DNA of 64,000 nucleotides from a virus. Of this stretch, positions 1 to 64,000 are shown one piece after another. How positions within the stretch are numbered: the first letter of the stretch is position 1; the number at the start of each line of letters is the position of its first letter. Made by a program: the position numbers and the translations under genes. Under the pieces are notes generated by a model, which was not told the DNA's origin, ran no database searches, and was given only the letters and a program-made list of their open reading frames with translations. Where the stretch lies: the IMG/VR virus record IMGVR_UViG_3300045988_149572, one strand, 5' to 3'.

Positions 1-2
1 AG

Positions 3-3000
3 GCGGAACTCGACGCACAGAAAGCAGACGAGGAGGCGCGCCTTGAAGCGGAAAGAAAAGCAGAGGAGGAAGCGGTGGAGAAAGACGCGGAACTGAAAGA
101 GGATAAGAAAAAACCGCAATTGAAGGATGTGGTTAAAGCAATTTATGAGAAGGGAAAGTCGGCCGCTTCCAGATTATACAAAATGGCATTCTTCGATGTC
201 GCCAAGACACCTGACTTTATGAAGAAACTTGGGTTGACTGGAGACCGCTTCACAATCAAGTATGGGGTATTGTCGCGCCACGCAGGGAAAGATGATTCCC
301 ATTCGCTTACAGAGAAGCAGTGGGAGGAATTGCCTGATGCTTTGCAGAAGCCTTTTGCTATAACAAGATTCGGAGGAAAGGACAAAGGCTATCGTCTGTA
401 CACTACAATGAAGAACGAAAATGGCGAGACCATAGTCGTCGGTGTAGATGTGAAGAACGTAGGTCGTGATATGGAGGTGAATGCCATATCAACGATATTC
501 GGAAGGCGAGGTGACGCTAAAAAGACACAGAAAGAGGATGTGCTATATACCGCTGAAAACATTACTCCCGAACAGCGGTCACTTCTCGGTCAGCCCAATT
601 CTGACCAATATACCGGCGTTCGGGAGAGAAACGTTTCCACCGACAAAGGTAGCGAAAAGGCAGAGAAGAAGCAAAAGAAGCAGAGCGTTTTTGACAAGGC
701 TAAGGAGATTGCCGACAAGGAGGAGAAGAAACGCAAGGCTGAGGACAACTCGGTGCTCGGTCAAGCGACAAGAGCCGTGGGCAAGAAAAAGAAGGTCAAC
801 CTGTTCAAATATACGGCTTCAGAAAAAAACAGCAATTCTGCGCTGAGAGGAGTGCATTATGCCAACGGCTATGCGTATGCTTCTGATGGATACATCCTCT
901 TCAAGGAGAAAGCGGACTATCCCAAAGAGTGGGAAGGTACGACCAGAGACAAGGACGGCAATCTGATTGACGGGAAATATCCGGACGCGGAAAAGGCAAT
1001 ACCCAGATTGGTTCACATCCCCGACAAGGAGGTTGAGTCGTTGCCGTCAAAGGAGGTGCTTGACTTCGCCATCGCTGCAAGCAAGAAGTTGAAAGGAGAG
1101 GCAATACCTGTCGCAATTGACGGATTGTTCTTTAATGCAGTCAATCTGAAGAAGTTTCTTGAAGCGGTTGCATCCAAAGGAATGGACAAGGTTGTATACA
1201 GGCATCCTATGTTGTATGCCACCAACGGCAAGGATGAGATTGTAATGATGCCTACAGTGAATACATTGGAGGGCGCATTGGATATTGCCGACAGGATGGA
1301 AAGCGCAGGTTTGCCCAAAGAGCAGATTGATGCGTGGAAGGCACACATTGAAGCCGCTGATAAGAAAATGTCGTTTGAGGACTTCAAAAAAGCCGTTGAA
1401 AACGCCAAGAAGGAAGGTGTCAGACCTACGGAAGCTGACAAGCAGGAGAGTAAGGCGGAGGCTGAGAAGCAGAAAGTTGACAAGCAGGGGAATCCAATTG
1501 ACGCTGAAGGCAGACTGATAACTGAGAAAGTTGAAGACATCAGCGATTTGTCGGACGATGATTTCAACAATCCGAAACGTTCTGTGGAATTGCCTAAGAT
1601 ACCGAAGAATATAGATAACGCTCTCGGTGCGAACGGCAAGCCTGTTATTATCAAGAAGAATATATTCGAACGGAACAAGAACGCTCATTCAGACTTAACG
1701 GCAGAGCAGAGCCGAGAAATACTTAAAACAGCGCTGTACTCGGCTGATTTGTATGCTAAGAACCAAAAATCCAAGCGCCCGTTCAATTGGGTAATTATCA
1801 AAACAAAAGACCACGATGGTAAAAACAAACTTGTTCTCTTGGAAGTTAACGACAACAAGGACAATGTGGAAATTGTGCATTGGCACTATCTTGATGACCG
1901 AGGCCTTGAAAAAATAAAAAAGCAAGCCGAACGTGAGGGCGGGCAACTCCTCATACTGCCTTCCGAAAAAGAAGAGGCTGGCGCCCTTTCCAGCCGTACA
2001 TCCGACTTGCCTGCTGACAAAGGTAGCGAAGTCGGAGGAGAAAAGCAAGAGGCTGAGAAAAAAAGACCCGCTCCGCTATCGGAGCGGATAGAAGATGTCG
2101 GAGAGAAGATTGGCGATGCGAGGAAGGATGTCTGGAAGGAAATAATTGCCAGGATCAAGAATAAAAAACAAGGGATTGAAGAAGCGTTGAAGAAGAGCTC
2201 TGCGGGCAAGCTGTTCTCTTCGTTGTTTGACGAGAAGGAGTTGCTTGAAAGCGGTGTGTCGAATGAGGTTGTGACATTCATCTCAGCGGTAAAGGGCAGT
2301 CTTGGAACGAAACCGAGGTCTTTGTCCAAATTAAAGATGTGGATCAATAAAGTATTGCACCAATATGATATGTGCGAACAGGCATTGGAGAATTGGGAAT
2401 CCGTCAAGAAGAAGATTGACGAATGGAAGTACTATAGCCAACCGTTCTATATGTACCGCGCGGCAATGGCAGTCGGAGGATATGAAAGTGGACGTGATGT
2501 AGGCAACGCCGAATTGTGGCAGATTGCTGACGGGTATAGTGATGGAAAGTCCGTAGCCGGGCAATGGTGTGTCCGTAAAGCTGGAGCCTATGATGGAATT
2601 TATAAGACTTACGAGGAAGCAGCCGAGGCTCTGAAGAAATTCGCAGGAGAGAACGCTGCGGTTGACGGCAAAGGGAAACGCAAGGAAGTGAAACTTGCGA
2701 TATACAAAAGGCGGACGGACGGCACTATGTTCATAGCTCCAGAAGGAAAGCCGGATGTGATAATTCAGGATGGATTCAAGACTTTATACGAAGCATCTGC
2801 ATATAAGAAGGAGCATTATGCAGAGATGCAGGAGCGTTATCGGACGTTGATGGATGGCATCAAACCGAAATTCAACGAGAACAGGGAGCGCAAAGGGCGT
2901 GACTGGCGCGGCGGCAAGGATGTGTCGGCGGAGGATTTCCGGGAAGCGTTTGACTTCCGAGGAGTGGAGTTCGGCAACTGGATGCAGCAGAAGGACAGAC

Positions 3001-6000
3001 ACCAGGCGTTGAACGAATGCTACGACTCTCTTATGGACTTGGCGATGGTCTGTGGAGTGTCGCCGAAGGCGTTGTCGCTTGGAGGGAAGTTGGCAATGGC
3101 ATTCGGTGCGAGAGGAGGTGGAAAATTCAACGCTCATTACGAGCCGGATAAGGTTGTGATAAACCTTACAAAGACCAAAGGTGCAGGAAGCCTTGCGCAC
3201 GAATGGTTCCACGCCATTGACAATTATTTCAATATGCAAGGTTGGGACGAATTTGCCACAGAAAGCACGCGGAACGTTGAACGCAAGGAAATGGCTGAAG
3301 CGTGGAAGGATTTGGTGCGTGCGATAAACGGAAGTGATTATTTCAAGCGGTCAGACAAATACGCCCGTCTTAAAGGCTCCAGATATTGGATTGAACCGAC
3401 TGAGCTTGGAGCGAGAGCGTTTGCGGTGTGGGTTGAGAACAGACTGTCGAAGTACGGCACGATAAACGACTATCTCGCCAACAATCCACGTCTAGTGGAT
3501 GAGAAGGCAAGCGACGCAGAAAAGAAATATGCACCGTACCCATTCGACAAGGACGCTGACTGGATGGACGAGAAATTCGGCAGGTTGTTCGAGGTGATGC
3601 AGGAGCGTGTCGACGAGGAGACAGGTAAGCACATTCTGTACAGCAGAAATAAAGCTGCCGGGCACGAGAAGACGGAGTTGACAGCGGAGGAGCGGGAACT
3701 GAGGGACAACCTTGTGGAGCGTATGCGCAAGGGTGGACTTGACGTGGTGACTGATTCGGAAGAGATGCAAAGAGTCATAGACACCGAGAACGAGCGGACA
3801 AGGATGATGGGTGCCGGTTCAGTCCGTGAGCATCGTGTGTACCACGGCAGCGGAGCGGACTTCGATGCTTTCGACCACTCGCATATGGGCGAGGGAGAAG
3901 GTGCGCAGGCTTACGGCTGGGGTACTTATGTGACCGAGGTGGAAGGCATCGGCAGGACGTATGCTATTCAGAATACAACGAAGCACAACGATGCTTTACG
4001 TGCATTGCAACACGATGTAGATGCTATATCTGACCAACTTAACAGACACCGGGATGATTTGAAGTATGACGAAGAGCAGTTAAAACGTGCTAACGAATGG
4101 AGAGCCGAGGCAGAGCTTGACTATGAATTGTTCAAAGATGAAGCTGAGGAATTAAAGGAAAAATATGGAGAGTCTTCTCCTAAATACCGAAATCATCTGT
4201 TTAATGACATCTATACAGATGAAATGAAACGTGCTCAAAGTTCAGTTAAGAGTATGGAAGAGTCAATCCAGTATCGCAAGGAGAAAATCGCAGAGCTGGA
4301 AAAGGCATTAAAGGATAAGCAAGCGGAGATTGATGAACTGCCGAAGGAGTTTCCACGCCACCTTTACACTGTAGAAATCCCCGATGACAACGGCAGCAAC
4401 TATCTGGATTGGAATGGCCACCCTGCTGAATCTTTACTGAAAGATGTAGGTTCGTTTTTGGAGAGTGAAGGCTTTGAGAGGGTACAGGATAACCCTGTCA
4501 GATATGAGAAAGGCGAAAGCACCGTTGTTTTGAACCCAAATGCGACTGGAGCTGATTTGTATGCGGAATTGCGTGAGGTTCTTGGCAGCGACAAGAAAGC
4601 GTCACAAGCATTGGCAGAGTTAGGCTGTATTGGCATCAAATATCCTGCTGACAATATGCGTGGTGGCCGTGAGGATGGCGCAAAGAACTACGTTATCTTC
4701 AACGAGAATGATGCGAAGATAACCGACCATACACGCTTTCTGCGTACTGCGGACGGAGAGGTGTACGGCTTGGTGAAGGACGGACGCATATACCTTGACC
4801 CAAAGGTGGCTACAGCGGAGACTGCGGTACACGAATACACGCATCTGTGGGGCGATATGCTGAGGCGCAAGGACTCCGAGCAATGGAGCCACACGGTGAA
4901 GGAACTGAAGAACAGCGTTCTTTGGGAGGAAGTGAAGGAGTTGTATCCGGAGCTGAAGACCGATGACGAGATAGCGGACGAAGTGTTGTCGACGTTCAGC
5001 GGACGCAGAGGAGCGGAACGCTTGCGCGAGGAGGCACGCAGGGTTGCCGATGGCGAGGGCGGAGTGTTCACAAAGGCGAAGGCTATCGAGACGTTGGAGC
5101 GAGTGAAGGAAGCCATAGCGCGGTTCTGGGAAGGCGTGGCGAGGATGTTCGGCATCAACCGCTACCGCAGTGCCGAGGAGTTGGCTGATATGGCAATGAA
5201 GGACTTGCTTGATGGTGTAGACCCAAGAAAGATGGGTAACAACGAGAAAGGCATTGGATTCAGTGCAAAACAAAAAAGAGCACTTGAAACCGTAACGATG
5301 GCAGACAAATCCACCAATAAAGCCACTGCCATTTCAAGTGCTGATGGCGCAAAGGTACAAAATAATCTTGAAATACTTGCTGAAAGCTACAACAATCGTT
5401 CCAATAAAACCAAAGGGTTCATAACGGACTTGTCTCAAGCTCTAAACTTGGAGCGACATGAAGCAAGTCATTATGGTACATTTGAGACGCAGAAAGGTAA
5501 GTTGGTTACTATCCGTGTGAGCAATCACAATGCACGTGTTTCATTATTTGACAAGAATGGCGAGAATGATGGCATTAGTATTGTTATATCAAATCATAAG
5601 AACAAGGGACTTTTGAACGATGGCAATGCCCATATTATAGAATTCTTCTACTCCAAACAATCACTTCAAAGAGCCGATGGTAAACCATTGTCGGATATAA
5701 TCCGTTCTGTTTCCGAAGTTTTGTATAGTGGTGAGTTTAAGGACACGACAGGTCTTGCTGAGCGGCAGGAGGTGAACGGTGATGATGTGATTCGCTTCCA
5801 GTTCATCGGTGAGAAGGGTGCTGCGGAAGCCGACCATGCCGAGGAGGTTTTTGCAAACGAAAATGTAGAGCGCAGTGTAAGAGAGAATCCTAAAAGCGAG
5901 GAGCCACGCTTCAGCAGAAAGCCGGGCGAGAGCATCTTCGACTATGCGTCACGTGTGTCGGAAGACGGCTTGCTATTCCGAGATGGTGGTACTGAGTACG

Positions 6001-9000
6001 ATTTCCCAGGCGAAGACGACGCTCAGAAACTTTACAACGCTGCGGTTGACGGCAGAAAGTCGAGGGCAATAGAATCGTGGCAGGATGAGATGTTCCCCGT
6101 GAAGATGCTCCAAGAGGCGATTGAGAAAGCCACGGGCGAGAAGATAGCCGACTTCGAGAACGCATATCTGTTAGAGAATCAACTCGGCTCGGCAGGAAAC
6201 GCAACGTTGGAGAAGTATGCGAGAGAGGTTCAGAATCCAATGCGCAAGGTGTATCTTGACATGCTCAAAGCCAAGTTTGATGGAGGGAGCAAAGTTACAA
6301 AGTCGGACATCAACAAGTATGTGATAGCGGTTCACGGATTGGAACGCAATAAGTATATGGCGGATAAGAACAAGGGGTTGCCCGATGCTCGCAGGGACTA
6401 TTCCGGTTTTACCGCATTGTTCGGCAATGGAGAGCAAGTAGAGGTTGAAGAACTTGAACGTAGAGCGGAAGAATATATCGGGAAGTTTGAGGATGCAGTG
6501 GGTAAAGACAAAGCGGATAAGCTATGGTCGCTTGTGGATGAATCAAGACAACGCACGTTGGACGAACTTGTGAGGTCAGGCTTGGTAAGCGGCGATGTCG
6601 CAGATGAATGGTTGCGTCGCTTCGAGCACTATGTCCCGTTGCAAGGCTTCTCAGAGGAGGTTATAGGAGAGGACAGAAACGCTAATTTCGAAAACCACAT
6701 CACGGGGCGTATGTCCGAGGCAAGAGACCCTTTGGCAACACTCGTGAATATGGAGTATGTTGCTGTAACGAGCGGCAATCACAACAGAGTGAAACAGGCT
6801 CTTTACAACCTTGCGCTCAACCATAGAACAAACCTTCTCTCTGTAATGCCGATGTTCTCTGTAAAGAATCCAATTACTGGTGAATGGGAGGATGCGGTTC
6901 CGCAGATTGATGAAACGATGTCACCGATTGAGAGACAACGGGAGGTTGATAAGTTTATCAAGCAGATGCGCGTACGTATGCGCGAGGAGAAAGACCTTCC
7001 AGAATCGGACAAAACTGTCAAGGATGCAAGAAAGGTAAGCGTTGGTAGTAAAGTATTGCCTAAAGCTATGCCAGACTTTATTGTGAGGATGAAAGTCAAC
7101 GGCAGACAATATGCGGTTGTCCTCAATGGCAATCCAAGAGCTGCGCAGGCTATAAATGGACGGTTGAAGGAACACCCCAACAAGGCATTGCAGAAGATAA
7201 GCGGAGTGACGAGGTTTATGTCAGCTGCGGTTACTGCTTGGAATGCTGCGTTTATGTTAAGCAACTTTGCAAGGGATGTGCAAGCGGCGAACGCTTTTGC
7301 TTATTCCAACGAGGGAGCAAAATATGCGGCTATGATGGATGCTGAAATCCATAAAAATATGTCGTTGACTTCATTGGGCAGAGATTTGTTTGGGATGAAA
7401 AATAAAGGTATTTATAAGTTATATTATAAATACAGACACAATCAGCTTGACATGAGTAATGAACGGGAAAGATTCTTCAAAGAGTTTGTTGACAATGGAG
7501 GTGAGACCGGGTACACACAGATGGTTGACATTGATAAAATCGCCAAACAGATGCAGAAAGATGAATTTTCTGCAATCAAAGCGATTAAATCGGTCGGCAA
7601 GTTCATTGAATTGGCAAACAAGGGCTTTGAGAACGCGACACGTTTCGCAGCGTATGCAACAAGCCGAAAAATGGGTAAGTCTGTTATGCAGAGCATTAAC
7701 GACGCAAAAGAGATAAGCGTCAATTTCAACAGACACGGAAATGGGCGGAACGGATATGTCATCGCCAAATCGTTGTATCAATTCTTGAATCCTACAATAC
7801 AAGGATTGGAGAAACAATTGCGTACAATAAAAGAACACCCATTAGAGGGCACAGCCGTGTTAATTGCGACACCGATTGCAATAGGATTTGCCATCCCGCT
7901 TGTAAATATCGGATTGGCTATGTTGTCGGGCGGAGGTGACGATGACAAAAAATACTATTGGTCACTTAGCGATTGGACACGCAGAAACAATCTCATTATT
8001 GGTGTGAATGGTAAATTTATAAAAATTCCGTTGCCACCAGAGTTGAGGGTGTTTTATGGAATTGGAGAGATGATTGCGTCGAAGATGAGCAACCCATATG
8101 ACAAGACGAATCTTTTGACTGAAATCCCGAAGCATATCAGTGAAACATTGCCGTTCAATGACACAAACAGTACATTTCCATCGTTTGTTAAACCATTTAT
8201 TGAATCAGAGGTTACAGACAAGGATTTTATGGGCAGAAAGATTACTGGGCGTTCTGACTATAACACCCAAGACCCGGAATGGAAACGGGCGGGCTACAAC
8301 ACAGACGATGAGTATATAGCCGCCGCCAAATGGTGGCACAGCCTGTTTACCGACAACGACAATGAGAGAGGCTCGTGGTTTGCGGAAATCAACCCATCAG
8401 TAGCAGAACATCTTATCAAGGGTTATACAGGAGGAATTGGAAGTATAGTAGGACAAGTGTACACAACGGTAAAGGCAATAGCCAAAGGCAATGAAAAAGA
8501 TTATTCTGATTCAAGAAATTGGCCTATTGTCAACAGAGTTTATGTCCAGACCACCAAAGAAGATGCAGTGAAAAAAACTACAAATACCGCTTATCGTTTC
8601 TATCAAGACAATTACAAAAACTATGAGCATACGTTTAAAGAAACTCTTAAAGATGAAAAATCCGGTATATTCCAAAAGGCTCAAAGAATTTCAAATATGG
8701 TTGAGACTTCGGAATACAAGCGGTACAGAATGACAGAGCCATTTATAAAAGCAGACAAACTTCTTTGGGATGAAATAAAGGCACTCAAAGAGACAGATGA
8801 CAAAGAATCGCTTGAGTGGATTGAAAAAGAACAGACTCGGCTTAGGAGTGTTCTTGTAGAAGCCTCTGAAAAATTTGATATTTATGACAACGCAGGACTT
8901 ACGTACAAACTGGACAGAATGTCAAAGCCAGGTGCTTATAAATCGGATTTGAAGATTGATGTAAAATCAGCACCAAATAAGGATATGCGTAAATTCGCAA

Positions 9001-9089
9001 AAGAGTACAATGTCAAGATCGGCAAATACAAACAACAAACCTATAAAGATGAACAAGAAATAAAGAAACATATTCGTGTTAATAAATAA
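3..9089 (+). CDS. giant polyvalent MuF-like virion protein, C-terminal 3029 codons (5' end runs off the window)
   Basis: Frame 3 is open from base 3; the ORF track starts at GTG 75 only because it needs a start codon. Zincin motifs HEWFH (3198-3212) and HEYTH (4830-4844). Two barnase/EndoU/RelE-like (MuF-C type) segments (~240-510, ~1680-2000). DnaN-motif-like segment (~830-1280). Hydrophobic stretch 7843-7935. Lies directly upstream of portal. Confidence 0.8.
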   Translation, partial: AELDAQKADEEARLEAERKAEEEAVEKDAELKEDKKKPQLKDVVKAIYEKGKSAASRLYKMAFFDVAKTPDFMKKLGLTGDRFTIKYGVLSRHAGKDDSHSLTEKQWEELPDALQKPFAITRFGGKDKGYRLYTTMKNENGETIVVGVDVKNVGRDMEVNAISTIFGRRGDAKKTQKEDVLYTAENITPEQRSLLGQPNSDQYTGVRERNVSTDKGSEKAEKKQKKQSVFDKAKEIADKEEKKRKAEDNSVLGQATRAVGKKKKVNLFKYTASEKNSNSALRGVHYANGYAYASDGYILFKEKADYPKEWEGTTRDKDGNLIDGKYPDAEKAIPRLVHIPDKEVESLPSKEVLDFAIAASKKLKGEAIPVAIDGLFFNAVNLKKFLEAVASKGMDKVVYRHPMLYATNGKDEIVMMPTVNTLEGALDIADRMESAGLPKEQIDAWKAHIEAADKKMSFEDFKKAVENAKKEGVRPTEADKQESKAEAEKQKVDKQGNPIDAEGRLITEKVEDISDLSDDDFNNPKRSVELPKIPKNIDNALGANGKPVIIKKNIFERNKNAHSDLTAEQSREILKTALYSADLYAKNQKSKRPFNWVIIKTKDHDGKNKLVLLEVNDNKDNVEIVHWHYLDDRGLEKIKKQAEREGGQLLILPSEKEEAGALSSRTSDLPADKGSEVGGEKQEAEKKRPAPLSERIEDVGEKIGDARKDVWKEIIARIKNKKQGIEEALKKSSAGKLFSSLFDEKELLESGVSNEVVTFISAVKGSLGTKPRSLSKLKMWINKVLHQYDMCEQALENWESVKKKIDEWKYYSQPFYMYRAAMAVGGYESGRDVGNAELWQIADGYSDGKSVAGQWCVRKAGAYDGIYKTYEEAAEALKKFAGENAAVDGKGKRKEVKLAIYKRRTDGTMFIAPEGKPDVIIQDGFKTLYEASAYKKEHYAEMQERYRTLMDGIKPKFNENRERKGRDWRGGKDVSAEDFREAFDFRGVEFGNWMQQKDRHQALNECYDSLMDLAMVCGVSPKALSLGGKLAMAFGARGGGKFNAHYEPDKVVINLTKTKGAGSLAHEWFHAIDNYFNMQGWDEFATESTRNVERKEMAEAWKDLVRAINGSDYFKRSDKYARLKGSRYWIEPTELGARAFAVWVENRLSKYGTINDYLANNPRLVDEKASDAEKKYAPYPFDKDADWMDEKFGRLFEVMQERVDEETGKHILYSRNKAAGHEKTELTAEERELRDNLVERMRKGGLDVVTDSEEMQRVIDTENERTRMMGAGSVREHRVYHGSGADFDAFDHSHMGEGEGAQAYGWGTYVTEVEGIGRTYAIQNTTKHNDALRALQHDVDAISDQLNRHRDDLKYDEEQLKRANEWRAEAELDYELFKDEAEELKEKYGESSPKYRNHLFNDIYTDEMKRAQSSVKSMEESIQYRKEKIAELEKALKDKQAEIDELPKEFPRHLYTVEIPDDNGSNYLDWNGHPAESLLKDVGSFLESEGFERVQDNPVRYEKGESTVVLNPNATGADLYAELREVLGSDKKASQALAELGCIGIKYPADNMRGGREDGAKNYVIFNENDAKITDHTRFLRTADGEVYGLVKDGRIYLDPKVATAETAVHEYTHLWGDMLRRKDSEQWSHTVKELKNSVLWEEVKELYPELKTDDEIADEVLSTFSGRRGAERLREEARRVADGEGGVFTKAKAIETLERVKEAIARFWEGVARMFGINRYRSAEELADMAMKDLLDGVDPRKMGNNEKGIGFSAKQKRALETVTMADKSTNKATAISSADGAKVQNNLEILAESYNNRSNKTKGFITDLSQALNLERHEASHYGTFETQKGKLVTIRVSNHNARVSLFDKNGENDGISIVISNHKNKGLLNDGNAHIIEFFYSKQSLQRADGKPLSDIIRSVSEVLYSGEFKDTTGLAERQEVNGDDVIRFQFIGEKGAAEADHAEEVFANENVERSVRENPKSEEPRFSRKPGESIFDYASRVSEDGLLFRDGGTEYDFPGEDDAQKLYNAAVDGRKSRAIESWQDEMFPVKMLQEAIEKATGEKIADFENAYLLENQLGSAGNATLEKYAREVQNPMRKVYLDMLKAKFDGGSKVTKSDINKYVIAVHGLERNKYMADKNKGLPDARRDYSGFTALFGNGEQVEVEELERRAEEYIGKFEDAVGKDKADKLWSLVDESRQRTLDELVRSGLVSGDVADEWLRRFEHYVPLQGFSEEVIGEDRNANFENHITGRMSEARDPLATLVNMEYVAVTSGNHNRVKQALYNLALNHRTNLLSVMPMFSVKNPITGEWEDAVPQIDETMSPIERQREVDKFIKQMRVRMREEKDLPESDKTVKDARKVSVGSKVLPKAMPDFIVRMKVNGRQYAVVLNGNPRAAQAINGRLKEHPNKALQKISGVTRFMSAAVTAWNAAFMLSNFARDVQAANAFAYSNEGAKYAAMMDAEIHKNMSLTSLGRDLFGMKNKGIYKLYYKYRHNQLDMSNERERFFKEFVDNGGETGYTQMVDIDKIAKQMQKDEFSAIKAIKSVGKFIELANKGFENATRFAAYATSRKMGKSVMQSINDAKEISVNFNRHGNGRNGYVIAKSLYQFLNPTIQGLEKQLRTIKEHPLEGTAVLIATPIAIGFAIPLVNIGLAMLSGGGDDDKKYYWSLSDWTRRNNLIIGVNGKFIKIPLPPELRVFYGIGEMIASKMSNPYDKTNLLTEIPKHISETLPFNDTNSTFPSFVKPFIESEVTDKDFMGRKITGRSDYNTQDPEWKRAGYNTDDEYIAAAKWWHSLFTDNDNERGSWFAEINPSVAEHLIKGYTGGIGSIVGQVYTTVKAIAKGNEKDYSDSRNWPIVNRVYVQTTKEDAVKKTTNTAYRFYQDNYKNYEHTFKETLKDEKSGIFQKAQRISNMVETSEYKRYRMTEPFIKADKLLWDEIKALKETDDKESLEWIEKEQTRLRSVLVEASEKFDIYDNAGLTYKLDRMSKPGAYKSDLKIDVKSAPNKDMRKFAKEYNVKIGKYKQQTYKDEQEIKKHIRVNK

Positions 9090-9105
9090 AGGTGCATAAC
9101 TGATT

Positions 9106-11097
9106 GTGTTCTATAACTTTGAGGATATGATAAAGGTTAACAAGAATAGAATGGTACCGTTGTCTCGGCTTACTCAAAGAGAGCGAGCCGAGATGGACAC
9201 GGTCAAGTTTGACAACAAGTTCAACGATGACCGCAAAGCGACAGACATCCTTTTCCTTGCGAAGAACTATTGGGATGCTATGAGCAAGTTCCGCAAAGAC
9301 CGGAAGCGCAACAAAGATTACAATTACGGCAACCAATGGGGCGACAAGGTGGTAGTGGACGGCAAGGCGATGACCGAGGAGGAGTATATCATAAAACAAG
9401 GCGGCACACCGCTGAAGTCCAATCTTATCCGCAGGCTTGTGCGCAACGTGCTTGGAGTGTACCGCACTCAGACCAAGGAGCCAATGTGTGTAGCTCGAGA
9501 CCGAGACGAGCAGACGCTCGGAGAAACAATGTCGACCATACTCCAGTACAATTGGCAGTTGAACCATATGTCGGAGATAAATGCGAGGTCGTATGAGGAT
9601 TTCCTCATAGGCGGTCTCGTTGTGCATAAGAAAACGTTCGGGTGGCGCAACGGCAAGTGCGACTGCTGGACAGACTATGTCAATCCGGACAATTTCTTTG
9701 TTGACAACAGAGTCACCGACTTCCGCAGTTGGGATACGCAGGTAATAGGCGAGATACACGACTATTCGTTCGAAGATGTGTGCCGAGAGTTCTCACATTC
9801 ACCGGAAGACTATGCGGCGTTGCGAGGAATCTACGCACAGGCGCACAATGCCAAGTACTATTCCATAGACACGTCATATACTTTCGGATCGAAGAGGGAA
9901 GGAGACCTTGACTTCTTCATCCCCCAAGACCCTAACCTATGCCGTGTCATAGAGGTTTGGAACAAGGAGATGAAACCACGCTTCCGGTGTCATGACTATA
10001 TGACGGGAGACTACTACAAGATAGACGAGGAAGACTATAAAGAGTTTGTCTTGGACGAGAACCAACGCAGAAAGGAACAGGGTATGGCACAGGGCATCGA
10101 GGAGGACGACATCCCTACCATTGAGGCTGAATGGTTTATGGATGACTATTGGTATTACAGATTCCTCACCCCTTTCGGTCACATATTGCAGGAAGGCGAG
10201 ACACCCTACAAACATCATTCCCATCCGTATGTATACAAGGCATATCCTTTGATTGACGGAGAGATTCACTCGTTTGTCAGCGATGTCATAGACCAGCAGA
10301 AATACGTTAACAGACTGATAACGCTGAACGACCTTGTCATACGCAGCAGTGCCAAAGGAGTTGTCCTCTTCCCCGAGGAAGCAAAGCCTGACGGAGTAAC
10401 TTGGCGAGAGTTGCAGGAGACGTGGGCGAGAGCGGACGGCTTTATGGTGTACAACGGCAAGAGCGGCACAGCACCGAGACAAATGAGCAGCAACAACACC
10501 AACGTAGGCATCCAAGAGTTGTTGTCGTTGCAGTTGAAGTTCTTCGAGGACATCAGCGGTGTCAACGGAGCGTTGCAAGGCAAGCCGGGCTATTCGGGGA
10601 TGTCGGGAACGTTGTATGCGCAACAGACACAGAACGCCACCACATCGCTTGTGGACTTGCTTGAGACATTCTCATCGTTCGTGGTGCAGTCGGCATACAA
10701 GGACGTGAAGAATATGCAGCAGTTCTACGACACCAAGAAAAAGGTGAACATTGCAGGACGCAGTGGCGGAGCGGTGGTCTACGACCCTGAGAAGATAAAC
10801 AACATAGAGTTTGACCTTTCCATTGTCGAAAGCACGCAGACACCTGTCGTGCGTCAGATGGCGAACGACTTCCTTATGCAGATATGGCAGTCCGGTCAGA
10901 TTACATTGGAGCAGTTGTTGGAGGCTGGCAATTTCCCATTTGCCGACAGTCTGTTGCAGCAAATCAAGACACAAGGACAGGCGATAGCGCAAGGACAGCA
11001 ACCACAGCCGTTGTCGGCAGACGTGCAGCAACAAGTACAGCGGCAGGCGAACCAAGCCGCTGTACAGCAGATGCAGACTATAATGCAGAGATCCTAA
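9106..11097 (+). CDS. portal protein
   Basis: 663-aa ORF between the MuF-type giant gene and a convergent terminase. Gly-rich loop ISGVNGALQGKPGYSGMSG and a Q-rich C-terminal tail are typical of portals. Start may be GTG 9106 or ATG 9127. Confidence 0.7.
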   Translation: MFYNFEDMIKVNKNRMVPLSRLTQRERAEMDTVKFDNKFNDDRKATDILFLAKNYWDAMSKFRKDRKRNKDYNYGNQWGDKVVVDGKAMTEEEYIIKQGGTPLKSNLIRRLVRNVLGVYRTQTKEPMCVARDRDEQTLGETMSTILQYNWQLNHMSEINARSYEDFLIGGLVVHKKTFGWRNGKCDCWTDYVNPDNFFVDNRVTDFRSWDTQVIGEIHDYSFEDVCREFSHSPEDYAALRGIYAQAHNAKYYSIDTSYTFGSKREGDLDFFIPQDPNLCRVIEVWNKEMKPRFRCHDYMTGDYYKIDEEDYKEFVLDENQRRKEQGMAQGIEEDDIPTIEAEWFMDDYWYYRFLTPFGHILQEGETPYKHHSHPYVYKAYPLIDGEIHSFVSDVIDQQKYVNRLITLNDLVIRSSAKGVVLFPEEAKPDGVTWRELQETWARADGFMVYNGKSGTAPRQMSSNNTNVGIQELLSLQLKFFEDISGVNGALQGKPGYSGMSGTLYAQQTQNATTSLVDLLETFSSFVVQSAYKDVKNMQQFYDTKKKVNIAGRSGGAVVYDPEKINNIEFDLSIVESTQTPVVRQMANDFLMQIWQSGQITLEQLLEAGNFPFADSLLQQIKTQGQAIAQGQQPQPLSADVQQQVQRQANQAAVQQMQTIMQRS

Positions 11098-11405
11098 CGC
11101 TTGGTGAACCAATCGAGGAATGCGGAATGTTTAAGGGCGATGATGTCGGCAGGCATCTCGCCCTTTCCGTTCCTATAGGGGGTGCAATAGAAACACGCCC
11201 TTTGCATATCGGCAACGGACGCATCTTTAGGTATGTAGTTTTTCCGTTTGAGGATCCTGAAGTTGCGTCTGTCAACAACGACAAGTCTGCTATCCTCAGA
11301 CGGCATCACATAATAACGCTCACCATTTTCACTATGAGCGTTGTCCGCGTTTCTTACGGCAAGAGAATACACAATCTCAGCCTTGATTTTCTTGAAAATA
11401 TTCAT
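11094..11405 (-). CDS. hypothetical protein (last gene of packaging operon)
   Basis: 103-aa ORF beginning 1 nt after the TerL stop on the same strand. The overlapping + strand ORF 10884-11429 looks like read-through noise. Confidence 0.5.
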   Translation of the reverse strand: MNIFKKIKAEIVYSLAVRNADNAHSENGERYYVMPSEDSRLVVVDRRNFRILKRKNYIPKDASVADMQRACFYCTPYRNGKGEMPADIIALKHSAFLDWFTKR

Positions 11406-11406
11406 A

Positions 11407-13482
11407 TCAGAATTTTGCTAAAGAGTTAATATTGGTCTTTGTTATCAGTCTATCGTTGTGTGCTACAACGCTTGGACGTTCCATCTCGAAGAAGCATATA
11501 TGCAACCCAATGGCACGAGTCATCAACAAGTCATCGTGCTTTCCGATTTCCGCACCGAACGATCCGTTCTGCTTCTGTTCGTAGCATAGATACTCATCAA
11601 GGCACCGCTCGTCACGCTCTACATACAGAGCCTCCCTGACGACTTTCACAAGCGTGGATATAATCATCGGCTTCGTCTGCACGTTTGTATGGAATCCATA
11701 CTTCACGCTTCTCCCCTCACGGATGTCAATCTCGCTCGGCTTGCGCGCATACAGATTGTTGTAGACATTCTTGATTTGGTTGAGGATGAACACCGACTGG
11801 TCGCCATCAACCATTCTGTCCCTGTCTTTAGTTTCAAGGGTGTTGGACTCTATGACAAGCAGGCTGTCGTTGTATAGTTTGGCTATCTGAGCCGCTTTCC
11901 AAGCAAGAAGGTCGTGGTCTATATGTCCGTACCATTGCGCCACCACGCAAGGTTTTCCGTCCGTCTCCATCATCCAATACCTGTCGAACACCACGACAAC
12001 GGAGAAGTCGGCTTTGCTGGAGCGGCCGCCAACGTCCACCACAGTAAGGTATCGGTTTGCGATGCGCTTGTCAGGGAACACTTCCGGCAATTCCCACACA
12101 CAGAATTTTCCTTGCGAGTCAGCCTCAAACTTCACGTGCTGCAAAGCCTCCTTGCCGCTGTCACCGTCACCATACACGTCCCCGACAAGCTGAGGAGGAC
12201 GACAGGACGGTTTGAGCAATTCCACCTTGTATTTGTCGAACACCGAGCATCCTGAGTGTTGGAAAGCCTCCACGTCATCGGATGGATATTCGGCAGCCAT
12301 ATCACCGTGTTCATCATACTCGGCACGTTTCAGACAATACCAATGGATTCCTTCAAGCGTGGCTCCCTGCTGCCATAGCCACCACAGATACTTTCCGCTG
12401 TCGTGCCGTCTGTCCGAGATATACTCGTTAAGTCTGTTCTTGTAGAGATTCCTTGCAAATTCATCCCTGTCTTTTATCGGCAGCGTGTATCTCTCAATCT
12501 TGAACCACGGCACGAACAAGGATTTGAATGTAGACTTGTTCTCCTTAGCCGCCCGGTATTCAGACTCGAAGAAATTACCCGTTCCGTTGGCTGTGGACTC
12601 ATAGACAATCATTGTCATAGGCATAAGACCAGCACCGGAGCAGGCGGTACGCACAATCTCCTGCGGTGTCTTGCCCTCGGTCTTCTTCCAAAACGCCACC
12701 TCGGTGCAATGTACAAGCGCGGAGTCTCCGCCACGCGCGGAGTTAGGCTCCACGGCAGTGCCTATCTTCACCTTGCAGTTGCGTTGCGGAATCTTGAAGA
12801 TGTTCCCCGATGCGGCTTCCGTCATAAACTTAGGCTCGTTGTCCTTGAAAGACGCACCGACATCGTACATCATCTCCAATGGATATGCCTGAATCAGTTT
12901 GTCGAACATACCTTTCACTTCCACCGAAGCATCCTTCGTGTGACCGACTATAAGGCTGTTCCATCCCGTCTTGTGGACAAGTTGTATCCACGACATATAA
13001 ATCTGCGTCACCGTAGAGCCGCCCCATTGGCGAGCCTTCAGCACTATCACACGGATGGGCGCACCGGCAAGGCGCATCTCCTCGAACACCGACACAAGCA
13101 TACGTTGCGGAAGATTCAGCGAAAAAGGAATGTCATCGCCACCCTCCTTGTTCTTGATTCTTGCGAACACGAACGCCCAAAAGCAGAAGTCGTGCTTGCA
13201 CCGTATGCGTATAAGTGTTTCCGACAAGGCTTCCTTTCCTATTTCCGGTCTGCCCGACGCTCCGAGGAACTTCGCCAAAGAACCGCACCTAAGCACCGCT
13301 TTCACGAAAGGCTCCTCAAGCATCGCTTTCGGCACGTACTGCCTCGGTATGTCAAAGTCGGGAATCTCAATCCATTCACGTTCCAATATAGCACCTTCTC
13401 CGGTCAAAGGATTGAACGGAGCGAAAAGGACGGCATTCCTCTTGTCATTCTCCTTCAGCAATCGTTCAATTTCTTCTTCCAT
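11407..13482 (-). CDS. terL: terminase large subunit
   Basis: 691 aa. Walker A-like KARQWGGST typical of TerL ATPases. C-terminal nuclease-like VVDVGGRSSKADFSVVVVFD. Convergent with portal. Confidence 0.9.
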   Translation of the reverse strand: MEEEIERLLKENDKRNAVLFAPFNPLTGEGAILEREWIEIPDFDIPRQYVPKAMLEEPFVKAVLRCGSLAKFLGASGRPEIGKEALSETLIRIRCKHDFCFWAFVFARIKNKEGGDDIPFSLNLPQRMLVSVFEEMRLAGAPIRVIVLKARQWGGSTVTQIYMSWIQLVHKTGWNSLIVGHTKDASVEVKGMFDKLIQAYPLEMMYDVGASFKDNEPKFMTEAASGNIFKIPQRNCKVKIGTAVEPNSARGGDSALVHCTEVAFWKKTEGKTPQEIVRTACSGAGLMPMTMIVYESTANGTGNFFESEYRAAKENKSTFKSLFVPWFKIERYTLPIKDRDEFARNLYKNRLNEYISDRRHDSGKYLWWLWQQGATLEGIHWYCLKRAEYDEHGDMAAEYPSDDVEAFQHSGCSVFDKYKVELLKPSCRPPQLVGDVYGDGDSGKEALQHVKFEADSQGKFCVWELPEVFPDKRIANRYLTVVDVGGRSSKADFSVVVVFDRYWMMETDGKPCVVAQWYGHIDHDLLAWKAAQIAKLYNDSLLVIESNTLETKDRDRMVDGDQSVFILNQIKNVYNNLYARKPSEIDIREGRSVKYGFHTNVQTKPMIISTLVKVVREALYVERDERCLDEYLCYEQKQNGSFGAEIGKHDDLLMTRAIGLHICFFEMERPSVVAHNDRLITKTNINSLAKF

Positions 13483-13949
13483 TTAATCGGATTGATAAGC
13501 AGTCCGTACAACAGACCTGCGATGTAACAATATAGATGGATTATGCCGTTCACACTCGGTATGAGCATACCAAGGAGAATGAACGCTGCCATATATGAAT
13601 GGTAGTAAACCTTGTGCTCCACCAGATAACTGAAGCGACCGAGCAGAACGAAGCATATTCCGGACAATCCTACAGTAGGCACGTCCCACATTATAGGAGT
13701 GAACGAAGCGCAGACAAACGCCACAACAATGTCGGACACCGCAATGTTGAAAGTGAACGCCACGGCAAGCAGACACCACACGTTCATAAGACAGTGGATA
13801 GCAGAGACGTGGAAGAAATGATAAAGGAATCTGTTGCGGAAAGCGCATCCGTCGAATATGGCGAAAGCCTCCACATCGTTCACGAGTAGAAGACAAATAA
13901 CAGCGGCTGACACCGCAAGCACTATATTGCGAGCTGTCCGTTTCTCCAT
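13455..13949 (-). CDS. rhomboid-family intramembrane serine protease (minimal 6-TM form)
   Basis: Six hydrophobic segments. HVSAIHCLMN matches HxxxxHxxxN of TM2. GLSG matches the GxSG catalytic Ser of TM4. IIHLYCYIAGLLYG gives the TM6 His followed by GxxxG. Overlaps the terL start by 28 nt. Confidence 0.75.
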   Translation of the reverse strand: MEKRTARNIVLAVSAAVICLLLVNDVEAFAIFDGCAFRNRFLYHFFHVSAIHCLMNVWCLLAVAFTFNIAVSDIVVAFVCASFTPIMWDVPTVGLSGICFVLLGRFSYLVEHKVYYHSYMAAFILLGMLIPSVNGIIHLYCYIAGLLYGLLINPIKWKKKLNDC

Positions 13950-14344
13950 CTCTTCTTGATTTTATGGAGGATGACCTTTGCACTCTTTATTGTGAGATAG
14001 AACTTAGGCGCACCGCCCTCTATCACACGTATAACGGCATCCTCAAGTTTGATACCTTCGTGAGTCCGCTCAATCTCAGCCACACGCTTCTCTATCTCCT
14101 CGAACATCTCTCTGCGAGTGCCGCCCATCTGTGCCAAGTCATAGCCCTTGCGTATCTTGTGGATCATCACGACCGCACGTTCTATGGACACCCAGAAATG
14201 CGATGTCGGAGAATTTATGGTTGCAGTAAGAATGTCAGAAAGGTTGAACTCCCCTTTCTGAAGCGACAACTGTTCACGGAACGCACGCATAAGGTCTCTG
14301 TCCCTGTCGTCCTTGAAACACGCAATGCTACCTTTCTGTCTCAT
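13922..14344 (-). CDS. hypothetical protein, possible small terminase subunit
   Basis: 140-aa first gene of the leftward packaging operon. Internal duplicated helix motif (AVVMIHKIRKG / AKVILHKIKKR). The call rests on position only. Confidence 0.3.
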   Translation of the reverse strand: MRQKGSIACFKDDRDRDLMRAFREQLSLQKGEFNLSDILTATINSPTSHFWVSIERAVVMIHKIRKGYDLAQMGGTRREMFEEIEKRVAEIERTHEGIKLEDAVIRVIEGGAPKFYLTIKSAKVILHKIKKRWRNGQLAI

Positions 14345-14446
14345 ACCCTATCAAAATTAAAAATTACTCAGTTAATAAAAAAGACTGATAGCCAACACGA
14401 TAGGAGTAACTTTGGGTAAGTAAGAATATAAACAAAGCAAATCAAT

Positions 14447-15244
14447 ATGGAAGACCCTAAGAATGAACAGGTTAAAAGCAAGCGAGACTCCTTTCTCGAA
14501 CGTTTGAAGGGGAAATACCCCGACAAGCAATTCACTGACGATGAGGAGATTTACGGAGCCATCAACGATGATTACGACAATTACGACAACGAGTTGAAGC
14601 GGCTGAAGGATGACGAAAGCAAAATAATGGAGATGTTTTCGGCAGACCCACGCACGGCAACGTTGTTCCAGACGGCAGCCGCAAAAGGCGATGTCATCAC
14701 AAAGTTCGTGTCGTTGTTCGGCCCGGAGATTGCCGATGCCTATGAAGACCCCGAGAAGATGGAGGAAATCTCCAAAGCAGGGCAGGAGTATCTTGACCGC
14801 ATAGCGCAGAGCAGAGATCTTGAAGAGCAGTATAACAAGAACATTCAGAAGTCGGTGGAAGACATTGAACAACTGAAGAATGAGAAAGGCTATACTGACG
14901 AGCAGGTTGACGAAGGAATGAAGAAAATCTGCCAAATCGCCTATGATGCCATTGTAGGCAAGTTCTCCAAAGAAGCACTCGACTTCGCCTTTAAGGGATT
15001 GTCACACGATGAGGATGTAGAGACGGCGGCGCAGGAAGCGGAAGTAAGAGGACGCAACGCCAATATCGAGGAGAAGCTGAGAAAGCGCAGCAAGGGTGAC
15101 GGAATCCCAGCCGCACCAAGCGGACGCGCAGGTTCAGCGCAGACCACACCGAAGCGCAGTCTTGGAGCCCTTGACTCCGCAAGTGAAGCCTCTTCCATTT
15201 GGGAGAGAGGCGGTTTTAAAAGAAACAAGACAAATCAATATTAA
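14447..15244 (+). CDS. scaffolding protein (putative)
   Basis: 265 aa, acidic, coiled-coil-like, immediately upstream of the major capsid gene. Confidence 0.55.
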   Translation: MEDPKNEQVKSKRDSFLERLKGKYPDKQFTDDEEIYGAINDDYDNYDNELKRLKDDESKIMEMFSADPRTATLFQTAAAKGDVITKFVSLFGPEIADAYEDPEKMEEISKAGQEYLDRIAQSRDLEEQYNKNIQKSVEDIEQLKNEKGYTDEQVDEGMKKICQIAYDAIVGKFSKEALDFAFKGLSHDEDVETAAQEAEVRGRNANIEEKLRKRSKGDGIPAAPSGRAGSAQTTPKRSLGALDSASEASSIWERGGFKRNKTNQY

Positions 15245-15259
15245 CAAAATTAGAAAACA

Positions 15260-16708
15260 ATGAAGAAAGAATTTTTGAAAAAGAACTTGTGGCGAATGCT
15301 TTTGGGTATTTTGGCAATGGTGTTCGGCGCAACGGACGCCGTCGTAATGGCGGCAGCGGCAGACCTTCCTGACGCAGGAAAGACCAATTCGGGCAACCCC
15401 GACAGCAACGACGGCATCGCGACCGAGACGCAAGGACGTGAGGACGGTGATCCGGAGATGTACACCAAGGACATCGATTCAAAGATCGTCAAAATCCGTC
15501 CGATGGCTACGCCTATCGACCAAATCAGCCGATACGGCAAGTTCTTGAAGACCGACTCAATGATCGTCAAGTACTATTCTCTCGGCACACGACCCATCAA
15601 GACAACGTTGTCGGAGAATGTACTCAAGATGGAGAATGGTGCCACATCTATGACAATCAAGGTGTCAGACCCGACAATGTTCACATTGGACGACACCATC
15701 CGTGTTGTCGGTGCGAAGGCGGTTTCTCGCCCGGACGGAACTAAATACAACGATGAAGACCCGTTGGAGAAAGATGACCCAATGCGTCCCGACTTGATTC
15801 TGTGTGTGTGCGGCAGAGACCAGAACAACGGTTATCCAGTAGTGTATGCGGTCAACGGAGACTTGAACGACAAGAAAGAGCCGATTCTCATTCCTGCGCT
15901 CAACAAGGACGAAGTGACACTCATCCGTATGGGCAAGGCTTGTGCGGAACTTGACGTTCAGACAGGACGTTTCAACAACCTTCCTACAAGCGAGGAACAG
16001 TATTGTCAGAACTTTATGATTCAAGTGGAGCAGTCCACATTTGACAAGATTGCGTCAAAAGAGGTTGATTGGAACTTCTCCGACATCGAGGAGGACGGCA
16101 TCTATGATATGCGCCTTGCACAGGAGAACACATATCTCTTCGGAGCGAAAGCACGTATCAAGCACATCACAAAGGACAATATGGACACTTGGTTCACAGG
16201 CGGTATTTGGTATATGGCAGGTAAGGACATCGAGGTCGGAGCATACAATGAGACACGCAAATGTGTGGAAATCAGCGATGACAACCTTGTCGAGATTTCA
16301 AAGGACTTGTTTGTGGGCACGGGCATCGGCAACAAACGCAAGGTCATCCTCTGCGGCTCCGATATGCTTGAGGCTTTCTCTAAAATCAAGTCGGAGAAAT
16401 TCCGCTTGAAAGAGAACGTAGAATCTTGGAATCTTAAATTCAAGTCTTGGTCTACCGACTTCGGTGAACTTCTTGTCATCCATCACGAGCTGTTCGATAT
16501 GAACGGAATGAGCGACTGCGGCTTTGCTCTCGATCCCGAGTATCTCACGAAGAAGACCCACATCTCTTGGCAGCGCAACGTGCTTGACTTGAAGAAGGCA
16601 GGCATCCGCAACACTGACGCAGTAGTGATCCAGGAGGTCGCTTGTCTGTATCTGCGTTATGCCAAGGCACACGCACGAATGAAACTTGCGGCAAAGGCAG
16701 GAGCGTAA
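15260..16708 (+). CDS. major capsid protein
   Basis: 482 aa. The segment IVKIRPMATPIDQISRYGK resembles the conserved N-terminal TP-containing motif of SU10/HK97-type capsid families. Followed by a strong terminator. True start is uncertain because the N-terminus is hydrophobic. Confidence 0.7.
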   Translation: MKKEFLKKNLWRMLLGILAMVFGATDAVVMAAAADLPDAGKTNSGNPDSNDGIATETQGREDGDPEMYTKDIDSKIVKIRPMATPIDQISRYGKFLKTDSMIVKYYSLGTRPIKTTLSENVLKMENGATSMTIKVSDPTMFTLDDTIRVVGAKAVSRPDGTKYNDEDPLEKDDPMRPDLILCVCGRDQNNGYPVVYAVNGDLNDKKEPILIPALNKDEVTLIRMGKACAELDVQTGRFNNLPTSEEQYCQNFMIQVEQSTFDKIASKEVDWNFSDIEEDGIYDMRLAQENTYLFGAKARIKHITKDNMDTWFTGGIWYMAGKDIEVGAYNETRKCVEISDDNLVEISKDLFVGTGIGNKRKVILCGSDMLEAFSKIKSEKFRLKENVESWNLKFKSWSTDFGELLVIHHELFDMNGMSDCGFALDPEYLTKKTHISWQRNVLDLKKAGIRNTDAVVIQEVACLYLRYAKAHARMKLAAKAGA

Positions 16709-16730
16709 CTGAAACATAGTACTAACAGAT

Positions 16731-16760
16731 AAAGGGGTGTCCAACCGATACCCCTTTTTA
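16731..16760 (+). terminator. rho-independent terminator after capsid gene
   Basis: AAAGGGGT (16731-16738) pairs with ACCCCTTT (16750-16757), followed by a T run. Confidence 0.7.
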
Positions 16761-16774
16761 AAAATCATAACGAT

Positions 16775-17197
16775 ATGCAGAAAACATATAAGTCCAAGTC
16801 GTTTCTCAGCATCTCAGTGGCTGTGGGGAGAATGACTTGCCAAGACACCCAAGACAGCAACAAATCTGTGACAAAGGACGTTTTCAAACACATCACCTTT
16901 GAACCGGACACCACGGGCTATGCTTACTACAGCACCGCTGACGAGACAGAGCAGAAGGCTATCGAGGCACACCCTTTGTTCAACAAGATGTTTGTTTTGA
17001 AGGATGCCCCGACATCTACGGTGGCAAAGAAGGCTGCCGCAGTCCCTGTGGAGAAGAAAGAGGTAGAGGTGACGAGTGCGGCTGACGCAAAGCAGTATCT
17101 TGTAGACACGTTCGGCATCAGCAGAACGAAGATACAGTCGACGGCAGACATCAAGAAATACGCAGAACAGAACGGAGTAGTATTTGTAGGTATCTGA
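16775..17197 (+). CDS. hypothetical structural-module protein
   Basis: 140-aa ORF in the head module. The C-terminal AKQYLVDTFGISRTKIQSTADIKKYAEQNG looks like a HeH/SAP-type motif. Confidence 0.5.
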   Translation: MQKTYKSKSFLSISVAVGRMTCQDTQDSNKSVTKDVFKHITFEPDTTGYAYYSTADETEQKAIEAHPLFNKMFVLKDAPTSTVAKKAAAVPVEKKEVEVTSAADAKQYLVDTFGISRTKIQSTADIKKYAEQNGVVFVGI

Positions 17198-17198
17198 T

Positions 17199-17852
17199 AT
17201 GCGGTACGACTTGAAACAGATAGAGAAGGATGTGCGCCTTGTCCTTGACAGGAACAAGGCAGCGGACAGCCTCCTTGACGAGGAGACCACCACACTTACG
17301 CTCAACGACATCATTGACGGGCGGATAGAACTTGCCGCACGCACCGTGCTGCTCAACGCTCCGCTGCATCTCATCGGAGAGGGGAAGGAATTGCCTGTGG
17401 ACGTGAATTGGGAATCACAACCCGGCTATGGTATGGGATTCATTATGCTCCCGTCCGACTATCTGCGTCTTGTCACGTTTCAGATGACAGACTGGGAACG
17501 TCCGGTCACCGAACCGATAACAGAAGAGAACCCATTGTATGCAAGACAACGCAGCCGCTATCCGGGTGTCAGAGGATGTCCGCAGCGGCCTGTCGTTGCC
17601 ATTGCTTCTTACCCTTCCGGTATGGCGTTGGAGTTTTTCTCCTGCCGAGGAGGAGAGAAAGTTGCGGTGCGCAGGGCGCGGTATATAGCCATCCCCCAAA
17701 TAGAGGAAGGAGAGAACAACGAGAAGACGATAGACCTTCCGCCCAAATGCTATGACGGCATTGTCTTCACCACGGCGGCGATGGCATGCGCTGTACTGAA
17801 GGATGACTTGGCGGCAGTAATAAGTGAAACGGCAAATCAATTATTGAAATGA
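17199..17852 (+). CDS. hypothetical head/neck protein
   Basis: 217-aa ORF, tightly packed (2-nt gap upstream, 4-nt overlap downstream) in the structural operon. Confidence 0.55.
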   Translation: MRYDLKQIEKDVRLVLDRNKAADSLLDEETTTLTLNDIIDGRIELAARTVLLNAPLHLIGEGKELPVDVNWESQPGYGMGFIMLPSDYLRLVTFQMTDWERPVTEPITEENPLYARQRSRYPGVRGCPQRPVVAIASYPSGMALEFFSCRGGEKVAVRRARYIAIPQIEEGENNEKTIDLPPKCYDGIVFTTAAMACAVLKDDLAAVISETANQLLK

Positions 17853-18871
17853 CAACAGACGTACATAATTTAGGAAATTTCGCATCACTGGCAGCCGCTT
17901 GGGAGAGATACCCAAATGGGGCGATGGTCGGAGACTACATATTCATTGCCGGGGTGCGGTATGACTGGGACAAATATGAGAAACAATGGCTGACACCAGT
18001 GGCGGTAACGGATATGAACATATCAGTGTTCGATGTCTCCACCTATGACTTTGAAGCAAATGATTGGCGGCACACCTTGCCTAATGGAGAATACACTGTT
18101 GTCTCCAATACACAAGCGGTCGGCAAGCTGTTGAAGTATGACGACGGCTTCGTGCTTGAAGGTTTTGTCACATTGACGGAAGCGGGGGCGGACAAAGTGT
18201 TCTCTCCTGTCGTTGATGGCGGCAAACCAAAGGCGGACGCAAAAATATTGTCGGGCAACCAATCGTATCACAAGTATGTGTATGTGGATTCCAAAGGGGT
18301 GTACAATGTAAGCGACGCCACGGAGAGAGGTCAGATAGGCGACATTCAACACCAACTTGACGACTTGCAACAATATGTGGACGACAATTTGAACTCGTTG
18401 AACAAGGCCGTTTCCGCTATAAAGAAGGATGTCGGCACGGCGGAGGACGAGGCGGACAAGGAAGGCAGTCTGCACGCACAGATAAATTATTTGAAGCAGA
18501 ACGGAGGAAGTTGTGACTGCGAAGAGATTCTTGAATACGACAAGGCTCTTGTGACAGCACTCACCCCTGACTCCACATCTGAGGAGATAAGTCTCGCTTT
18601 CGTCCCCATAGGAGCGAAAGACAAGACAACACCTGTGCTTCCGAAGGTAAACGACCTGTTGGTGACCAAGGGTAATGTGAAGGAGATGGCTCAGTTTGTC
18701 AACGTCACCGACTATCTCACTCCAAAAGGCACACACCGATACACACTGATTTATCAAGACGGCTCCATTCTTCACACCATACAGATGCTTGGCTTTACGA
18801 GTGTTCATTCCGTGGAGCAGAACGACCTTGCGGATTTTTCAGAAGTTGAATTGGTCCCAACGACCATATAA
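17849..18871 (+). CDS. structural protein with central coiled coil (fibre/neck-like)
   Basis: 340 aa. Heptad-like IGDIQHQLDDLQQYVDDNLNSLNKAVSAIKKDV. ATGA-type overlap with the upstream gene. Confidence 0.5.
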   Translation: MTTDVHNLGNFASLAAAWERYPNGAMVGDYIFIAGVRYDWDKYEKQWLTPVAVTDMNISVFDVSTYDFEANDWRHTLPNGEYTVVSNTQAVGKLLKYDDGFVLEGFVTLTEAGADKVFSPVVDGGKPKADAKILSGNQSYHKYVYVDSKGVYNVSDATERGQIGDIQHQLDDLQQYVDDNLNSLNKAVSAIKKDVGTAEDEADKEGSLHAQINYLKQNGGSCDCEEILEYDKALVTALTPDSTSEEISLAFVPIGAKDKTTPVLPKVNDLLVTKGNVKEMAQFVNVTDYLTPKGTHRYTLIYQDGSILHTIQMLGFTSVHSVEQNDLADFSEVELVPTTI

Positions 18872-18891
18872 TCATTAAATTTATTTTTTTT

Positions 18892-19887
18892 ATGGCAGAA
18901 AAAAAACTACAAGTGGACAGCCCGGTGAAAGTAATCACATCGGGCACCAAACCGACCACAGAGAACTTACCGAAAGGGAGCATCGCAATCGGCAGAGTAA
19001 ACAACCGTCTTGCCGCTGTTGCCGCTCTCGGTGATCCAAGCGAAGAGACAGAGGCGGAAATCCAAGACCTTTTGCAGTACGATACTGTGGAAGGAGAGAA
19101 TGCGACAGTCACCGACTTGGGAGGCATCAAGGCTGGAACAAAAGCAAGTGATTTAAAAGGCAAACCCCTAAGTGAAGTACTTGACGCTTTGTTATTCCCA
19201 GTTGTAGAACCAACGTTTGTGGCTCCGACAGCGACATTGACTCTTGATTCTTCGGTAGCGAGAACACAGGAAGTAGGCTCATCGGCTCCAGGCACAGACA
19301 AATTCAAACACTCGCTGAACAAAGGCTCTATCAACATTGCAGGTAAGAAGCAGAACGACCGCTCTGGAGCGGAAACAGGATTCTCTCTCAAATGCAACAA
19401 CGGCAACATCCCGACGACCTTTGCAACAGCTGGTAGTTATACTTATGTGGGCACAGTGTCTTATGCGGCTGGGCCACAGCCTAAAGATTCAAAAGGCAAC
19501 AATAAAAACACCCCTCTTGCGGCTGGCAGTGTGACTACACCGAGTGTCGTTGTAAATGCAGTATATCCTTACTTTGCGAACACAGCGGCAGCGGCAACAA
19601 TGACTAAGCAGCCTTTGACTACCAACGCTTATATTGAGGTTTCTTGTGTCAGCGAGCAGTCTTCCAACCGACATGCTTTCGCTTTGCCTGCGACATACAC
19701 AGTGACCAAGATTGAGTACTTCGACACAGTGGCGAATAAGTACAATCCAATGGCAGTATCGGACTTCACTGGAGCGGAATACTCGCAGACCGTGCAAGGA
19801 AACTCAGTGCAGTACAAGAAATACTCTCGCAACACGCAAGGTTTGTCTGCTGCAACAAAGTTCAAAATCACATTCACTAAAGCATAG
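18892..19887 (+). CDS. tail fibre/receptor-binding protein 1
   Basis: 331 aa. Its N-terminal ~45 aa (MAEKKLQVDSPVKVITSGTKPTTENLPKGSIAIG) is paralogous to the N-terminus of the ORF at 20795. Confidence 0.55.
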   Translation: MAEKKLQVDSPVKVITSGTKPTTENLPKGSIAIGRVNNRLAAVAALGDPSEETEAEIQDLLQYDTVEGENATVTDLGGIKAGTKASDLKGKPLSEVLDALLFPVVEPTFVAPTATLTLDSSVARTQEVGSSAPGTDKFKHSLNKGSINIAGKKQNDRSGAETGFSLKCNNGNIPTTFATAGSYTYVGTVSYAAGPQPKDSKGNNKNTPLAAGSVTTPSVVVNAVYPYFANTAAAATMTKQPLTTNAYIEVSCVSEQSSNRHAFALPATYTVTKIEYFDTVANKYNPMAVSDFTGAEYSQTVQGNSVQYKKYSRNTQGLSAATKFKITFTKA

Positions 19888-19899
19888 GAGGTATAAATT

Positions 19900-20742
19900 A
19901 TGGCAAGAATAAAAGGACAAGCGAATTATGCCTCTAACTTTGAGGTGTTGAAACAAGCACCGCTTGATTCGAGAACGGTAGTATCGGACGCAGGCGACTT
20001 GACGAAAATTGCAACGTGGCAGGACGTAGACGGCAATGTTTGGCTGTATGATGGTTTGATTGTAGTAGTGCCGAATGCGGACAATGCAAATGCCCCAGAA
20101 GTTTATGTACTGAAGAACAAAGACAACTTCGGCAGAGTAGATGCGTGGTTGAAACTGGGAGCAGACAATACCACTGCGGTAACCGCCATTCAGGAGGCGT
20201 TGAAGAAGAAAGCCAATCTTGTTGACGGCAAGGTATCGTCAGAAGAACTTCCTATTGTAACTTCGTTGAAGCAAGATGACTATACTACAATTCCGTCAGC
20301 AAAATTGGTCGATGAAGCTTTGACGGCAGTAGGCAATACTCTTGAAGAGAAGATTAACAATAAGGTTGTAGGTCTGCTCAATTGGCAGGGGGTGAAGTCT
20401 ACTACTTCTGAAATCAAGGCTATCACATCTGCTAAAAAAGGTGATGTATGGCATTCAAACGGAGATGGTTCAGAGTGGGTATGCACGCAAGATATAACTA
20501 CGGCCAATGCCGATGCGTGGACAGAGTTGGGAACTCCAGTCAATTTAAGTGGATACTACACCAAAACGGAGGTTGACAAGAAGGTCAAACCGCTTGCCGA
20601 CAGCATAGGCACTGATAGCGATGCCGCTTCTGCTAATGGTTCTCTGTATGCACGTATAGCCAAAAATAAAGCTGATATTGCAACTAAAGCAAACCAAAGC
20701 GATATTCCGACCGCTGTGCAACTCGTTGTGAAAACTATTTAA
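19900..20742 (+). CDS. tail fibre protein
   Basis: 280 aa. N-terminal ANYASNFEVLKQAPLDSRTVV...WLYDGLIVVV resembles a motif widespread in phage fibre N-termini. Central coiled coil. Confidence 0.55.
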   Translation: MARIKGQANYASNFEVLKQAPLDSRTVVSDAGDLTKIATWQDVDGNVWLYDGLIVVVPNADNANAPEVYVLKNKDNFGRVDAWLKLGADNTTAVTAIQEALKKKANLVDGKVSSEELPIVTSLKQDDYTTIPSAKLVDEALTAVGNTLEEKINNKVVGLLNWQGVKSTTSEIKAITSAKKGDVWHSNGDGSEWVCTQDITTANADAWTELGTPVNLSGYYTKTEVDKKVKPLADSIGTDSDAASANGSLYARIAKNKADIATKANQSDIPTAVQLVVKTI

Positions 20743-20794
20743 ATATTTAACCAATGGGGATGGAGATTCCATCCCCCTTCCTATTTAGATAACT

Positions 20795-23236
20795 ATGGCA
20801 GAAGTAACGATTAAACTTGACAGCCCTATTTCAATAGTAGATAAGGGCACTCCATCAACAACAAACCTTCCTAATGGAAGTATTGCATTAGAGAAGGATA
20901 AAAATAATAATTTAAAGATATACGGAAATGTAGGCAATGGAGTTGTCGATATAGAAAGAGTTGACGCATTAGATAACGGAGATGCATCCGCATCATTTGT
21001 GGCGGGTCGTAACCTTAAAGTTAATGGTTGGGAATTTTATTGGAAAGATGTTTGGGAAGAATCAGAACCATCGGCTATTAAACATATAGAAAGTGCAGGT
21101 GTTAATGCTGCCATTAATGAAATAAAAGGAACTGGAGCCGATGTGTCTGCTTTCACGTTCCCGACAACTAAAGATGAATTTATTGCATATCTGAAAACTA
21201 TTACGTTTGATTTCAGCAATCAACCTAATCAAGTATCTGGTTATGGAAGTGTTACATACGGTATTATGAATAAAAATGCTGGAACAACTACTATTGTGGA
21301 AGGTATGTATAATGATATATCTAATAAAATGCATAGGTCACATATAGAAGGTCAACATATGACTATTCCAGATGTAGAATATGCATTATCTTGCCATGTA
21401 GAAGGACAGGATTGTAATATTGTAGGATATGCTTCAATTTGTCATCTTGAGGGCAATGGTTCAGCAGTAGTTCATTCTATGGGAAAGAATGTAGGATTCT
21501 TCAGCGAAGCTTGTGCCTGTCATGTTGAAGGCGGTGGCGGAGTTGCTGGGGGAGCATATTCTCATGTAGAAGGAGATGGTTGTGCAGCTCTTAATTATGG
21601 AGCGCATTGTGAAGGTAAAGGCTACTATAAAAACAGTGTTACCGATTGGAAAAAGCGAACAGATAAAGACAATGACTATTTAAAAGATTTATGGAAAAAG
21701 ATTCTATTCGGGAAAACTGACACAAGTGGTTATACTTATAAATTTTCAGCAGCAATAGGGAACGCATCGCATGTCGAGGGAACAGGTAATATCGCACCTA
21801 AAGCCTCTGCAACTTTGGAAGGTCTTGATACAGGTGCTACTGCATCATTTGTTAATGGGGCGAATCATGCAGAAGGAGCAGGTAATTTAGCTGGCGCCGC
21901 AGCTTCTCACGCTGAAGGCATTAGAAATGAAATAGGGCATAATGCCTACGCCTCCCATGCTGAGGGTATTAAAAATACTACCCAAAACAGAGCAGAGCAT
22001 GCTTCTGGTCAATATAACAAATCAAACAAAGCGACAGATACATTTGGAGATTCAGGCAACACCTTGTTCTCAGTAGGTTGTGGTACATCGGATGCTGATA
22101 GGAAGAATGCTTTTGAGGTGATGCAAGATGGAACATGTAAATATTATGATGTTGATACAGGAGAACAGATAAATGTTGGTGTTGCAAAAGAATTATCAAA
22201 ACCTTTTGATTTGACGATAGGAAGCACAACTAAAAAAGTTAATGGTAAATCGGCTGTTACTTTTTCTGCTGAAGAATTTACAGATAAATTCAATGGAGTT
22301 TTAATACAGAAATTAACTACGGCAAGTACGGAAGCTGATATAAGAAGAGCATTTACTGATAATGGAACTGTGAAATTTCCAACTCCAGGCAGTATTATAT
22401 CTAAATTAGATGGAGGTAATAAAGGTATTGTTGTTTCATTAAGTGAACCTGATGTTACGACATTGGGACGAAGCATAGTTGTATATTATGGTGACGGAAC
22501 TTATACTATTGTTGTAAAAAATGGCTTTACTAAGGTATTAGTACCTTGGAGAAAAGACAGCTCTTTAAGAGACCTGTACATCTCTGCGGGTGCGGTGTAC
22601 AACGAGGCAACAGGCTTCTACGAACTGAACGGGCTGAAGGACATTACCGAGGAGGAGATGAGGGTGATATACACGCAATGGCAAAAAGATGTTGGAACTG
22701 CGGGACATAATACAGGATGGCTAACACTACCTCCGAATATGCGTACAAATTTACCAAGTCTATATCGAGCAGATTTAATAAGCGCATTGTCTAACAGCAT
22801 AGGCGGTTCATCTGTGGAAGTCCTCTGTATTGCAGAGCAATCGAACGACACCCGTGTTATGTACGTAGCCGCAACACAGGCTGTAGCACAAAATAATATG
22901 CCGAAGTTAAGGAGAGTGATTGGGATTTGGCGTTACAATGATAAGAATCCGTATAATTTCAATTTCACCTATGGGCAACCGTTCAGCAAATGCCCATTAC
23001 TCGAAGAGATAAGAATGTCTAAAATCAACAAGTCGCACACCTTTGCTGTATCGCCCAATCTTAGCAAGGAATCAGTGCTATATATGATAACTAACGCCAA
23101 CCCACCGAGCGGAGCGGCAGCGGGCAGCATAACAATCACACTTCATCCCACAGCCTATACCCGTCTGAAAGATGATGCGGACATTGTGGCTGCACTGGAG
23201 GCAAAAGGAGGAGTAATAACATTAGTATCAGCATAG
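20795..23236 (+). CDS. large tail fibre/spike with YadA-head-like repeats
   Basis: 813 aa. Repeated SHVEG/SHAEG/NHAEGAGN units (~21330-22000) end in LFSVGCGTSDADRKNAFEVMQDG, as in Hep_Hag-type fibres. Shares its N-terminal anchor with the ORF at 18892. Confidence 0.7.
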   Translation: MAEVTIKLDSPISIVDKGTPSTTNLPNGSIALEKDKNNNLKIYGNVGNGVVDIERVDALDNGDASASFVAGRNLKVNGWEFYWKDVWEESEPSAIKHIESAGVNAAINEIKGTGADVSAFTFPTTKDEFIAYLKTITFDFSNQPNQVSGYGSVTYGIMNKNAGTTTIVEGMYNDISNKMHRSHIEGQHMTIPDVEYALSCHVEGQDCNIVGYASICHLEGNGSAVVHSMGKNVGFFSEACACHVEGGGGVAGGAYSHVEGDGCAALNYGAHCEGKGYYKNSVTDWKKRTDKDNDYLKDLWKKILFGKTDTSGYTYKFSAAIGNASHVEGTGNIAPKASATLEGLDTGATASFVNGANHAEGAGNLAGAAASHAEGIRNEIGHNAYASHAEGIKNTTQNRAEHASGQYNKSNKATDTFGDSGNTLFSVGCGTSDADRKNAFEVMQDGTCKYYDVDTGEQINVGVAKELSKPFDLTIGSTTKKVNGKSAVTFSAEEFTDKFNGVLIQKLTTASTEADIRRAFTDNGTVKFPTPGSIISKLDGGNKGIVVSLSEPDVTTLGRSIVVYYGDGTYTIVVKNGFTKVLVPWRKDSSLRDLYISAGAVYNEATGFYELNGLKDITEEEMRVIYTQWQKDVGTAGHNTGWLTLPPNMRTNLPSLYRADLISALSNSIGGSSVEVLCIAEQSNDTRVMYVAATQAVAQNNMPKLRRVIGIWRYNDKNPYNFNFTYGQPFSKCPLLEEIRMSKINKSHTFAVSPNLSKESVLYMITNANPPSGAAAGSITITLHPTAYTRLKDDADIVAALEAKGGVITLVSA

Positions 23237-23240
23237 AATT

Positions 23241-23690
23241 ATGATAACAAAACAGAACAACGAGATTTTCAGCACGACAGGAAAGTACGTGCATATCATA
23301 GGAACAGACAACTATTTCAAACGGGGACTCGCTATCGGTCTGTCGGTAGAACAGTGCGAGGAAGTGGACGAAGTGCCGCAGACCATCAACACCAAAGCCT
23401 ATGAAGACAAGGTAGACAGCCTTATCCGCAACCGCTACTCGCTCAGCGAGGAACTCGGCACACTGCGACAAAAAGACGTGAAGAAAGCGGAATATGACGC
23501 TTATTTCGCCTACTGCGAGCAGTGCAAGGCGGAAGCGAGGGAGTGGTTGAAGGAACATCCTAACGGCGATTTGCCGCCATTGCCGCAAGTGGAAGAAGTG
23601 ACGGACTATCTTTCGGAAACAACTGACGATGTTGTGGGATTTGGCAATAAAAAAAGGCAGCAAGGGCGAAGTCCCCACTGCCTATTATAG
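23241..23690 (+). CDS. hypothetical fibre-associated protein
   Basis: 149 aa directly after the fibre gene. The motif RNRYSLSEELGTLRQ...EYDAYFAYCEQCKAEA recalls XkdW/fibre-assembly-type proteins. Confidence 0.45.
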   Translation: MITKQNNEIFSTTGKYVHIIGTDNYFKRGLAIGLSVEQCEEVDEVPQTINTKAYEDKVDSLIRNRYSLSEELGTLRQKDVKKAEYDAYFAYCEQCKAEAREWLKEHPNGDLPPLPQVEEVTDYLSETTDDVVGFGNKKRQQGRSPHCLL

Positions 23691-23722
23691 TTTCGCAAGG
23701 GCGAAGCCCCCACCGCCTATTA
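23660..23722 (+). repeat. 28-bp imperfect direct repeat x2 (35-bp period)
   Basis: GCAAGGGCGAAGTCCCCACTGCCTATTA (23660-23687) and GCAAGGGCGAAGCCCCCACCGCCTATTA (23695-23722), 2 mismatches. The first copy overlaps the last codons of the ORF at 23241. Confidence 0.8.
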
Positions 23723-23775
23723 CACAACAAAGATAGAAAACAATATTGAAAACCACAAAATGAAACAGAAAAAAA

Positions 23776-24264
23776 ATGACAGGAACGGCAGTTAATAATA
23801 GCCTACGCATAGGCACGGCAAGTATGGGAGTGTTCATAGGCGAAATCAGCACACTGCTCTGGGATATGCGGTGGCTGATGCTCCTCGCTGGAGTGTTGAT
23901 TATTGTAGACTTGTGGCTCGGTGTTCACAAGTCTATCTCCAACAACGTTGACATCCGAGCGAGCCGCGCTCTACGGAGAACAATGATGAAAATAGCCGAC
24001 TATTTGTGCGTCGTGATACTCGGGGCGGTGGTCGGCAAGGCACTCGGAGAACCGCTCGGATGCTCCGCTATCGTAATCGCCGTGGTGCTTATGTCGATAG
24101 CGTGTTTGTGCGAACTCGACAGCATCATCAGCAACTGGGGCGAAATTAAAGGAGTGAAGATAAACGTCTTCAAAATAGTTCTCGGTCTTGTAGGCTACAA
24201 GCGCAAGGAACTTGGAGAAGCACTGAAAGGAACAATTACAATCACTAAAAAACGGAAGAAATGA
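23776..24264 (+). CDS. holin
   Basis: 162 aa with about 3 TM segments. DLWLGV...SRALRRTMMK...ELDSIISNWGEI resembles the phage_holin_4 signature (E..SI.EN). Overlaps the endolysin start. Confidence 0.75.
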   Translation: MTGTAVNNSLRIGTASMGVFIGEISTLLWDMRWLMLLAGVLIIVDLWLGVHKSISNNVDIRASRALRRTMMKIADYLCVVILGAVVGKALGEPLGCSAIVIAVVLMSIACLCELDSIISNWGEIKGVKINVFKIVLGLVGYKRKELGEALKGTITITKKRKK

Positions 24265-24668
24265 AATACTTTACGTTGAACGAACTGACACGGAGCGACA
24301 CCGCCACAAAGAATAAGATAGACAACACACCGACAGCGGAAGCAGTGAAGAACTTGACTGTCCTTGTAGACAAGGTTCTCGACCCGTTGCGTGAGATGTA
24401 CGGCAAGCCGATATACATCTCCAGCGGCTACCGCTGTCCACGGCTGAACAAGGCTGTCGGAGGTGTCGCTGGCTCACAGCACAAGACAGGACAGGCAGCC
24501 GACATCAATCAGCGAAGCCGCGAGGAGAACGCGCGTGTCTTTAAACTGATTGAGGAGAACCTTGACTTCGACCAACTGCTGTGGGAAAACGGCGGTCAGT
24601 GGGTACACGTCAGTTATCGTGCTGACGGCAAGAACAGAAGGCAAGTGAAACGACTTTGGAAGAAATGA
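24261..24668 (+). CDS. endolysin, peptidase M15 (zinc D-Ala-D-Ala carboxypeptidase-like)
   Basis: SGYRCPRLNKAVGGVAGSQHKTGQAAD plus WVHVSY match the H-D-H metal-ligand pattern of the Peptidase_M15_3/M15_4 families. Confidence 0.85.
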   Translation: MKYFTLNELTRSDTATKNKIDNTPTAEAVKNLTVLVDKVLDPLREMYGKPIYISSGYRCPRLNKAVGGVAGSQHKTGQAADINQRSREENARVFKLIEENLDFDQLLWENGGQWVHVSYRADGKNRRQVKRLWKK

Positions 24669-24770
24669 TTTATTAACCAGACAATGGAACGCGCTCTTTG
24701 ACATACGGAATCACCGAAAAAAACTACAAAATTTTAGCGGAATTATATACAATATTTCGATAAAATTATA

Positions 24771-24778
24771 TATCTTTG
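24771..24778 (+). promoter_or_regulatory. Bacteroides-type -7 box TATCTTTG
   Basis: Matches the TAnnTTTG consensus in an AT-rich spacer 76 nt upstream of ATG 24854. Followed by a 12-bp-stem hairpin (AAAGTCCCATAT/ATATGAGACTTT). Confidence 0.4.
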
Positions 24779-24853
24779 CATAGAAAAGTCCCATATCGGC
24801 TAAATATGAGACTTTTATAAATTCGGCACACCGCCAAATAAAATTTTAATCTT

Positions 24854-25456
24854 ATGCAAGATATGATAAATTTATCGAAACGGCAAGCATTCTCGAAAGA
24901 GGATGCAGTTGAACTGCTTAGGCAGAATGCAGTACAGATATTCAGCGCCTTTGATGAAGCGTTGGACAAGTACAATGTAGAAATTCAACAGACAAGTCCA
25001 CTTGCTCGGACACGGTTGGATTCGCCACTGTTACACGCGAAAATTACAGACAGCTTCATTGCTACATTCCCAGAGAATACTATTATCGGCAAATACCGCA
25101 GAATCATTTTCCGCTATGTTGGTAATGGTAATAAATGCCAGCTTATAATCAAGAAGCTAAGCAAATCGAGCCGACCATCATATATAAGCACTCGACTGAG
25201 CAACACTATATTGTCACAAGGTCAATGCGAGTTGTTTGATGGAGAAGAGAGCGCCAAGCGAGAACCTTTATTGATTTTTGGCTATACAAAAGACAGGTTC
25301 GGTAATTTGACAAATCCGAGAATCGTCTATTTTGACGAAGAGCCAGTTTGGGAAATTGTTCCATCGGACTTTGCCTCTGCATTGCCGAATATGGACAGTG
25401 TAGAACATATCGAAGTAAAGCCAAAAAGGAAACAAAGAGAGAAGAAAGCAGAATGA
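24854..25456 (+). CDS. hypothetical protein, partner of the HTH-ImmA/IrrE gene
   Basis: 200-aa ORF with its own promoter-like box. No motif recognised. Confidence 0.6.
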   Translation: MQDMINLSKRQAFSKEDAVELLRQNAVQIFSAFDEALDKYNVEIQQTSPLARTRLDSPLLHAKITDSFIATFPENTIIGKYRRIIFRYVGNGNKCQLIIKKLSKSSRPSYISTRLSNTILSQGQCELFDGEESAKREPLLIFGYTKDRFGNLTNPRIVYFDEEPVWEIVPSDFASALPNMDSVEHIEVKPKRKQREKKAE

Positions 25457-25501
25457 CAATAACTGGTGGTGTGCCGTTTTGTTTATCAAACCGATTTAGT
25501 T

Positions 25502-26581
25502 ATGGAAAATAAGCAATTGACATTCGCAAGGGAATACAGAGGATTGTCGCAGACAGAATTGGCAAAGCGAGTTGCTGGCTTATCGCAATCCAACCTTTCA
25601 AAGTTTGAAAAATTAGGAGGTTCTTTGTCAGAAACCGCATTGCGCAATGCAATGAAGGCTCTTGAATTTCCTTTCGAGTTTCTCAATATAGAAATCAACA
25701 ACAATCCCGAGAGCAAACACTACCGCAAGAAAAATCAGATTGGAGAGAAGGACAAGACAAAAATAGATAGGTTTGTATCGACTGCGGCTTATGTGTTCGA
25801 CAACATTCTTGATGAGTTTGAAGCTCCTCCTTTTAATTTTCATTACCTTGATGTGGAGAATGGAATAAGCCCGGAGGAGGCTGCAAGACAGACACGCAGA
25901 ACGTGCCGAATTGGATGTGGCGCAATCCGTAACATCTGCAATCTTCTGGAACGCAATGGTGTGTTTGTGTATTTTTGGGATTGCGAGTATAAGGATTTTG
26001 ACGGGGTGTCGCTTGTCTCCGACAAGGGGAACCATATTGTTGTCGTCAACAAGAATATGCCGAACGACCGCATCCGCTTTTCTCTTGCCCACGAGCTTGG
26101 ACATTTGATAATGCACAACAGTATGTTCATCGTCCTTGAGGCGAGGGATAAGGAAAAAGAAGCCAATCAATTTGCGGCGGAATTTTTGATGCCAGAGAGG
26201 GAGATAGGTAGTGCTCTTCTGAACTTGAAACCATCGGCATTGCCCCTGCTGAAGCGAATGTGGCTGACATCAATGTCGTCTTTGGTTGTGCGTGCGAAAA
26301 CTCTCGGGAAAATAGACAGCAACAGATACAAAATGCTTATGACAGAATTGAGTCGTAAAGGATGGCGCACAAACGAGCCTATACAGGTGGAGCTTGACAG
26401 CCCGACATATTTGGCGGATGCGGAAAATATGTTGCAGGATGAATTCAATTTGGACTATACAGAGCAAGCAAGGATGATGTCCTTGCCAGTAGATATACTC
26501 AGACTGATTTTTCAAGGAAAAGCGATGACAAAGATGTTGAAACCGTTGCTTCTGATAAATCAGCAACCGAACACTCCATAA
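25502..26581 (+). CDS. XRE-HTH / ImmA-IrrE (COG2856) metallopeptidase fusion protein
   Basis: N-terminal LTFAREYRGLSQTELAKRVAGLSQSNLSKFE is an XRE HTH. HELGHLIMH is an HEXXH site and EANQFAAEFLMP is the ImmA/IrrE downstream motif. ATG 25502 is preferred over the upstream GTG. Confidence 0.85.
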   Translation: MENKQLTFAREYRGLSQTELAKRVAGLSQSNLSKFEKLGGSLSETALRNAMKALEFPFEFLNIEINNNPESKHYRKKNQIGEKDKTKIDRFVSTAAYVFDNILDEFEAPPFNFHYLDVENGISPEEAARQTRRTCRIGCGAIRNICNLLERNGVFVYFWDCEYKDFDGVSLVSDKGNHIVVVNKNMPNDRIRFSLAHELGHLIMHNSMFIVLEARDKEKEANQFAAEFLMPEREIGSALLNLKPSALPLLKRMWLTSMSSLVVRAKTLGKIDSNRYKMLMTELSRKGWRTNEPIQVELDSPTYLADAENMLQDEFNLDYTEQARMMSLPVDILRLIFQGKAMTKMLKPLLLINQQPNTP

Positions 26582-26662
26582 TGGAGATGTGCTTAAAAAC
26601 GCTGGGGCGGTGATTCCGAATGTCGGAGTCGCCGCTCCTTTTGTCATAAACGTTTTTGAGAT

Positions 26663-27091
26663 ATGAGAGATGACGAGAAATGCAGATATGTCTGCGTGGT
26701 GATAGGCTGGGTGCTGATTGCCGTGCTTGCGGTGATGTGCCTCGGATGCAAGTCGGTGCAGTATGTACCTGTGGAGTCTGTGCGCACCGATACGTGCTAC
26801 GTGAACAAGATTCGCACCGATTCCGTGTATGTGCGCGACTCGGTGGTCGTGGAGCGCAGCGGTGACACAATCAAGGTGACTGCGTGGCGGTGGCGCGAGC
26901 GGTACGTTGTGCAGCGCGACACCATCTATCGGAGCAAGACGGACAGCATTGCCGTACCTTACCCCGTGGAGCGCAAACTCTCTCGATGGGAAAAGACGAA
27001 GCAGGACATCGGCGGCATAGCCATCGGTGCGTTCATCGCCGTTGTGTCGGCGGTCGTGATTTGGTTGGCGGTGAAGAAGATGCGGAAATAG
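26663..27091 (+). CDS. membrane-anchored lipoprotein-like protein, candidate unimolecular spanin
   Basis: 142 aa. N-terminal signal ends in CLGC (lipobox-like, not canonical). C-terminal TM segment IGGIAIGAFIAVVSAVVIWLAV. Beta-rich middle. Lies downstream of the lysis genes. Confidence 0.4.
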   Translation: MRDDEKCRYVCVVIGWVLIAVLAVMCLGCKSVQYVPVESVRTDTCYVNKIRTDSVYVRDSVVVERSGDTIKVTAWRWRERYVVQRDTIYRSKTDSIAVPYPVERKLSRWEKTKQDIGGIAIGAFIAVVSAVVIWLAVKKMRK

Positions 27092-27264
27092 AAAAAAAGC
27101 CCCCGACTAAATAAAATATCACCACAACATCCTATTTATCAACACACGTTCCGTGCGGTGTCGGGAGCCAATTATGCCTGAATCGCACGGACGTTTTGTG
27201 TCTTGTAAAGATAAAGCGGATGTTGTGGTTCGGCAAAGTTAAGAAATTAAATAGGGAAAATCAA

Positions 27265-27570
27265 ATGAAAACAATCGAAATCTTTGCCGAGGCTGTGAAA
27301 TTCGCCTCAGAAGCATCCGACATTCCGAGCGACAGGATATTGTCGGAGAGCCGCGACGCTGACGTTGTGGACGCAAGAATGCTCGTCATACAGACGCTTT
27401 ACGACATCGGTCTGTACCCGCGTAGGATAGCCGAGATGTTCGGAATGACGCCATCCAACGTGCGCCATCTGCTGACTGCTGACAATCGGAAAGAAACAAA
27501 CAAAATCTACGCAAACAACTTGCAAGCATTACGCAAGCACATAGCAAGCATCTTCTTTGACACCGAGTGA
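27265..27570 (+). CDS. small DNA-binding protein (DnaA C-terminal-domain-like HTH)
   Basis: SRDADVVDARMLVIQTLYDIGLYPRRIAEMFGMTPSNVRH resembles the Bac_DnaA_C HTH pattern. Confidence 0.45.
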   Translation: MKTIEIFAEAVKFASEASDIPSDRILSESRDADVVDARMLVIQTLYDIGLYPRRIAEMFGMTPSNVRHLLTADNRKETNKIYANNLQALRKHIASIFFDTE

Positions 27571-27627
27571 TTCCGTGCGATATTTGTGATGCGGTTGATA
27601 TTGACCGTAATTTAAAATCAAACCATT

Positions 27628-28158
27628 ATGACAGCGGAAGAAATGTTGGCGATGAGAGGAGTCGCCAAGAACGCTTGGGGAGAAGAGGAGAGCCGCCCTT
27701 GCTACAAGAGAGGACATAGCGGACAACGAGCCACAGGCATCGCACTCGGTGCGGTAGGTGTGGGTCTTGCCATCCTCGGCATCCCATTGGCATTGGTTGC
27801 CGCAAAAGCATTCGCATCCAAGGCGGAGGCAGTGGCTAACGGCAACTCGCAGATGATTGGGGAAACCAACAACCTTGTACGCACTGTGGCGGCAGGGTTG
27901 CAGATGGAGTCACAGAACAGAGAGAACGCAATCCTTATGGAGCGCAAGGAACGTGTCGACAGCACTCCATCGGTGCAGAGCTACATCGACCTTGCAGTGG
28001 GAGCCGGAGCATACAGCGGTAGTTCGGCGAACTCGCAGGCGGCAGCCACAGCGGCAAACGTCTATGCGAACAATCCTGCGATGGAGAACTTCTCATTTGT
28101 GAGAACGATTCCTTATTCTCAACCTCAGCCGTGTTGCACTCCGTGCTGCAACGGTTAA
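27628..28158 (+). CDS. membrane protein with C-terminal CC-x2-CC tail
   Basis: 176 aa. One TM segment (GIALGAVGVGLAILGIPLALVAA). Ends in QPQPCCTPCCNG. Confidence 0.55.
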   Translation: MTAEEMLAMRGVAKNAWGEEESRPCYKRGHSGQRATGIALGAVGVGLAILGIPLALVAAKAFASKAEAVANGNSQMIGETNNLVRTVAAGLQMESQNRENAILMERKERVDSTPSVQSYIDLAVGAGAYSGSSANSQAAATAANVYANNPAMENFSFVRTIPYSQPQPCCTPCCNG

Positions 28159-28212
28159 CGGACAGCGGAGGGCGGTGGCACGTCTGCCGTCTTCCGCTAT
28201 TTCGTATATGTT

Positions 28213-28557
28213 ATGGGACTGTTCAGACGTAATATTGACCTTAAACGTATAGACGAGATGATTCCTACAAGCAAATTTGACTTGAAGATGCAATGCCTTT
28301 CCATAGCGAGGGGCGATGTGGACAAGGCAGTCAAACTATATGATTTTGTCGCAGGAGGACTTGACATCCCAGATGTCACCGCACCGCCACCGACAACGAT
28401 GCAGCAGGTGAAGAACATCGCCGGGAGCGTGTTCGGCTGGGTGAAGGAGAACAAGGACGGACTGCTTGAGGCATACAACGTGGTAAGGTCATTGCGCAAC
28501 GGCAGTGTAGTGGAAACAGCGGCAGAGGCGGTTACCGACCTGCCGCCATTGGAATAG
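28213..28557 (+). CDS. hypothetical protein
   Basis: 114-aa ORF in a same-strand small-gene array. Confidence 0.5.
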   Translation: MGLFRRNIDLKRIDEMIPTSKFDLKMQCLSIARGDVDKAVKLYDFVAGGLDIPDVTAPPPTTMQQVKNIAGSVFGWVKENKDGLLEAYNVVRSLRNGSVVETAAEAVTDLPPLE

Positions 28558-28561
28558 AGAT

Positions 28562-28765
28562 ATGGAAATAATGCAAATAACGATTCCGGTGTATGCGGAG
28601 AGCAAGGACGAGGCTGACGGAATGCGCCGTGCATGGGTGGACTTCTCCAACCAGTTGCGGTCAAAGGGATGTGTGGTCACTGCCGCCAAGACATCCGAGG
28701 CACTGAAGGCTTGGAACGCCAACGCTCTTGTAAGAGCCGGAATACTCAAACATTACAAACGATGA
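28562..28765 (+). CDS. hypothetical protein
   Basis: 67-aa ORF. Its stop overlaps the next ATG (ATGA). Confidence 0.45.
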   Translation: MEIMQITIPVYAESKDEADGMRRAWVDFSNQLRSKGCVVTAAKTSEALKAWNANALVRAGILKHYKR

Positions 28766-28923
28766 ACATAGTGCAAGCATTGAAGGCGATATTTGACCTT
28801 CTGAAAAAGAACTACGAGACAGTGTCGGCAAACAACAAATATCTTGAGAAGATATATGAGAGTCTGACAACGAATGACATATCGTTCACTGACACACCTG
28901 ATGAAGGTGAACCGATTGACTGA
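28762..28923 (+). CDS. hypothetical small protein
   Basis: 53 codons from ATG 28762 (MNIVQALKAIFDLL...), translationally coupled to the upstream ORF. Confidence 0.4.
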   Translation: MNIVQALKAIFDLLKKNYETVSANNKYLEKIYESLTTNDISFTDTPDEGEPID

Positions 28924-28952
28924 TTTCAGGTAACTTTAAAAATTGGATAGTT

Positions 28953-29360
28953 ATGATTAATGTAACACCTATCGCAATTACCGCCACATCCCAGGAATAT
29001 GCCTGTAGTGTGGTGGAGAATCTCTGCCAGGCATACTGCCTCGCTCAGAGCATTCAACCTCAGTCCGCAGTTTCCTACAGCATCGCATCGCAGGAAACGA
29101 TAAGCGGAACAACGTTTGTCACCGTGCAGGCAACGGGGACAGTGACTTATCAGCCTCGCAACGGCAAGTGTTGCTGCAAGCCGCAAGTGAAGATGTTCAC
29201 CGAGTCATTCGACATCATCTTCAAGGGCAACGGTACACCGGCACTTGCCCTTACGCAGGGTGTGACAAGTCGGGCTCCGGCAAACGTGAAGTGCAACGGG
29301 AACGTTTATGGTTATTCGATGGTTACTGACGTGACCATTACCGCCACCTTTCCCGGATAG
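28953..29360 (+). CDS. hypothetical Cys-rich beta-type protein
   Basis: 135 aa. Contains a KCCCK motif. T/S/V-rich. Confidence 0.5.
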   Translation: MINVTPIAITATSQEYACSVVENLCQAYCLAQSIQPQSAVSYSIASQETISGTTFVTVQATGTVTYQPRNGKCCCKPQVKMFTESFDIIFKGNGTPALALTQGVTSRAPANVKCNGNVYGYSMVTDVTITATFPG

Positions 29361-29362
29361 CA

Positions 29363-29647
29363 ATGTGGCATCTGGTGCGGATAGTGTTGGCTTGCGTGCT
29401 GCTGAACCATCTCGGTCTCGCAGAAGAAATCGCAAGAAGGCTGACGGGTAAGAAACGTCTGCTTCCGCTGACGTGCTCCAAATGCCTCAGTTTCTGGTGT
29501 TGTCTGCCATATTCCGTCATCATCCTCGGATGGAATGTGGTGGACTGCATCAGTGCCTCGCTTCTGTGCGCCTATGCCGCTTTATGGTTTGAATTGCTTT
29601 TCAGTATTGCGAACAAATATTATGGAAGACTATGGGAACAATTGTAA
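29363..29647 (+). CDS. small integral membrane protein
   Basis: 94 aa with 3 hydrophobic segments. LTCSKCLSFWCCL motif. Confidence 0.5.
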   Translation: MWHLVRIVLACVLLNHLGLAEEIARRLTGKKRLLPLTCSKCLSFWCCLPYSVIILGWNVVDCISASLLCAYAALWFELLFSIANKYYGRLWEQL

Positions 29648-29757
29648 AATACATTCCACCGAAGAAGACGGTGTACAAGACCGCCACGAAGATCGTGTGT
29701 CCGAAATGCGGAAAGAATTAGAACGCTTCGTGCGGTGCTTCCATCTCGGCAGGGAAG

Positions 29758-31008
29758 TCAGTCAAGCAAGTCCACAAGCTCCTTCTTGATGTCGTCGTCG
29801 ATGTTGCGGTAACGGGAGAAAGCCTTGCTTCCATCCTTGTGACCGGACATAGAGCCGACAAGATTGGGGTCTTTGACCTGTTTGTAAAGGTTGCCTATGA
29901 ACGTCCTGCGTGCAAGATGGGAGGAGGCTATCTCGTTGATTGGTCTGCGCACCTCGCATCCTTTGGAAGAATCATAGACAAGCACCGACCTCGTTATGCC
30001 ACAGATGGTGAAGAACCGCTTTATGGCTGCGTTATATGCTTGGTCTGCGATGAAAGGGAACAGCCTGCCGTCCTTGTCCACTCCCATATATTTCTTCACA
30101 AGCATCCGCGCGCTGTTGTTCAGCGGCACTCTGACGATGTCGGTATGTTCGCTTCGTGTCTTCCGGGGAATATACTCCACGGCTCCGTTCACAATATTGT
30201 CGGTGGTCAGCCTTGTGAGGTCGGACACACGGCAACCGATGCAGCACTGGAACAGGAAAATATCTCTCTGTACCTCAAGGGAAGGGTAGTCGGACAAGTC
30301 GTAGTTGGCTATGCGGTTGCGTTCCGCTATGCTTATATAATAAGGTGTGCCGTATCTTTCCGCTTTCACCGACACGTTGTCGGTCGGAGAGCGGTCGATG
30401 ATTCCAAGCGTCACCATCTCCTTGAACAAAGAGCGCAGACGTTTGAATGTAGTGCATATATAGTTTGCTCCGCCAATCTTCTCCACATCCTTGATGTAAG
30501 ACAGGAATTTCCTCACGTCATCCTCCGTCATCGTTTTCAAAGTAAGACTGTATGAAGGGGAGTATTTACGTCTGAACACCTCGAAACTTTTCAGTTTGTT
30601 CTTCAGCACCTCATATCCTCGCAACGTTCCCAAAGCGATGTTCTTGTGGGCGAGCAGGTCGGCAAATTCCTCATCGAGAGCCATCGGCTCTTCCTTGTCC
30701 TCCGGATTAAGAACGTCCTCCACCATTCTCTGCAAGTCACGGCTTGTGCGTATGTCCGCATAGTGGGAGGAGTAGACACGCATAATGATGTCCTTGAGAT
30801 AAGCCACCTTGTTGTCCACATCTTCCCTATACGCAATCTGGCACATCGCACGCTGTTTGATGCATTCTTTTTTGGAATCCCATAGAGAAGGGTACACCAT
30901 AATGTGGCTGATGAAGTATAACTGCACCTTGCGTCCGTCACTCAGACGGAAGCGTATTTTGACCTCGGAATCTTTGGTCGTTCGGATGAATGCTTTGATT
31001 GTTGCCAT
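29758..31008 (-). CDS. int: tyrosine recombinase / phage integrase
   Basis: Catalytic Arg context CCIGCRVSDL, SSHLARRTF (HxxR), and GHKDGSKAFSRY (His and Tyr). The MATIKAFIRT...IRFRL N-terminus is typical of Bacteroidales Arm-binding integrases, so ATG 31008 is preferred over 31053. Confidence 0.9.
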   Translation of the reverse strand: MATIKAFIRTTKDSEVKIRFRLSDGRKVQLYFISHIMVYPSLWDSKKECIKQRAMCQIAYREDVDNKVAYLKDIIMRVYSSHYADIRTSRDLQRMVEDVLNPEDKEEPMALDEEFADLLAHKNIALGTLRGYEVLKNKLKSFEVFRRKYSPSYSLTLKTMTEDDVRKFLSYIKDVEKIGGANYICTTFKRLRSLFKEMVTLGIIDRSPTDNVSVKAERYGTPYYISIAERNRIANYDLSDYPSLEVQRDIFLFQCCIGCRVSDLTRLTTDNIVNGAVEYIPRKTRSEHTDIVRVPLNNSARMLVKKYMGVDKDGRLFPFIADQAYNAAIKRFFTICGITRSVLVYDSSKGCEVRRPINEIASSHLARRTFIGNLYKQVKDPNLVGSMSGHKDGSKAFSRYRNIDDDIKKELVDLLD

Positions 31009-31025
31009 ACGCAAAGGTATGAAAC

Positions 31026-31252
31026 TTGCACAACACTTGCACAACATTTGCACAACATATTTGTTATCGGTTGTGATTATTTAATACTATCTGTACAATC
31101 AAACATTTCAAAATGCTGATTATCAAGTGATATGAAAACAAACCAAGTGAACGGCTAACAAACAACGTTGTCCGGGTAAGACAACAAGGGTAGTCTGACT
31201 ATCAGAAAGTTATGGTGGATGTGCGGTGGATTTGCACAACATTTGCACAACA
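31026..31252 (+). promoter_or_regulatory. attP-like region flanked by TTGCACAACA arm-type repeats
   Basis: Five same-orientation copies at 11-bp phasing: 31026, 31037 and 31048, then 31232 and 31243. They bracket ~175 bp of AT-rich non-coding DNA next to int. Confidence 0.55.
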
Positions 31253-31255
31253 CGA

Positions 31256-31294
31256 ACAAAAAAAGGGGGACGGTTCTCACGAATCATCCCCCTT
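31256..31294 (-). terminator. rho-independent terminator ending the long leftward operon
   Basis: AAGGGGGA (31263-31270) pairs with TCCCCCTT (31287-31294). On the minus strand a U run follows (A run 31255-31262 on the + strand). Confidence 0.65.
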
Positions 31295-31332
31295 TGTCAT
31301 TTACCAATAACACTAACACAAACTAAAAAGAA

Positions 31333-34020
31333 TTATTTTATCCTTCCATCATCCTTCGGAGTTATCTCAAAGGATGCCTTTGTCAATCTTTGTCCGGGAG
31401 ACATCGTGCCGACAAGCACGAGGCGGAAAGCCTTGTATGGTGTGCCTTGTATGCCAGTGATGTATCTCTCAACGCTTGACGCCACTGGCGTCCATCGCTT
31501 GTAGTCCATCGTTCCATACAAGGCGGTCTTTATCTTGTCTCCGCGGGCGATCATCGTGTTGACCGTCTTCAGCATATCACCGTCACCGAATGTTATCGGA
31601 CGTGACACTGCGGCAACAACAACATCGTCTCCGTTCTCCTGCGACAGGTCTATAATGTCCGACCTTGTGCTCTCTACGGACACCTGCACTACGCTATTTG
31701 GGTAAGAGTTGGCGATAGCGACAACCTTGCCTGTGCGCACCTCTCCCCATTGCTTGCTCCGGAGCGAGTAGGTGGGGGCGAAGACGTTGCCCGGATTGCA
31801 GATGAGAATCCGTTGTCCTACGTAGTCGTATGCTATACGGCTTCCGCTGAGAAACCCTTTGAACGATTCAAACGAGATTATGTCGGGCGCCAAGAGTTTC
31901 GTAAGGCCGGGGAGCGCAGACGGGCTGAACCACTCACCGTCCAAAGCCTCGGACAGGCACTGCGTTTGGGAGCCTTGAAGCACCATCAGTCCTCTGTTGG
32001 AAGAGAAGAGGATTGCATCGTCTATCTGCGTTATGCTGTCGGCATTGTTGACAACATCCCTTGTCACTGGAGTTACTGACGCGATGCCTCCATTCTCGTT
32101 GGTCTGCAACGCCCATATTCCTTCATCGGTGAATGCGTATAGGGGATACTGACCGAACTGCCCTTCAGACAAAGCCTGCGTTGTGGAAGACAGTCCTATG
32201 ATTTCACCGAAGCCAACCGTGTTTATGCCTGCCACAGGGAAGTAGAACGGCATATTGATGACGGATGTATAGACCTTGTTGCTCAAAACAATATCAAAAT
32301 CCGATGTGGTCGGTAACGGCTCCGCCTTCCAATTCAAATATCCGAGTACGGATTTGACATTCTCCCAAAATGGGATAATTGCAAATGCTCCATTAAGCAG
32401 GTCGTGCGGTCTCAATGGCAAGTACGCTGTGCTATCCCCATCGGACAAAATCATTTCAGAAGCCCTTGTGTTGGGGTAGTAAAAATAAAACCCCAAGTTG
32501 TTGACCGAAACAGCAGAAGCCCCTTTTACAACATCTCCATATTCGGTTTTTATTCTGTTCCTGATTTCAATCTTTTTTGAATCGGCAATGAAGCCACTTG
32601 CAAAAGACATCCCATTTGCGTCCCATCCGCGGAATAGAGATTTTGATATGTTTGCAATATTCAGACGGCTATTGTATACGAAAGCAGATTGAGGCTTCAG
32701 CAAGTCGTGGCTATCATAGTCGTCTGTCATAACTTCCTTGTTGACCAATGATGTTAAATAGCCTTTTTGTATTGGAATCGGGGCAAACTGGGAATACGAC
32801 CCAACACCATCCGTTGTGAAAGGTATTGATTTAAGAAGATAGAACAAAGACTTGGTGGAAACATCTTTCTGTATTTCGGAATCGCTATATCTCGGAGGAC
32901 GAATGAAATAAGAGCCTTCCGCTTCCTGATCTATGAAATGGTATGTATTGGGAAGGGGAATCAGCCCTTTACCATCATATTCAGAAATATCGTCAGATGC
33001 TAAAAAGCCAAAACTGCTGACCGTCTCTGATAGAAGATCGTATTTAGAAGTGTCGTTTATCACATCCAACCCTCCTTGTTTGTAAGTGTATATTGGCGCA
33101 CTCACAAAAATATCAATGCTCTGTATTATATCTCCAAAATTAAAAAGGTCGGCACTTTTATATATCACTTTGCAAAACAATTCACCGGAGAGCCAACGAA
33201 CCCAGGCTTGCAACTTGGTGTCGTTGTCCAAGAGCATGTTTCCAACAATTTGCACCGCATCAGACATTGATGGGAGCATCAAGATTGGAGCTGAATGCAA
33301 AGTTAAAGTAGAACCGTCATATAGGCGATAGGCATATCTCACAAGGAATGGGAACATAAAGGCTCCATAATATGAGACTGCCTGATGTGCTTTGTTTACC
33401 AATGCGCAGACTTGTTCCTCTATATATCTTTGGTTCTCCTCTTTTCCCCAGTTCGGATCGTTTGGTTTGCATTTGAAAAGAATTTTTGTCGAAGATGTAA
33501 TCAATTCTTTTTTGTCTTGCTCCGACCAACTATCATCATAGAAATATTTTTTCAGCATAAATCGGACGTCCGGTTCTGGAAGATGCGTTCCTAAATCCAC
33601 GTATTGAAACAATGGCTTGTTGGTAGAGGCAGGCGTACCATAAGACTTCCAAAGGAAGTAGCGCATTTCGTTTTTGGAGTAGGCGATGAGCGTGTTGCCC
33701 ACACTCACGATCTTGGGGAGCCCGGCTACATATCCTATCTCCTTGAAACCGCTGTCGCCGTCCTCCGTTGTCGGAGACATCTGATAGTACAGTGTGTTGT
33801 CCTTGAAGAAGATGTAGTGTTCGCTTTCTGAAGTCACGGAATGCACGAAGAGTAGTTGGTACTTGTCGGTGACGTTCCACAGGCATTTACCTTTGCCGAC
33901 CGCCTTCAACTCGCCTTCTTCCGGGATAAGGTTCACAAGGTGCGACATCACTCCGTCTTGTGCGCTATAGTCTGAAGGAGCATTGGAGATGCCCACAAAT
34001 TCAATGTCTTTATTCATCAT
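31333..34020 (-). CDS. large hypothetical protein (895 aa), beta-rich
   Basis: Long uninterrupted ORF, last gene before the terminator and attP. No catalytic motif recognised. Could be a displaced tail/nozzle protein or accessory cargo. Confidence 0.7.
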   Translation of the reverse strand: MMNKDIEFVGISNAPSDYSAQDGVMSHLVNLIPEEGELKAVGKGKCLWNVTDKYQLLFVHSVTSESEHYIFFKDNTLYYQMSPTTEDGDSGFKEIGYVAGLPKIVSVGNTLIAYSKNEMRYFLWKSYGTPASTNKPLFQYVDLGTHLPEPDVRFMLKKYFYDDSWSEQDKKELITSSTKILFKCKPNDPNWGKEENQRYIEEQVCALVNKAHQAVSYYGAFMFPFLVRYAYRLYDGSTLTLHSAPILMLPSMSDAVQIVGNMLLDNDTKLQAWVRWLSGELFCKVIYKSADLFNFGDIIQSIDIFVSAPIYTYKQGGLDVINDTSKYDLLSETVSSFGFLASDDISEYDGKGLIPLPNTYHFIDQEAEGSYFIRPPRYSDSEIQKDVSTKSLFYLLKSIPFTTDGVGSYSQFAPIPIQKGYLTSLVNKEVMTDDYDSHDLLKPQSAFVYNSRLNIANISKSLFRGWDANGMSFASGFIADSKKIEIRNRIKTEYGDVVKGASAVSVNNLGFYFYYPNTRASEMILSDGDSTAYLPLRPHDLLNGAFAIIPFWENVKSVLGYLNWKAEPLPTTSDFDIVLSNKVYTSVINMPFYFPVAGINTVGFGEIIGLSSTTQALSEGQFGQYPLYAFTDEGIWALQTNENGGIASVTPVTRDVVNNADSITQIDDAILFSSNRGLMVLQGSQTQCLSEALDGEWFSPSALPGLTKLLAPDIISFESFKGFLSGSRIAYDYVGQRILICNPGNVFAPTYSLRSKQWGEVRTGKVVAIANSYPNSVVQVSVESTRSDIIDLSQENGDDVVVAAVSRPITFGDGDMLKTVNTMIARGDKIKTALYGTMDYKRWTPVASSVERYITGIQGTPYKAFRLVLVGTMSPGQRLTKASFEITPKDDGRIK

Positions 34021-34369
34021 ACAGATTGTTTCTCGTTATCAACGGCAGAGCCGTCCCAATGTTGTCCACCTCCACTGCGGAACCCACGGGCAGGTGAGCC
34101 TCCCTCTTTCCGCACAGAACAATGATTTTCTTTGCCAAGTCGTAGAAATTGGCACGGAGGAAATTGCTTCCGAAGTTGACCTTACGGCACACACCGCGGA
34201 ATTTTCCTTTCACATTTCGTTCAGCGACATAAAGATAATATTCACCGCCCGCGTTCCACACGTTGATGGCATCGCCGGGGTGCAGACCGAGAGTCTTGCT
34301 GACCCTTGATGTTATGTCTATCTGTCCGTTCTCACGGAAGTATATATCCGGTTTTCTTGTTTCCGCCAT
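34010..34369 (-). CDS. hypothetical protein with AbrB/SpoVT-like N-terminal segment
   Basis: IDITSRVSKTLGLHPGDAINVWNAGGEYYL resembles a looped-hinge-helix DNA-binding fold. ATG 34369 abuts the upstream stop. Confidence 0.4.
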   Translation of the reverse strand: MAETRKPDIYFRENGQIDITSRVSKTLGLHPGDAINVWNAGGEYYLYVAERNVKGKFRGVCRKVNFGSNFLRANFYDLAKKIIVLCGKREAHLPVGSAVEVDNIGTALPLITRNNLYDE

Positions 34370-34371
34370 TC

Positions 34372-34755
34372 TCATTTCCTTAAAATTTTGAAGTAGTAAA
34401 AATCCTTGCATCGGCATCGCACCACTTTCTTCCTTGCAGTCTTGCCACACTCTATCCCATAGTCATAATAGATGCGGTTGACGGAAGGACACGTTGCGTT
34501 GAAACCGATGGTGTTGTGCTGAAAGTTTTTCTGCAACGGAGCGAAGGGGGTGTCCTTGCCCACAAGGTCGGGATGGTTAACGCAGAACCCATACTCCCGT
34601 CCATCCGAGAACATATGAATCTTATTCTCATCCATATCCACAATATCAGCTATCACTATATCCGCCAAGCGCGGAGATAGTGTGACTGAGTTATCTGTAT
34701 CATCCAACACGACATACAGCCTGTTAAGCATCTTGTCAAGAATCCGTCCAATCAT
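34372..34755 (-). CDS. hypothetical protein
   Basis: 127-aa ORF, tightly packed in the operon. Confidence 0.55.
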   Translation of the reverse strand: MIGRILDKMLNRLYVVLDDTDNSVTLSPRLADIVIADIVDMDENKIHMFSDGREYGFCVNHPDLVGKDTPFAPLQKNFQHNTIGFNATCPSVNRIYYDYGIECGKTARKKVVRCRCKDFYYFKILRK

Positions 34756-34985
34756 CGTTTTGTATTTGGGTAAATCAATCTACTGCGGAAACTTATGGTT
34801 TCGATGTAGGAGAACGACAAGTTTCCAGTTTTCAAATCACGCATATGCTGTTCCGCGTCAGCCTTGTTATCAAAAATGAAACTGCAAATCTCATATTTTC
34901 CGGTTCCTTTGGTGTTGACTATGTTGGCATAGTACTTATACCCCAGAAGGTATGATATTATTCGTTGAATCAAAGACATTTCCAT
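34752..34985 (-). CDS. hypothetical protein
   Basis: ORF trimmed to ATG 34985 (MEMSLIQR...), so it no longer overlaps the upstream gene. Confidence 0.45.
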   Translation of the reverse strand: MEMSLIQRIISYLLGYKYYANIVNTKGTGKYEICSFIFDNKADAEQHMRDLKTGNLSFSYIETISFRSRLIYPNTKR

Positions 34986-35044
34986 AAATAAACTTTTTAC
35001 TAAGGTAATAATTAATCGCCTATCAGACAACTTTTTTGTTAATC

Positions 35045-35890
35045 TTAAAGCTCCGTTTTCTCGTTTACTCGTTCGAACCGCTTGCACGCAGGGCGCATCT
35101 GTGACGCATTGTATGAAGGCCACTTGCAATGTCCCTTTGCGGCGACCTCATATCTGTAGTTGGCGCACACTCCACAGCAACGGAACTTGTCTGCCTGTGC
35201 CACGCTGATGCTCTTCAGCTCTCTAATGGCAGCGTCGATGCAAGCCTCCAATGCCGCCCGCTTGCGTTTGTTCACTTCGTTCACCTGCGCTGCCACGCTC
35301 TTCTCCTCGATGGCGATGCACGCTTTTTGTATAGCCACGAGATTGTTTATGCTTGGAGGGGTAATCTTCAACGGCACTTCCGCACACGCAGTAGCAAGGC
35401 GTTCGGTGTACTCCTCGGCAAACTCAATCGCCATAAGCGAGAGAAACCGCACCACCTCACTCTGTGCGTTTATGTCGGAATCGTCGACATCATAATTGAG
35501 AGAGCGGATAAATTCCTCCACGATAAGGCGAAGGAGCGAGAACACCTTCTTCGTGTCCTCGAAGAAGCGGTATTCTAAGAACTGCATCAATTGCAGTTCC
35601 GCACCGAACATTCCTCCTGTCAATTCTTTTTTGAGGTCACGAATGGCGTTGCCAAGGTCACAACTGACACGCTTGTAGATGAGATTGCCGTCCTTGTCGG
35701 TTTTGAAGTTGAAGCACAGATAGCGGAGCCGTTCCGCCTCACGGATCGTGAGCAGTGCGATGAACAATGGTTTAAGCACGAGGTTTCTGACCTCGCAAGG
35801 TTGGAGCGGTTTTGGTGGCTGCTCCGGAGCTACGGCAGTGCGTCTTGCGGTCGCTGCCGTCAGTCTGATGGGGAATAGTATCATCGACAT
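35045..35890 (-). CDS. hypothetical protein with C-terminal Cys cluster
   Basis: 281 aa. Ends with FRCCGVCANYRYEVAAKGHCKWPS...ACKRF. Confidence 0.6.
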   Translation of the reverse strand: MSMILFPIRLTAATARRTAVAPEQPPKPLQPCEVRNLVLKPLFIALLTIREAERLRYLCFNFKTDKDGNLIYKRVSCDLGNAIRDLKKELTGGMFGAELQLMQFLEYRFFEDTKKVFSLLRLIVEEFIRSLNYDVDDSDINAQSEVVRFLSLMAIEFAEEYTERLATACAEVPLKITPPSINNLVAIQKACIAIEEKSVAAQVNEVNKRKRAALEACIDAAIRELKSISVAQADKFRCCGVCANYRYEVAAKGHCKWPSYNASQMRPACKRFERVNEKTEL

Positions 35891-36471
35891 TCGTTGATAA
35901 ATCGTTCTTGTTGTTTGTCGTAAAACTCTTTGTTAATCTCGCAACCTACAAAGTCAAAGCCGAGATTATACGCGGCTATCCTTGATGAGCCACTGCCTAA
36001 ATGCGTGTCAAGAATCTTGTCGCCTTGCTTTGCAAAGGTCTTAATGAGATATTCGTATAACGCCACAGGTTTCTGCGTTGGGTGTATACGTTTCTGTATG
36101 AATAGATGACTGAATAGTTTCGCCGGCGCCTTGAACGATGTCCACAAGTATTCGCACGCAGAGAAGTTTTTCCACGGCTGTCGCTTGTCCCACACAACGA
36201 AACATCTGCAAGGCGGCAGATTGAAATAATTACCTCCACAGATAATCTGATTCTTCGACACGCGGAACAACTCCTGGAAATATTCATCCGTAGGCGAAAT
36301 ATCCCATTCCATCGGCATTGTGTTCAACGCCCTTATGCACTTCTTGCCTCCTGTAATGCCTGCGCCACTCGCTTTAAGACCATAAGGAGGATCAACAATG
36401 GCTAAATCAAAAGCCTTGTCGGGGAGAGTGTGCATATACTCTATGCAGTCAATATTGTATGCTATATTCAT
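35881..36471 (-). CDS. orphan DNA N6-adenine/N4-cytosine methyltransferase (beta class)
   Basis: Motif IV IVDPPYG lies N-terminal and motif I DTHLGSGSS lies C-terminal. This is the permuted order of PF01555-type enzymes. Confidence 0.85.
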   Translation of the reverse strand: MNIAYNIDCIEYMHTLPDKAFDLAIVDPPYGLKASGAGITGGKKCIRALNTMPMEWDISPTDEYFQELFRVSKNQIICGGNYFNLPPCRCFVVWDKRQPWKNFSACEYLWTSFKAPAKLFSHLFIQKRIHPTQKPVALYEYLIKTFAKQGDKILDTHLGSGSSRIAAYNLGFDFVGCEINKEFYDKQQERFINECR

Positions 36472-36484
36472 TGGGAAAAAGAAA

Positions 36485-36508
36485 GGGAGGAAACCGATGC
36501 TTCCTCCC
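36485..36508 (-). terminator. hairpin plus U tract 13 nt upstream of the methyltransferase ATG
   Basis: GGGAGGAA (36485-36492) pairs with TTCCTCCC (36501-36508). The minus strand continues UUUCUUUUUCCCAA and then ATG 36471. Confidence 0.5.
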
Positions 36509-36692
36509 TGTTGTCCTCTGGGGAAATCTAGGATTTGAGCAAGGATAAAGTGTTAAAATATTTGCATTTTCTCGAGTTCAAGTTTTTAACATTACAGGAT
36601 GATGTTCTCTCATTGGGATGATATGGATTTGTCCAATGACCAATCTCTGTTCCGGAATCGGTCAAAGGAAGTACAGGTGTACCTTCTCCGGC

Positions 36693-37754
36693 TTAGCCAC
36701 GATAGCATTCGGTGTTGACATAGGGTTGCTGACGCTTTATCACGGCGAACATGCGGCAGATGAGTTTGAACTTGACGGCATTCATCACACACCCGTGGCT
36801 TTTGCCTTGACTGCGCTTGCGCTGATAGTAGTGTCTGAGTTGCGGATCGTGGATGATGGCACTGCGGGCTGCCTCCGAAAGGGTAGCTTTCAACTCGTTG
36901 TGACCTTTCTTGCAGACATGGTTGCCTGAGTGTACCGAGGTGCCCGACTGTACTGCCATCGGACTGACGGAGCAGAATTTGGCATATTGTCGGGAGGTTT
37001 GGAAGCGTGTGAAGTTTCCCGTGGCGACGATTGTGTTGACGGCATTCACCATGCCTATGCCTGGGATGGAGATGAGGAGATGGTAATTGGTCGCGATGGT
37101 CTCGTCGGCGGCGATGATTTTCTTGATTTCTTCCTCTATCTGATGTATCTGGACGGTCATAAAGTCGACCATCTTATGCATGCGCGCAATGGTCTGTGCT
37201 TCAGTCTGAACCTTTATCTGGCACAAATAGGAGGCGCGGCAGCGGACACACAGATCGCGCTCGTTACGCAGCTCTCTGAGGTGTTTGATATTCTTGGGCT
37301 CCGGACCTGAGGGAGCGAGCTTCTCGCGCATTGTATAGGCATAGTCGGCGATGAATTTGGCATCCACCTCATCGGTCTTGTTCCTGCCTCGGGAACATGC
37401 GTTCTTGACGTCCAGCGGATGGAGCATGTTGAAGGTGATTTTCTTCTTGTGCAGCCATTCGGCCAGTGCGATGGAGTACGCCCCTGTGTGCTCAAAAGCT
37501 ATGGCCACCTCGTTTTTCTTAATCTTCCGTGCCTTGAGCCATTGGAGCAGTTGCTTGAATCCCTCCGTATCGTTGGAAATCTGCACGTGTTCGAACTTGC
37601 GGTAGTCCGTTTTCGGTTGATACAGGGCCAAGTCCAATGTATCTTTTGATACATCACAGCCCACGAAGTGTTGTTTAGTTGACAGGTCTTGCATATCTTT
37701 GCTGTTATTGATTAAATAAGTTAGTTGAATGCATCCAAAACTTTTAGTAGACAT
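36693..37754 (-). CDS. IS110-family transposase/recombinase
   Basis: 353 aa. N-terminal DVSKDTLD...FEHTGAYS is RuvC-like DEDD. C-terminal IPGIGMVNAVNTIV...FCSVSPMAVQSGTSV...KKGHNELK is the Transposase_20 signature. Confidence 0.9.
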   Translation of the reverse strand: MSTKSFGCIQLTYLINNSKDMQDLSTKQHFVGCDVSKDTLDLALYQPKTDYRKFEHVQISNDTEGFKQLLQWLKARKIKKNEVAIAFEHTGAYSIALAEWLHKKKITFNMLHPLDVKNACSRGRNKTDEVDAKFIADYAYTMREKLAPSGPEPKNIKHLRELRNERDLCVRCRASYLCQIKVQTEAQTIARMHKMVDFMTVQIHQIEEEIKKIIAADETIATNYHLLISIPGIGMVNAVNTIVATGNFTRFQTSRQYAKFCSVSPMAVQSGTSVHSGNHVCKKGHNELKATLSEAARSAIIHDPQLRHYYQRKRSQGKSHGCVMNAVKFKLICRMFAVIKRQQPYVNTECYRG

Positions 37755-37950
37755 ACAGGTCTAGAAATCTAGCTTGATGTGTTCAACAAATAAGACAGAG
37801 ACGGACTGTAACCCCGGAAAGTCCTTGTGACTAGTTAACAGAGAAGTTCACCGTCCCTGTCTTTCTTTTTAACAATTCGGAGAGTTTCTCTTAACTTCCT
37901 ATTGATAGTGCAAAGATAAAAGTTAACAGAGGGAGGTTAATGATGTTAAA
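37755..37950 (-). ncRNA. candidate IS110 bridge (guide) RNA in the transposase leader
   Basis: Non-coding leader of the expected size. An 11-bp stem with 1 mismatch, GACAGAGACGG (~37796-37806) / CCGTCCCTGTC (~37851-37861), encloses a ~45-nt internal loop. Confidence 0.35.
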
Positions 37951-37952
37951 TG

Positions 37953-38318
37953 TTATTCTTTAAGTTTTTTAATGTTCAATCTGATTCCGTTGACGACACA
38001 GAACTCGCACATACTAAGTGCAGCGGTCATAAGGTCTTTGCCCTGTGGCAAAACGCCTGTTATTCCAATCCAACCCCAATTCAGCATCCATATTTTATTA
38101 TAATATCGAGATATTATTAAATCACCATTTAAACATCCACCATTTATAGGTTCGAAACAATGTTTATTGGTTTGTGCATTGTCTGAAAATGCTTTTTTCT
38201 GGACTGCATTATCGACATCGGGAATCAGGTTCAGCACATTCTCCAGCGTGCAGTATTCTTCTTTTAAGTCTATACCGCAGTAAGTTTGCAGATAGCCTCT
38301 TACTTCTTCTTTCGTCAT
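37953..38318 (-). CDS. hypothetical protein
   Basis: ORF trimmed to ATG 38318 (MTKEEVRGYLQ...). Confidence 0.5.
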   Translation of the reverse strand: MTKEEVRGYLQTYCGIDLKEEYCTLENVLNLIPDVDNAVQKKAFSDNAQTNKHCFEPINGGCLNGDLIISRYYNKIWMLNWGWIGITGVLPQGKDLMTAALSMCEFCVVNGIRLNIKKLKE

Positions 38319-38334
38319 AGTGTTAAATATAAAG

Positions 38335-38931
38335 TTAAATAAAATCGTAAATGGCAATATCGCCTTGTGGGTTCTGTCTGTTCTTCTTGTTGCGCCTCCA
38401 AGCATAGGCGAACGGCATAATCTTCTCGTACCACCGTGCGTCCTCCATCATGGAGCCTACATACTGGGTAAGGTTCGGCTTGTAGTCAAACTCCACAATC
38501 TGCGCCCAGTCGCCCTTGCGGTTGCCACCGAAGAGGCGTATTATGTTGTCTTTACTCCACTCTTGGCAGAGCTCCTTGAAGTAGAAAACGTTGTGGTTTT
38601 GCTTGTCTGGGTCTTCGAGAATCAGACGGACAAAGGCAGGTTGATTGTCGCGAATTATCAGTCTGTACAACTTCACCAAGACATCAGAAGGCCCGACCTT
38701 GTGTGAGCATTCGTAGAGTCCGTGGGCAAAGTAGGGTTCGCCCTTTTTGGTGAAGCGGATGCGCAAGTCGAAGCATCGTGCGCCATCGTGCCACTGTTCC
38801 TCGATTGTCTTGCGCTGACACCGAGCAAACGGAATCATAAACCATCCATACCAATGTTCAGGTGGTAAAAACGTCATTGAATTGTGTGTGCCGATTATCG
38901 GCGTTCCTTGTTTCTGTTCCATTTTCTTCAA
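38335..38931 (-). CDS. PI-PLC X-domain-like phosphodiesterase (short form)
   Basis: IIGTHNSMTF, QWHDGARCFDLRIRF and FAHGLY parallel the bacterial PI-PLC motifs GTHDS, QL..G.R.FDIR and HHG. Confidence 0.5.
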   Translation of the reverse strand: MKKMEQKQGTPIIGTHNSMTFLPPEHWYGWFMIPFARCQRKTIEEQWHDGARCFDLRIRFTKKGEPYFAHGLYECSHKVGPSDVLVKLYRLIIRDNQPAFVRLILEDPDKQNHNVFYFKELCQEWSKDNIIRLFGGNRKGDWAQIVEFDYKPNLTQYVGSMMEDARWYEKIMPFAYAWRRNKKNRQNPQGDIAIYDFI

Positions 38932-39344
38932 TCAATTTTTAATTCAAAAAGTAATTCCTCTCGCCGAGCAACTGACGGACGCGCCTGCATTATAACCATC
39001 TCTATGTCTTCTCCTATCAAGAAATATAAGTGTTGTCGCTCTGTACCGCCATTCAGCAACAAAACTCTTCCGCCTGTCGCTTTTGCCAACTCGCACAAGA
39101 GAAGCAGATATTTCGGCTTGACGATTGCGTCGGCAATCTTAACCACGCCTGTTCGTTCAGTAAGACTGTCTCCGCCACATATTGGACATACTCCTGAAAT
39201 CTGATAATCTTTTCCAAGTCTATCAGTGTATGTACACCAGACCTTTCCAACACCTCCACACTCTTCGCAAACGGTCAAAAGGTCTCCCCAATAGGTGTAG
39301 TTTTTGCTCTTCAGTTTTTCTTGTAATTGCTCGATGTCCACCAA
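38928..39344 (-). CDS. Zn-ribbon protein with DnaN-C-terminal-like motif; possibly the 3' part of a frameshifted gene
   Basis: CEECGG...CPICGG forms a zinc ribbon. VKPKYLLLLCELAK...YFLIGEDIEMVIMQARP resembles the beta-clamp FN.kYL...vMPmr ending. No ATG: the frame is open upstream to 39411 and abuts ORF 39430-39681 in another frame. Confidence 0.45.
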   Translation of the reverse strand: MVDIEQLQEKLKSKNYTYWGDLLTVCEECGGVGKVWCTYTDRLGKDYQISGVCPICGGDSLTERTGVVKIADAIVKPKYLLLLCELAKATGGRVLLLNGGTERQHLYFLIGEDIEMVIMQARPSVARREELLFELKID

Positions 39345-39429
39345 GCAATTGCAAGTCTTAGAGGGAAAACAATGATCAATATCAATTTGCTTAGTTAGTG
39401 GCGAGTAGCCGCCGTTGTTTCCTTGCTTC

Positions 39430-39681
39430 TTAACTCATCAAAGAATATCCGTCCGTTGCGACAATACATTCGTTGTAGACAAACGGCTTCTTGAAACATT
39501 CGGGAAATCCAGGAGCTTCGCCTGCGAGCTTCGTCAACACGCTCTTAATCTCTTTTTTCATATTTCCATTCTCCTTAATACTCTTTAAAGAATTGAACCA
39601 AATCGGGGCAATTAGCCGCGATGTAAGACAATAAAATTTTGCGATTAAACTCTGATAAATTTTCAAATACATATTTAGCAA
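39430..39681 (-). CDS. small ORF ending in a beta-clamp-like ATDG motif (possible 5' part of a frameshifted gene)
   Basis: C-terminus FKKPFVYNECIVATDGYSLMS. The likely real start is ATG 39561 (MKKEIKSVL). Confidence 0.35.
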   Translation of the reverse strand: MLNMYLKIYQSLIAKFYCLTSRLIAPIWFNSLKSIKENGNMKKEIKSVLTKLAGEAPGFPECFKKPFVYNECIVATDGYSLMS

Positions 39682-39750
39682 AAACCATTTGTTCTGTTGA
39701 TGTCAGACTGCCAAACGCATCCTCTATATTTATCTCAACTTTTGCCAATA

Positions 39751-39963
39751 TCATAGATTCATTCTCCTTATCTCGTTAATTTTATTAACAACTTCGCCGA
39801 CTGAATTGTCGATTGAAAACTTGTGGATAAGCGTGCAGCCATTGGCGATGTACAACGATCCGTCAATAAGTCTGACGGACAGGCTCGCGCACACTTCTTC
39901 GTTTCTTTTCTGCGCCCTCCGCCTCTGCTGGCGGAGGAGCCACATTCTGTATTGCTTTATCAT
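39751..39963 (-). CDS. hypothetical protein
   Basis: Trimmed to ATG 39963 to avoid overlap with the upstream ORF. Confidence 0.4.
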   Translation of the reverse strand: MIKQYRMWLLRQQRRRAQKRNEEVCASLSVRLIDGSLYIANGCTLIHKFSIDNSVGEVVNKINEIRRMNL

Positions 39964-39974
39964 TGCTTTAGTTT

Positions 39975-40559
39975 TTACAAGAAAACCTTGTTGTAAAGGT
40001 CTACGAATTGTTTTCCGAATTGCGCGGCACGTATACGTGTCTTGAAACAAAGCCGAGAACCGAAATTCGCAGACGCATGCGTAGGCGTGTTACCCGTATT
40101 CGCGTACACAAACCCCGCAGCATCCTCGTCATATTCGAACCAAGGAAACCACTTGTCTTGTTCTCTATCCGAAAAATTTGGAACAAAGCCATCTTCCTTA
40201 TTCCATGCCTGTGCGATGGTGAACAGTTTGTTCAATGCGATCAACGCTTCAATGTGCTTGGGATTGATGTCACTAACGAACTTAGGAACGTGTTCAGAGA
40301 GGTTGTAACATGTATTGGGTTTTAGTCCAAGAGCTTTCATTGCTCTTTTAAAGTCTGTGATTACTTCGTCCACTTGCGGGCATTCAACCTCTTCAAGAGT
40401 GAAATCAAACGGCGACAAATGATTGTCAACGTCCCAATTTTCGTTGTGGTAGCTGAGGTATCTCATCAACTCTCTTCCAGCTTCTTCACGTGATTCGTGG
40501 ACGGCTTGCATAACAGTCTGTTCGCTTCCATCCGCGTTTTTGATAATGTACTTTCTCAT
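39975..40559 (-). CDS. hypothetical protein
   Basis: 194-aa ORF in the early operon. Confidence 0.6.
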   Translation of the reverse strand: MRKYIIKNADGSEQTVMQAVHESREEAGRELMRYLSYHNENWDVDNHLSPFDFTLEEVECPQVDEVITDFKRAMKALGLKPNTCYNLSEHVPKFVSDINPKHIEALIALNKLFTIAQAWNKEDGFVPNFSDREQDKWFPWFEYDEDAAGFVYANTGNTPTHASANFGSRLCFKTRIRAAQFGKQFVDLYNKVFL

Positions 40560-40562
40560 TGC

Positions 40563-40766
40563 TTATTGATTTAGAAATTCTAAAAGTTCTTCCGCTTGGC
40601 TGAGGGCGAAATCTGAGTCGGAGCCTTCGTCGTATTCCTTGACAGTCACCCAGCCGTACCATTTTCTCACCTGCACCGCATAAGTCGTGATGCTTGACTG
40701 CACGATCGGCAGTCGGCCGCTGTGCGTGAAGCACGCATAGATTCTCGGTCGTATTCTGTACCTCAT
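40563..40766 (-). CDS. hypothetical protein
   Basis: 67-aa ORF. ATGA overlap with the upstream gene. Confidence 0.45.
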   Translation of the reverse strand: MRYRIRPRIYACFTHSGRLPIVQSSITTYAVQVRKWYGWVTVKEYDEGSDSDFALSQAEELLEFLNQ

Positions 40767-41077
40767 TCCTCACCTCCTTTCGGTTTTTTGCGCGCTTCAG
40801 CGTCAGCGGATATAACTGCATTTATCTTGTCACGCTCTTTTGCTGCAATATGGTTGTGAGCATAGAGGCGAGCAGCCACATATATGTTGTGACCGAGTCC
40901 TTTGTCTTTGAGCATCATCAAATAGATGAGACGCGCTATAGCGTATGATGTCCCCGCAGCATGAGCCCACATCTCGTCCTCTTTATTATTTGCCAAGATT
41001 ACCACTGCTGTACGATTCTTCTTGTCTTCATTAAGCCAATATTTACTACAGTTGATGATTTTTTCTGCTTCTTTCAT
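40763..41077 (-). CDS. hypothetical protein
   Basis: 104-aa ORF. Confidence 0.5.
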   Translation of the reverse strand: MKEAEKIINCSKYWLNEDKKNRTAVVILANNKEDEMWAHAAGTSYAIARLIYLMMLKDKGLGHNIYVAARLYAHNHIAAKERDKINAVISADAEARKKPKGGEE

Positions 41078-41112
41078 TGTCTTTTAAATTTTTTATTAGA
41101 GTTAAATAAACT

Positions 41113-41331
41113 TTATTCCTCGCCTCCTTTCTTCAGTTCAGCGATTAGAGCGTCAGCGATCATGACTGCATCTTTTACTCCACGTTCGAGACCCTTGCCG
41201 TAATATTCAAGAATCGTGTGCGGTAATATATCCTTTGCTATCTCATATCTGCGCTGCTCCCAGTCTGGAGTGCGCAATGTCTTGGCGATACTCACCACCG
41301 CCTCCGCTTGTCTTTGTTCTAAAACATTCAT
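41113..41331 (-). CDS. hypothetical protein
   Basis: 72-aa ORF. Confidence 0.45.
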   Translation of the reverse strand: MNVLEQRQAEAVVSIAKTLRTPDWEQRRYEIAKDILPHTILEYYGKGLERGVKDAVMIADALIAELKKGGEE

Positions 41332-41346
41332 TGTCTTTTAGTTTTG

Positions 41347-42561
41347 TTAGATTATGTCAAAAATGTCCAGTTGTCTTGGTTCTGTCACTCGTCCGGAGGG
41401 GAAGAACAATTGCTCGAAGATATGTTCCATACAGGCGACCACAATTGAGTTGCCTGCGAGCTTGTATTGCTGGGACTCCGAGATGTACATCGGCTTCCCG
41501 TTCTTTCTGTGACCCTTGACGTAGTTTTTGATCTTGTTGTAGTCCTCATCTGAGACATCCATCAGGCGGAAACACTCGCGCGGAGTAAGTCTGCGGATGC
41601 GATATGGAAACGTGTCACCGTAGACGTTGTTAGGTCTGGCGGACGTGAGGGTTGACCCCACGGATTCGGCGAACTCGGTCTGTAGTTCTGCGACACCGCT
41701 TTTCGCTTTGTCCTGCCTATAAGGGCGCAGGTTGTTGTCCTTGTCCACCGACACTCCACAAGGCTGACGGCGAACCTCCTCCGCTACTCGGCGAACCTCC
41801 TCCGCTACTCGGCGAACCTCCTCCGCCTTCGGCTCCAAGACTGCGTTTTCCTCACCCGTGAGGAGAGTGCCGATGATGTCGCCCTTGTTGCCCTGTACTC
41901 TCCCTCGGCGAGTACGGGATGACGGCTGAGAGATGTTGACCGCACCGTACTCCTCCACCTCCGCAAAGCCTTCCCTTGTGTTGGCTTTGATGCGCAAAGG
42001 TTCAAGCAGCATATTGTCTTTCTGCACGCTTGTTATAGTGTTGGACACACCGTCTGTTCTTGGTTCCATCTGTTGCATATATTTCCTTTGTATGTTAATT
42101 CTGTGATTCTCATAATCCTTTCTCAGAAGTTTGGCTTCTTCGGTGCGCTTGGGAGTCAATACATTAGGCTCCCTTCCTCTACTCGCCACCACGAACGGCT
42201 CGGCGATAGAGACGGTCTCTCCGTGGTTGTTCATATCAACAATCGGCTTTGGCTCCAACACATATTGAGCAGTGTTGCCCCTTGTCCCCGTGCTGCAATG
42301 GATGGTGTTCGCTACCTCTTTCGTGTGGTAGTTCTCAATCTTTCCTTTCTTGTCGCGTGAGTAACTCACAATCTTAGGTTCTTCTTTCATCTCGATTATT
42401 TTAGGGATAAGCCCTCCCCCCGACGGGGTGGTGATGGCAGGAGAGACACCATCCGTTATGTACATTCTATATGCCCGATGAAGACCGCTCTCCACGGTCA
42501 TCACTCTGTCCGTCTTCTTCATTGCTTGAATCTTCACTAACGAAATACATACAATTGGCAT
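41347..42561 (-). CDS. DNA cytosine-5 methyltransferase, C-terminal part (TRD-like repeats plus motifs IX-X)
   Basis: RIRRLTPRECFRLMDV is motif IX and KLAGNSIVV is motif X. Preceded by several G[IV][AS]xT[IL]-type TRD-like units (GVSPAITTPSGGG, VANTIHCS, GVSNTITS, DIIGTLLTG, SVGSTLTS). Confidence 0.8.
   Translation of the reverse strand: MPIVCISLVKIQAMKKTDRVMTVESGLHRAYRMYITDGVSPAITTPSGGGLIPKIIEMKEEPKIVSYSRDKKGKIENYHTKEVANTIHCSTGTRGNTAQYVLEPKPIVDMNNHGETVSIAEPFVVASRGREPNVLTPKRTEEAKLLRKDYENHRINIQRKYMQQMEPRTDGVSNTITSVQKDNMLLEPLRIKANTREGFAEVEEYGAVNISQPSSRTRRGRVQGNKGDIIGTLLTGEENAVLEPKAEEVRRVAEEVRRVAEEVRRQPCGVSVDKDNNLRPYRQDKAKSGVAELQTEFAESVGSTLTSARPNNVYGDTFPYRIRRLTPRECFRLMDVSDEDYNKIKNYVKGHRKNGKPMYISESQQYKLAGNSIVVACMEHIFEQLFFPSGRVTEPRQLDIFDII
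41768..41827 (-). repeat. in-frame 21-bp tandem repeat (about 2.9 copies)
   Basis: CGGCGAACCTCCTCCGCTACT repeated on the + strand. It encodes AEEVRRV AEEVRRV AEEVRR inside the methyltransferase. Confidence 0.9.
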
Positions 42562-42968
42562 TCACCCTCGCCTTGATGGTTCCGGCTATGTCGTTGACGC
42601 ATTGGTTGTATGTGTCTATCCATAGCCCCCCCCCCCCCTATCAATTTTCGGGAGCATCCGCTGAAGCCGCTTGCCCCCTGTCGCTTGTTTCTTCATTTCT
42701 CAGTCTGTTTTGATCGTAATCTTCCACGATGACCACCCCCCCCCCTATATCCGTGGTTGCGGAGGCATCGTGCCACCCCGTTGCAGGATATGATGTCCTC
42801 GCTTCTATATCCCGTCTTCTCGATCACTATGACCTTGTCTGTTTCCATTTTCCTCGTCTGCTATAGTTACTATACTTCCGTGGTTCAGCATCACCGTCGG
42901 AGAGATTCCGTCAGTACCGATGACGATACCGCTTATCTGACTCTTCGGGTAAAGCCTTCCGACACGGT
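42562..42968 (-). pseudogene. multi-frame TRD-like segments with poly-G tracts between the two C5-MTase ORFs
   Basis: Hand translation gives TRD-like pieces in different frames (GISPTVMLNHGSIVTIADE; GVARCLRNHGYRGGGG; DIAGTIKARVNANCMYFVSED). They are separated by C10 (42736-42745) and C13 (42626-42638) runs on the + strand. Confidence 0.5.
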
Positions 42969-43790
42969 TTATTGTTCTTGGATGTAATTGTCGTCGTTCC
43001 TCATCACGCCTGCTTGGATTGTCTTCGCTATACCCCCCCCCTCGGTGTACTCAAACTTGTGGTTGGTGGTGGTTTCGGCGTTCCATTTCAGCCGCCCCAA
43101 TATCACGTCAGTCTTAAGATAGTATCTATCCTCGACACTCTCACCGTCGTGGTATGTAACAAGTACGTCACGGAGCCGTCTTTCCAACGGGAACGGCTGA
43201 GGAAAATCATACTTGATGCCGCTCGGGAACAACTGTGGGAACTTGGCGGACGCATCCTTGCGGATGCTTAACGCGAACACCCTCACACGGTTCTGCGGAA
43301 CACCGAAATCTTTAGCGTTTATCTTCTTCCAGTATGTCTTGTAGCCTTGCTCGTCAAGGTAGTCAATCCATCGCTGGAAGTCGGGCATAAACTTCTTGGA
43401 AGCCAACGCCGCCACGTTCTCGAGTAAAAGGAATGACGGACGCTTCGTCTCTATCGCCCTCCTACACTCCCATAGCAATGATGAGCGCGAACCACTGCCT
43501 TCCTGCAAGCCTCGCTGAAGTCCGGCATTGCTGATGTCCTGACAAGGGAAGCTGTAGGTGAACAAGTCGAAGTCAGACACTCGCTCCCAATCGACCTTGC
43601 TTATGTCACCGTGGTTGCATTCGGCATATTCGGGGAACACGGCATTGTGGGCGGCTATTGCGTCATTGTCAATCTCGCTCCATCCGACAAGCTGGAAATC
43701 CGCACCGCCAGCGTGGCGCCGTGCGACTCGGCGCAGAGCCATCATCTGCGAGCCGTAGCCGGCGAAAGCCTCGAACACTCTGATTCTCAT
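42969..43790 (-). CDS. DNA cytosine-5 methyltransferase, N-terminal catalytic part (motifs I-VIII)
   Basis: FEAFAGYGSQ is motif I, SFPCQDIS is motif IV, LLENV is motif VI and QNRVRVF is motif VIII. Ends in a TRD-like EGGGIAKTIQAG encoded through a G9 tract (43033-43041). Confidence 0.85.
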   Translation of the reverse strand: MRIRVFEAFAGYGSQMMALRRVARRHAGGADFQLVGWSEIDNDAIAAHNAVFPEYAECNHGDISKVDWERVSDFDLFTYSFPCQDISNAGLQRGLQEGSGSRSSLLWECRRAIETKRPSFLLLENVAALASKKFMPDFQRWIDYLDEQGYKTYWKKINAKDFGVPQNRVRVFALSIRKDASAKFPQLFPSGIKYDFPQPFPLERRLRDVLVTYHDGESVEDRYYLKTDVILGRLKWNAETTTNHKFEYTEGGGIAKTIQAGVMRNDDNYIQEQ

Positions 43791-44278
43791 ATCAATCCGT
43801 TATTTGTGCTTCCGAAGCCGCCTTTTCCGCGCTCGGTAGCTTGGTTGAACAACTCTTCCTCATCCACGACCTCGACACCCTCATAGCTCACGGGGGTAAG
43901 CACGAACTGCGCCACCTTCATTCCTGGATGAATTACTTCTACGCATCTGCCGACATTGATGAGATGTATGTATATCTCGCCTTGATAGTCCTCGTCGACA
44001 ACGCACGCTCCGACAACGAGCGTTCCTTTGGGGGCGTTTGCCTTTGGCGTCAGACCAGCGCGCCGCATAGCGTCTGTGGATGTCGCCACGCTGGAGCGGT
44101 TCATCGCAATCAGCGCGTAGCCGTGCGGCACTTCCGCCCTTATACCGCTCGGCACGAGGATGTCAGTCCCCGATGTCAGCCGAGCCGTGAAGCCTTTCGG
44201 CACGTAGAAGTCCAGCCCTGCCGAGCATTCAGTCCCTCTTGTGGGGGTCTTCACCTCCCTAATCTTCGTTATCTTCAT
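43787..44278 (-). CDS. dut: dUTP diphosphatase
   Basis: AGLD, NRSS, VVDEDYQGEI and the C-terminal RGKGGFGST are the five dUTPase motifs. Confidence 0.9.
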   Translation of the reverse strand: MKITKIREVKTPTRGTECSAGLDFYVPKGFTARLTSGTDILVPSGIRAEVPHGYALIAMNRSSVATSTDAMRRAGLTPKANAPKGTLVVGACVVDEDYQGEIYIHLINVGRCVEVIHPGMKVAQFVLTPVSYEGVEVVDEEELFNQATERGKGGFGSTNNGLI

Positions 44279-44427
44279 CTGTTTCTGACGATTTTAATTG
44301 TTCTTGGATCTATTCTGACAATTCGCCCTCCCTCGTCACGCTTGCGCAGGACAGGAAGCAACTCAAGAGCCTTGCGGCGGCTCAATCTCAAGTCAGCCTT
44401 TGAGTTCTCTATAACGTCGTAGTTCAT
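44275..44427 (-). CDS. small hypothetical protein (50 aa)
   Basis: Not in the ORF track because it is under 60 aa. MNYDVIENSK...IKIVRNR. Its TGA overlaps the dut ATG (ATGA), and it fills an otherwise empty gap. Confidence 0.35.
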   Translation of the reverse strand: MNYDVIENSKADLRLSRRKALELLPVLRKRDEGGRIVRIDPRTIKIVRNR

Positions 44428-44429
44428 AA

Positions 44430-44708
44430 TCAGTACAGTTTATTGAGTTCGTAAGCCTTTATCACTCTTCTCACATCCCTCTGCGTCATTAGGTAAATAT
44501 TAGCAATGACACTGACGGGGGTGGAAAGCATATACGCCTTGTAGACATCCTTGTGAAGAGGGAATCGGATGTCAAGCACCTCCACAATCATTTTCTGTTT
44601 GGGGGAGTAGTGAGCTATGGCGTCGCGAAAAAAATAGTCCACCGCCTCACTCTTGGCCTTGAAAGCCATTGCCTCTTCCTCCGGAGTGTAGTAGTTTTCG
44701 TTCCTCAT
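44430..44708 (-). CDS. hypothetical protein
   Basis: 92-aa ORF in the operon. Confidence 0.5.
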   Translation of the reverse strand: MRNENYYTPEEEAMAFKAKSEAVDYFFRDAIAHYSPKQKMIVEVLDIRFPLHKDVYKAYMLSTPVSVIANIYLMTQRDVRRVIKAYELNKLY

Positions 44709-45019
44709 ACCGCAGCAGTAATTTCGCCTGACGCTGAAGGTTGATTAAGCGAAGGTTGTTCTTGTCGTGGGGAATCTCCACGACCGCCCTCGCACACCGC
44801 ATCAGCAGTCTGTAGTTGTTTGTTGAGATAGTCTTCATACGCTCTTGCCTGTCCTTGCAGGTCGTTGATGGTGTGCAGGCATCGGATGATGTCGTTGAGT
44901 TCCCCTTCATCGAGATGCGCCCAGTCGTTGGCTATCGGTCTGAGAGCCGCTTCCGCCACAAGCAGCGCAGTGAGGAACCTGCTGTTCACACGTTTGTCTT
45001 TTTGAATCTGTTCTTTCAT
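44705..45019 (-). CDS. hypothetical protein
   Basis: 104-aa ORF with a 4-nt overlap downstream. Confidence 0.5.
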   Translation of the reverse strand: MKEQIQKDKRVNSRFLTALLVAEAALRPIANDWAHLDEGELNDIIRCLHTINDLQGQARAYEDYLNKQLQTADAVCEGGRGDSPRQEQPSLNQPSASGEITAAV

Positions 45020-45027
45020 TTTTTCAG

Positions 45028-46377
45028 TTAAAATGGTAGTTGTTCCCGATTTGCCGTCACCATCGTAGCCGTTGGCATATCGGCAAGGTCGGAGAATCTT
45101 GTGTATTGCTTCTCGTAGGCAGCAATGAATGATGTCGTACCCGTGTTTCTGCCTTTAGCGACGATGATCTCCGCTGTGCCGTGGGTGCTGACGTTGGCGA
45201 ACCTGTCCTTGTAGGCAAGGTTCTTACCCTCCGTCTTGTAGTACTCGGGGCGGTAGACGAATATCACGTTGTCGGCATTCGACTCAATCTCACCGGAGCC
45301 ACGCAGACGGGCGAGGGAAGGGTAGGGATTCATGCGGTCACGGCTGAGTTGGGAGAGCAGAATGATGCTCACGTCAATCTCACCGGCGAGCCGCTTCAGC
45401 GTGGCGCAGATGTCGCCTATCTCCTGCACACGGTTGTCAATCTTGCCCATAGAGATGAGCTGGAGGTAGTCGATGACAAAGAGTTTCGCCTTCTTGCGGT
45501 AGGCAAGCTGACGTATCCAGGCGCATATCTTCGCCACGCTCTGTGCCTTTCTGTTGAACCACATAGGCAGCGTTCCCGTCCTCTCCACTGCGGCGCCCAC
45601 GCGGTTGTAATCGTCCGCTCCGAGCCGCTTGTAGAGGATGTCCGAGGAAGACACCTGCGCATCGCCCGACACCATACGTGCCGCAAGCTGCATCACCGAC
45701 ATCTCCAGCGTCACCACCCCCACACCGACACCCGCGGTGGCGGCATTGAGGGCGAACGTCAACGCAAGGGAAGTCTTGCCCATAGATGTCTCGCCGGCGA
45801 TAATTGTCAGGTCTGTTGTGTGCAGTCCTCCGCGCTCGTCTATCCCTTTAAGCCCCACGGGGATTTCCGGAGCGTTGTGCATCCGTGACTGATTGTCGAA
45901 CACGTTGCGCATCACCTCGTTGCAAGCATCCTCAGCCGTCACCATCTCCGTGGTGTTCGACACAAGGCAGTTGGCAATCTCCGTGTTGAGCCGCTGGAGG
46001 GTTGTCTCCGAAGGTTCGAGCGGTTGCATAAGTAACTGCTGAGCCTCCATAATCGCGGCAAGCGTGCGCCTCCTCACAAGCAAGTCTGTCAACAGTTCGT
46101 CCGTCCCGATGGCGGAAGTCACGGGACGAGCACACTGCTCGGAGAATGCGAGGAATGCCGCCTTGTCCACCGTTATCAGCCGTGCCGTCACCGCCATCAT
46201 ATCGGCATCGCCTCCGTTGTTGCGGATGTACAGCATCGCCTCCCATATCGTGCGGTTCTCCGGAACGGTGAACACCTCGGGGTCAAGGACATCGGCAAGG
46301 CGGTAGAACTCACCGCTGTTGGTGACGCAGGCACTAAGCAGATTGGCTTCCGCTTCCGGATTGCACAGGCTGTTCAT
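45028..46377 (-). CDS. dnaB: replicative DNA helicase (DnaB family)
   Basis: N-terminal NPEAEANLLSACV, Walker A GETSMGKTSLAL, Walker B FVIDYLQL, and LSQLSR. Confidence 0.9.
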   Translation of the reverse strand: MNSLCNPEAEANLLSACVTNSGEFYRLADVLDPEVFTVPENRTIWEAMLYIRNNGGDADMMAVTARLITVDKAAFLAFSEQCARPVTSAIGTDELLTDLLVRRRTLAAIMEAQQLLMQPLEPSETTLQRLNTEIANCLVSNTTEMVTAEDACNEVMRNVFDNQSRMHNAPEIPVGLKGIDERGGLHTTDLTIIAGETSMGKTSLALTFALNAATAGVGVGVVTLEMSVMQLAARMVSGDAQVSSSDILYKRLGADDYNRVGAAVERTGTLPMWFNRKAQSVAKICAWIRQLAYRKKAKLFVIDYLQLISMGKIDNRVQEIGDICATLKRLAGEIDVSIILLSQLSRDRMNPYPSLARLRGSGEIESNADNVIFVYRPEYYKTEGKNLAYKDRFANVSTHGTAEIIVAKGRNTGTTSFIAAYEKQYTRFSDLADMPTATMVTANREQLPF

Positions 46378-47284
46378 ACTCTGGTGGTTTATACGATTCC
46401 TTGAAGTTTTTCATCCTCTCAAAAATCTCCTCCTCAAAGCGCGGAATGCCGATGAAGAACGGCTTGCCGTTGCCGACATCCTGCATATAGTGCCGACCGA
46501 AGGCGGTGAAAATATCATCGTCGTAGCCGAGAGCGTCTATGTGCGGAGCCATAAGGTCGTAGAGGAACTCGTTCCACGCCGGCGGCTGGGCAAGTTCTCC
46601 GTTGGCTCTACGGATGTTTAGCAGCGAATCAGCGTGTCTCTTCGCGTCTTGGATGGTCTTGTAGTCCTGACCTCGCTCAATCCAGCCACGCTTGATGGTG
46701 TGAATCTGCACGGCAAGTCTGTCACGGGGTAGGTTGTACTTGTAGCACATAGCCTCCACCCACATATCCTCGCCCATCAAGACGTCCTCAATCTCCGACA
46801 CAGGAATGATCTCCGTTGCTGTCGGCGATGTCGGTTTTTCTCTTTCTTTTGCTACGACGTAGTCGTAGTTTTCTTTCTCTTCAGGGGCTTTTTCTTCTTG
46901 GGTAGTAGGGGGTGTGGGGGGAGAAGGGGTTTCTTCTTTTTCGGAAAAACCTTCAGAAACCATAGGTTTTTGCTCTTGTAACCTATGGTTTTCGGTATCA
47001 TAACCTATGGTTTTGGGAGGTTTTTGCTCTTGTAACCTATGGTTTTGGGAGGTTTTTTTCGGTCTTCCGCCCTTGCTTCCTCCTTCTCTCCGTTGTCTGT
47101 CCGCCTCGATTGTTGCCGACAGCAGTCCGACAATAAGTTTGCCGACCGCATCGTCCTCGGCAGGCATAATTCCTCTAAGCGCATAGTTGAGCAATGCTTT
47201 CAGCGCGTCTGTCTGTGCCTCCTGAGGAAGCGTTTCTATTGTGTCGAGCCATGACTCGTGGAAGGTGAATCTATTGTTTGCCAT
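46334..47284 (-). CDS. replisome organizer / replication initiator (putative)
   Basis: N-terminal FTFHESWLDTIETLPQEAQ...LNYAL resembles phage replisome-organizer N-domains. Internal iterons. Lies upstream of and overlaps dnaB. ATG 47284 is preferred. Confidence 0.55.
   Translation of the reverse strand: MANNRFTFHESWLDTIETLPQEAQTDALKALLNYALRGIMPAEDDAVGKLIVGLLSATIEADRQRREGGSKGGRPKKTSQNHRLQEQKPPKTIGYDTENHRLQEQKPMVSEGFSEKEETPSPPTPPTTQEEKAPEEKENYDYVVAKEREKPTSPTATEIIPVSEIEDVLMGEDMWVEAMCYKYNLPRDRLAVQIHTIKRGWIERGQDYKTIQDAKRHADSLLNIRRANGELAQPPAWNEFLYDLMAPHIDALGYDDDIFTAFGRHYMQDVGNGKPFFIGIPRFEEEIFERMKNFKESYKPPEYEQPVQSGSGSQSA
46955..47050. repeat. iteron cluster (candidate phage origin)
   Basis: Near-palindromic AACCTATGGTT (3 copies) plus AACCATAGGTT. 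A 28-bp direct repeat GGTTTTTGCTCTTGTAACCTATGGTTTT occurs twice, starting at about 46965 and about 47019. All lie inside the organizer ORF. Confidence 0.6.
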
Positions 47285-47288
47285 TCTT

Positions 47289-47519
47289 CTATTTGATTTT
47301 GGCTGCATAGTCATTGAGCAGCCTGTGGTAACTGATTCTGTCGGTGGTGACCAGATGTCTGATTGCCTTCAGCGTTTCCTCGTACACCGCACGGTGGATT
47401 TCGATGAACGGCACGAGGTGCGGTGGGTTGGAGCCCTCCTGCATCCTCTGAATCATATCATACAGTTTCTCTTCGTCAATCATATCTTGTATATTATTGG
47501 AAGGTTCGCTGATGTCCAC
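47289..47519 (-). CDS. hypothetical protein
   Basis: 76-aa ORF. The real start may be the internal MIDEEK. Confidence 0.4.
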   Translation of the reverse strand: MDISEPSNNIQDMIDEEKLYDMIQRMQEGSNPPHLVPFIEIHRAVYEETLKAIRHLVTTDRISYHRLLNDYAAKIK

Positions 47520-47971
47520 GCAAGAAGCATAGCGTCACGCTCCTCCTGGTTGCTCCGCTTGGCGGTATAGCCGGTTATGGCGCATATCTCCTCGTGGGTG
47601 ATTTTGCGGTCTTTGCCCTTCCAGATTTTGCGCAGGGGCGGTTGAAGCCGAACATCAAAGCTGAAGTGCCGCGCTATGTCGGCAATGTCTATGCCTATCT
47701 GATGGTTGCGCCCCACGTGGTAGCCTTTTTTAGCCGCCACCGCCTTGCTGTCGGAAGGCAGTGAATGGAAGTTGTGGGCAGTGGCCCACGAAGCCTCCAC
47801 CACCACAGCGACCGTCAACGTGGGATATTCGTTGCGCACTCTGCGGAAGTCGTCCGTCAGCGCGGGAAGCGTCATTGTGGTCGCTTCAATCCTTTTGGTT
47901 TTGGGACAGAGTGTTGCGACACCGCTTGCCTCCACGTCAGGGTCGATGCCGATGATAATGTCGTATGTCAT
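47480..47971 (-). CDS. RuvC-like Holliday junction resolvase
   Basis: IIIGIDPDVEASG, VVVEASW and EERDAMLLAW match the RuvC-fold acidic residues. Confidence 0.65.
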   Translation of the reverse strand: MTYDIIIGIDPDVEASGVATLCPKTKRIEATTMTLPALTDDFRRVRNEYPTLTVAVVVEASWATAHNFHSLPSDSKAVAAKKGYHVGRNHQIGIDIADIARHFSFDVRLQPPLRKIWKGKDRKITHEEICAITGYTAKRSNQEERDAMLLAWTSANLPIIYKI

Positions 47972-48405
47972 AGATACTCCTTTCTTCTGTTGATTTCAAT
48001 TTCCGCCTGTCTAATCATATATTCCTCCTCCGGGGTGGGGATATACCAACCTTCGGTGGCCGCCCAGTTTCGGAAGCGTTCAATTGCCGTTGTCATATCC
48101 TCCGTTGACAAGTCTCTGCTTGATTTCAGCGTCCTCACGTTCTGTTGCAGACGGGTGTCGTAACGTTCGGTGACAAACAAATCTGCGTTGCAATGCGCCT
48201 TGAAGTAATACCGCTTCACGTAGTCCATCGTGTTGCCCGTCTCCATTGCCACAATGCCGATACAGACGTGCAGGTAGCGGTTCTGTGGGTCGCTACGCTG
48301 CTTTCTCTCGGTCAGTTCGACCGAGGGCGAGTGCTTGTCAATCAACGACTGCAAGCGTGTCTTGGCACGCTCACAATCGTAGGGATTGGATAGGTCGAAC
48401 AACAT
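47968..48405 (-). CDS. NinB/Orf-like recombination mediator
   Basis: RSDPQNRYLHVCIGIV parallels lambda NinB RSLDQNRKLWACLGDV. Confidence 0.6.
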   Translation of the reverse strand: MLFDLSNPYDCERAKTRLQSLIDKHSPSVELTERKQRSDPQNRYLHVCIGIVAMETGNTMDYVKRYYFKAHCNADLFVTERYDTRLQQNVRTLKSSRDLSTEDMTTAIERFRNWAATEGWYIPTPEEEYMIRQAEIEINRRKEYL

Positions 48406-48411
48406 AGTCCG

Positions 48412-48720
48412 TTAGAATGGAAGATCGTCGGAGGAGGCAGACGGAGCCGCCTCAATCTGTTCAGTGGTCGGTTGGCTTGGCATAGGCTTCAGCTCCGAGA
48501 AGTCGCCTATGTAGAGGTTCTCGCCCTCCACCTGCTGGTCTTTCGGTACGCTTACTTTCATAGAATGGGTGTATGTGCGCTCTCCGAATGTGGAGGGCGT
48601 CTTGCGCTCCCATAGACCGACATTGAGGAATATGTGTTCTGTGCCGTCCTTGCACATTACTTTTTTGAAAAATCTCTTTGGGACTTTGGTTAAGTCGATT
48701 GATCCAGTGTAGTTGCTCAT
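48412..48720 (-). CDS. short SSB-like protein with acidic DDLPF tip
   Basis: 102 aa. The C-terminal SSDDLPF mimics the bacterial SSB tail (DDDIPF). Lies inside the recombination module. Confidence 0.45.
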   Translation of the reverse strand: MSNYTGSIDLTKVPKRFFKKVMCKDGTEHIFLNVGLWERKTPSTFGERTYTHSMKVSVPKDQQVEGENLYIGDFSELKPMPSQPTTEQIEAAPSASSDDLPF

Positions 48721-49613
48721 AATGATGTAATTCTTATTGATGATTTGACTTTGGTTGTTTTGATGTAATTCTTGTAGGATTCAGGATGTTCCTCTTTGAA
48801 CCTCTTGGCGTCGAATGTTTCTTTGGTGGAAGGCTCAATGTAGGTAAGCCGCATATTGTCGGTTTCCCATTTCTTCACTCCAGCCTTCTCCATCTCGCCC
48901 TTCATCCGCTCAGAGAACGTCTTCACCTGCTTCTCTATCTCTTTTTTCCTAGCAAGTAGGTCAAGAATCTGCATCTCCATAGCCTTGTAGCGGTCGGGCA
49001 ACGTGTTGACGCTCGGAAGTGGGTTGACGAATTGCCGTCCTTCCACCTCGGCGGCGAGGAGAGAGTCAATCACGCCGTCAGGAATGCGCTGTACCTCCGT
49101 TATTTTAGCCTTGTCACCGCGGAGCCAGATAGCAAGCAGACCGACAACCTTACAGCCTGGGTTCTGCCGCTCGAAGAATGTGGCGTAGATGGACAGTTGC
49201 CAACGTACCTTGTCCTCGTTGAGATTACGCACGGTCTTGATGTCGCCGAGGATATACTCCGTTTCGGAGACTTTGAACACCTTGTCAATAGGAGACGCAA
49301 AGTGCTCGTTGTCGCTGACAACGTACTCGGATTCACACGGAACGTAGCCGCCCTCCTTGATTAGCCGTTGGTAATTGACCACTTCTGGAATATCCTCGAA
49401 AGTAGTGCCGAAGTCGTCGCAGAACTCCACTTGTGCGTGGATTGCACTGCCACGCTCGGCTGCGGCCTTCAGCGTCTCTTCGTCAACCCCGGCATATTCA
49501 TCGGGAAACAATTGCCGTTGGAGCATCCCAGTGATGCCCTGCAACGCCCTCCCGTCGGGCGCGGTATAGGTATGCCCGACGGGGTCAAATACAATTTCAG
49601 AATATCTCAACAT
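48717..49613 (-). CDS. PD-(D/E)XK recombination exonuclease (YqaJ/Cas4-like)
   Basis: SPID...ILGDIKT is the D...DxK motif and RWQLSIY is QxxxY. Confidence 0.65.
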   Translation of the reverse strand: MLRYSEIVFDPVGHTYTAPDGRALQGITGMLQRQLFPDEYAGVDEETLKAAAERGSAIHAQVEFCDDFGTTFEDIPEVVNYQRLIKEGGYVPCESEYVVSDNEHFASPIDKVFKVSETEYILGDIKTVRNLNEDKVRWQLSIYATFFERQNPGCKVVGLLAIWLRGDKAKITEVQRIPDGVIDSLLAAEVEGRQFVNPLPSVNTLPDRYKAMEMQILDLLARKKEIEKQVKTFSERMKGEMEKAGVKKWETDNMRLTYIEPSTKETFDAKRFKEEHPESYKNYIKTTKVKSSIRITSL

Positions 49614-49614
49614 A

Positions 49615-50235
49615 TTAGCCTTGTTTTAGTTGTTGTTTTCTTTGGGAACAAGCGGTGATTACCGCTTCGTCCTTGCCGAAGTAATAAGAGTTCTTCTTAT
49701 ATATCGCAACGACTTCCTCCTCGGTCTGTGCGGCATACACCGCCGCTATTACTGCCGCCTTGTCAGGAGCAGGAATAGCGGGTGCTGGAGCAGTCGCCTT
49801 TGCCTTGCCTGAGCCCTTCGAGGTTGCCGTGTACTCCTTGCCGTTGTTCAAAGTGTCGGCATCCTTTGTGTCGTCGATAGCAAGCAAGCCGTTGAGCGCG
49901 TATTTTCGTGCATAGGAGGATGCGGCACCCGTCACTTGGCTGCCGTCCATTCCTTTTTTTGTCGCTTCCTCACGGGCGAAAGCCTGGTTGGATAGCGACC
50001 GTTCTCCGTCAGTCAGCGTTGCGGTTGCCTTGACGTAAAATCTGTCACCAAGCACCACGATATCATCGGTGATGGTTAGAAATAGCCCCTCGGCTTTGAG
50101 GAGAGGCTTGACCGCCTCGAGGATGTCCTCGCAGTTGCGGTAATTGTAGCCGCCGAAGTTGTTCCGTTGATTCTTCGGTGCTTTGAGTTGTGATTGCACA
50201 GCAATCACACGCTCGGTGAATGTCTTGTCTGCCAT
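49615..50235 (-). CDS. erf: ERF-family single-strand annealing protein
   Basis: FGGYNYRNCEDILEAVKPLLKAEGL and SYARKYALNGLL are ERF-like. ATG 50235 (MADKTFTE) is preferred. Confidence 0.7.
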   Translation of the reverse strand: MADKTFTERVIAVQSQLKAPKNQRNNFGGYNYRNCEDILEAVKPLLKAEGLFLTITDDIVVLGDRFYVKATATLTDGERSLSNQAFAREEATKKGMDGSQVTGAASSYARKYALNGLLAIDDTKDADTLNNGKEYTATSKGSGKAKATAPAPAIPAPDKAAVIAAVYAAQTEEEVVAIYKKNSYYFGKDEAVITACSQRKQQLKQG

Positions 50236-50237
50236 AT

Positions 50238-50420
50238 CTATATAAGTTTTCTGTCTGTTAGCATACATAAGATTTTCAGGGAGGCGAGGAACGATGCCAA
50301 CGCCCCAGCCTTGATGAGAGTGAACGGCAATAGTGCCGCACTCTCGTCCTCGTTGCATAGGAGGACGATGCTGACTCCCATCCACACGGTCATCAGCAGG
50401 TAGATGATTAGTTTCTTCAT
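50238..50420 (-). CDS. small membrane protein
   Basis: MKKLIIYLLMTVWMGVSIVLL... has two hydrophobic segments. Trimmed to ATG 50420. Confidence 0.45.
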   Translation of the reverse strand: MKKLIIYLLMTVWMGVSIVLLCNEDESAALLPFTLIKAGALASFLASLKILCMLTDRKLI

Positions 50421-50518
50421 ATATTTTGTTTTTTTATAATTGTCTGATAAAAAGGAGACTATCCTCACAGACCGCCTCCCGAAAAAAACGTTGTCAATAA
50501 ATGATACGAAAGTAGTAG

Positions 50519-50610
50519 TCGGCTCGGAGGTATCGAACCTCGCCCCGGTCGTAGAGAATTGGATAAGAAGTTGTTAATAATTACCGACCGAAGCCTACCA
50601 GTGCGAGCCG
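50519..50610 (-). ncRNA. tRNA-like element 1 (92 nt, non-canonical)
   Basis: 7-bp acceptor CGGCTCG/CGAGCCG. T arm GAGG-TTCGATA-CCTC (4 bp only). CGGTCG/CGACCG stem closes a 33-nt AU-rich loop. No clear D arm. Confidence 0.35.
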
Positions 50611-50675
50611 TGATGCCTCCCATATCCTCACGGACGGAGAGGCGATGAAATCTCAATCGTTAAAAAGAATGTAAG

Positions 50676-50786
50676 TGGCAGAGGGGGGAATCGAACCCCC
50701 TGTGAAAAACAATTATCAACTAAACTCAATTACTAAACTCAATCATACTCTACTAAATGGGAAATGCGGAACCACCGCGCTCTGCC
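50676..50786 (-). ncRNA. tRNA-like element 2 (111 nt, non-canonical)
   Basis: 7-bp acceptor GGCAGAG/CTCTGCC. T arm GGGGG-TTCGATT-CCCCC. D-like GCGG-TGGTT-CCGC. A ~60-nt AU-rich insert with ATTGAGTTTAGT twice sits where the anticodon arm should be. Confidence 0.4.
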
Positions 50787-50857
50787 TTGTCCTCCTGCGC
50801 CCGTCACGGGTTTGGAGGGAAAATTATGAGTAAAAGTTGCTTTAATAAAGGGAATAG

Positions 50858-50903
50858 GAGCGGTGGGAGGACTCGAACCTCCCCTCGGCACCTTGCCACC
50901 GCT
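50858..50903 (-). ncRNA. tRNA-like minihelix 3 (46 nt)
   Basis: AGCGGTG / CACCGCT acceptor, small GGCA-AGG-TGCC hairpin, T arm GGAGG-TTCGAGT-CCTCC. No room for D or anticodon arms. Confidence 0.4.
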
Positions 50904-51142
50904 CGGAATATATAGAGTGAGCAGTCAATTGCTCTGTAAGGAGTGCTGCTCGTTGGTTGGTTGTATACACTGCGGCGTCATAGGCTCGCCGCGTAGCCCC
51001 AGCACCTGTTGCATAGTCGGTGCTGACCACATCCGCAACGCCAACTCACACACTCGGCTGGAATGCTTATTGTGTGCGACTCGTTGCGGTCGTTATGCTT
51101 GTTGTCAATACGTCAATGTGCTTTTGCCTCTAAGAGGCGTTG

Positions 51143-51185
51143 TAGGCAGGATGAGAATCGAACCCATCCGTATACCATACTGCCT
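51143..51185 (-). ncRNA. tRNA-like minihelix 4 (43 nt)
   Basis: AGGCA/TGCCT helix stacked on GGATGGG-TTCGATT-CTCATCC. Starts at the last base of the upstream stop codon. Confidence 0.4.
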
Positions 51186-51676
51186 TATTCGTAGATGAAT
51201 GCGTCGGAGCATTCGTGCCCGACCAAATCACAGAACTCCTGTGCTTCTTTAAGAAGGTGCGTATATGTGGGGCCGTCCAATATCGGCGAGATTGCCCACT
51301 CGCCGGAGATGTAGCGGTTGCACTCGACCAACAAGCGGTAGGTCTTACCGTCTACGCCTGTCACCTTAGTAGTGACCTCCGCATCTTGTTCGGCATCTTG
51401 TTCGGCTTTCGCTATTGCTTCCTTGCATTGTCGGATAACATCGTTCAGCGATTCACTCTTGATTCCTATCGGCTTGCGGTCTTCGAGAATCTTGATGTTC
51501 TCCTCGTATTCATCCGCCCATTCAATCAAGGCTTTGGCGGCTTCCTTGTCTGCTTCTCTCACTTTCGACAAGCTCTCACGGAGAGCCGCTTCAGCAGCTT
51601 TGTAGGCTTCGAGCCGCTTCGCCCAGATAGCAGGGCGGTATATACGTCTTACGTCTTCTTCCATATCTATGACCAT
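51185..51676 (-). CDS. hypothetical early protein
   Basis: 163-aa ORF. Internal AEQDAEQDAE comes from a 12-nt tandem repeat. Confidence 0.55.
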   Translation of the reverse strand: MVIDMEEDVRRIYRPAIWAKRLEAYKAAEAALRESLSKVREADKEAAKALIEWADEYEENIKILEDRKPIGIKSESLNDVIRQCKEAIAKAEQDAEQDAEVTTKVTGVDGKTYRLLVECNRYISGEWAISPILDGPTYTHLLKEAQEFCDLVGHECSDAFIYE

Positions 51677-52029
51677 TCACAAGTGTTGGTATATCCGTTG
51701 ATGGCTTCGTCAAGGTCGCCTTCATTCTCTATCTCCACGTCGCCCAACTCACCATCGCAGGCGGTAATGTCAACGATGCTGATTCCATAGGCGTCCTCTC
51801 CATACTCCGGCTCTGTGTAGGTCGCCGCGTGGTAATGCCTGTTCTCAGCCCACATATTGTAGAATACGGAGATGACTAAGCCGTTTATCTCTGTCCAAAA
51901 CTCCCATTTTTCGTAGGGATAGGAGAATGCGTCCGAATAGTTCTCGTCAATCTCTTTTTTGAAATCTTTCGCGATTTGCGCGATGTCCGCTTTGCTCAGT
52001 AGGACTCTCTTTAATTTTTTTGTCTGCAT
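51667..52029 (-). CDS. hypothetical acidic early protein
   Basis: 120-aa ORF with an acidic C-terminal half. Confidence 0.55.
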   Translation of the reverse strand: MQTKKLKRVLLSKADIAQIAKDFKKEIDENYSDAFSYPYEKWEFWTEINGLVISVFYNMWAENRHYHAATYTEPEYGEDAYGISIVDITACDGELGDVEIENEGDLDEAINGYTNTCEWS

Positions 52030-52051
52030 TGCTCTATATGTTATTGGTTAG

Positions 52052-52345
52052 TTAATTATGACTGAACACCTTGTCAAGGTCGCTCTTCTTGATTCTGATT
52101 ACGTTGCCGTTCCGTCCTGCGTGGAGCCATCCACCGCGTATGCGGTTGTGGATTGTTCCCACGCTGACGCCCACATATTCGGCAGCCTCCTTGATGGTGA
52201 GCAGAGCGTCTTCCTCCTGCGGTTTGACCGCCTCAAGCAGGCATTCTCCCCAAGCGAGGAAAGCCTGTCGCAGTTGTTCGGTGGTCACCGATATGGTGAC
52301 GTTCTGACCGGACTGTATGATGCTGTTGATGTCAAGCGTGTTCAT
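52052..52345 (-). CDS. excisionase/MerR-type HTH protein
   Basis: LLTIKEAAEYVGVSVGTIHNRIRGGWL...IRIKKSDL fits the excisionase-family HTH (HTH_17). ATG 52345 is preferred. Confidence 0.6.
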   Translation of the reverse strand: MNTLDINSIIQSGQNVTISVTTEQLRQAFLAWGECLLEAVKPQEEDALLTIKEAAEYVGVSVGTIHNRIRGGWLHAGRNGNVIRIKKSDLDKVFSHN

Positions 52346-52542
52346 TTCAGTCTGATTGCGTGTGTTGCCAACTCGTGGTTCACTTGCCACACCTTATACT
52401 TCGCTTCGCCCCGGACATTGATGGCGTAGGCTGCCGCGCGCACTGTGCTGGAGGATGTCTGCCTATAAGGGAAAACCATCTCTTCGCCCACCTGTAGAGC
52501 TTTCAAAGTTTCTGTTACGTTGATTTTTTTTATAATTTTCAT
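52342..52542 (-). CDS. hypothetical first gene of the leftward early operon (Cro position)
   Basis: 66-aa ORF divergent from the CI-like repressor. Confidence 0.45.
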   Translation of the reverse strand: MKIIKKINVTETLKALQVGEEMVFPYRQTSSSTVRAAAYAINVRGEAKYKVWQVNHELATHAIRLK

Positions 52543-52563
52543 TGTTATGTTGTTTTATATTAG

Positions 52564-52571
52564 TACTTTTG
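52564..52571 (+). promoter_or_regulatory. -7 box TACTTTTG (rightward, repressor side)
   Basis: Matches Bacteroides TAnnTTTG in the divergent intergenic region. Confidence 0.35.
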
Positions 52572-52616
52572 CACCGTTGTTTTGTGTTTGGCGGTGGTTT
52601 TGTTCTAAACACATTG

Positions 52617-52624
52617 CAAAGATA
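52617..52624 (-). promoter_or_regulatory. -7 box TATCTTTG (leftward early promoter)
   Basis: CAAAGATA on the + strand, about 75 nt upstream of ATG 52542. Confidence 0.35.
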
Positions 52625-52629
52625 ACCGA

Positions 52630-52651
52630 ATATTGGGTGTACACCAAATAT
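52630..52651. promoter_or_regulatory. 22-bp near-perfect palindrome (candidate operator)
   Basis: ATATTGGGTGT|ACACCAAATAT with one mismatch, lying between the divergent promoters. Confidence 0.45.
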
Positions 52652-52703
52652 TTCACCAAAAATATTATTCATAACTTAGTTAAAAAGTGTTACATCGGTA
52701 TCA

Positions 52704-53303
52704 ATGAATGGATTAGACATAAAGAATTTGCGCCTAAAATTAGGTGTTACGCAGAGGGAACTCGCTGAGATGGTCGGAGTGTCAGAGAAGACCGTGCAAA
52801 ATTGGGAGTATGGCAAGCCTATTCCGACTACGAAACACCAAATTTTACGGACTATTCAGTCTGGGGTAGAGGAGAATGTAAGCACGGAAGATATTAATCA
52901 GCGCATTAGAAAGGTGTTGAAAGATAAAGATTTATCTGTTGCAGCCTTTAGTAGGGAAGCGGGAATAGAGCAAACGACATTGAATAGGCAACTGAATGGT
53001 GGAAGTAAGGTGTCTGTTGGAACCATCAAGGCTTTTCTCCTTAAATTTAAGGACATTTCCGCAGAATGGCTTCTGCGCGGTGTAGGCGATATGTGCTGTG
53101 GCGTCCCAGACGAACAGCTCGAACGTGAGATAGCGGAGGAGACAGGTCGTGTGCAGAGCATCGGCGACAATTCCAACCACAACACGCAGACAATGACGGA
53201 TTCCGCCATTGCCAAGGAGAATGAGATGCTAAGGAAGAGTATCGAGGAGAAGAACGAGGAAATCAAGTTCCTCCGCTCCTTAATCCAAAGAAATGCAGAC
53301 TAA
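52704..53303 (+). CDS. CI-like repressor with two HTH domains
   Basis: LRLKLGVTQRELAEMVGVSEKTVQNWE is an XRE HTH. The second domain DLSVAAFSREAGIEQTTLNRQLNG...AEWLL is Phage_CI_repr-like. Coiled-coil C-terminus. Confidence 0.75.
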   Translation: MNGLDIKNLRLKLGVTQRELAEMVGVSEKTVQNWEYGKPIPTTKHQILRTIQSGVEENVSTEDINQRIRKVLKDKDLSVAAFSREAGIEQTTLNRQLNGGSKVSVGTIKAFLLKFKDISAEWLLRGVGDMCCGVPDEQLEREIAEETGRVQSIGDNSNHNTQTMTDSAIAKENEMLRKSIEEKNEEIKFLRSLIQRNAD

Positions 53304-53315
53304 ATATTTTCGGTT

Positions 53316-53750
53316 ATGAGAAAGTTTTTTTATAAAATGAGAATGGTGGACGAGCAGATTGTGGAGACCCTGCACATCCATAGAAGCGTACACCTCGCCA
53401 AGCTGATGGTACAGTTCGCTCCTCCTATCGGCGCGGGGCTTATGATGTGTCACACGGCAGTTCTCCTTATGGGTTATGTGTGGTCGGTCGCCTCGGTGAT
53501 CGCGCGGAGTGCGCTGCTCGTGTTCGCGCTTATGGTGGTTCTTTCCGTGGCTTTCGGCTTCTGTTGGATTCATCGGGCGTTCTGCGGCTACAATTTATTG
53601 GTAAACGCTTGCATTGAATATGAGAAGCTGTTCGGATTCGGAACGCTCCTTACCCCGGCGAGATGGTTTGTGCTTGCGCTTGGCGCCGTGCTTTTCTTCC
53701 TTTATTTCCGACGGAAATGGCTTGTGAAACATAAGAAATACAAAATCTAA
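53316..53750 (+). CDS. integral membrane protein
   Basis: 144 aa with about 4 hydrophobic segments. Co-oriented with the repressor, so lysogeny-expressed by position. Confidence 0.55.
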   Translation: MRKFFYKMRMVDEQIVETLHIHRSVHLAKLMVQFAPPIGAGLMMCHTAVLLMGYVWSVASVIARSALLVFALMVVLSVAFGFCWIHRAFCGYNLLVNACIEYEKLFGFGTLLTPARWFVLALGAVLFFLYFRRKWLVKHKKYKI

Positions 53751-53753
53751 AAA

Positions 53754-54167
53754 ATGGATAAGACAAAAGCTATTCTTTGCGGCATATCCGTAGTTGGTGC
53801 GCTGTTGGTAGGATGTGGGTATGTTGCAGTATGCGCCCACAATGGAAGATATATAGAGGCTGGCGACAGTATTGTTTTCGACACGTGGGAAGAGATGTAT
53901 ATACCATTGTCTCCAGATTTCTCCTCGGTTGACAACACTCGCCCATCTAAAGGTCATTACGCTGACAGGGAAGCGTATATGCTATGGCTGTCGCTAAGGA
54001 ACAAAGGGCTACTTACTTTGCCTTATTTCCGATTCAAAGAGGTTCTGCGTGATGACAAGCGCAGGAGAAAATTGTACGATGCTTTGGTAGCGAATGATGC
54101 GTTTGTCGGCCCGAACTATGGCTATGAGCGTTTCAAGGCGCAAATGACATTGTCTGAAGATGATTGA
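53754..54167 (+). CDS. membrane-anchored or secreted hypothetical protein
   Basis: 137 aa with the N-terminal hydrophobic segment ILCGISVVGALLVGCGYVAV. Confidence 0.5.
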   Translation: MDKTKAILCGISVVGALLVGCGYVAVCAHNGRYIEAGDSIVFDTWEEMYIPLSPDFSSVDNTRPSKGHYADREAYMLWLSLRNKGLLTLPYFRFKEVLRDDKRRRKLYDALVANDAFVGPNYGYERFKAQMTLSEDD

Positions 54168-54183
54168 GGGGGTGTCGACAACA

Positions 54184-54441
54184 ATGAGAGCAGTAATTAA
54201 GACAGCATTAGCGGTGATGGTAGCGTTATGCTCTATCTCCGCCTGCGCCCCGGAGCGGACGCAGAGCCGGGCAGAGAAGGTGTATGTGTGCCACGGCCCC
54301 AAGTCCAAGAGATACCATAAAACTCCCAACTGCAAGGGTCTCTGCCGTTGTTCCACCGACATCAGGCAGATGACAAGGCTGGAGGCGGAGGCAAAGCACT
54401 ACACCCCCTGTAGGATATGCCACAAAAAAAGGGAGGCATAA
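54184..54441 (+). CDS. lipoprotein with C-terminal Cys motif
   Basis: Signal peptide ending in the lipobox ISAC. YHKTPNCKGLCRC...TPCRIC Cys pattern. Confidence 0.55.
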   Translation: MRAVIKTALAVMVALCSISACAPERTQSRAEKVYVCHGPKSKRYHKTPNCKGLCRCSTDIRQMTRLEAEAKHYTPCRICHKKREA

Positions 54442-54487
54442 TCTGTCTCCCTTGTCTCTGTAATACCTATACATACGCCCCCATGGG

Positions 54488-54838
54488 CTAATAACTCTCC
54501 ATCCATTCGGTGTATGCGTCACATCCGCTGAGGCAGTCAGCCACATAGCCGGAGGTGTCCTGCTCGCACAGATACTCCCATACCGCCCTCGCCTCGGTCT
54601 GTCCTTCTCCTCGGTCGTAGGCTGTGGCGAACTCCTGCCACTCAGTAGAGGACTCCACTTTCGCCCACAACAACGGCTCCTCATCCGCAACGGAATCCAT
54701 TAAGCAGAAAAAGGCATTGCCGCACCAGCAGGTTTTGTCGACAACCTCGGTTGAGGCATAGACAGCGTGGGCTCCGAAGCCGCACATAAACATCGCTCCT
54801 GAGAGGAGAGCCGCTGAGATATATTGTCTTGTTGTCAT
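54488..54838 (-). CDS. secreted Cys-rich protein
   Basis: 116 aa with an N-terminal signal-like segment and 8 Cys residues. Confidence 0.5.
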   Translation of the reverse strand: MTTRQYISAALLSGAMFMCGFGAHAVYASTEVVDKTCWCGNAFFCLMDSVADEEPLLWAKVESSTEWQEFATAYDRGEGQTEARAVWEYLCEQDTSGYVADCLSGCDAYTEWMESY

Positions 54839-54852
54839 TGTCGTTGTTGTTT

Positions 54853-55176
54853 TTATTCGGTTGTCACTTTGTTTAGATCAATGTCGGGGGTGGCGGTTCG
54901 CTTCTTTCCGCTGCGTGTGGTGTAGCGTATCTTGCCTGTCTCATCGTCCACCCACTTGACAAGGGTGATCACCCCAGACTCCGCATTGCTCTTGCTCACG
55001 CTGACTTCCTTGCTGTTCACTCCGTCGCTCACCACGATGTAGTATTTGACGTTTCCTTTTTTGGTTTCGCCCTGATGTATGCGGGGCGACTCCATCGTGA
55101 TAGTCTGAGACTCTACCCATTTCGCGCTTGCGGTGGATGCCATCAGCAGTGCCACCGCCAAGAAGATTGCTTTCAT
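54853..55176 (-). CDS. secreted protein
   Basis: 107 aa. Signal peptide MKAIFLAVALLMASTASA. Confidence 0.55.
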   Translation of the reverse strand: MKAIFLAVALLMASTASAKWVESQTITMESPRIHQGETKKGNVKYYIVVSDGVNSKEVSVSKSNAESGVITLVKWVDDETGKIRYTTRSGKKRTATPDIDLNKVTTE

Positions 55177-55208
55177 AATTTGTTGTTTATTGGTTAATAT
55201 TTAAGTTG

Positions 55209-55376
55209 TTAGATGTCGTTCTTTTTACTACCTTTATACTTGACGAACAAGCCGAGTGCCCAGACGGGGAAGGCTGCCGCCGCATATATTGCGGTAAGGT
55301 CTTGCGTGTCGGTCACTGCCGCCATCAAGGTGGCGGAGAATAGTGACAGGGACGCTGATGCTATAAATCGTATCAT
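55209..55376 (-). CDS. small two-TM protein (55 aa)
   Basis: Not in the track because it is under 60 aa. MIRFIASASLSLFSATLMAAV...FPVWALGLFVKYK. First gene after the promoter-like box. Confidence 0.35.
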   Translation of the reverse strand: MIRFIASASLSLFSATLMAAVTDTQDLTAIYAAAAFPVWALGLFVKYKGSKKNDI

Positions 55377-55404
55377 AGTTCTTTGATTTTTTTGAATTAC
55401 GCCC

Positions 55405-55412
55405 CAAAGGTA
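55405..55412 (-). promoter_or_regulatory. -7 box TACCTTTG (leftward)
   Basis: CAAAGGTA on the + strand, about 30 nt upstream of ATG 55376. Confidence 0.35.
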
Positions 55413-55509
55413 ATATGTATAACTTTACTAACCAAACAAAAAGTAAAGAAAATGTATTACGTTAACATTGTTTAGTAATTGGTATACACATTACTATATA
55501 TATAATGAG

Positions 55510-55517
55510 TACCTTTG
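55510..55517 (+). promoter_or_regulatory. -7 box TACCTTTG (rightward)
   Basis: TAnnTTTG match 21 nt upstream of ATG 55538. Confidence 0.35.
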
Positions 55518-55537
55518 CGCCATAAACATACAGATAT

Positions 55538-55843
55538 ATGGACAACCTTGACATAATATTAAAGGCGAAAGGACTGACGAAGACGGCATTGGCTGACCGC
55601 CTTGGCATCAGGAAGCAGAACCTTAACGGGCTCCTCAAAAATCCAACGCTCTCCACCATCAGGAGGATAGCGGATGCACTTGACATCAATCCGAGAGAGT
55701 TGTTTGCCGTAGGCGCGGACGAGGTGACGGCACTGATTGAGTGTGACGGAGAGTTGTACGTGGCGCATGATCTGCGTACACTCCGCCAATTGGTCGGAGA
55801 TTTGGAAATCTTGAAATCTGAGAGAGATGAGGCGCAGGGGTAG
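55538..55843 (+). CDS. XRE-family HTH regulator
   Basis: LKAKGLTKTALADRLGIRKQNLNGLL...IRRIADALDINPRELF. Confidence 0.7.
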   Translation: MDNLDIILKAKGLTKTALADRLGIRKQNLNGLLKNPTLSTIRRIADALDINPRELFAVGADEVTALIECDGELYVAHDLRTLRQLVGDLEILKSERDEAQG

Positions 55844-56099
55844 ACCGTTCGGCACGGAGGTGGTCACCCCTCCGGAGGTAAGGAGAATATTCGACGAGTT
55901 GGGTATACAGCTCCTCGCCACACGCAGAGCAAGGCATCTGTCAATAGCCGCACTCTCTGAGTTGGCAAGCGTGTCGAATATGACAGTCAGACGAGGCGAA
56001 CACCCTGCGGACTATCCTCGGTATCTTGGACTCCACTCGCTCGCCAAGATATGCAACGCTCTCGGCTGTGACATCGTCATCGTGCCACGCAGGAGGTGA
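55827..56099 (+). CDS. XRE-like HTH protein
   Basis: RRARHLSIAALSELASVSNMTVRR...LAKICNALGCDIVIV. Overlaps the upstream HTH gene by 17 nt. Confidence 0.55.
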   Translation: MRRRGRPFGTEVVTPPEVRRIFDELGIQLLATRRARHLSIAALSELASVSNMTVRRGEHPADYPRYLGLHSLAKICNALGCDIVIVPRRR

Positions 56100-56174
56100 C
56101 GCATTTTGGTGGGAACAAAAAAAAGAGGCTGCACTATGTGCAACCCCTTTTCGGTGCGTGGTGGTGTGGTCTTG

Positions 56175-56660
56175 CTATCTTGGGATCAAGACCAGAGAGC
56201 AGTCAAGAGCCTCGCATAGGCTTAGTATCGTATTAAGACTTGCGTTAAGGTTGCCACTTTCAATCCGTGCTATATTGGAGCGTGCAACACCGCTCTTCTC
56301 ACTGAGGGCGACTTGTGACATTTCTTTGCTCGTCCTCGCTTGTTTTAGTGCCTTGCATAGGCGCATCCGTGCCTCTGCCTCCGCCTTGCGCTTGCACACC
56401 TTGTGGTAGGTGTCCTCGTTATCAATCACTATCAGTCGGTATACATCATCATCACTCCATCCGTAGTCATCCTCCCACGTAGGGTTGTATCTGGGATCGG
56501 CGAAGTCAGCATAGGCTGACTTGTCCATTTCTATGAGCGTGTATTCGTTTTTTTCCAAATCCTTCTCGTCTACATCATCAACCCACTCTATGTCGTCTAT
56601 TGTGACATATCCATATCTCGGTGTCTGCGTAAGGTAGCATACATCTGTAATTGTTGCCAT
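56175..56660 (-). CDS. protein with acidic N-domain and C-terminal XRE HTH
   Basis: LKQARTSKEMSQVALSEKSGVARSNIARIESG...LSLCEALDCSLVLIP. Confidence 0.65.
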   Translation of the reverse strand: MATITDVCYLTQTPRYGYVTIDDIEWVDDVDEKDLEKNEYTLIEMDKSAYADFADPRYNPTWEDDYGWSDDDVYRLIVIDNEDTYHKVCKRKAEAEARMRLCKALKQARTSKEMSQVALSEKSGVARSNIARIESGNLNASLNTILSLCEALDCSLVLIPR

Positions 56661-56697
56661 TTTCTTATTCGTTTATGATTTTGTTGTTCAGTTGTTT

Positions 56698-56955
56698 TTA
56701 GAAATGTAAATCTTCTTCTGCAATTTCTGCGATACCATTATCGTCGTAGATGTCTGCACGCTTGACAATCATTGGCTGCATATCCATACCATCACATTCC
56801 ACTACACATTCTGTGTTGTCTGTTTGGGCGAGGAGATTGATGATAGTATCTGCATAGTCGCTGCCTGTCTCATCGTTGCCAAACAGAGCTGCGATGTTCT
56901 CACGGATTTCGTCTGCTGCCCATTCTTCTTTCTTGTAGATGCTAAGTATTTTCAT
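56698..56955 (-). CDS. small acidic hypothetical protein
   Basis: 85 aa, strongly acidic, upstream partner of the HTH protein. Confidence 0.5.
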   Translation of the reverse strand: MKILSIYKKEEWAADEIRENIAALFGNDETGSDYADTIINLLAQTDNTECVVECDGMDMQPMIVKRADIYDDNGIAEIAEEDLHF

Positions 56956-57019
56956 AGTTTCTTGTTGCGACTTTAACGACCTGCGCGGGTCGGTTGAGTT
57001 AGTGTTTTGTTTTTATTTC

Positions 57020-57046
57020 TGCTACAAAGATAGTGTCTTTGTAGCA
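57020..57046. promoter_or_regulatory. 10-bp-stem inverted repeat overlapping a leftward -7 box
   Basis: TGCTACAAAG-ATAGTGT-CTTTGTAGCA. Contains CAAAGATA (57025-57032), which is TATCTTTG on the minus strand. Confidence 0.4.
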
Positions 57047-57192
57047 TATATGCAACACTTTATCCAACAAAATGCACAACGTTAACACTTTTTAGCAAAG
57101 ATGGGTAAAAAAGAAGGTACGACAATGTGTGTCACACCTTACTATATAATATATGCACATTTTGCACACTTTGTGCAGATTTGTGCAAAACG

Positions 57193-57711
57193 CTATGTGT
57201 TGCCGAAAAACGGTGTCACCCTCCCTATGCGGTTGTGGCTGTCGGATGCTTTGACAGCGTCAGCCAACGCAGTGTCACGCTTGGCGTAGTAGTAGTCAAG
57301 TCTGTCACTGCCGATGAGCGCAAGCCATCCACACACGATTGCCAACACCATGTAGTCATGGGAGAGCACCTTTATGAGTGCCACTTGTGATGACGAGGTG
57401 TCACCATCCATCTGCATTGCCAATGTGTACACATCCGGTGTATGCGCGATGTCGTCCGTGGTGATGTCGCCACCGATGGGTGTAGCCGTGTAGCCGTGCA
57501 GGTGCTCCGCCAACACCGCAAAGGCAGTGTCGGCAAATCGGATAGTCCTCCGTGCATTTTCGCCCTCGCAGATGTCGTTGTATATGTGCTTGACGTGTGC
57601 CGTTTCTGCGCTCGGCAGGGTGTCGGCAATCACGCTCAAAATGCTCTGTGCATCATACTCCACCTCATTGCGCATAAGCGCAATTGTCACTTGACGTTGT
57701 CCTTTTTTCAT
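57193..57711 (-). CDS. hypothetical protein (possible head-tail joining)
   Basis: 172-aa ORF with a 4-nt overlap with the upstream ORF. Confidence 0.5.
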   Translation of the reverse strand: MKKGQRQVTIALMRNEVEYDAQSILSVIADTLPSAETAHVKHIYNDICEGENARRTIRFADTAFAVLAEHLHGYTATPIGGDITTDDIAHTPDVYTLAMQMDGDTSSSQVALIKVLSHDYMVLAIVCGWLALIGSDRLDYYYAKRDTALADAVKASDSHNRIGRVTPFFGNT

Positions 57712-58175
57712 TTTCTTCCTGTTTTTTCCGTGTATGTAACTCTTTTCCGCGCATTTAAGTCGCTGACAATCGCTTCTGCAAGGGTAGTCCCTTGCTCGGC
57801 GTAAAATTTCGCACTCTCAGGAGCCAAACGCCCAAGATAGTCCGCCAATATGCTTGCAATGATGTATGCCATTGCGTTTGCTCTGATGTTTCTCTCGCCT
57901 TGCGGAGCAAGGTTGTCGGGGAGAGCAAGGGTGATGATGGAGCCGTCATCGCTGGCGGTGACACTATCCACCCACTCTCCACAGATGGTGACGAGTGATG
58001 TCACAGCCGTGTCATACATCGTCGCCAAAAACTGTGCGTCATCGTCAGTGGCAAACACCTTGTCGTAGGTGCTTGCATCATCTGCACCGACACTCCTGCC
58101 ACCGACATAGACGGTCTCGGCAGACACCATCTGCAATGCCTTCAGTCTGCTTAGTTGGATTTCAATTCGTTTCAT
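57708..58175 (-). CDS. hypothetical protein (possible head-tail joining)
   Basis: 155-aa ORF. A similar hydrophobic helix (AMAYIIASILADYLG) appears in its neighbour (HDYMVLAIVCGWLAL). Confidence 0.5.
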   Translation of the reverse strand: MKRIEIQLSRLKALQMVSAETVYVGGRSVGADDASTYDKVFATDDDAQFLATMYDTAVTSLVTICGEWVDSVTASDDGSIITLALPDNLAPQGERNIRANAMAYIIASILADYLGRLAPESAKFYAEQGTTLAEAIVSDLNARKRVTYTEKTGRK

Positions 58176-58178
58176 ATT

Positions 58179-58526
58179 CTATTTCTCGCTTAAAAGTTGG
58201 ATACTCAGGTTGTTAACCAAGTTCATTATGTTGCTTTTCGCGGTCGCCGGCTCTGCTGTCGCTCGTGCATCAAGGGCGAGTTTGAGCAGCCTCACATATA
58301 AGTTGCACAAGTCCCTGTCATCCAGATTAGTAATTGCACGCTCAAAGTTTTGTTTTTGCGACCACACAAGGCTCGCCACAAAGTTGCCGATGTCGCCACC
58401 ATTGGCAAAGGACTCAGCCTTGCGCTGTAGTTTCGCCTCCTCCCTTTTGCTGAGGACAGGAGCTTTGCTTGCGTCGATTGCCGCAAGACGCTCCCTCCAT
58501 GCTCTCTCTCTCCGTTGTTTATCCAT
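58179..58526 (-). CDS. hypothetical protein
   Basis: 115-aa ORF, first of the three-gene leftward unit. Confidence 0.5.
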   Translation of the reverse strand: MDKQRRERAWRERLAAIDASKAPVLSKREEAKLQRKAESFANGGDIGNFVASLVWSQKQNFERAITNLDDRDLCNLYVRLLKLALDARATAEPATAKSNIMNLVNNLSIQLLSEK

Positions 58527-58598
58527 AGTTAATTTTTATTGATTATATCCAAAGGTAAGTGCTTAATTTTGAGATATTAAGATAAAAAATAATTAACT

Positions 58599-59123
58599 AT
58601 GATAGGTAGCATTATAGGAGGAGCGATGAAGCTCGGTGGGAGCATCTTTGGCGGCATCAAGGCGAGCCGAGAGGCGAAAAAACAGCAGAAAATGCTTGAC
58701 GCTCAAAAGGCTGAAAATCAAGCATGGTATAATAGGCGATACAATGAGGACGGCACTCAGCGTGCAGATGCCCAACGTTTGTTGACCAACACGCAAGACT
58801 TGTTGCGCAGACAGACAAAGGCGGCACAGGGAGCCAATGCGGTGACGGGCGCAAGCACGGAGGCTGTGGCGGCGCAAAAGGCGGCGAACAATCAAGCACT
58901 TGCCGAAGCGACAAGCACCATTGCCGCTGCATCTGATGCTCGCAAGGACAATATCGAGCAGCAGTATCAAACCAACAACAACGCTTTGGCGGACAAGCAA
59001 ATGCAAATCAGCCGACAGAAACAAAACGCTATCACGCAGGCAGTGCAGGGCGTGGCAGGTACGGCTGATAGCATAGGCGGCATCAATGACAGATTTGACA
59101 AGGACAACGACAAGACGAAGTGA
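58599..59123 (+). CDS. Gly/Gln/Ala-rich virion-internal-type protein
   Basis: 174 aa. MIGSIIGGAMKLGGSIFGGIKA followed by a Q/A/N-rich helical region, resembling pilot or ejection proteins. Confidence 0.5.
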   Translation: MIGSIIGGAMKLGGSIFGGIKASREAKKQQKMLDAQKAENQAWYNRRYNEDGTQRADAQRLLTNTQDLLRRQTKAAQGANAVTGASTEAVAAQKAANNQALAEATSTIAAASDARKDNIEQQYQTNNNALADKQMQISRQKQNAITQAVQGVAGTADSIGGINDRFDKDNDKTK

Positions 59124-59124
59124 T

Positions 59125-60606
59125 ATGGATAAAAAAAAAGACATCATAGGGGGTAGCGAAGCCCCCGTAATCACCGACAAAAAAGTGACTACGACTCCAC
59201 CGACAACGTCAATTGGCGCGACTACTCCATCGCAGAGCGAGGACGGGTACAACGAGAATCCGCAGACACCGCCGCAGACGATGCCTGCTCAACCGCAACC
59301 TACTCAGGTTGCTCCGACCGCTCCATCACTCGCTGCCCAGCCGCAAGGAGAGGAGTATAATGATAGACCGCAAGCACCACCTACTACGCCTGCCCCGGCT
59401 GTCACGACAACGGCTCCGCAGTACGATGACACCGACAGGCGCAACCAAGCAAACTTGGCAGCACAGACGACCACAGCTCCGGCTGCCAATGAAAATATGA
59501 TATTGCAGTTTGACGAGACTGGCAAGCCTACCCTTGTCAAAACGGATGTTGCAACGCCGAAAATAACCCCAAAAACGACCGATACGGCTCCTTCGACCGA
59601 TGCTACACCATCAACGGAAGGTGAGGAGTTCCGCTCTTATAGAGATATCCTCGCCAAGTACGCACCTCTAACGAGTGACGAGGAGAAAAAGAAGCAGATG
59701 CGGCGCGAGAAGCGGAATGCCATCATCGGTGCTCTCGGTGATGGATTGTCGGCGTTGTCCAACCTCTACTTTACCACCAAGGGAGCCCCCGACCAAGGCC
59801 TTAAGCCAGGGTTGACCGAGTCCGCAAAAAAGCGGATGGATGATCTACGTGCGCAATGGCAGAAGGAGAAGGACAAATATCAAGACCTTATGCTAAAAGG
59901 TCTTGAGATGGATAGAGAGCAGGGCAATTGGCTGAAATCATACGAGTTGCAGAAAAATGAGGAGGAGCGCAAGCAGAAGACGTTTGAGCAAGAATTGCCG
60001 TTGCTCGAGAAAAAGGTGCAAGCCGCTGAAGAAGAGTTGAAAAAACTTATCCGCGAGAACAACATTGGCGATGATACGTGGCAGCAGAGTGTGGAGGTCA
60101 AAAAGCAAGAACTGGCTTGGAAAAAATACGAGCTTGAATTTATGAAATCGCACAAAGGGTACAGCCCTAAAGAGTGGGAGGAACACTTGGCTACCGAGCG
60201 TTACCGCAGCCGCACGTTGTCAAACAAGGGCGGCAAAAGCGGCAAGAGCGGCAAAGAAAAAAGTGGCGGTAACATCATTATGTCAACACAGAGTGGATAC
60301 GCCTACAATCCTACGGATGCACAGGTAAGACAAGCATACAGATGGTTGCAGTCCCGGCATTTTGTATCTGGCAATGCAAAAAGCATAAGCGAGATGGTCG
60401 CGGAATTGCAAAATTACTACACTGTATCAGGGGAAAACAGAAATATATACGATGGCGCAAGTATTGAAAAAAGCAGACTTGACGATATTAAAGGAGGACC
60501 CCGTGTGGATGCGATGTTGGGAGGTAAGACGAGAGGAGATGGAAGCACTACGATAGACGCTGCTATTGGTGGCGGTAGTGGCGCTTTGTTGGATGGACTT
60601 TTATAA
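59125..60606 (+). CDS. P/T/Q-rich protein with C-terminal coiled coil
   Basis: 494 aa from ATG 59125. Low-complexity TTPPTT...PQPTQVAPT region, then a K/E-rich coiled coil. Confidence 0.6.
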   Translation: MDKKKDIIGGSEAPVITDKKVTTTPPTTSIGATTPSQSEDGYNENPQTPPQTMPAQPQPTQVAPTAPSLAAQPQGEEYNDRPQAPPTTPAPAVTTTAPQYDDTDRRNQANLAAQTTTAPAANENMILQFDETGKPTLVKTDVATPKITPKTTDTAPSTDATPSTEGEEFRSYRDILAKYAPLTSDEEKKKQMRREKRNAIIGALGDGLSALSNLYFTTKGAPDQGLKPGLTESAKKRMDDLRAQWQKEKDKYQDLMLKGLEMDREQGNWLKSYELQKNEEERKQKTFEQELPLLEKKVQAAEEELKKLIRENNIGDDTWQQSVEVKKQELAWKKYELEFMKSHKGYSPKEWEEHLATERYRSRTLSNKGGKSGKSGKEKSGGNIIMSTQSGYAYNPTDAQVRQAYRWLQSRHFVSGNAKSISEMVAELQNYYTVSGENRNIYDGASIEKSRLDDIKGGPRVDAMLGGKTRGDGSTTIDAAIGGGSGALLDGLL

Positions 60607-60618
60607 AATCATTTTAAA

Positions 60619-63600
60619 ATGGCTGATTTAAACAAAATATACAACGCACTGCGAGAAAAAGGTGTAGTGACAAAAAGTTACGAAGAATTTGCCAATGCAA
60701 TGGCAGATGGCAATAAGCGTAAAAATGTGTACAATGCGCTTGCACAGCAAGGCTTGATTACAAAAAGCTACAAACAATTCAGTGATGCCGTAGCACCATC
60801 TCATGCTCCACAGACCACGCAAAGCACAAGCACTGCTCCACGAAACAACGACTGGGTGAAACAAGGACTTAGTGTGCTTAAAGGTGTACCAAGTATGCCG
60901 ACTCCTAACATACCGTCATATAGACCGACACCCCTAAAGCCGTCCGAACAGAATTTTGACGAGATTATAGCAAACGGATTCGTTTATAAAGACGACAATA
61001 CATACAATTCTGTTGTTTCTGGTCTTGACGAGCGCATAAAACAAGCTCAACAGCAATACGATGCGTTGCTTAAACAGCATTCCCAAAACGTAAAAAAAGG
61101 AAGAAAGGAAGCGTCTTTTTGGGAGAGGCTTGGTGCTATGCCTGATGTTGACGATGTGCCGACAAAGACATCGGACGATGTGCTGACACCTGAGAGCGAC
61201 CAGCTGAGAGCAGCTCGTGAGACATTGCACCGCTTGCAAAACACAAGAGTACAGCTCGAAAGAGGACGAGAGTCCAAGACACAAGGAGAGGAGTTGGACA
61301 AACGGAAAAAGAATGGATCAGGCTTGCTTGAGCGGGCTGCATACAAGACCGCTATCAGTCTTGAGAACTTCGGGAAAGGCTTTATGGATGCCTTGCGTGG
61401 AAGTGATATGTGGGCAACAAACGATGCCGCAAACGACTTGATGGCGGTTAAAAACATTGTGCATAAGGTTGATAAATGGAATGCGCTTACAGATAAAGAG
61501 AAAAGCGCAATGACAAGTGACGACCTGTTGAAGGTTAAACCGACTGACGAGGAACTCGAAATATTGAACAACTATGCGCTTGCCTACAACGTGAATGCAC
61601 AAGCGCAAGACCCCATAAGTAGCAACTGGTCATATAAGGCAGGAGGAGTGTCGGCAAACAGCGCGTTGTTCGGAATAGAAATGGCAGCATCTGGAGGTAT
61701 GAATGTGTCAAGTTCAGCCGGGCGAGCCATAGAAAAAGGCGCATTGAAACTATCACAGAAGGCGGTGAAGAATGGGTTAGAGAAGTTGGTCGGCAAAACT
61801 TTTGAGAAATCGTTGGCAAGGAAAATAGCAGGTGGTGTAGGTCAACTTCCGGTGCAATTCGGAATGGGAGCGTTGGAGTCAACGGTTTTGCAGAACGGAC
61901 TCACAGAGCGCAAGGCGCAAGAATACGAGATAGGCACTCCGTTGATGTCTATGGATGAGAATGGAGCGCTGAGATACTCAGGATCATTAGGTAAATTGGA
62001 CGCCAAAGGCGCCCATAACAGAGCGTTGGTTGAGCAAACGATTGAGAACCAAACGGAGATGCTCGGCGGGCAGATTGGAGAGGTGCTTGGTGGATTGACG
62101 AAGGTTGGTGTTAAAGTTCTAAACAAAATGAAGTTAGGCGAAAACATAACCAAACTGATGACCGATGTATCATCAAACCAATTCAACCGAATAATGAATA
62201 ATGCGTTGAACACGGCTGGATACAACGGATTTTTGGGGGAGTATCTTGAAGAACACGCAGGAGATGTTGAGCAAGCCTTGTTCTTGGGTACAATGACATT
62301 TGACACAGACCCAGAAACAGGTATCTACAATAAAGAGCATATCCTTGAAACCATGAGTGGACTTGCGCCAATGATGGGCGGACACATGGTTATGGAAGGA
62401 ACCTCATACGGAGCGTCAAGAGCAAGAATGGCGATGATGTTAAGTATGGCGGAACGTAAAGGCAGCAAACTTTTTGGAGACGAGAGATGGGCGCAAGTAA
62501 AGCAGTCTCTTGGCGGACTTGATAACCAACAATTTGCGGATAAGTTGTCGTCTATGCTTCAGGACAAGACATTGAGCGACAAGCAAAAGAAAGCGGTATA
62601 TAATTACGCATTCTACGAAAAAGCACGGCAGGGATTCGAATTAATGTCTTTGAAGCAAGATATGGAAGGAGCTGTTTCTCTTATTGACAAAAATTCAAGA
62701 ACCAACTTTGTCATAGGATATAAGAAAGGCGGACAAGCAGCCGGTGAATTGTTGACAAACTTACAGAAGGCGCAACGCAATTTACGGGTAAGGCTTGGTG
62801 ATTATGGATATAGACAATTGTTTGAAGAAAACGGTGATGATTTCAACAAGGCTTATAACAGCGGAATGTTGGATACAGACCAGAAGAAACAAGCGTATTT
62901 GGATTATGTCAACGCTTTGAGTTGCTATCAAGGAGCGTTGCAACGACTCCACAATGACAAAAAATCCGAACTTGTTAACGCAAAAACCGATGTTGACAAC
63001 ATTATGGATGAGCAAGGAAATATTGTCAGTGCTACTACAACCGATGGTAAAAAAGTCAATATTGTTAATGGTAATGTTGTTCTTAATGAGGATGGCTCTG
63101 TTAACGTAGAGAAGTCCGGTTCTCTCGTTGTTGTTGATTCCGACGGGAAACGGAAGATGATTTCGGCAAGCGAGGTTGCAAGCGTAGATAGTGTCACAAA
63201 GGCTTCGGATGTGCTTGCGCAGAAGAACAAAGAGATAGTAGACAAATATGCGACTGAAGAGATGTCGCAAAAGATTCAAGTCGGTGCGCAATTGCCAATC
63301 TTGACACCCAACGGTTCTGTAATAGCTACCATTGTAAGTGTTAATGAGGATGGTTCTGTTTCATTCAAAATGGGCGATTCTGAGAATATAATAACGACAG
63401 ATGCTTATAATCTGTATGTGATGAATCTAAACGCCGAGGTTAGCAGTGCCTTGCGCGAAGATGATGATGCAGAGCAAAGCACTGAGAGCGTACCGGAGGT
63501 CGCCACAGAGGGAGAGCGTCCATTGACAGATGTTCCGTCACCCGCGGAGGAGAGCAGAGAGTATGCGCAAGGAGACGTGTTTGATGTCGTGGTGGACGGC

Positions 63601-64000
63601 AATAAGATGCACGCAGAGATAGTGTCTCCAAAGGACGCAGACGGAAGGTTCGTTGTCAATGTGGATGATGGCGAGTCTATGCGCACTCTGTATGTCACCC
63701 CTGAGGAGTTGGCTGCAATGGAATACAGAGAGGAGCCATCGACAAAGGCGGAAGAGACAAGGCTTGCCACCGAGGATTCCTCGGATAAGGCATTGGAGAG
63801 AGGAGCGCAACCGACAGAAGAACACGCCCCGACTGCGCTTGAGCGTATTCCGAGAGATGAAAAAGGCAACGCTCAATTCCACGATGTTGACACCGAGACC
63901 GCTTGGGACGGTCTCGTGGAGATGTCGGGCAACGAGGAAACCGCACATAAGGTGGCGGAAGCATCGCTCGCCAATGCCGAGAAGAGGTTGAAGGCGGCAA
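60619..64000 (+). CDS. giant protein, N-terminal 1127 codons (3' end runs off the window)
   Basis: Not in the ORF track because it has no stop. I hand-translated frame 1 from ATG 60619 to base 63999 and found no stop codon. Duplicated 22-aa motif near the start (IYNALREKGVVTKSYEEF / VYNALAQQGLITKSYKQF). Confidence 0.8.
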   Translation, partial: MADLNKIYNALREKGVVTKSYEEFANAMADGNKRKNVYNALAQQGLITKSYKQFSDAVAPSHAPQTTQSTSTAPRNNDWVKQGLSVLKGVPSMPTPNIPSYRPTPLKPSEQNFDEIIANGFVYKDDNTYNSVVSGLDERIKQAQQQYDALLKQHSQNVKKGRKEASFWERLGAMPDVDDVPTKTSDDVLTPESDQLRAARETLHRLQNTRVQLERGRESKTQGEELDKRKKNGSGLLERAAYKTAISLENFGKGFMDALRGSDMWATNDAANDLMAVKNIVHKVDKWNALTDKEKSAMTSDDLLKVKPTDEELEILNNYALAYNVNAQAQDPISSNWSYKAGGVSANSALFGIEMAASGGMNVSSSAGRAIEKGALKLSQKAVKNGLEKLVGKTFEKSLARKIAGGVGQLPVQFGMGALESTVLQNGLTERKAQEYEIGTPLMSMDENGALRYSGSLGKLDAKGAHNRALVEQTIENQTEMLGGQIGEVLGGLTKVGVKVLNKMKLGENITKLMTDVSSNQFNRIMNNALNTAGYNGFLGEYLEEHAGDVEQALFLGTMTFDTDPETGIYNKEHILETMSGLAPMMGGHMVMEGTSYGASRARMAMMLSMAERKGSKLFGDERWAQVKQSLGGLDNQQFADKLSSMLQDKTLSDKQKKAVYNYAFYEKARQGFELMSLKQDMEGAVSLIDKNSRTNFVIGYKKGGQAAGELLTNLQKAQRNLRVRLGDYGYRQLFEENGDDFNKAYNSGMLDTDQKKQAYLDYVNALSCYQGALQRLHNDKKSELVNAKTDVDNIMDEQGNIVSATTTDGKKVNIVNGNVVLNEDGSVNVEKSGSLVVVDSDGKRKMISASEVASVDSVTKASDVLAQKNKEIVDKYATEEMSQKIQVGAQLPILTPNGSVIATIVSVNEDGSVSFKMGDSENIITTDAYNLYVMNLNAEVSSALREDDDAEQSTESVPEVATEGERPLTDVPSPAEESREYAQGDVFDVVVDGNKMHAEIVSPKDADGRFVVNVDDGESMRTLYVTPEELAAMEYREEPSTKAEETRLATEDSSDKALERGAQPTEEHAPTALERIPRDEKGNAQFHDVDTETAWDGLVEMSGNEETAHKVAEASLANAEKRLKAA

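What the first reader, a model, noticed from the sequence alone, without database searches (positions are those of the whole stretch)
24670..26650. Promoter-equipped two-gene insert (unknown 200-aa protein plus HTH-ImmA/IrrE metallopeptidase) after the endolysin
An AT-rich spacer follows the holin/endolysin pair. It carries its own TATCTTTG -7 box (24771-24778) and a 12-bp-stem leader hairpin.

Downstream are an unrecognisable 200-aa ORF (24854-25456) and a 360-aa XRE-HTH/COG2856 fusion with intact HELGH and EANQFAAEFLMP motifs. A candidate terminator lies at about 26604-26644. The lipoprotein/TM protein that could complete the lysis cassette follows at 26663.

Fused or adjacent Xre-COG2856 genes are an established partner of diverse toxin or effector genes in TA-like and abortive-infection loci. 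ImmA-type proteases also act as stress-triggered switches. The pair therefore looks like a moron, meaning an independently transcribed accessory insert. It may encode a defence, superinfection-exclusion or TA system with a novel effector.
Basis: partly seen in the sequence, partly recalled or inferred. Interest (0 to 1): 0.65.

Follow-up and report, generated by a model that had tools for sequence, protein, structure and literature searches.

The report
Toxin-antitoxin insert in gut phage
A temperate gut Bacteroidota phage carries a removable two-gene insert in its lysis genes, pairing an uncharacterised 200-aa protein with a known type of antitoxin, and it most likely acts as a toxin-antitoxin or phage-defence module of the known RosmerTA kind.

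Summary

- **Insert.** Window 24670-26662 (1,993 bp) is a true insertion. Five sibling phages join the endolysin stop and the next gene's ATG as TGATATG. Six carry a 221-bp scar that deletes exactly both genes. Two carry other toxin-antitoxin pairs (HicA plus partner; HigB-like plus HTH-peptidase) between the same flanks.
- **geneB (359 aa).** It is a full-length RmrA-type antitoxin (PADLOC 4e-56) with an invariant HExxH...E motif.
- **geneA (200 aa).** It has no family, defence-model or structural match. Its roughly 100-cluster family is followed by an RmrA-type gene in every context checked, down to about 20% identity, in both phage and chromosomal settings. It is probably remotely related to a protein upstream of an RmrA gene in Acinetobacter phage ABMM1.
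- **New regulatory features.** The promoter region is more conserved than the proteins. A 5' hairpin and a 9-15-bp long-range helix enclosing the geneA reading frame keep their pairing while their sequences change.

Verdict: a RosmerTA-like mobile insert with a new toxin family. Toxicity, defence and the toxin's target are all untested.

The parts
24670..26662 (+). Whole insert (1,993 bp), absent from empty-site sibling phages. The trinucleotide GAT occurs both just before it and as its last three bases.
   Evidence: Empty sites read ...AAATGAT|ATGAGAG in L043, L053, L055, L060 and L063. The filled site reads ...AAATGAT[TTATT...GAGAT]ATGAGAG. GC is 0.34-0.41 at the 5' end against about 0.50 in the flanks.
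24670..24716 (+). Left conserved flank, shared by all cargo types in this phage lineage. It contains the left arm of an imperfect inverted repeat (24683-24716).
   Evidence: The same sequence (2 variable positions) precedes the HicA cassette (L050), the HigB-like cassette (L061), the scars and the window's cargo. Inverted repeat I1 is 34 nt and 74% complementary with 26608-26641. A 17-nt core is perfectly complementary in L050 and L061.
24721..24778 (+). Conserved promoter and candidate operator region. It holds about 23-nt direct-repeat units (ATACAAWATTT...AATTAT) and ends in the -7 box TATCTTTG (24771-24778).
   Evidence: The region is nearly identical across modules whose proteins are only about 20-50% identical: window, L064, L001, L006, L066, L067, L068, L069. 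A -7 box is found in 11 of 12 loci. Promoter and operator function are inferred.
24786..24818 (+). Hairpin 1. It starts a few nt after the -7 box, so it probably sits at the 5' end of the transcript.
   Evidence: It has 12 pairs and folds at -9.5 kcal/mol. Equivalent hairpins of 8-12 bp with a 6-7-nt loop and different arm sequences occur in L001, L006, L064, L066, L067, L068, L069, L074 and L075. For the seven that were folded, z ranges from -1.3 to -4.5.
24824..24836 (+). 5' strand of the long-range helix (CGGCACACCGCCA), at -30 to -18 relative to the geneA ATG.
   Evidence: It pairs with 25464-25476 (I12, 85-88). The helix is in the minimum-energy fold of the 748-nt transcript model with pair probability about 1.0.
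24854..25456 (+). geneA: a 200-aa soluble, mildly basic protein of an unannotated family. It is the predicted toxin or effector.
   Evidence: No hit in Pfam, PHROGs, PADLOC, NCBIfam or PDB sequences. AF2 pLDDT is 82 for the full protein and 87 for the domain, with no Foldseek match at TM >= 0.5. It is always followed by an RmrA-type gene. No transmembrane segment; pI 8.8.
25464..25476 (+). 3' strand of the long-range helix (TGGTGGTGTGCCG), at +8 to +20 after the geneA stop codon. It is followed by TTTTGTTT and lies 25 nt before the geneB ATG.
   Evidence: The same arrangement, with different sequences, is found in 11 of 11 family loci that have a spacer between the two genes.
25502..26581 (+). 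geneB: a 359-aa Xre-type HTH (about aa 5-60) fused to an M78/ImmA-IrrE zinc peptidase (aa 152-248), plus a conserved C-terminal domain. It is RmrA-type and the predicted antitoxin and regulator.
   Evidence: PADLOC RmrA 4e-56 over the full length, capP 8.7e-19. phrog_2439 6e-75. Pfam M78 1.8e-15. NCBIfam spr1629 antitoxin 1.3e-29, below its cut-off. H197, E198, H201, H205, E218 and E220 are invariant across 10 partner proteins.
26570..26662 (+). Right conserved flank, shared by all cargo types. It contains the intrinsic-terminator-like hairpin 26604-26638 plus its T-run, and the right arm of the inverted repeat.
   Evidence: An exact 29-mer from this flank is found only in 17 IMG/VR contigs, all of this phage lineage.
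24261..24668 (+). Context: the M15_3 endolysin immediately upstream of the insertion point.
   Evidence: Pfam Peptidase_M15_3 5.8e-21; phrog_894 endolysin 7.7e-41.
26663..27091 (+). Context: a 142-aa gene with an N-terminal hydrophobic/Cys segment and a hydrophobic stretch near the C-terminus (spanin-like; inferred). In empty-site phages it starts 4 bp after the endolysin stop codon.
   Evidence: No family hit was found.

Best explanation
**What it is.** The insert is a self-contained two-gene toxin-antitoxin or abortive-infection module of the RosmerTA type. A temperate Bacteroidota phage carries it as an independently transcribed accessory insert between its endolysin gene and a spanin-like gene.

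**How it most likely works (all steps inferred unless stated).**
- A Bacteroidota-type promoter (-7 box at 24771-24778) transcribes geneA then geneB in the lysogen.
- The transcript ends at the hairpin at 26604-26638.
- geneB is an RmrA-type protein. Its Xre HTH most likely binds the highly conserved repeat region over the promoter and autoregulates the operon.
- The geneB protein, with an intact ImmA/IrrE-type zinc-peptidase site, keeps the geneA product inactive.
- geneA is the effector, a soluble and mildly basic protein from a new family. When a trigger such as infection by another phage, or loss of the prophage, removes or overwhelms geneB control, geneA arrests or kills the cell.

**RNA layer.** Expression of the toxin-first operon is additionally shaped at the RNA level. 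There is a 5'-terminal hairpin. There is also a covarying long-range helix that pairs the leader (24824-24836) with the stretch just after the geneA stop codon (25464-25476). This helix probably ties antitoxin expression to toxin translation, or marks the transcript for processing.

**Shown versus inferred.** Shown here: insert polymorphism, family membership of geneB, strict pairing and co-divergence of the two genes, and conservation of the regulatory elements. Inferred: toxicity, neutralisation, trigger, target and the role of the RNA helix.
For: **1. geneB is an RmrA-type protein.**
- It matches 14 PADLOC RmrA models over its full length; the best is 4e-56.
- The catalytic HExxH...E motif is invariant in all partner proteins.
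- A control RosmerTA pair in Clostridium phage phiCT9441A is recognised by the same library: RmrT 1.8e-77 and RmrA 3.6e-179.

**2. RosmerTA is defined as diverse toxins paired with this antitoxin.**
- It is often toxin-first (58%) and is known from phages. The Gordonia phage Kita system defends against phages (PMC10440598; bioRxiv 10.1101/2022.05.11.491447).
- RipAB of S. pneumoniae is toxin-first with an XRE-ImmA antitoxin (PMC12795458).

**3. Strict synteny.** Every geneA relative examined is followed on the same strand by a 347-359-aa (HTH+)M78 gene. Eight further sub-families were checked, down to about 20% identity.
- Phage contexts: L001-L010 and L068.
- Chromosomal contexts: L072 and L074.
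- Identities of the two genes fall together: 100/100, 90/83, 52/53 and 49/49%.

**4. The same site holds other toxin-antitoxin pairs.** In sibling phages the same flanks hold a HicA toxin (Pfam 3.8e-13) plus partner, or a HigB-like toxin plus an HTH-M78 protein.

**5. Both genes are lost together.** Six contigs share one scar that removes 24777-26551 at a CTT microhomology and keeps the last 30 nt of geneB. geneA alone was never seen.

**6. Independent expression signals travel with the module.** These are the promoter region, the hairpin and the terminator.

**7. The long-range helix is well supported.**
- Duplex energy is -30 to -37 kcal/mol, and 0 of 300 shuffles reach it in 8 loci.
- The core helices hold 129 Watson-Crick, 4 G-U and 1 A-C pairs, with different sequences between loci.
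- The helix has pair probability about 1.0 in the full-transcript fold.
- It is absent from four control cassettes.
Against: - No experiment bears on toxicity, neutralisation or defence.
- geneA matches none of PADLOC's RmrT models, neither as the window protein nor in 57 family members. PADLOC's models would therefore not recognise the pair.
- geneB's score against the RmrA models (about 188 bits) is moderate. Its NCBIfam spr1629 match is far below the cut-off (103 bits against 335).
- geneA has no recognisable catalytic motif. Its family-wide invariant residues are only K100 and P108, with R83, K101, T113, Q122, P138, G143 and Y144 nearly invariant.
- PHROGs labels the geneB family only as 'transcriptional regulator'.
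- The -7 box is not statistically distinctive by itself.
- The long-range complementarity could in principle be a DNA-level inverted repeat. Mismatch types (4 G-U against 1 A-C) do not settle this.
Confidence: 0.65

Rival explanations
1. **Stress-triggered transcriptional switch rather than a protein-level antitoxin.** In this reading geneB acts like a fused CapH/CapP or ImmR/ImmA pair. The HTH represses the operon. On a signal such as DNA damage or infection, the peptidase cleaves the HTH. geneA is then simply over-expressed. geneB never neutralises the geneA protein directly.
For: - geneB matches PADLOC capP (8.7e-19) and capH (2.6e-4).
- The promoter-region repeats and the HTH recognition helix are both nearly invariant across the family, which points to tight DNA binding.
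- Ernits et al. suggest an HTH-cleavage mode of regulation for Rosmer-like systems (PMC10440598).
Against: - In the characterised relatives, antitoxin supplied in trans from a separate promoter counteracts the toxin (RipB, PMC12795458; Kita RmrA, PMC10440598). This points to control beyond transcription.
- geneA is upstream of geneB in one operon. Derepression would therefore raise both proteins.
- This rival is not exclusive of the best explanation.
Confidence: 0.2
2. **Addiction module only.** The pair is a genuine toxin-antitoxin pair, but its role is to stabilise the prophage or the cassette through post-segregational killing. It gives no protection against other phages.
For: - It sits in a temperate phage that has an integrase at 29758-31053.
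- The alternative cargo at the site consists of classical type II pairs, HicA and HigB-like.
- In the scars, both genes are deleted together.
Against: - Tested RosmerTA systems defend against phages.
- The cassette has been lost or is absent in 11 of 23 sibling contigs, so it is not strongly 'addictive' at the population level.
- The module also occurs at chromosomal sites outside prophages.
Confidence: 0.2
3. **Roles reversed.** The M78 peptidase (geneB) is the effector, acting like the Lit protease that cleaves a host protein. geneA is its inhibitor, sensor or specificity factor.
For: - geneB gives faint HExxH-region matches to Lit (PADLOC 0.045, NCBIfam 0.05).
- The catalytic site is invariant.
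- geneA shows no obvious enzymatic motif.
Against: - In every characterised relative, the HTH-peptidase protein is the essential, neutralising partner. The rmrA deletion could not be transformed. RipB is essential only when RipA is present.
- The Lit matches are at chance level.
Confidence: 0.07
4. **Phage housekeeping function.** In this reading geneA is a lysis or structural accessory, and geneB is a lysis-timing or lysogeny regulator of this phage.
For: - The insert sits inside the lysis cassette.
- PHROGs annotates the geneB family as 'transcriptional regulator'.
Against: - Near-identical phages lack both genes, with the endolysin and the next gene only 4 bp apart.
- Elsewhere the pair sits among early genes, next to a different endolysin family (Amidase_3), or in non-phage chromosomal contexts.
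- geneA has no PHROG family and no relative in 50,697 deposited phage genomes.
Confidence: 0.04

Closest known systems
RosmerTA (RmrT/RmrA) anti-phage toxin-antitoxin systems (Millman et al. 2022; Ernits et al. 2023, including Gordonia phage Kita RmrTA)
   Same: It is a two-gene operon. The antitoxin is an Xre-HTH fused to an ImmA/IrrE zinc peptidase, and geneB matches the RmrA models over its full length. The toxin is upstream and comes from a family with no known function. It is carried by a phage.
   Different: geneA matches none of the RmrT models and has no transmembrane region, unlike the Kita RmrT-D5. The promoter repeats, the 5' hairpin and the long-range helix around the toxin reading frame were not found in the control RosmerTA pair that was examined. 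The host lineage is Bacteroidota. Function is untested.
RipAB (Spr1630/Spr1629) of Streptococcus pneumoniae, a Rosmer-family toxin-antitoxin pair whose toxin acts on the sliding clamp
   Same: It is toxin-first. The antitoxin combines an XRE HTH with an ImmA-like peptidase. geneB matches the NCBIfam spr1629 antitoxin model at 1.3e-29.
   Different: The match is far below the model's cut-off (103 bits against 335), so geneB is not an equivalog. No similarity between geneA and RipA could be tested, because the RipA sequence was not at hand.
ImmR/ImmA (ICEBs1), IrrE/DdrO and CapH/CapP protease-repressor switches
   Same: They use the same M78 peptidase fold with HExxH...E, partnered with an Xre-type HTH. 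They are stress- or infection-triggered regulators of mobile elements or defence operons.
   Different: Here the HTH and the peptidase are fused in one protein. The module is not next to the integrase or to a CBASS operon. It is dispensable to the phage.
Phage accessory-insert hot spots (HK97/lambda-type morons; P2/P4-type defence hot spots). Recalled from memory, not checked here.
   Same: Promoter-plus-terminator cassettes are present in some and absent in other near-identical phages. Alternative defence or toxin-antitoxin cargo is exchanged between conserved flanks.
   Different: This hot spot lies between the endolysin and a spanin-like gene of a Bacteroidota phage. Its flanks (47 and about 93 bp in the window, with an imperfect inverted repeat) are found only in this lineage.
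hok/sok fold-back (fbi-tac) long-range pairing in type I toxin mRNAs. Recalled from memory, not checked here.
   Same: A long-range helix joins sequences upstream and downstream of a toxin reading frame, closing it into a loop.
   Different: That system is type I, with an antisense RNA antitoxin, and its helix blocks translation until the 3' end is processed. Here the system is protein-protein. The 3' strand lies between the toxin and antitoxin cistrons, and the role of the helix is unknown.

Membership tests
RosmerTA | Antitoxin RmrA: an Xre-type HTH fused to an ImmA/IrrE (M78) zinc peptidase | tested here: met
   PADLOC RmrA 4e-56, covering residues 2-343 of 359. Pfam Peptidase_M78 is above its cut-off. 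HExxH and the downstream Glu residues are invariant.
RosmerTA | Two adjacent same-strand genes that form a conserved pair | tested here: met
   A 45-nt spacer separates the two genes. The pairing is kept in all sub-families and contexts examined.
RosmerTA | The toxin belongs to a recognised RmrT family (the operational criterion used by PADLOC) | tested here: not met
   No RmrT model is matched by geneA or by 57 family members. The control RmrT of phage phiCT9441A is detected at 1.8e-77. In the literature RmrT proteins are heterogeneous, so this fails the tool's criterion rather than the concept.
RosmerTA | The toxin is growth-inhibitory, the antitoxin neutralises it, and the pair lowers phage plating | not testable with these tools
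   This needs expression and phage-challenge experiments.
Moron (independently transcribed accessory insert in a phage) | Present in some and absent in other closely related phages at the same site | tested here: met
   Of 23 sibling contigs, 8 carry the pair, 5 are empty with a 4-bp junction, 6 carry scars, 3 carry other cargo and 1 is cut off by the contig end.
Moron (independently transcribed accessory insert in a phage) | Own promoter and terminator, and a deviating base composition | tested here: inconclusive
   There is a conserved -7 box and promoter region, a terminator-like hairpin and a GC dip. These are sequence-level matches only. No transcript data are available.
ImmR/ImmA-type element switch | Separate repressor and anti-repressor protease genes next to the integrase, controlling excision or induction | tested here: not met
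   The HTH and the peptidase are fused. The module lies 3.2 kb from the integrase, inside the lysis cassette, and is dispensable in sibling phages.
CapH/CapP regulators | Adjacent to and controlling a CBASS or other defence operon | tested here: not met
   Only geneA is co-transcribed with geneB. No CBASS or other PADLOC model is hit in the pair.
Restriction-endonuclease-like / tRNA-splicing-endonuclease fold (for geneA) | Structural match with TM >= 0.5 and conserved catalytic residues | tested here: not met
   The best Foldseek hit is 3ajv, at E 0.014 and TM 0.25 for the full model, and E 0.07 and TM 0.37 for the domain model. There is no conserved acidic PD-(D/E)xK triad.

The most novel reading that the evidence does not exclude
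Two readings that the evidence does not exclude:
- geneA founds a previously unrecognised toxin superfamily with no solved structural neighbour. It has a Bacteroidota branch of about 100 clusters at 50% identity, plus a probable Acinetobacter and Acinetobacter-phage branch.
- The covarying long-range RNA helix that encloses the toxin reading frame, together with the 5'-terminal hairpin, is a new cis-regulatory device for toxin-first protein toxin-antitoxin or abortive-infection operons. It could make antitoxin synthesis depend on toxin translation, or direct excision or processing of the toxin cistron.
Probability: 0.3. Interest if true: 0.7.

Novelty: new variant of a known kind. Interest (0 to 1): 0.52.

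Why it matters
**Natural controls for experiments.** The related phages differ at one site only: pair, scar, empty, HicA cassette or HigB-like cassette. If these phages can be isolated, this is an unusually clean system for asking what such cassettes do for a prophage and its host.

**An unrecognised branch of Rosmer-type systems.** Gut Bacteroidota phages are poorly characterised. geneA and 57 members of its family match none of the RmrT models in the PADLOC library (version 2.0.0 of 2023) searched here, so those models would not recognise the pair. This hints that Rosmer-type systems with unrecognised toxins are under-counted in this phylum.

**A new toxin family.** The toxin family has a confident predicted structure but no structural or sequence neighbour. 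Its target is an open and directly testable question.

**A tractable regulatory question.** How toxin-first operons avoid self-poisoning is a standing question. The conserved long-range helix around the toxin reading frame offers a concrete, mutable handle on it.

Tried and rejected
**Searches for a known relative of geneA (all negative).**
- Sequence libraries gave nothing for geneA or its family: Pfam, PHROGs, NCBIfam, PADLOC and PDB sequences. Lenient per-member scans of 57 relatives also gave nothing recurrent.
- Foldseek on the full model against PDB and BFVD, and on a domain-only model against PDB, gave no match with E <= 0.001 or TM >= 0.5. A tRNA-splicing endonuclease (with EcoRV-type restriction endonucleases among the full-model hits) recurs as the best weak hit. 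I treat this as a lead only, because no acidic catalytic triad is conserved.
- phmmer of geneB against PDB sequences gave no hit at 0.01.

**Searches in public genome collections.**
- A megablast of the 8.6-kb region against deposited phage genomes gave no match. tblastn of geneA against them also gave no match.
With A1 it found only 4 loci.

**Attempts to score the RNA helices with the alignment tools.**
- MAFFT cannot register helices that keep pairing but not sequence. A6 acquired gaps. RNAalifold on A7 recovered only part of hairpin 1, plus an artefactual pairing between two conserved stretches.
- I therefore relied on RNAduplex with shuffles and on explicit pair counts.
- Rfam gave nothing above threshold. 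One sub-threshold 'COG2827 RNA' match over the terminator (E 0.27) was judged to be chance.

**Ideas considered and dropped.**
- *The flanks mark a widely mobile cassette.* Rejected: the right flank occurs only in this phage lineage.
- *Hairpin 1 is the HTH operator.* Judged less likely than the promoter repeats. The recognition helix is invariant, while the hairpin arms vary between loci.
- *The roughly 97-aa C-terminal-half 'proteins' in the family are natural split toxins.* The one locus inspected, L095, is a full-length gene broken by two compensating frameshifts at or beside runs of A. Sequencing error and real decay cannot be told apart.
Full report
**1.

The window is a temperate tailed-phage genome. 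It encodes a P22-like portal, an SU10-type capsid protein, a 3,004-aa polyvalent protein, a DnaB helicase and a tyrosine integrase at 29758-31053.

At the locus, a holin (23776-24264) and an M15_3 endolysin (24261-24668) are followed by a 185-bp AT-rich spacer. After the spacer come a 200-aa ORF (geneA, 24854-25456) and a 359-aa ORF (geneB, 25502-26581). A hairpin with a T-run follows at 26604-26638, and then a 142-aa gene at 26663 with hydrophobic stretches at both ends.

- TATCTTTG is at 24771-24778.
- HELGH is at 26090-26104.
- EANQFAAEFLMP is at 26159-26194.
- The 12-pair hairpin (24786-24818) folds at -9.5 kcal/mol, z = -2.2.

Taken alone, the -7 box is not beyond chance (45 matches in the window against 36 +/- 6.5 expected), and the hairpin is marginal. 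What makes them credible is their conservation across diverged copies, described in section 5.

**2. It is an insertion, at a hot spot**

IMG/VR holds 23 contigs of the same phage lineage. Their holin and endolysin are 82-100% identical to the window's, and the downstream protein is 83-100% identical. The interval between the endolysin and the next gene varies as follows.

| Interval | Contigs | Content |
|---|---|---|
| 4 bp | 5 | Empty site, ...AAATGAT\|ATGAGAG |
| about 2,000 bp | 8 | geneA plus geneB |
| 221-222 bp | 6 | Deletion scar |
| 914 bp | 1 (L050) | HicA toxin (Pfam 3.8e-13) plus a 134-aa partner |
| 1,640 bp | 1 (L061) | 108-aa HigB-like toxin (Pfam 4.6e-4, below cut-off) plus a 365-aa HTH-M78 protein, 21-33% identical to geneB (full-length alignment; best local match), best PADLOC match PD-Lambda-2_B |
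| 366 bp | 1 (L051) | An unrelated small ORF |
| unknown | 1 | Cut off by the contig end |

The insert is therefore window 24670-26662.

All cargo types except the small ORF in L051 share two flanks. The left flank is 24670-24716. The right flank is about 26570-26662 and contains the terminator. The flanks carry an imperfect inverted repeat of 34 nt at 74% complementarity, with a 17-nt core that is perfect in L050 and L061. An exact 29-mer from the right flank occurs only in this lineage. The flanks are therefore local recombination handles rather than the ends of a widely mobile element.

The 221-bp forms are scars. They equal the window sequence with 24777-26551 removed at a CTT microhomology. 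They keep the last 30 nt of geneB and break the -7 box. GC falls to 0.34-0.41 over the 5' part of the insert, against about 0.50 on either side.

**3. geneB is an RmrA-type antitoxin**

geneB matches 14 PADLOC RmrA models over its full length (best 4e-56). It also matches phrog_2439 (6e-75), Pfam Peptidase_M78 (above its cut-off) and, far below its cut-off, the NCBIfam spr1629 antitoxin model.

Across ten partner proteins, H197, E198, H201, H205, E218 and E220 are invariant. The HTH segment LSQSNLSKFEKG is nearly so.

The literature describes RosmerTA as follows:
- The antitoxin carries this zinc peptidase, and the toxins are diverse and of unknown function.
- The toxin comes first in 58% of cases.
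- The rmrA deletion could not be transformed.
- The Gordonia phage Kita system defends E. coli against some phages.
- RipAB of S. pneumoniae is a further toxin-first member.

As a control, the same library recognises both genes of a RosmerTA pair in Clostridium phage phiCT9441A.

**4. geneA is a new family that never travels alone**

No library matches geneA or its relatives. A word-indexed search found 43 unnamed relatives. An exhaustive profile search found 101 clusters at 50% identity, most about 195-217 aa long. Only four loci appear among 185,579 species-representative genomes: Prevotella and Bacteroidaceae MAGs and two other bins. None appear among deposited phage genomes.

Every context examined has an (HTH+)M78 gene of 347-359 aa immediately downstream on the same strand:
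- P0012 (L001-L005, among phage early genes);
- P0029 (L006-L010, after an Amidase_3 endolysin);
- P0104 (L068, beside terminase and portal genes);
- P0061, P0075 and P0134 (short contigs);
- P0139 and P0091 (L072 and L074, among ordinary chromosomal genes).

Identities of the two genes fall in step.

The family profile also aligns with the family of gp30 of Acinetobacter phage ABMM1 over 150 columns (hhalign probability 88.5%, E 2.7e-6). gp30 is a 209-aa protein that likewise overlaps the start of an RmrA-type gene. This is a probable remote relationship.

**AF2 models and residues.** The models are confident: pLDDT 82 for the full protein and 87 for residues 70-178. They show two long N-terminal helices, a mixed beta domain and a disordered Lys-rich tail. 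No solved or viral predicted structure matches at TM >= 0.5. The recurring weak top hit is a tRNA-splicing endonuclease.

The protein is soluble and mildly basic. Family-wide conserved residues are K100 and P108, with R83, K101, T113, Q122, P138, G143 and Y144 nearly invariant. This inventory is compatible with nucleic-acid binding or metal-independent cleavage. That is only a guess.

**5. Regulatory anatomy: conserved DNA, covarying RNA**

*Promoter region.* The 58 nt ending in the -7 box are nearly identical among modules whose proteins are as little as about 20-50% identical. They consist of about 23-nt repeat units. Because the HTH recognition helix is also invariant, this region is the best candidate operator. 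This is inference.

*Hairpin 1.* Downstream, a hairpin of 8-12 bp begins 6-16 nt after the box in at least nine further loci, with different arm sequences. For the seven folded leaders (the window's and six others), z ranges from -1.3 to -4.5.

*Long-range helix.* This was unexpected. A segment just upstream of the geneA start (window 24824-24836) is the reverse complement of a segment 8-20 nt after the geneA stop (25464-25476). The same arrangement, with unrelated sequences, occurs in all 11 loci that have a spacer between the two genes.
- The ungapped helices are 9-15 bp, with 129 Watson-Crick, 4 G-U and 1 A-C pairs.
- The window compared with L064 shows G-U to A-U at one position and C-G to G-C at the next.
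- RNAduplex gives -30 to -37 kcal/mol, with 0 of 300 dinucleotide shuffles as good, in eight loci. It is weaker in three.
- In a fold of the whole 748-nt transcript model, the helix is in the minimum-energy structure with pair probability about 1.0.
- Four control cassettes lack it: the phiCT9441A RosmerTA pair, ABMM1, the HigB-like cassette and the HicA cassette.
- The two family loci whose genes abut (L072, L073) also lack it.

The 3' strand is usually followed by a T-rich run. A ribosome terminating on geneA would sit on part of the helix.

Plausible roles are:
- coupling antitoxin expression to toxin translation;
- conditional termination between the two cistrons;
- a double-strand processing site.

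None of these was tested. A DNA-level inverted repeat is not excluded.

**6. Interpretation**

The simplest account is a RosmerTA-type toxin-antitoxin or abortive-infection module with a new toxin family. It is carried as an accessory insert and is exchangeable with other toxin-antitoxin cassettes at a lysis-cassette hot spot. I put about 0.65 on this.

The variants are listed as rivals: a purely transcriptional switch, addiction without defence, reversed roles, and phage housekeeping. The first two overlap with the main reading.

No paper held here links Rosmer systems with Bacteroides phages.

**7. Verdict**

The kind of system is known. The toxin family, the hot spot and the RNA architecture are new details. 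Interest is moderate, at 0.52.

Noticed in passing
L050:6933-7843 and L061:6888-8524 (same site as window 24670-26662): Sibling phages carry different toxin-antitoxin cargo between the same flanks. L050 has a HicA toxin plus a 134-aa partner. L061 has a HigB-like 108-aa protein plus a 365-aa HTH-M78 protein whose best PADLOC match is PD-Lambda-2_B. Each cassette has its own TAnnTTTG box.
   Followed up: partly
L041, L047, L048, L052, L058, L062 (221-222-bp interval); corresponds to window 24777-26551 deleted: Six contigs share one deletion scar that removes exactly geneA and geneB at a CTT microhomology. The scar keeps the last 30 nt of geneB and destroys the -7 box.
   Followed up: yes
window 24683-24716 and 26608-26641: The conserved flanks of the cassette form an imperfect inverted repeat (34 nt, 74% complementary). 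A 17-nt core, GACATTCGGAATCACCG / CGGTGATTCCGAATGTC, is perfect in L050 and L061. The right arm lies inside the terminator hairpin. Its meaning is unknown: a recombination handle, or a degenerate second copy of the terminator.
   Followed up: partly
window 24824-24836 with 25464-25476 (and the equivalent positions in L001, L006, L014, L064, L066, L067, L068, L069, L074, L075): A covarying long-range complementarity encloses the geneA reading frame. In L006, L066, L001, L067 and L075 the leader strand can alternatively form a small local hairpin, which suggests two mutually exclusive structures.
   Followed up: partly
window 26604-26662: In cassette-bearing phages a strong terminator-like hairpin lies directly in front of the spanin-like gene. 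In empty-site phages that gene starts 4 bp after the endolysin stop. No TAnnTTTG box lies between the hairpin and the gene. Its expression would therefore need read-through or antitermination.
   Followed up: no
L051:6885-7250: One sibling phage has a 366-bp insert at the same junction that lacks the shared flanks. It encodes a small basic ORF that starts right after the endolysin stop.
   Followed up: no
L095:255-902: About a dozen 'proteins' of roughly 97 aa in the geneA family start at the conserved PMNIKT methionine. The one locus inspected is a full-length gene interrupted by two compensating frameshifts at or beside runs of A. Sequencing error and toxin decay cannot be told apart.
   Followed up: partly
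L093:1845-3550 (Acinetobacter phage vB_AbaM_ABMM1 gp30-gp31): A cultured phage carries an RmrA-type gene (PADLOC 1.3e-56). It is preceded by an overlapping 209-aa hypothetical protein that matches no RmrT model but aligns with the geneA family profile (hhalign probability 88.5%). This is a possible experimentally tractable relative.
   Followed up: partly
window 75-9089: A 3,004-aa polyvalent protein carries MuF_C, LPD13, LPD5, LPD1 and LPD38 domains and a weak ART-PolyVal (ADP-ribosyltransferase) domain. It lies upstream of the portal gene.
   Followed up: no
window 25454-25456 and family C-termini (alignments A1, A2, A5): geneA-family proteins end in a disordered Lys/Arg-rich tail that often finishes with ...KKAE. 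The Acinetobacter branch has a similar basic tail. It could be a binding or degradation tag. This was not examined.
   Followed up: no

Follow-up and report, generated by a model that had tools for sequence, protein, structure and literature searches.

The locus lies at positions 41,347 to 43,790 of a 64-kb stretch of viral DNA (hereafter the window), and all of its features described below are on the minus strand. The N ORF ("alpha", 273 aa, 42969..43790) contains C5-cytosine methyltransferase motifs I-VIII, with FAGYG at 43746-43775, PCQ at 43530-43550, ENV at 43404-43427 and QNR at 43275-43295, and there is a 4-nt overlap between its start and the stop of the dUTPase gene upstream. The C ORF ("beta", 41347..42561, 404 aa from the ATG at 42561) contains recognition units 5-9 followed by motif IX (41554-41604) and motif X (41437-41466). 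Gene callers place its start at MKKTDRVM (ATG 42520-42522), which gives 391 aa. In profile searches the N ORF matched PF00145 over profile positions 2-227 (E 5e-48, 164.6 bits) and the C ORF over positions 252-322 (26.2 bits), both above the Pfam gathering score of 22 bits. The PF00145 alignment confirms the initial annotation, in which motifs I-VIII were assigned to ORF 42969-43790 and motifs IX-X to ORF 41347-42561. Motifs I, IV (PCQ), VI (ENV), VIII (QNR), IX (RxLTxRE) and X (GNSI) are complete and in order over the two ORFs. No single polypeptide carries all ten motifs, the N ORF being terminated by the TAA at 42969-42971, which is indeed away from any homopolymer, as had been noted. The last unit and motifs IX-X align to M.MpeI (4dkj residues 312-393). 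A gap of 407 nt separates alpha from beta and holds units U2, U3 and U4 in shifted frames; the layout is better put as an N ORF, two potential mini-ORFs and a C ORF than as two ORFs. The locus lies in a phage context of integrase, a major head protein-like ORF, ERF and DnaB. Those flanking ORFs that were scanned yielded neither a restriction endonuclease nor any other defence gene, and within these neighbours the enzyme is an orphan C5 methyltransferase of a temperate human-gut phage, whose host is probably a member of the Bacteroidales.

About nine units of the type found in target-recognition domains (TRDs) had been counted across the locus. We located nine mutually alignable G[IV][AS]xT[IL]...hhxE units and one remnant. 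U1 is in frame 0, U2 in frame 2, U3 in frames 0/1 and U4 in frame 1, with U2-U4 within the gap and U5-U9 inside the C ORF. Unit 1 (GGGIAKTIQAGVMRNDDNYIQEQ, 42972..43040, frame 0) is followed directly by the TAA of alpha, and its counterpart is the first unit of intact relatives, e.g. GDVIASSITAHPNDRPCDNFIKEP. Unit 2 with its tail (GTDGISPTVMLNHGSIVTIADE, 42808..42918, frame 2) ends at a stop at 42805-42807. The unit 3 module (42644..42848) consists of unit 3a in frame 0, a poly-G tract (T2) and unit 3b (VVIVED...) in frame 1. It is a potential mini-ORF from the ATG at 42846-42848 (METDK...), the same start that opens a 494-aa C ORF in the homolog cluster P0165. The unit 4 module (42470..42696) begins in frame 2 at another potential mini-ORF start, ATG 42694-42696 (MKKQATGGKRLQRMLPKIDR), runs into tract T3 and continues with unit 4 (LWIDTYNQCVNDIAGTIKARVNANCMYFVSED...) in frame 1; it is homologous to "KRVQSLVDSGKISGHEVQFLDAYNQKVSDICGTIKTTVDSSCLSFISEP" in intact relatives. 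Unit 5 (TDGVSPAITTPSGGGLIPKIIE, 42391-42456) holds tract T4. Units 6-9 span 41614..42321 in frame 2, with U6 at 42250-42321, the remnant U6b at 42196-42234, U7 at 41998-42057, U8 at 41830-41886 and U9 at 41614-41667. The full U6b of relatives carries a fifth tract, T5 (G8-11), at the place of a 72-nt in-frame deletion in the window. Between units 8 and 9 lies an in-frame 21-nt tandem repeat (AEEVRRV, 2.8 copies, 41768..41826), present in three copies in the window and two in L008, L102 and P0165. The unit profile matched M.MpeI only at E 0.6 and structure prediction of the unit array gave pLDDT 20-35; it is by sequence similarity only that the assignment of these putative TRDs is supported.

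The coding-strand poly-G tracts and their counts agree with the initial annotation: T1 is G9 (43033..43041, at the end of the N ORF), T2 is G10 (42736..42745), T3 is G13 (42626..42638, the longest seen) and T4 is G6 (42416..42421, in frame inside unit 5). The three gap units had been described as lying in different frames and separated by the G10 and G13 runs. The shifted frames are correct; the tracts are not between units, G10 lying inside unit 3, where it codes for a Gly loop, and G13 inside the unit 4 module. G9, G10 and G13 are the sole G/C runs of at least 9 in the window. The chance expectation of a G9 is 0.08 per window, and the observed count was reached in none of 100 shuffles. The locus thereby has what is asked of a simple-sequence contingency locus, a homopolymer of 7-8 nt or longer within coding sequence and well in excess of chance. 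T1 length modulo 3 sets the end of alpha. With G9, alpha runs through unit 1 and stops at 273 aa; with G8 it stops at once (253 aa); only with G10 or G7 does it reach and run through unit 2, giving about 328 aa. The prediction that one more G in T1 would extend the product through the next unit was borne out both by computation (328 aa) and by a natural form in L003, L004, L105 and protein clusters P0003-5. All three alpha forms (253, 273 and 328 aa) are natural, and length changes at the other tracts open or close mini-ORFs or break beta at T5. T2 of G9 in L094 gives a unit 3 mini-ORF of 72 aa. Only a T3 of 8 or 11, as in L094 and L105, puts the unit 4 module in frame (75 aa), and unit 4 was in frame in only 5/28 genomes.

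Three or four frame changes are fixed clade-wide at sites other than the tracts (U1-U2, U2-U3, the G5 run and U4-U5), and for that reason no tract-length combination within ±2 gave a single fused ORF. Neither this nor the small ORFs of the middle units had been anticipated in the initial annotation. The G5 run (42674..42678) is where the frames of unit 3b (1) and the unit 4 module (2) diverge; it is of length 5 or an interrupted GGCGG in every relative aligned there. Loss of one G from it would produce ...SDRGKRLQRML..., colinear with intact relatives. In the absence of a fused ORF at any of these lengths, units 3 and 4 could therefore be made only as peptides of about 70 aa consisting of a TRD alone; we know of no precedent for these.

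More than a thousand database entries derived from human-gut assemblies contain the alpha half; in protein clusters the 273-aa form has 726 members and the 327/328-aa form 277. In close relatives over hundreds of assemblies, among the clusters listed, alpha is always 186-344 aa and beta always 351-494 aa, the beta clusters all starting near MKKTDRVM. The halves are separate in all database clusters listed and in all fetched loci but L008, the only clade member examined with an intact fused form. They persist in lineages whose alpha is only 76-77% identical to the query, and tract-bearing versions are present in several lineages. Among tract-free sister phages intact multi-module enzymes of 503-946 aa are common; enzymes of 500-740 aa in such phages have these modules too, and in intact relatives of 568-724 aa a single frame encodes them all. 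Where intact relatives have EPKIIQVGN, Met codons stand at the module boundaries of split relatives, among them the tract-free L061 and L074.

Tract lengths were compared in 28 related genomes, among which 21 different T1/T2/T3 combinations were found. T1 ranged from 7 to 11, T2 from 6 to 12 and T3 from 6 to 13, while T4 in relatives was G6, 7, 9, 11 or 12, or an interrupted TGGTGG. L105 and L106 differ by one SNP in 11.3 kb, yet T1, T2 and T3 all differ (T1 G10 and T2 7 in L105; T1 G8 and T2 9 in L106), and genomes with no difference in the N-half still vary at T2, T3 and T4. The lengths of other homopolymers (A7, T7, C5-6, G5) were constant, and across 11 genes all small non-3n indels but one were at tracts. 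The same tract states were recovered in independent assemblies (L094 and L096; L106 and L107). These data strongly support hypermutability of the tracts at the DNA level by slipped-strand variation, the first explanation offered in the initial annotation, and it is at this level that that explanation is upheld. G8, with its alpha of 253 aa, was the commonest T1 state in the metagenome sample (14/28). Lengths modulo 3 were distributed 6:7:15 for T1, 12:7:9 for T2 and 15:8:5 for T3. A near-even spread of phases, and unit 4 in frame in the few genomes given above, are also expected under neutral drift.

Deletions between tracts were seen as well: L007 and L008 carry a deletion from T1 to T4, by which L008 acquires an intact 622-aa ORF entirely lacking units 1-5. 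The tracts look selected rather than accidental. In the long ORFs of the phage only 10% of Gly codons are GGG, and GGGGGG encodes none of 48 Gly-Gly pairs; the equivalent glycine loops in tract-free relatives and in phi3T use mixed codons. Even lineages with only about 50% identity have tracts at the same loop, and tracts are unbroken in most genomes, only three interrupted T1 tracts having been seen.

As to selection, 126 of 216 variable sites in alpha were at third codon positions (16 genomes; omega about 0.2), and 63 of 103 in the last 160 codons of beta, where no internal stops were found (22 genomes). Unit 1 gave an omega of 0.32 in frame 0 vs 0.84 and 2.0 in the other frames. In unit 2, 22 of 41 variable sites were third positions of frame 2, with an omega of 0.18-0.20 in that frame. 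The corresponding counts were 9/15 for U3a (frame 0), 9/12 for the segment preceding unit 4 (preU4, frame 2) and 8/12 for U4 (frame 1), and 53/92 for the gap units, each in its own frame. Omega in the unit frames was 0.07-0.32, and third-position bias was present in every well-aligned segment, although weak for U3b; the signal of U4tail and U5 is ambiguous because of L103. Purifying selection on alpha, beta and the shifted units, each in its own frame, is supported by these observations. The codon-position signal could also have been inherited from donor phages via module recombination and not arise from selection in this lineage. The relaxed constraint of a pseudogene, for which omega near 1 and no codon-position bias are expected, was not seen.

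Several other explanations of the split and variable locus have to be weighed. Long G runs are difficult for Illumina sequencing, and some contigs end at tracts: L098 inside T2, and L097, which shows 100% identity with the window along 5146 nt, just before T3 and with Illumina adapter sequence at its end. Such breaks at T2 and T3 are also the one indirect hint that tract lengths may switch within a clonal population. The G13 of the window is the least certain number given here. A sequencing or assembly artefact at homopolymers nevertheless deserves almost no credence, as identical states came from independent runs and assemblies, other homopolymers are invariant, the window holds an uninterrupted ORF of 3004 aa besides many more long ones, neither the TAA of alpha nor any other fixed frame change falls at a homopolymer, and split forms occur in hundreds of assemblies. 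The initial annotation had coupled assembly errors with a decaying gene. The former part does not stand; partial decay retains some probability, given the three or four fixed frame changes located elsewhere than at tracts. On that account a once-intact enzyme would now be partly or wholly non-functional, with dead middle cassettes, tract variation that is noise and rare rescue by L008-like deletions. The inability of any tract combination to restore one ORF, the nearly uniform tract phases and the low proportion of genomes with unit 4 in frame would fit it, as would the extra 1-nt deletion in the catalytic half of L011, the nonsense mutations in L024, L045 and L055 and the rarity of the fused form. 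We consider decay rather unlikely in view of the coding-type constraint on both halves and each shifted unit, the 726 members of the 273-aa alpha form, the persistence of the halves at 76-77% alpha identity, the maintenance of long G tracts against genome codon usage in several lineages, the start codons at module boundaries and the existence of active split C5 methyltransferases.

RNA polymerase slippage or ribosomal frameshifting might instead yield a mixture of products including full-length enzyme, in which case DNA tract length would matter little. Runs of 9-13 identical bases are of a size at which transcriptional slippage is known in bacteria, and every frame near the tracts is open over short distances. 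Slippage is best documented for A/T runs, however, and slippery motifs are missing at the non-tract frame changes (A4 region, G5, U4/U5 overlap); tract slippage alone therefore cannot yield the full-length product, and recoding appears very improbable. A plain two-subunit enzyme could also draw a constant specificity from the beta units, T1-T3 and units 1-4 being leftovers whose variation is without effect. It would accord with G8, which cuts alpha at T1, being the commonest state, with the fused L008 enzyme lacking units 1-5, and with the fact that no overlap is required when the split is in the proximal variable region (PMC3404938). Such an enzyme would not readily account for the third-position bias of units 1, 2, 3a, preU4 and U4 in their own frames, for T4 and T5 lying inside beta and breaking it in several genomes, for P0205 and P0228, which read one beta unit out of frame and then regain the frame, or for the mostly uninterrupted G tracts. 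We regard it as quite unlikely.

The explanation that we favour, at somewhat better than even odds, is an orphan multispecific C5 methyltransferase, split into alpha and beta in the manner of M.AquI, in which poly-G tracts reversibly re-phase recognition modules. The two-subunit enzyme had been the second explanation put forward earlier, and purifying selection on both halves, which are separate in nearly all close relatives, speaks for it. The recognition-domain array of an SPR/phi3T-type enzyme would have been expanded to about nine modules. Alpha would provide AdoMet binding and catalysis (motifs I-VIII) and beta units 5-9 with motifs IX-X, modules 2-4 lying frame-shifted between them. Each length change at one of the three to five tracts in the module glycine loops re-phases the downstream sequence. 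T1 sets the ending of alpha, with unit 1 (G9), unit 2 (G10 or G7) or neither (G8), T2 and T3 open or close the small ORFs bearing units 3 and 4, and T4 and T5 preserve or disrupt the N-terminal part of beta. Module-sized deletions from tract to tract make new architectures, such as the fused gene of L008. By analogy with M.AquI and experimentally split C5 methyltransferases, alpha and beta probably assemble in trans into an active enzyme; if so, tract states would change the modules present and hence the motifs methylated on phage DNA. As tract lengths differ between otherwise identical phage genomes, the locus is most likely a stochastic switch of methylated sequences. It may act as a bet-hedging contingency locus, progeny differing in their protection against host restriction, including methylation-dependent systems.

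A bolder reading, and a distinctly doubtful one, is that the modules are translated on their own as interchangeable specificity peptides, from TRD-only ORFs of about 65-75 aa with Met at module boundaries, and dock on a split alpha/beta core, with poly-G tracts and tract-to-tract deletions as combinatorial switches. If this were true, C5 methyltransferases would have a Type-I-like "S-subunit" logic, and the methylation repertoire of gut phages would be programmable, heritable but reversible.

Multispecific phage methyltransferases, split C5 methyltransferases and homopolymer phase variation are each known. Their combination was not found described in the literature searched, nor were several hypermutable tracts each gating one recognition module. 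The locus is not confined to one contig and is found in many gut assemblies and several tract-bearing lineages. If tract states change the methylated motifs, it would represent phage-side epigenetic bet-hedging against restriction systems, methylation-dependent ones among them, and would offer a natural toolkit of C5 recognition modules of about 40-70 aa with readable on/off states. It would then also be relevant to methods that bin phage contigs, or assign their hosts, by methylation pattern.

The enzyme had been likened to the SPR/phi3T methyltransferases with more modules, and the likeness is supported. The alpha and beta cores match the phi3T methyltransferase (E 9e-27 and 2e-13), unit 5 matches the phi3T TRD "RVYSPEGLSPTLTTMGGGHREPKIAE" with 44% identity over 34 aa (E 2e-6), and intact relatives share the modules. 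Like the enzyme described here, the Bacillus phage enzymes (M.Phi3TI, M.SPRI, M.Rho11sI, M.H2I) are orphan phage C5 methyltransferases with a homologous core and several short, adjoining recognition modules between motifs VIII and IX. They have two to four mapped TRDs; the variable region of phi3T shows two unit-like stretches, whereas about nine modules are present here. They are single polypeptides, in contrast to the several frames and ORFs of this locus, the glycine loop of phi3T is encoded by GGC GGC GGT and not by hypermutable G runs, and the host is Bacillus instead of, probably, gut Bacteroidales.

Among bacterial methyltransferases that are phase-variable through simple sequence repeats are the Type III mod "phasevarions" and the Type I hsdS genes with homopolymer tracts; in NgoAV hsdS the loss of one G changes specificity. 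As in those systems, the frame-shifting element here is a homopolymer within a methyltransferase or specificity gene, and in hsdS the outcome is a changed specificity, not on/off switching. Unlike them, the present enzyme is an orphan, Type II-like and phage-borne C5 methyltransferase with three to five tracts, each tied to its own module.

Natural two-polypeptide C5 methyltransferases include M.AquI and M.EcoHK31I (PMC3404938). In M.AquI, alpha comprises motifs I-VIII together with a portion of the variable region, and beta the rest with motifs IX-X; fragment complementation has been obtained with M.BspRI, M.BsuRI, M.HhaI and M.SssI and was best when the proximal variable region was cut (PMC3404938). 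The break here is likewise in the proximal variable region, between I-VIII and IX-X, and both parts are conserved. Unlike the M.AquI type, this putative two-part enzyme is encoded by ORFs 407 nt apart, three further modules lying in between in other frames, and variable tracts fix where each of the two products ends.

In phages, contingency loci are present in T-even phages, Campylobacter Fletchervirus phages carry poly-G tracts in genes for receptor binding (Sorensen 2021), and poly-G tracts have been noted, and left without further study, in the methylase gene that Bordetella phage BPP-1 carries (preprint PMC12633550). With the phage contingency loci the present locus shares hypermutable G runs of 7-13 nt that give heterogeneous progeny; it differs in that multiple tracts lie within an array of recognition modules, and in that epigenetic pattern, not adsorption, would be affected.

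The methyltransferase gene is divided between two ORFs on the minus strand. The N ORF (alpha, 273 aa, 42969-43790) matches positions 2-227 of the PF00145 profile (E 5e-48) and contains motifs I, IV, VI and VIII. The C ORF (beta, 404 aa, 41347-42561) matches positions 252-322 and contains motifs IX and X, so that a C5 methyltransferase split between motifs I-VIII and IX-X is present as the initial annotation had claimed. A dUTPase gene (43787-44278) lies directly upstream and overlaps the methyltransferase gene start by 4 nt on the minus strand. Four poly-G tracts were located on the coding strand, at the same coordinates as in the initial annotation: T1 (G9, 43033-43041), T2 (G10, 42736-42745), T3 (G13, 42626-42638) and T4 (G6, 42416-42421). 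Only six G/C runs of at least 6 nt occur in the 64-kb window, and the three of at least 9 nt are all inside the methyltransferase gene; the expectation for G9 is 0.08 per window, and shuffled sequences never reached the observed count. About nine units resembling target-recognition domains (TRDs) had been proposed, and we located nine units of the form G[IV][AS]xT[IL]...hhxE plus one remnant. Unit 1 closes the N ORF (frame 0). The 407-nt gap holds unit 2 in frame 2, unit 4 in frame 1 and, between them, unit 3, which passes from frame 0 to frame 1 at the G10 run; units 5-9 are in the C ORF (frame 2). An Rfam scan of 40500-44500 gave no match at gathering thresholds. The C ORF also contains, in frame, a 21-nt perfect tandem repeat of 2.8 copies (AEEVRRV; 41768-41826, minus strand). 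Two copies are present in the related loci L008 and L102 and in the database protein P0165, which makes it a second, in-frame, variable repeat of the same gene.

The genome is that of a temperate phage, with an integrase (29758-31053), a major head protein-like ORF, ERF and DnaB, and comes from human gut metagenomes. Megablast found no match for the locus among 50,697 phage records, and matches to known phages at the protein level reach at most ~50% identity. Relatives of alpha in the genome collection are only 56% identical and were found in Bacteroidales and Muribaculaceae MAGs, and a large ORF (59086-60606) matches a Bacteroides phage weakly; a Bacteroidales host is suggested by these matches. 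No endonuclease or defence genes were detected among the scanned neighbour ORFs. A second methyltransferase, of the N6/N4 type (196 aa, 35881-36471, minus strand), matches PF01555 at profile positions 152-217 only, and its small size seems native given a 184-aa version in the related contig L104. An IS110-family transposase (PF01548 and PF02371; 36693-37754, minus strand) is encoded ~3.6 kb beyond the downstream end of the methyltransferase locus and probably marks an insertion sequence carried by the phage. Near the methyltransferase, relatives encode a candidate Apyc1-like metallo-beta-lactamase (weak match) and Tad2-like and PAPS-reductase-like proteins, the candidate counter-defence genes being at 104-841 in L104, 8273-8791 and 9880-10887 in L105 and 2657-3562 in L095. 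The neighbourhood appears to be a variable one, given over to anti-defence or DNA modification.

The methyltransferase of phage phi3T, which has two specificities, aligned to both catalytic cores (N, E 9e-27; C, E 2e-13). Segment RVYSPEGLSPTLTTMGGGHREPKIAE of its variable region aligned to unit 5 (44% over 34 aa, E 2e-6), and the linker VLTPKRTEE here aligned to VLTPEREEK of phi3T. phi3T has two such units, whereas nine are found here. Of the solved structures, the closest is M.MpeI (4dkj), which aligns to the last unit and motifs IX-X (ESVGSTLTSARPNN... vs NGIGPTLTASGAN...). In the whole PDB, a 20-unit profile matched M.MpeI alone, at the expected place with a non-significant E of 0.6, and one unit of 48 aa searched by itself matched PDB sequences at chance level only. 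Intact relatives without tracts have recognisably the same modules in one reading frame. They are single ORFs of 341-724 aa in 44/80 IMG/VR loci (the intact and split counts include 18 unclassified cases, and the motif IX pattern failed on some clade loci) and of 503-946 aa in all of the best 120 protein database clusters. The proposal of a putative multispecific enzyme, similar to those of SPR and phi3T and with more modules, stands on the alignment of the core and unit 5 to phi3T and on the modules shared with intact relatives. Structure prediction of P0165 without an alignment gave a mean pLDDT of 33; for P0241, an intact protein of the sister clade predicted with a 50-sequence alignment, the core was confident and the module array had pLDDT 20-35. 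The intact multi-module C5 methyltransferase P0295 (sister clade, 946 aa) also contains PF07591, PF14528 and PF14890, which we take to be Hint/intein and LAGLIDADG homing-endonuclease domains, and its gene may hold an intein.

The poly-G tracts of the locus are hypermutable. Contigs with N-half DNA identical to that of the window (0 mismatches in 749 nt) vary in the lengths of T1, T2, T3 and T4, which are 9, 10, 13 and 6 in the window, 9, 9, 10 and 6 in contig L093 and 9, 9, 8 and 9 in contig L094. A single mismatch separates contigs L105 and L106 over 11.3 kb, and their only indels, a scaffold gap aside, are in T1 (10/8), T2 (7/9) and T3 (11/9). The slipped-strand variation put forward initially is borne out at the DNA level by these differences between near-identical genomes. 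In 28 non-redundant genomes pooled from IMG/VR, Logan/ENA and JGI contigs, 21 different T1/T2/T3 combinations were found, with lengths of 7-11 for T1 (commonest 8), 6-12 for T2 (commonest 8 and 9) and 6-13 for T3 (commonest 9). The 273-aa form of alpha (G9) belongs to a protein cluster of 726 members (P0001), the 327/328-aa forms (G10) have 277 members in the protein database, and the same 444-aa C ORF (P0208) neighbours either 328-aa or 253-aa N ORFs. In L002, L133 and L136, T1 is interrupted by an A (GGGGGAGGG or GGGGGAGGGG) and still encodes Gly-Gly-Gly; this would lock the phase on unit 1 (9 nt) or unit 2 (10 nt).

Tract length alters the predicted products. Alpha ends with unit 1 when T1 is 9, with unit 2 when T1 is 10 or 7 and with neither (TEGGV*) when T1 is 8; one G added to the G9 run gives a 328-aa product reading through unit 2, as had been translated by hand. 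A predicted 72-aa ORF (METDK...unit 3) is complete if T2 is a multiple of 3, and a predicted 75-aa ORF (MKKQ...unit 4) if T3 is 8 or 11. Beta, starting at MKKTDRVM according to gene callers, is broken again when T4 or T5 (a fifth tract in relatives) is out of phase. The locus is more than a simple tract-interrupted gene. When T1-T3 lengths within ±2 were enumerated, no combination yielded a single ORF, and the frame also changes at four places outside the tracts, all fixed in the clade of close relatives: at the TAA on passing from unit 1 (frame 0) to unit 2 (frame 2), near an A4 from unit 2 to unit 3, at a G5 run (42674-42678) from the part of unit 3 after T2 to the unit 4 module, and from unit 4 to unit 5. 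The products that these observations allow are alpha, the 72-aa ORF, the 75-aa ORF and beta. Removal of one G from the G5 run would make the reading colinear with intact relatives. The fixed changes are also present in L102 and L103, whose N halves (P0008, P0009) share only 76-77% identity with the N-half of L008 that served as query. Programmed ribosomal frameshifting at these places was rejected, as no slippery motif was visible.

Among the clade loci found, only L008 has a fused gene (622 aa), with a deletion exactly from T1 to T4; in its sibling L007 the gene is split, with one extra G in T1. Beta sequences form >120 clusters at 90% identity, mostly single-member, and this diversity, against 726 member sequences in one alpha cluster (P0001), is attributed to gain, loss and exchange of modules. 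P0165 starts with METDK, lacks unit 4 by deletion and continues from unit 3 into beta without leaving the frame, and in P0205 and P0228 the unit that T5 and the following GG run enclose is out of frame, after which the frame is restored. These architectures suggest how modules may be toggled.

Split genes are also found in L061 and L074, which have no poly-G tract. Both encode a 230-aa N ORF, a 65-aa TRD-only ORF (MIKTD...; gene nt 846-1044) and a C ORF starting with MNKIIQVGN (from nt 1091), where intact relatives read EPKIIQVGN. ORFs in other split relatives start with MDNVEVIQVGN, MRKEDKVIQIGN, MKTDKIIL and similar. In split relatives including L044, L046, L056, L035 and L049, TRD-only ORFs are 50-90 aa long and have Met exactly at module boundaries. 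Start codons at module boundaries would be expected from separate translation of downstream pieces, not from random decay.

Assembly error, one of the explanations listed initially for the split and the tract variation, was rejected. In the surrounding 15 kb of 16 related genomes, A7, T7, C5-6 and G5 runs are constant in length and show base substitutions only, against lengths of 6-13 for the G9, G10 and G13 tracts. Tract states repeat across independent runs and assemblies (L094 = L096, L106 = L107), and the window holds an unbroken 3004-aa ORF (75-9089, plus strand), which served as evidence of an indel-free assembly, and many further long ORFs. All small non-3n indels in an 11-gene clade alignment are at poly-G tracts with one exception, a 1-nt deletion at gene nt 383 of L011 that cuts the catalytic half to 141 aa. 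Neither the TAA ending the N ORF (42969-42971) nor the other frame changes are at a homopolymer, and the initial view that the split is no simple homopolymer miscall is upheld. The sole caveat is the exact length of G13; the window-identical contig L097 breaks off just before T3. L097 (k119_35923, 64,302 nt; 100% identity over 5146 nt) has an Illumina adapter at its end, and L098, also identical to the window, ends inside T2. Such breaks may stem from a mixture of tract lengths within the sample or from reads that fail past long G runs.

Under the main rival explanation, decay affects much of the locus and the variation in tract state is noise. In its favour are the near-uniform spread of T2 and T3 over the phases and the frame changes that are fixed outside the tracts, but it is unlikely in view of the module-boundary start codons and of selection on the pieces. 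Both halves and the shifted units are under purifying selection: in 16 genomes omega was ~0.20 for alpha and 0.07-0.32 for units 1, 2, 3 before T2, the unit 4 module before T3, and unit 4, in their own frame only and not in the other two. When each variable site was counted once in the predicted frame of its segment, third positions made up 126/216 of the variable sites in alpha, 11/21 in unit 2, 11/20 in its tail, 9/15 in unit 3 before T2, 9/12 in the unit 4 module before T3 and 8/12 in unit 4. For the last 160 codons of beta the count was 63/103 in 22 genomes, with internal stops in none. Among the matches listed, all close relatives of alpha are 186-344 aa and all relatives of beta 351-494 aa. 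Decay is also opposed by the tracts themselves, which look maintained rather than accidental. In 12 long ORFs of the phage GGG is the rarest glycine codon (64/620) and GGGGGG encodes 0/48 Gly-Gly pairs; the homologous GG/GGG loops of tract-free intact relatives and phi3T use mixed codons. Lineages ~50% identical to the window (L022, L039, L044, L046 and others) have G7-G14 tracts in the module's glycine loop after the PT[IL]xT motif. The distant relative L049 has a G8 tract at gene nt 274, within the catalytic half and immediately following motif IV (...SLAGVQ-GG-QEGSGTRSSLLWEC), which would serve as a plain on/off switch and not as a module switch.

The alignments identify a predicted C5 methyltransferase that is split and has a phi3T-like modular variable region, and a phase-variable split enzyme is the reading to which we lean with modest confidence. 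Alpha and beta would assemble into an active enzyme, by analogy with M.AquI, an active two-part C5 enzyme, and with fragment-complementation experiments, in which cuts in the proximal variable region were tolerated (PMC3404938). Of the two-subunit enzyme considered initially, the separate halves, both under purifying selection, are established, and their assembly is argued by this analogy. Changes in tract state would change the recognition modules in use and with them the methylated motifs. T1 would be the clearest case, a three-way switch that leaves unit 1, unit 2 or neither at the C-terminus of alpha; each of these states occurs commonly in nature, and constraint is seen in both of the alternative coding frames. 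The mini-ORFs may encode genuine TRD-only peptides, or may be silent cassettes brought into use by recombination or deletion.

Methyltransferases that vary in phase, C5 enzymes of phages with several specificities and C5 enzymes in two parts are all established individually. Our literature search for a multi-tract, module-gating, poly-G-gated multi-TRD phage C5 methyltransferase found no prior description. Poly-G contingency loci are known in Campylobacter phage receptor-binding proteins and were recently claimed for T-even phages, and a poly-G tract in the methylase gene of Bordetella phage BPP-1 was noted, not studied (PMC12633550). As far as we searched, what is new here is the combination of these known kinds, with several tracts that would gate the modules of one multispecific C5 methyltransferase.

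What the first reader, a model, noticed from the sequence alone, without database searches (positions are those of the whole stretch)
50470..51185. Four tRNA-like acceptor/T-arm modules in a ~700-nt ornate non-coding block inside the early operon
The 50470-51185 block lies between same-strand genes. The only track ORFs here, 50842-51030 (62 aa, minus strand) and 50863-51198 (111 aa, plus strand), run through the GC-rich helices and were rejected as coding. It carries four clean T-loop signatures, seen as TCGAACC on the + strand at about 50534, 50689, 50872 and 51157. Each is closed by a 5-7 bp acceptor-like helix.

None folds by eye into a cloverleaf:
- Two are 43-46-nt acceptor/T-arm minihelices (50858-50903 and 51143-51185).
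- Two are 92 and 111 nt, with perfect 7-bp acceptor stems but AU-rich 30-60-nt inserts where the anticodon arm should be. One insert holds ATTGAGTTTAGT twice.

The spacers form GC-rich long-range helices: 51033-51040 with 51082-51089, 50972-50977 with 50987-50992, and 51000-51006 with 51019-51025.

Possible roles:
- insert-bearing phage tRNAs
- tRNA-like RNase P/Z punctuation that releases small RNAs
- decoys for tRNA-targeting host defences
- a large ornate phage RNA of the GOLLD/ROOL kind, which are known to sit beside or embed tRNAs
Basis: partly seen in the sequence, partly recalled or inferred. Interest (0 to 1): 0.8.

Follow-up and report, generated by a model that had tools for sequence, protein, structure and literature searches.

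The report
Phage tRNA-like modules with conserved hairpins
A gut prophage carries a conserved, non-coding 740-base stretch in its early operon, built from four tRNA look-alikes that lack anticodons plus conserved hairpins, and the same building blocks turn up, unannotated, in well over a hundred other phage and metagenome sequences.

Summary
Read on the minus strand, window 51185-50449 is a non-coding block with four GGUUCGAnnC T-loops. Each sits in a T-arm stacked on a 6-7 bp acceptor helix:
- two minihelices of 42-47 nt (D, C)
- two long modules of 110 and 91 nt (B, A) with AU-rich single-stranded inserts where the anticodon arm should be

ARAGORN and Rfam call no tRNA, tmRNA, GOLLD or ROOL. 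36 distinct complete versions of the block were recovered from IMG/VR and gut metagenome contigs. It is conserved at least as well as the flanking genes, and indels rule out a reading frame. Stems are kept by compensatory changes, above all in a divergent allele of module A. It ends in a hairpin plus U5, 28 nt before the next gene.

The hairpins carry an apical motif, G-GUCY-GNRA-GGAU-A. A T-loop followed 45-70 nt later by this motif occurs in at least 200 phage and metagenome stretches. Very few of these T-arms are callable tRNAs.

Best reading (about 0.45): tRNA-mimic processing and scaffold elements in the untranslated tail of the immediate-early transcript, cut by RNase P and RNase Z into stable small RNAs. 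A role as decoys or sponges for tRNA-binding host factors is not excluded. Function is inferred, not shown.

The parts
51144..51185 (-). Module D: 42-nt tRNA-like minihelix. Acceptor AGGCAG/CUGCCU (6 bp), T stem GAUGGG/CUCAUC (6 bp), T-loop UUCGAUU, and an 11-nt linker UAUGGUAUACG with a GG. Its first base is the last A of the upstream TAA stop codon.
   Evidence: Almost invariant across the distinct block versions, with one G.U<->G:C change in the T stem.
51126..51138 (-). Optional small hairpin GCCUC-UUA-GAGGC. It is part of a 15-nt insertion/deletion.
   Evidence: Present in 8 of 20 distinct blocks.
50905..51125 (-). Clade-specific structured core of about 220 nt. Helices: 51089-51082/51040-51033, 51076-51071/51052-51047, 51025-51019/51006-51000, 50992-50987/50977-50972 and 50951-50946/50924-50919. 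It begins with the single-stranded motif UAUUGACAAC (51110-51101).
   Evidence: Nearly invariant in all relatives. Fold z = -2.7. An exact 26-mer from it is found only in 15 IMG/VR contigs of this clade. Only G.U-compatible changes occur, so there is no covariation test.
50858..50904 (-). Module C: 45-47-nt minihelix. Acceptor (G)AGCGGUG/CACCGCU(C), mini-hairpin GCA-AGG-UGC, T arm GGAGG-UUCGAGU-CCUCC. About half of the relatives carry a 115-nt long form with a second copy of the T arm.
   Evidence: (weak mascRNA-like hit, 23.4 bits, below the 42.5-bit cut-off). The distant homologue L036 has GAGCCGUG/CACGGCUC, a compensatory swap.
50791..50818 (-). Hairpin between C and B: CCUCC...GGAGG enclosing CCC-GUGA(C)-GGG. 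Most relatives have a clean GNRA loop. It is preceded by a fast-evolving AU-rich linker (50857-50819).
   Evidence: The L243 variant UCC-GUGA-GGA keeps the pairing.
50677..50786 (-). Module B: 110-nt tRNA-like element. It has a perfect 7-bp acceptor, a D-like hairpin GCGG-UGGUU-CCGC, a C-free insert of about 64 nt with 2x AUUGAGUUUAGU, and T arm GGGGG-UUCGAUU-CCCCC. The discriminator is A50676.
   Evidence: The T stem changes GGGGG/CCCCC -> GCAGG/CCUGC in two versions (two compensatory pairs).
50616..50642 (-). Hairpin between B and A carrying the conserved apical motif GUCC-GUGA-GGAU-A (50635-50623).
   Evidence: The loop varies GUGA/GCGA (both GNRA). One U.G<->C:G change occurs in the lower stem.
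50520..50610 (-). Module A: 91-nt D-armless tRNA-like three-way junction. Acceptor CGGCUCG/CGAGCCG, 9-nt linker CACUGGUAG, a 10-bp stem closing a 33-nt G-free loop (conserved core AUUAUUAACAAC), and a 4-bp T stem. The discriminator is A50519.
   Evidence: The minimum-energy fold gives exactly this, z = -3.4. The divergent allele in L243/L316 keeps the acceptor (U:A->A:U) and the long stem (7 of 10 pairs changed on both sides). L234/L238 change the T stem A:U->G:C.
50449..50479 (-). Terminator-like hairpin GGAGGC-G-GUCU-GUGA-GGAU-A-GUCUCC followed by UUUUU. It has the same apical motif. It is preceded by UAUUGACAAC (50499-50490) and a U7 run, and lies 28 nt upstream of the ATG at 50420.
   Evidence: The covarying change G.U->G:C comes together with GUGA->GCGA in L082/L087. 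The crude terminator scan did not list it because of the internal G/A mismatch.
51185..51676 (-). Upstream gene (163 aa, no known family). Its stop codon abuts module D.
50238..50420 (-). Downstream gene (60-aa hydrophobic protein), followed by Erf (49615-50385) and an exonuclease (48717-49613).

Best explanation
The block is the untranslated tail of the prophage's immediate-early transcript. It is built from cassettes that imitate the upper half of a tRNA: acceptor helix, T arm and a GG-containing linker, with no anticodon.

Inferred mechanism:
- Transcription starts at the Bacteroides-type promoter boxes near 52,620-52,660 and crosses four small genes and then the block.
- It largely stops at the hairpin plus U5 at 50479-50449.
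- The host tRNA-maturation enzymes take each module for a pre-tRNA. RNase P cuts at its 5' side, and RNase Z or exonucleases cut at its 3' side.
- This separates the mRNA from the block and chops the block into stable pieces: two minihelices, a ~220-nt structured core, two tRNA-shaped scaffolds that display conserved single-stranded AU-rich loops, and linker-plus-hairpin fragments.
- The scaffolded loops are the likeliest active parts, as antisense or protein-binding surfaces.
- The conserved hairpin apex is probably a contact for a host factor or a 3'-end protecting cap.

Shown: the anatomy, the strand, the absence of coding, the conservation, the covariation and the wider distribution.
Inferred: transcription, cleavage, stability and any target.
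For: tRNA-like geometry:
- Four same-strand T-loops lie within 635 nt.
- The acceptor and T helices stack to 12, 12, 12 and 11 bp.
- Each linker carries a GG, like a D-loop.
- No CCA is encoded.
- No anticodon arm exists.

Structure is under selection:
- Compensatory changes occur in the B T stem, the A T stem, the A acceptor and the A long stem, and in the C acceptor versus L036.
- The A loop sequence is conserved while its stem is rewritten.
- The block is at least as conserved as the neighbouring genes.

Position:
- It lies inside a minus-strand operon.
- Minus-strand TAnnTTTG boxes in 49,000-53,500 occur only at 52664 and 52624.
- Module D abuts the stop codon, and in other phages the first module also starts 0-12 nt after a stop.
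- The block ends in a hairpin plus U5.

The class:
- The outer T-stem pairs are formed in 47 of 54 contexts against 10 of 54 in the control. Acceptor closure is 26 of 54 against 31 of 162.
- Only about 6 of 72 and 7 of 113 are callable tRNAs.
- Some cassettes sit directly beside real tRNAs.
- The hairpin's lower stem covaries strongly.

Precedent, from established knowledge and from the abstract of PMC1920247:
- plant mitochondrial t-elements
- mascRNA
- the RNase P-processed phage P1 C4 and P4 CI RNAs
Against: - There are no expression or end-mapping data.
- Deletion variants survive in which C's 5' acceptor strand is joined to B's 3' strand, so no helix can close (L001/L083, L088). Not every module is therefore needed.
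- Processing signals alone would not need 99% conservation of a 220-nt core, nor a conserved apical hairpin sequence shared by unrelated phages. Something more specific is being recognised.
- No complementary target for the A loop or the B insert exists in the 64-kb window.
- The AU-rich linkers between modules evolve fast, so they are not conserved seeds.
- RNase P cleavage beside the stop codon would leave the upstream mRNA without a protective 3' structure.
Confidence: 0.45

Rival explanations
1. tRNA-mimic decoys or sponges. The anticodon-less modules, with the conserved hairpin, are made in quantity early in infection. They would soak up a host factor that recognises the tRNA elbow or acceptor end, such as a defence tRNase or tRNA-modifying toxin, the CCA-adding enzyme, a modification enzyme, or an RNA-binding protein that recognises the hairpin apex.
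For: - Only the upper half of the tRNA is kept, and several non-identical copies sit in a row.
- The block is in the early operon.
- The class is spread across unrelated phages with no shared neighbouring protein (at most 14 of 71 loci). This points to a host partner.
- The apical hairpin sequence, including its G.U pair, is invariant, as expected for a protein contact.
- Copy number changes easily (L263 duplication).
- Phage tRNAs are known to counter tRNA-cleaving defences (abstracts listed).
Against: - No defence system or binding partner is identified.
- The known tRNA-cleaving defences listed cut the anticodon or variable loop, which these modules lack.
- No identity element such as G3.U70 is present.
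- This reading does not explain the 220-nt core or the conserved loops of A and B.
Confidence: 0.25
2. A cis-acting transcription or RNA-stability device. The structured block, its repeated single-stranded UAUURACAAC motif and its GNRA hairpins would act on the elongating polymerase or on Rho, like a nut site or an rRNA leader. The terminal hairpin plus U5 would be a regulated terminator that gates expression of the downstream recombination and replication genes.
For: - No promoter box lies between the block and the downstream genes, and the hairpin plus U5 sits 28 nt before the next ATG. Erf and the later genes therefore need read-through.
- UAUURACAAC occurs 3 times in the block on one strand, against 0.7 expected in the whole window, once just upstream of the terminal hairpin.
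- A similar AUUGACA motif opens the non-coding stretch in L036, L155 and L201.
- 19 of 63 hairpins of the class are followed by a U run.
Against: - The resemblance to boxA is weak. The motif shares 6 of the last 8 positions (CTTTAANA) of GYTCTTTAANA, the gamma-proteobacterial consensus from PMC5725501, and lacks the GYTC start. The Bacteroidales boxA is unknown to me.
- This reading gives no reason for T-loops and acceptor helices.
- Most hairpins of the class are not followed by a U run and abut another module.
Confidence: 0.12
3. Decaying remnants of a phage tRNA gene cluster. The anticodon arms have been lost, and the repeated T arms now serve only as recombination substrates.
For: - Real tRNAs occupy comparable early-region positions in other Erf phages (L004, L022, L023, L078).
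- L078 has a 46-bit tRNA with a 48-nt insertion.
- Deletions, fusions and duplications occur between T arms.
Against: - The block is at least as conserved as the flanking coding DNA.
- Stems are maintained by compensatory substitutions and the A loop is conserved across divergent alleles.
- The same architecture persists in many unrelated phages.
Confidence: 0.1
4. One large ornate RNA, comparable to GOLLD or ROOL, in which the tRNA-like parts are embedded domains of a single tertiary fold.
For: - The block is about 740 nt long with several GNRA loops and many helices.
- The fold z-score is about -3.
- From memory, GOLLD and ROOL are known to lie near or to embed tRNAs.
Against: - There is no hit to any Rfam 15 family at gathering score, and only chance-level hits at E<=10.
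- The plus strand folds equally well.
- The content is modular and varies between relatives.
- The linkers between modules evolve fast.
- The modules occur independently elsewhere.
Confidence: 0.05

Closest known systems
Plant mitochondrial t-elements (tRNA-like structures that define mRNA ends through RNase P and RNase Z)
   Same: - Acceptor/T-arm mimics without a decoding function.
- Placed directly beside coding regions inside longer transcripts.
- Their presumed use of the tRNA-maturation enzymes as punctuation is the mechanism proposed here.
   Different: - Different domain of life.
- Here several modules are strung together with conserved hairpins and a structured core.
- Two of the modules carry long conserved single-stranded loops.
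- Cleavage is not shown here.
mascRNA / MEN-beta tRNA-like small RNAs (Rfam RF01684)
   Same: A small cloverleaf-like mimic made of an acceptor, a T arm and a miniature D hairpin. Module C is the only element in the window that any Rfam model touches (23.4 bits).
   Different: - The score is far below the gathering cut-off of 42.5 bits.
- mascRNA is a vertebrate nuclear RNA.
- There is no homology, only similar geometry.
Phage P1/P7 C4 and P4 CI antisense RNAs (cut out of an early transcript by RNase P; recalled from memory)
   Same: Small structured RNAs encoded inside a phage early or immunity operon and released by RNase P, with loops that carry the active single-stranded sequence.
   Different: - No Rfam hit.
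- No complementary target for the A loop or the B insert within the window.
- The modules here have canonical T-loops.
Murine gammaherpesvirus 68 tRNA-miRNA encoded RNAs (TMERs; from memory)
   Same: A viral tRNA-like element fused to hairpins. The host tRNA 3'-processing enzyme separates the parts, and the tRNA-like part is not used in decoding.
   Different: - TMERs are eukaryotic Pol III transcripts.
- Their hairpins are pre-miRNAs.
- Their tRNA-like parts are full cloverleaves.
tmRNA tRNA-like domain and bacterial YrlA Y RNAs
   Same: An upper-half tRNA mimic: acceptor, T arm and a D-loop analogue, without an anticodon arm.
   Different: - Only a 17-nt T-arm match to tmRNA models.
- No tag reading frame or pseudoknots.
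- No G3.U70 pair.
- No YrlA/Y RNA hit.
- In YrlA the mimic is closed at the acceptor end and attached to a Ro-binding stem.
GOLLD and ROOL large ornate RNAs
   Same: Large, structured, phage-associated non-coding regions found near tRNAs.
   Different: - No covariance-model hit.
- Here the region is a variable string of cassettes rather than one conserved fold.

Membership tests
tRNA (Rfam RF00005; ARAGORN) | Complete cloverleaf with a 5-bp anticodon stem and a 7-nt anticodon loop, scoring above the model threshold | tested here: not met
   ARAGORN default finds 0 genes in the window and in 13 related loci. Rfam gives no tRNA hit at gathering score or at E<=10 on 1 kb. Only forced solutions with 'introns' at positions 26-28 appear at lowered thresholds.
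tRNA (Rfam RF00005; ARAGORN) | T arm with GUUCRANYC-type loop stacked on a 7-bp acceptor helix (about 12 bp in all) | tested here: met
   All four modules meet it: stacks of 6+6, 7+5, 7+5 and 7+4 bp.
GOLLD (RF01998) / ROOL (RF03087) | Match to the family covariance model | tested here: not met
   No hit at gathering score over the whole window, nor at E<=10 with permissive filters over 50300-51350.
tmRNA (one-piece or permuted) | tRNA-like domain formed by the 5' and 3' ends, a tag reading frame with a resume codon, pseudoknots, and a G3.U70 pair | tested here: not met
   Only 17-nt T-arm matches, at 14.5-14.8 bits against cut-offs of 47-84. ARAGORN reports tmRNA only at a lowered threshold and on the wrong strand. 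No acceptor has G3.U70 (read from the sequence).
C4/CI-type RNase P-processed phage antisense RNA | Match to the family model, plus loops complementary to sites in the same operon | tested here: not met
   No Rfam hit. No complement of AUUGAGUUUAGU or of the A loop exists elsewhere in the window beyond chance.
t-element / mascRNA-like processing mimic (functional class) | Acceptor/T-arm mimic lacking an anticodon, embedded in a longer transcript next to other RNAs | tested here: met
   Anatomy and position.
t-element / mascRNA-like processing mimic (functional class) | Cleavage by RNase P at the 5' end and RNase Z at the 3' end of the mimic | not testable with these tools
   This needs end mapping or in-vitro cleavage.
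Intrinsic (Rho-independent) terminator, for 50479-50449 | GC-rich hairpin followed directly by a U run | tested here: met
   A hairpin of 6+4 bp with a GNRA loop, about -14 kcal/mol in context, followed by UUUUU. The simple scan missed it because of the internal mismatch. Termination itself was not tested.
Phage 'T-arm plus G-GUCY-GNRA-GGAU-A hairpin' cassette (class defined here) | GGUUCRANNCC T-loop followed 45-70 nt later by the hairpin apex GUCYGUGAGGAUA, which is flanked by a complementary lower stem | tested here: met
   Met twice in the window (B->50635 and A->50472). Lower-stem covariation across 45 contexts.
YrlA / bacterial Y RNA | Match to the family model, and an adjacent Ro60 (rsr) gene | tested here: not met
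   No Rfam hit. None of the 30 window proteins scanned is a TROVE/Ro60 protein. Not every ORF was scanned.

The most novel reading that the evidence does not exclude
The window holds one member of a widespread and so far undescribed family of phage RNAs. These are anticodon-less tRNA mimics coupled to a sequence-invariant GNRA hairpin. They are carried by many unrelated gut phages, including crAss-sized genomes. They would act not merely as cutting sites but as sponges or effectors aimed at a conserved Bacteroidales host factor, for example a tRNA-directed defence nuclease or an RNA chaperone.
Probability: 0.25. Interest if true: 0.85.

Novelty: new variant of a known kind. Interest (0 to 1): 0.66.

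Why it matters
If the modules are cut by the tRNA-maturation enzymes, this would be a bacterial-virus counterpart of mitochondrial tRNA punctuation and of the herpesvirus tRNA-miRNA units. It would also be a natural version of the tRNA scaffolds and tRNA-guide arrays that engineers build.

The elements are invisible to ARAGORN and to Rfam 15, yet they are common in human-gut phage contigs. Phage annotation is therefore missing a recurrent RNA component.

The invariant hairpin apex gives a concrete bait for finding an unknown Bacteroidales RNA-binding partner.

The near-identical T arms explain local assembly breaks and copy-number changes in these phages.

Tried and rejected
- **DNA similarity to known phages.** Distant blastn of the block against 50,697 GenBank phage records found no match.
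- **Host search.** An exact 18-mer of the core against 185,579 species genomes gave only chance hits, including a Muribaculaceae contig that proved unrelated. The host remains inferred from the Bacteroidales-type integrase and promoter boxes.
- **A mis-spaced pattern wasted one viral scan**.
- **nhmmer with the block profile on 80 Erf-phage loci** found only the same clade, plus a weak hit that turned out to be the useful distant homologue L036.
- **Pairing between the C-free insert of B and the G-free loop of A** is weak (-13 kcal/mol) and does not covary. Rejected.
- **Targets in cis for either loop.** None found.
- **Covariance model of the minihelices.** MAFFT could not register the 5' strands, so I used pair counting with controls instead.
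- **A protein partner shared by all cassette loci.** None found.
- **Literature.** Full-text searches for tRNA-like phage elements, decoys and the motif string itself found no description. The 2023 catalogue of viral structured RNAs mentions tRNA-like candidates only generically, and its supplements are not held.
- **Coding.** A 35-codon ATG frame that I read by eye in the core is broken by a 1-nt indel in L084/L102.
- **My first model of module A** (5' strand GGCUUCG with a mismatch) was wrong and is replaced.
Full report
**Setting**

The window is a temperate phage with these features:
- a Bacteroidales-type tyrosine integrase (29758-31053)
- a CI-like repressor on the plus strand (52704-53303)
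- a divergent minus-strand early operon encoding an HTH/excisionase-like protein, two small proteins of unknown function, then Erf, an exonuclease, NinB, a Holliday-junction resolvase, a replisome organiser and DnaB

Between 49,000 and 53,500, Bacteroides-type -7 boxes (TAnnTTTG) on the minus strand occur only at 52664 and 52624. It must therefore be read on the minus strand. Samples that carry the same locus are human-gut metagenomes.

**The observation**

GGTTCGANNC occurs five times in 64 kb. Four of these lie on the minus strand within 635 nt.

| Module | Coordinates | Acceptor | T stem | Between them |
|---|---|---|---|---|
| D | 51185-51144 | 6 bp | 6 bp | 11-nt linker with a GG |
| C | 50904-50858 | 7-8 bp | 5-6 bp | mini-hairpin GCA-AGG-UGC |
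| B | 50786-50677 | 7 bp, perfect | 5 bp | D-like hairpin, then a C-free insert of about 64 nt with AUUGAGUUUAGU twice |
| A | 50610-50520 | 7 bp, perfect | 4 bp | 9-nt linker with a GG, then a 10-bp stem closing a 33-nt G-free loop |

- For module A, the unconstrained minimum-energy fold gives exactly this three-way junction, with z = -3.4.
- I had first mis-assigned A's 5' strand.

**Not tRNAs, not a known family, not coding**

- Default ARAGORN calls nothing in the window or in 13 related loci.
- At lowered thresholds it returns only contrived models with 'introns' at positions 26-28.
- Rfam 15 gives no hit at gathering score in the whole window.
- At E<=10 on 1 kb it gives only a sub-threshold mascRNA-like match to module C (23.4 against 42.5 bits) and 17-nt T-arm matches to tmRNA models.
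- GOLLD, ROOL, tRNA, YrlA and C4 models do not appear.
- Both ORFs that cross the block are broken in relatives by indels of 1, 7, 15 and 70 nt.
- Gene callers in the public assemblies leave the block empty.

**Strand and structure**

- G.U pairs in several stems would be A-C mismatches on the other strand.
- The hairpin loops are GUGA or GCGA, both GNRA.
- Whole-block folding energy does not discriminate between strands: z is about -3 for both.

**Conservation and covariation in the clade**

36 distinct complete versions of the block were recovered from IMG/VR, Logan/ENA and JGI contigs.

Conservation:
- The D-core-C part shows almost no substitutions.
- The adjacent 163-aa gene is 79-94% identical at the nucleotide level, and its protein falls to 63-66% in L092/L093.
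- The AU-rich linkers between modules are the fast-evolving parts.

Compensatory changes:
- B T stem: GGGGG/CCCCC to GCAGG/CCUGC.
- A T stem: A:U to G:C in L234/L238.
- Allele A' in L243/L316: the acceptor becomes CGGCACG/CGUGCCG and the long stem CGGCGGACGG/CCGUUUGUCG. Seven of ten pairs change on both sides, while the loop core AUUAUUAACAAC is kept. The L243 sequence folds into the same junction; the L316 recombinant keeps the long stem and T arm, but its acceptor carries a U-U mismatch and is only partly formed in the fold.
- The distant homologue L036 (Erf 50% identical) has the same layout upstream of a small membrane ORF and Erf. Its C-like minihelix differs by a compensatory swap.

A few single changes break pairs. 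The proposed 2-bp hairpin in D's linker is not supported.

**The block is modular**

The T arms of C and A, and the extra T arm in C's long form, are nearly identical. B's shares the GGUUCGAUUCC loop and the UCGCAGGGG lead-in. Relatives show four kinds of rearrangement:
- a short and a long form of C, differing by 70 nt
- a fusion of C to B that leaves non-complementary acceptor strands (L001/L083, L088)
- a tandem duplication of C3'-B-A that gives an 1156-nt block (L263)
- scaffold gaps at this spot (L135)

These are documented. They argue for a string of cassettes rather than one large fold, and show that not every module is essential.

**The end of the block**

After module A come, in order:
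- UAUUGACAAC
- a U7 run
- a hairpin GGAGGC-G-GUCU-GUGA-GGAU-A-GUCUCC
- UUUUU
- the ATG of the next gene, 28 nt further on

No promoter box lies in between. The downstream recombination and replication genes therefore appear to depend on read-through. The block looks like the 3' untranslated tail of the immediate-early transcript. This is inference.

**A wider class**

The hairpin after module B, the terminal hairpin, and the terminal hairpin of L036 share the apex GUCY-GUGA-GGAU-A.

The pattern GGTTCRANNCC-N45-70-GTCYGTGAGGATA was searched in two collections:
- It hit 80 IMG/VR stretches and 120 metagenome stretches.
- By my own rough arithmetic, which assumes a collection of about 10^11 bases, about 5 chance hits would be expected in IMG/VR.
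- The contigs are 1-194 kb. Several are about 100 kb, the size of crAss-like phages. Most come from gut and rumen samples.

Across 45 distinct contexts:
- The lower stem covaries. 83.7% of cells are paired, the covariation score is 0.503 against 0.172 in shuffles, and slid controls reach at most 0.2.
- All eight variable pairs change on both sides.
- Three pairs of the apex never vary, among them the closing G.U pair; the fourth is C:G or U.G.

The pattern fixed only two T-stem pairs:
- The other three are formed in 47 of 54 unique contexts, against 10 of 54 in a shifted control.
- A 7/7 acceptor closure is found in 26 of 54, against 31 of 162.

A strict structural scan found 62 acceptor/T-arm elements in 648 kb and none in the reversed sequences. 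Twelve are shorter than 62 nt and 19 longer than 95 nt.

ARAGORN recognises a tRNA at only about 6 of 72 and 7 of 113 of these T arms. Rfam finds only four tRNAs in 148 kb of such loci.

The usual order is module, AU-rich linker, hairpin, then either another module or a U run (19 of 63 hairpins). The first module usually begins 0-12 nt after a stop codon.

No protein family is shared by the neighbourhoods; the most common one occurs in 14 of 71 loci.

I found no description of these elements in the searchable literature.

**Mechanism**

The modules keep exactly what the tRNA-maturation machinery reads: an 11-12 bp acceptor/T stack, a T-loop and a GG partner. They drop what decoding needs.

The most economical reading has four steps:
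- Host RNase P and RNase Z treat the modules as pre-tRNAs.
- This detaches the mRNA from the block.
- It also dices the block into stable RNAs.
- Modules A and B then serve as scaffolds that display conserved single-stranded loops.

Precedents:
- plant mitochondrial t-elements (abstract of PMC1920247, listed)
- mascRNA, the phage P1 C4 and P4 CI RNAs, and the herpesvirus TMERs (from memory)

I rate this reading at about 0.45, because nothing about expression or cleavage is shown. Simple punctuation also does not explain the invariant core or the invariant hairpin apex.

The rivals are:
- decoys or sponges for a host tRNA- or hairpin-binding factor (0.25)
- a cis-acting antitermination or terminator device (0.12)
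- a decaying tRNA array (0.10)
- one ornate RNA (0.05)

**Verdict**

The window block is a new variant of the 'tRNA-like processing mimic' theme. It belongs to an apparently unannotated class of phage cassettes. Function remains to be tested.

Noticed in passing
L139-L328 (IMG/VR and metagenome loci): The combination of an anticodon-less tRNA-like element and the hairpin apex G-GUCY-GNRA-GGAU-A recurs in many unrelated phage contigs. It sits after stop codons, in 5' leaders of genes and beside true tRNAs. It is absent from Rfam 15 and mostly missed by ARAGORN.
   Followed up: partly
L164:290-960 and similar ~100-kb contigs (L145, L160, L171, L172, L180, L192): Contigs of crAss-like size carry a ~110-nt tRNA-like element. 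Its D arm is replaced by a GUGUC-GUGA-GAUAC hairpin and its 'anticodon' stem closes a 26-nt U-rich loop. A 48-nt minihelix (GGCUAG.../...CUAGCC) lies next to a tRNA-Ser.
   Followed up: no
L078:386-496 and L071:1990-2108: Other Erf phages have, 7 nt after a stop codon, a tRNA with canonical acceptor, D and T arms but 48-70 nt in place of the anticodon loop. L078 scores 46.3 bits on the Rfam tRNA model; L071 scores only 17 bits.
   Followed up: partly
window 51110-51101, 50579-50570, 50499-50490 (minus strand): UAUURACAAC occurs three times in predicted single-stranded parts of the block, against 0.7 expected in the whole window. A related AUUGACA opens the non-coding stretch in L036, L155 and L201. 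It loosely resembles the 3' half of boxA (GYTCTTTAANA).
   Followed up: partly
L263 (1156-nt block); L001/L083 and L088; L135: Near-identical T arms act as recombination substrates. They produce a tandem duplication of C3'-B-A, a C-B fusion that deletes about 190 nt, the short and long forms of C, and scaffold gaps in assemblies.
   Followed up: yes
window 50635-50623 and 50472-50460: The 5' GGUCC-GNRA-GGA part of the hairpin apex is the same string as the tip of SRP RNA helix 8 (recalled from memory). No SRP model matches, so this may simply be a stable tetraloop hairpin.
   Followed up: no
window 36693-37754 (minus strand): An IS110-family transposase (DEDD_Tnp_IS110 plus Transposase_20) sits inside the prophage between DNA methylase genes.
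   Followed up: no
window 75-9089 (plus strand): A single 3004-aa ORF opens the window. It was not analysed.
   Followed up: no
window 52624 and 52664 (minus strand): Two Bacteroides-type -7 promoter boxes (TAnnTTTG), one of them with a -33 TTTG, lie in the repressor/early-operon intergenic region. These are the likely early promoters.
   Followed up: partly
L159:5039-5460: One pattern hit lies in a tandem array of GGGAUCAAGUCU-like units, with no flanking stem. It is a chance match and not a member of the class.
   Followed up: no
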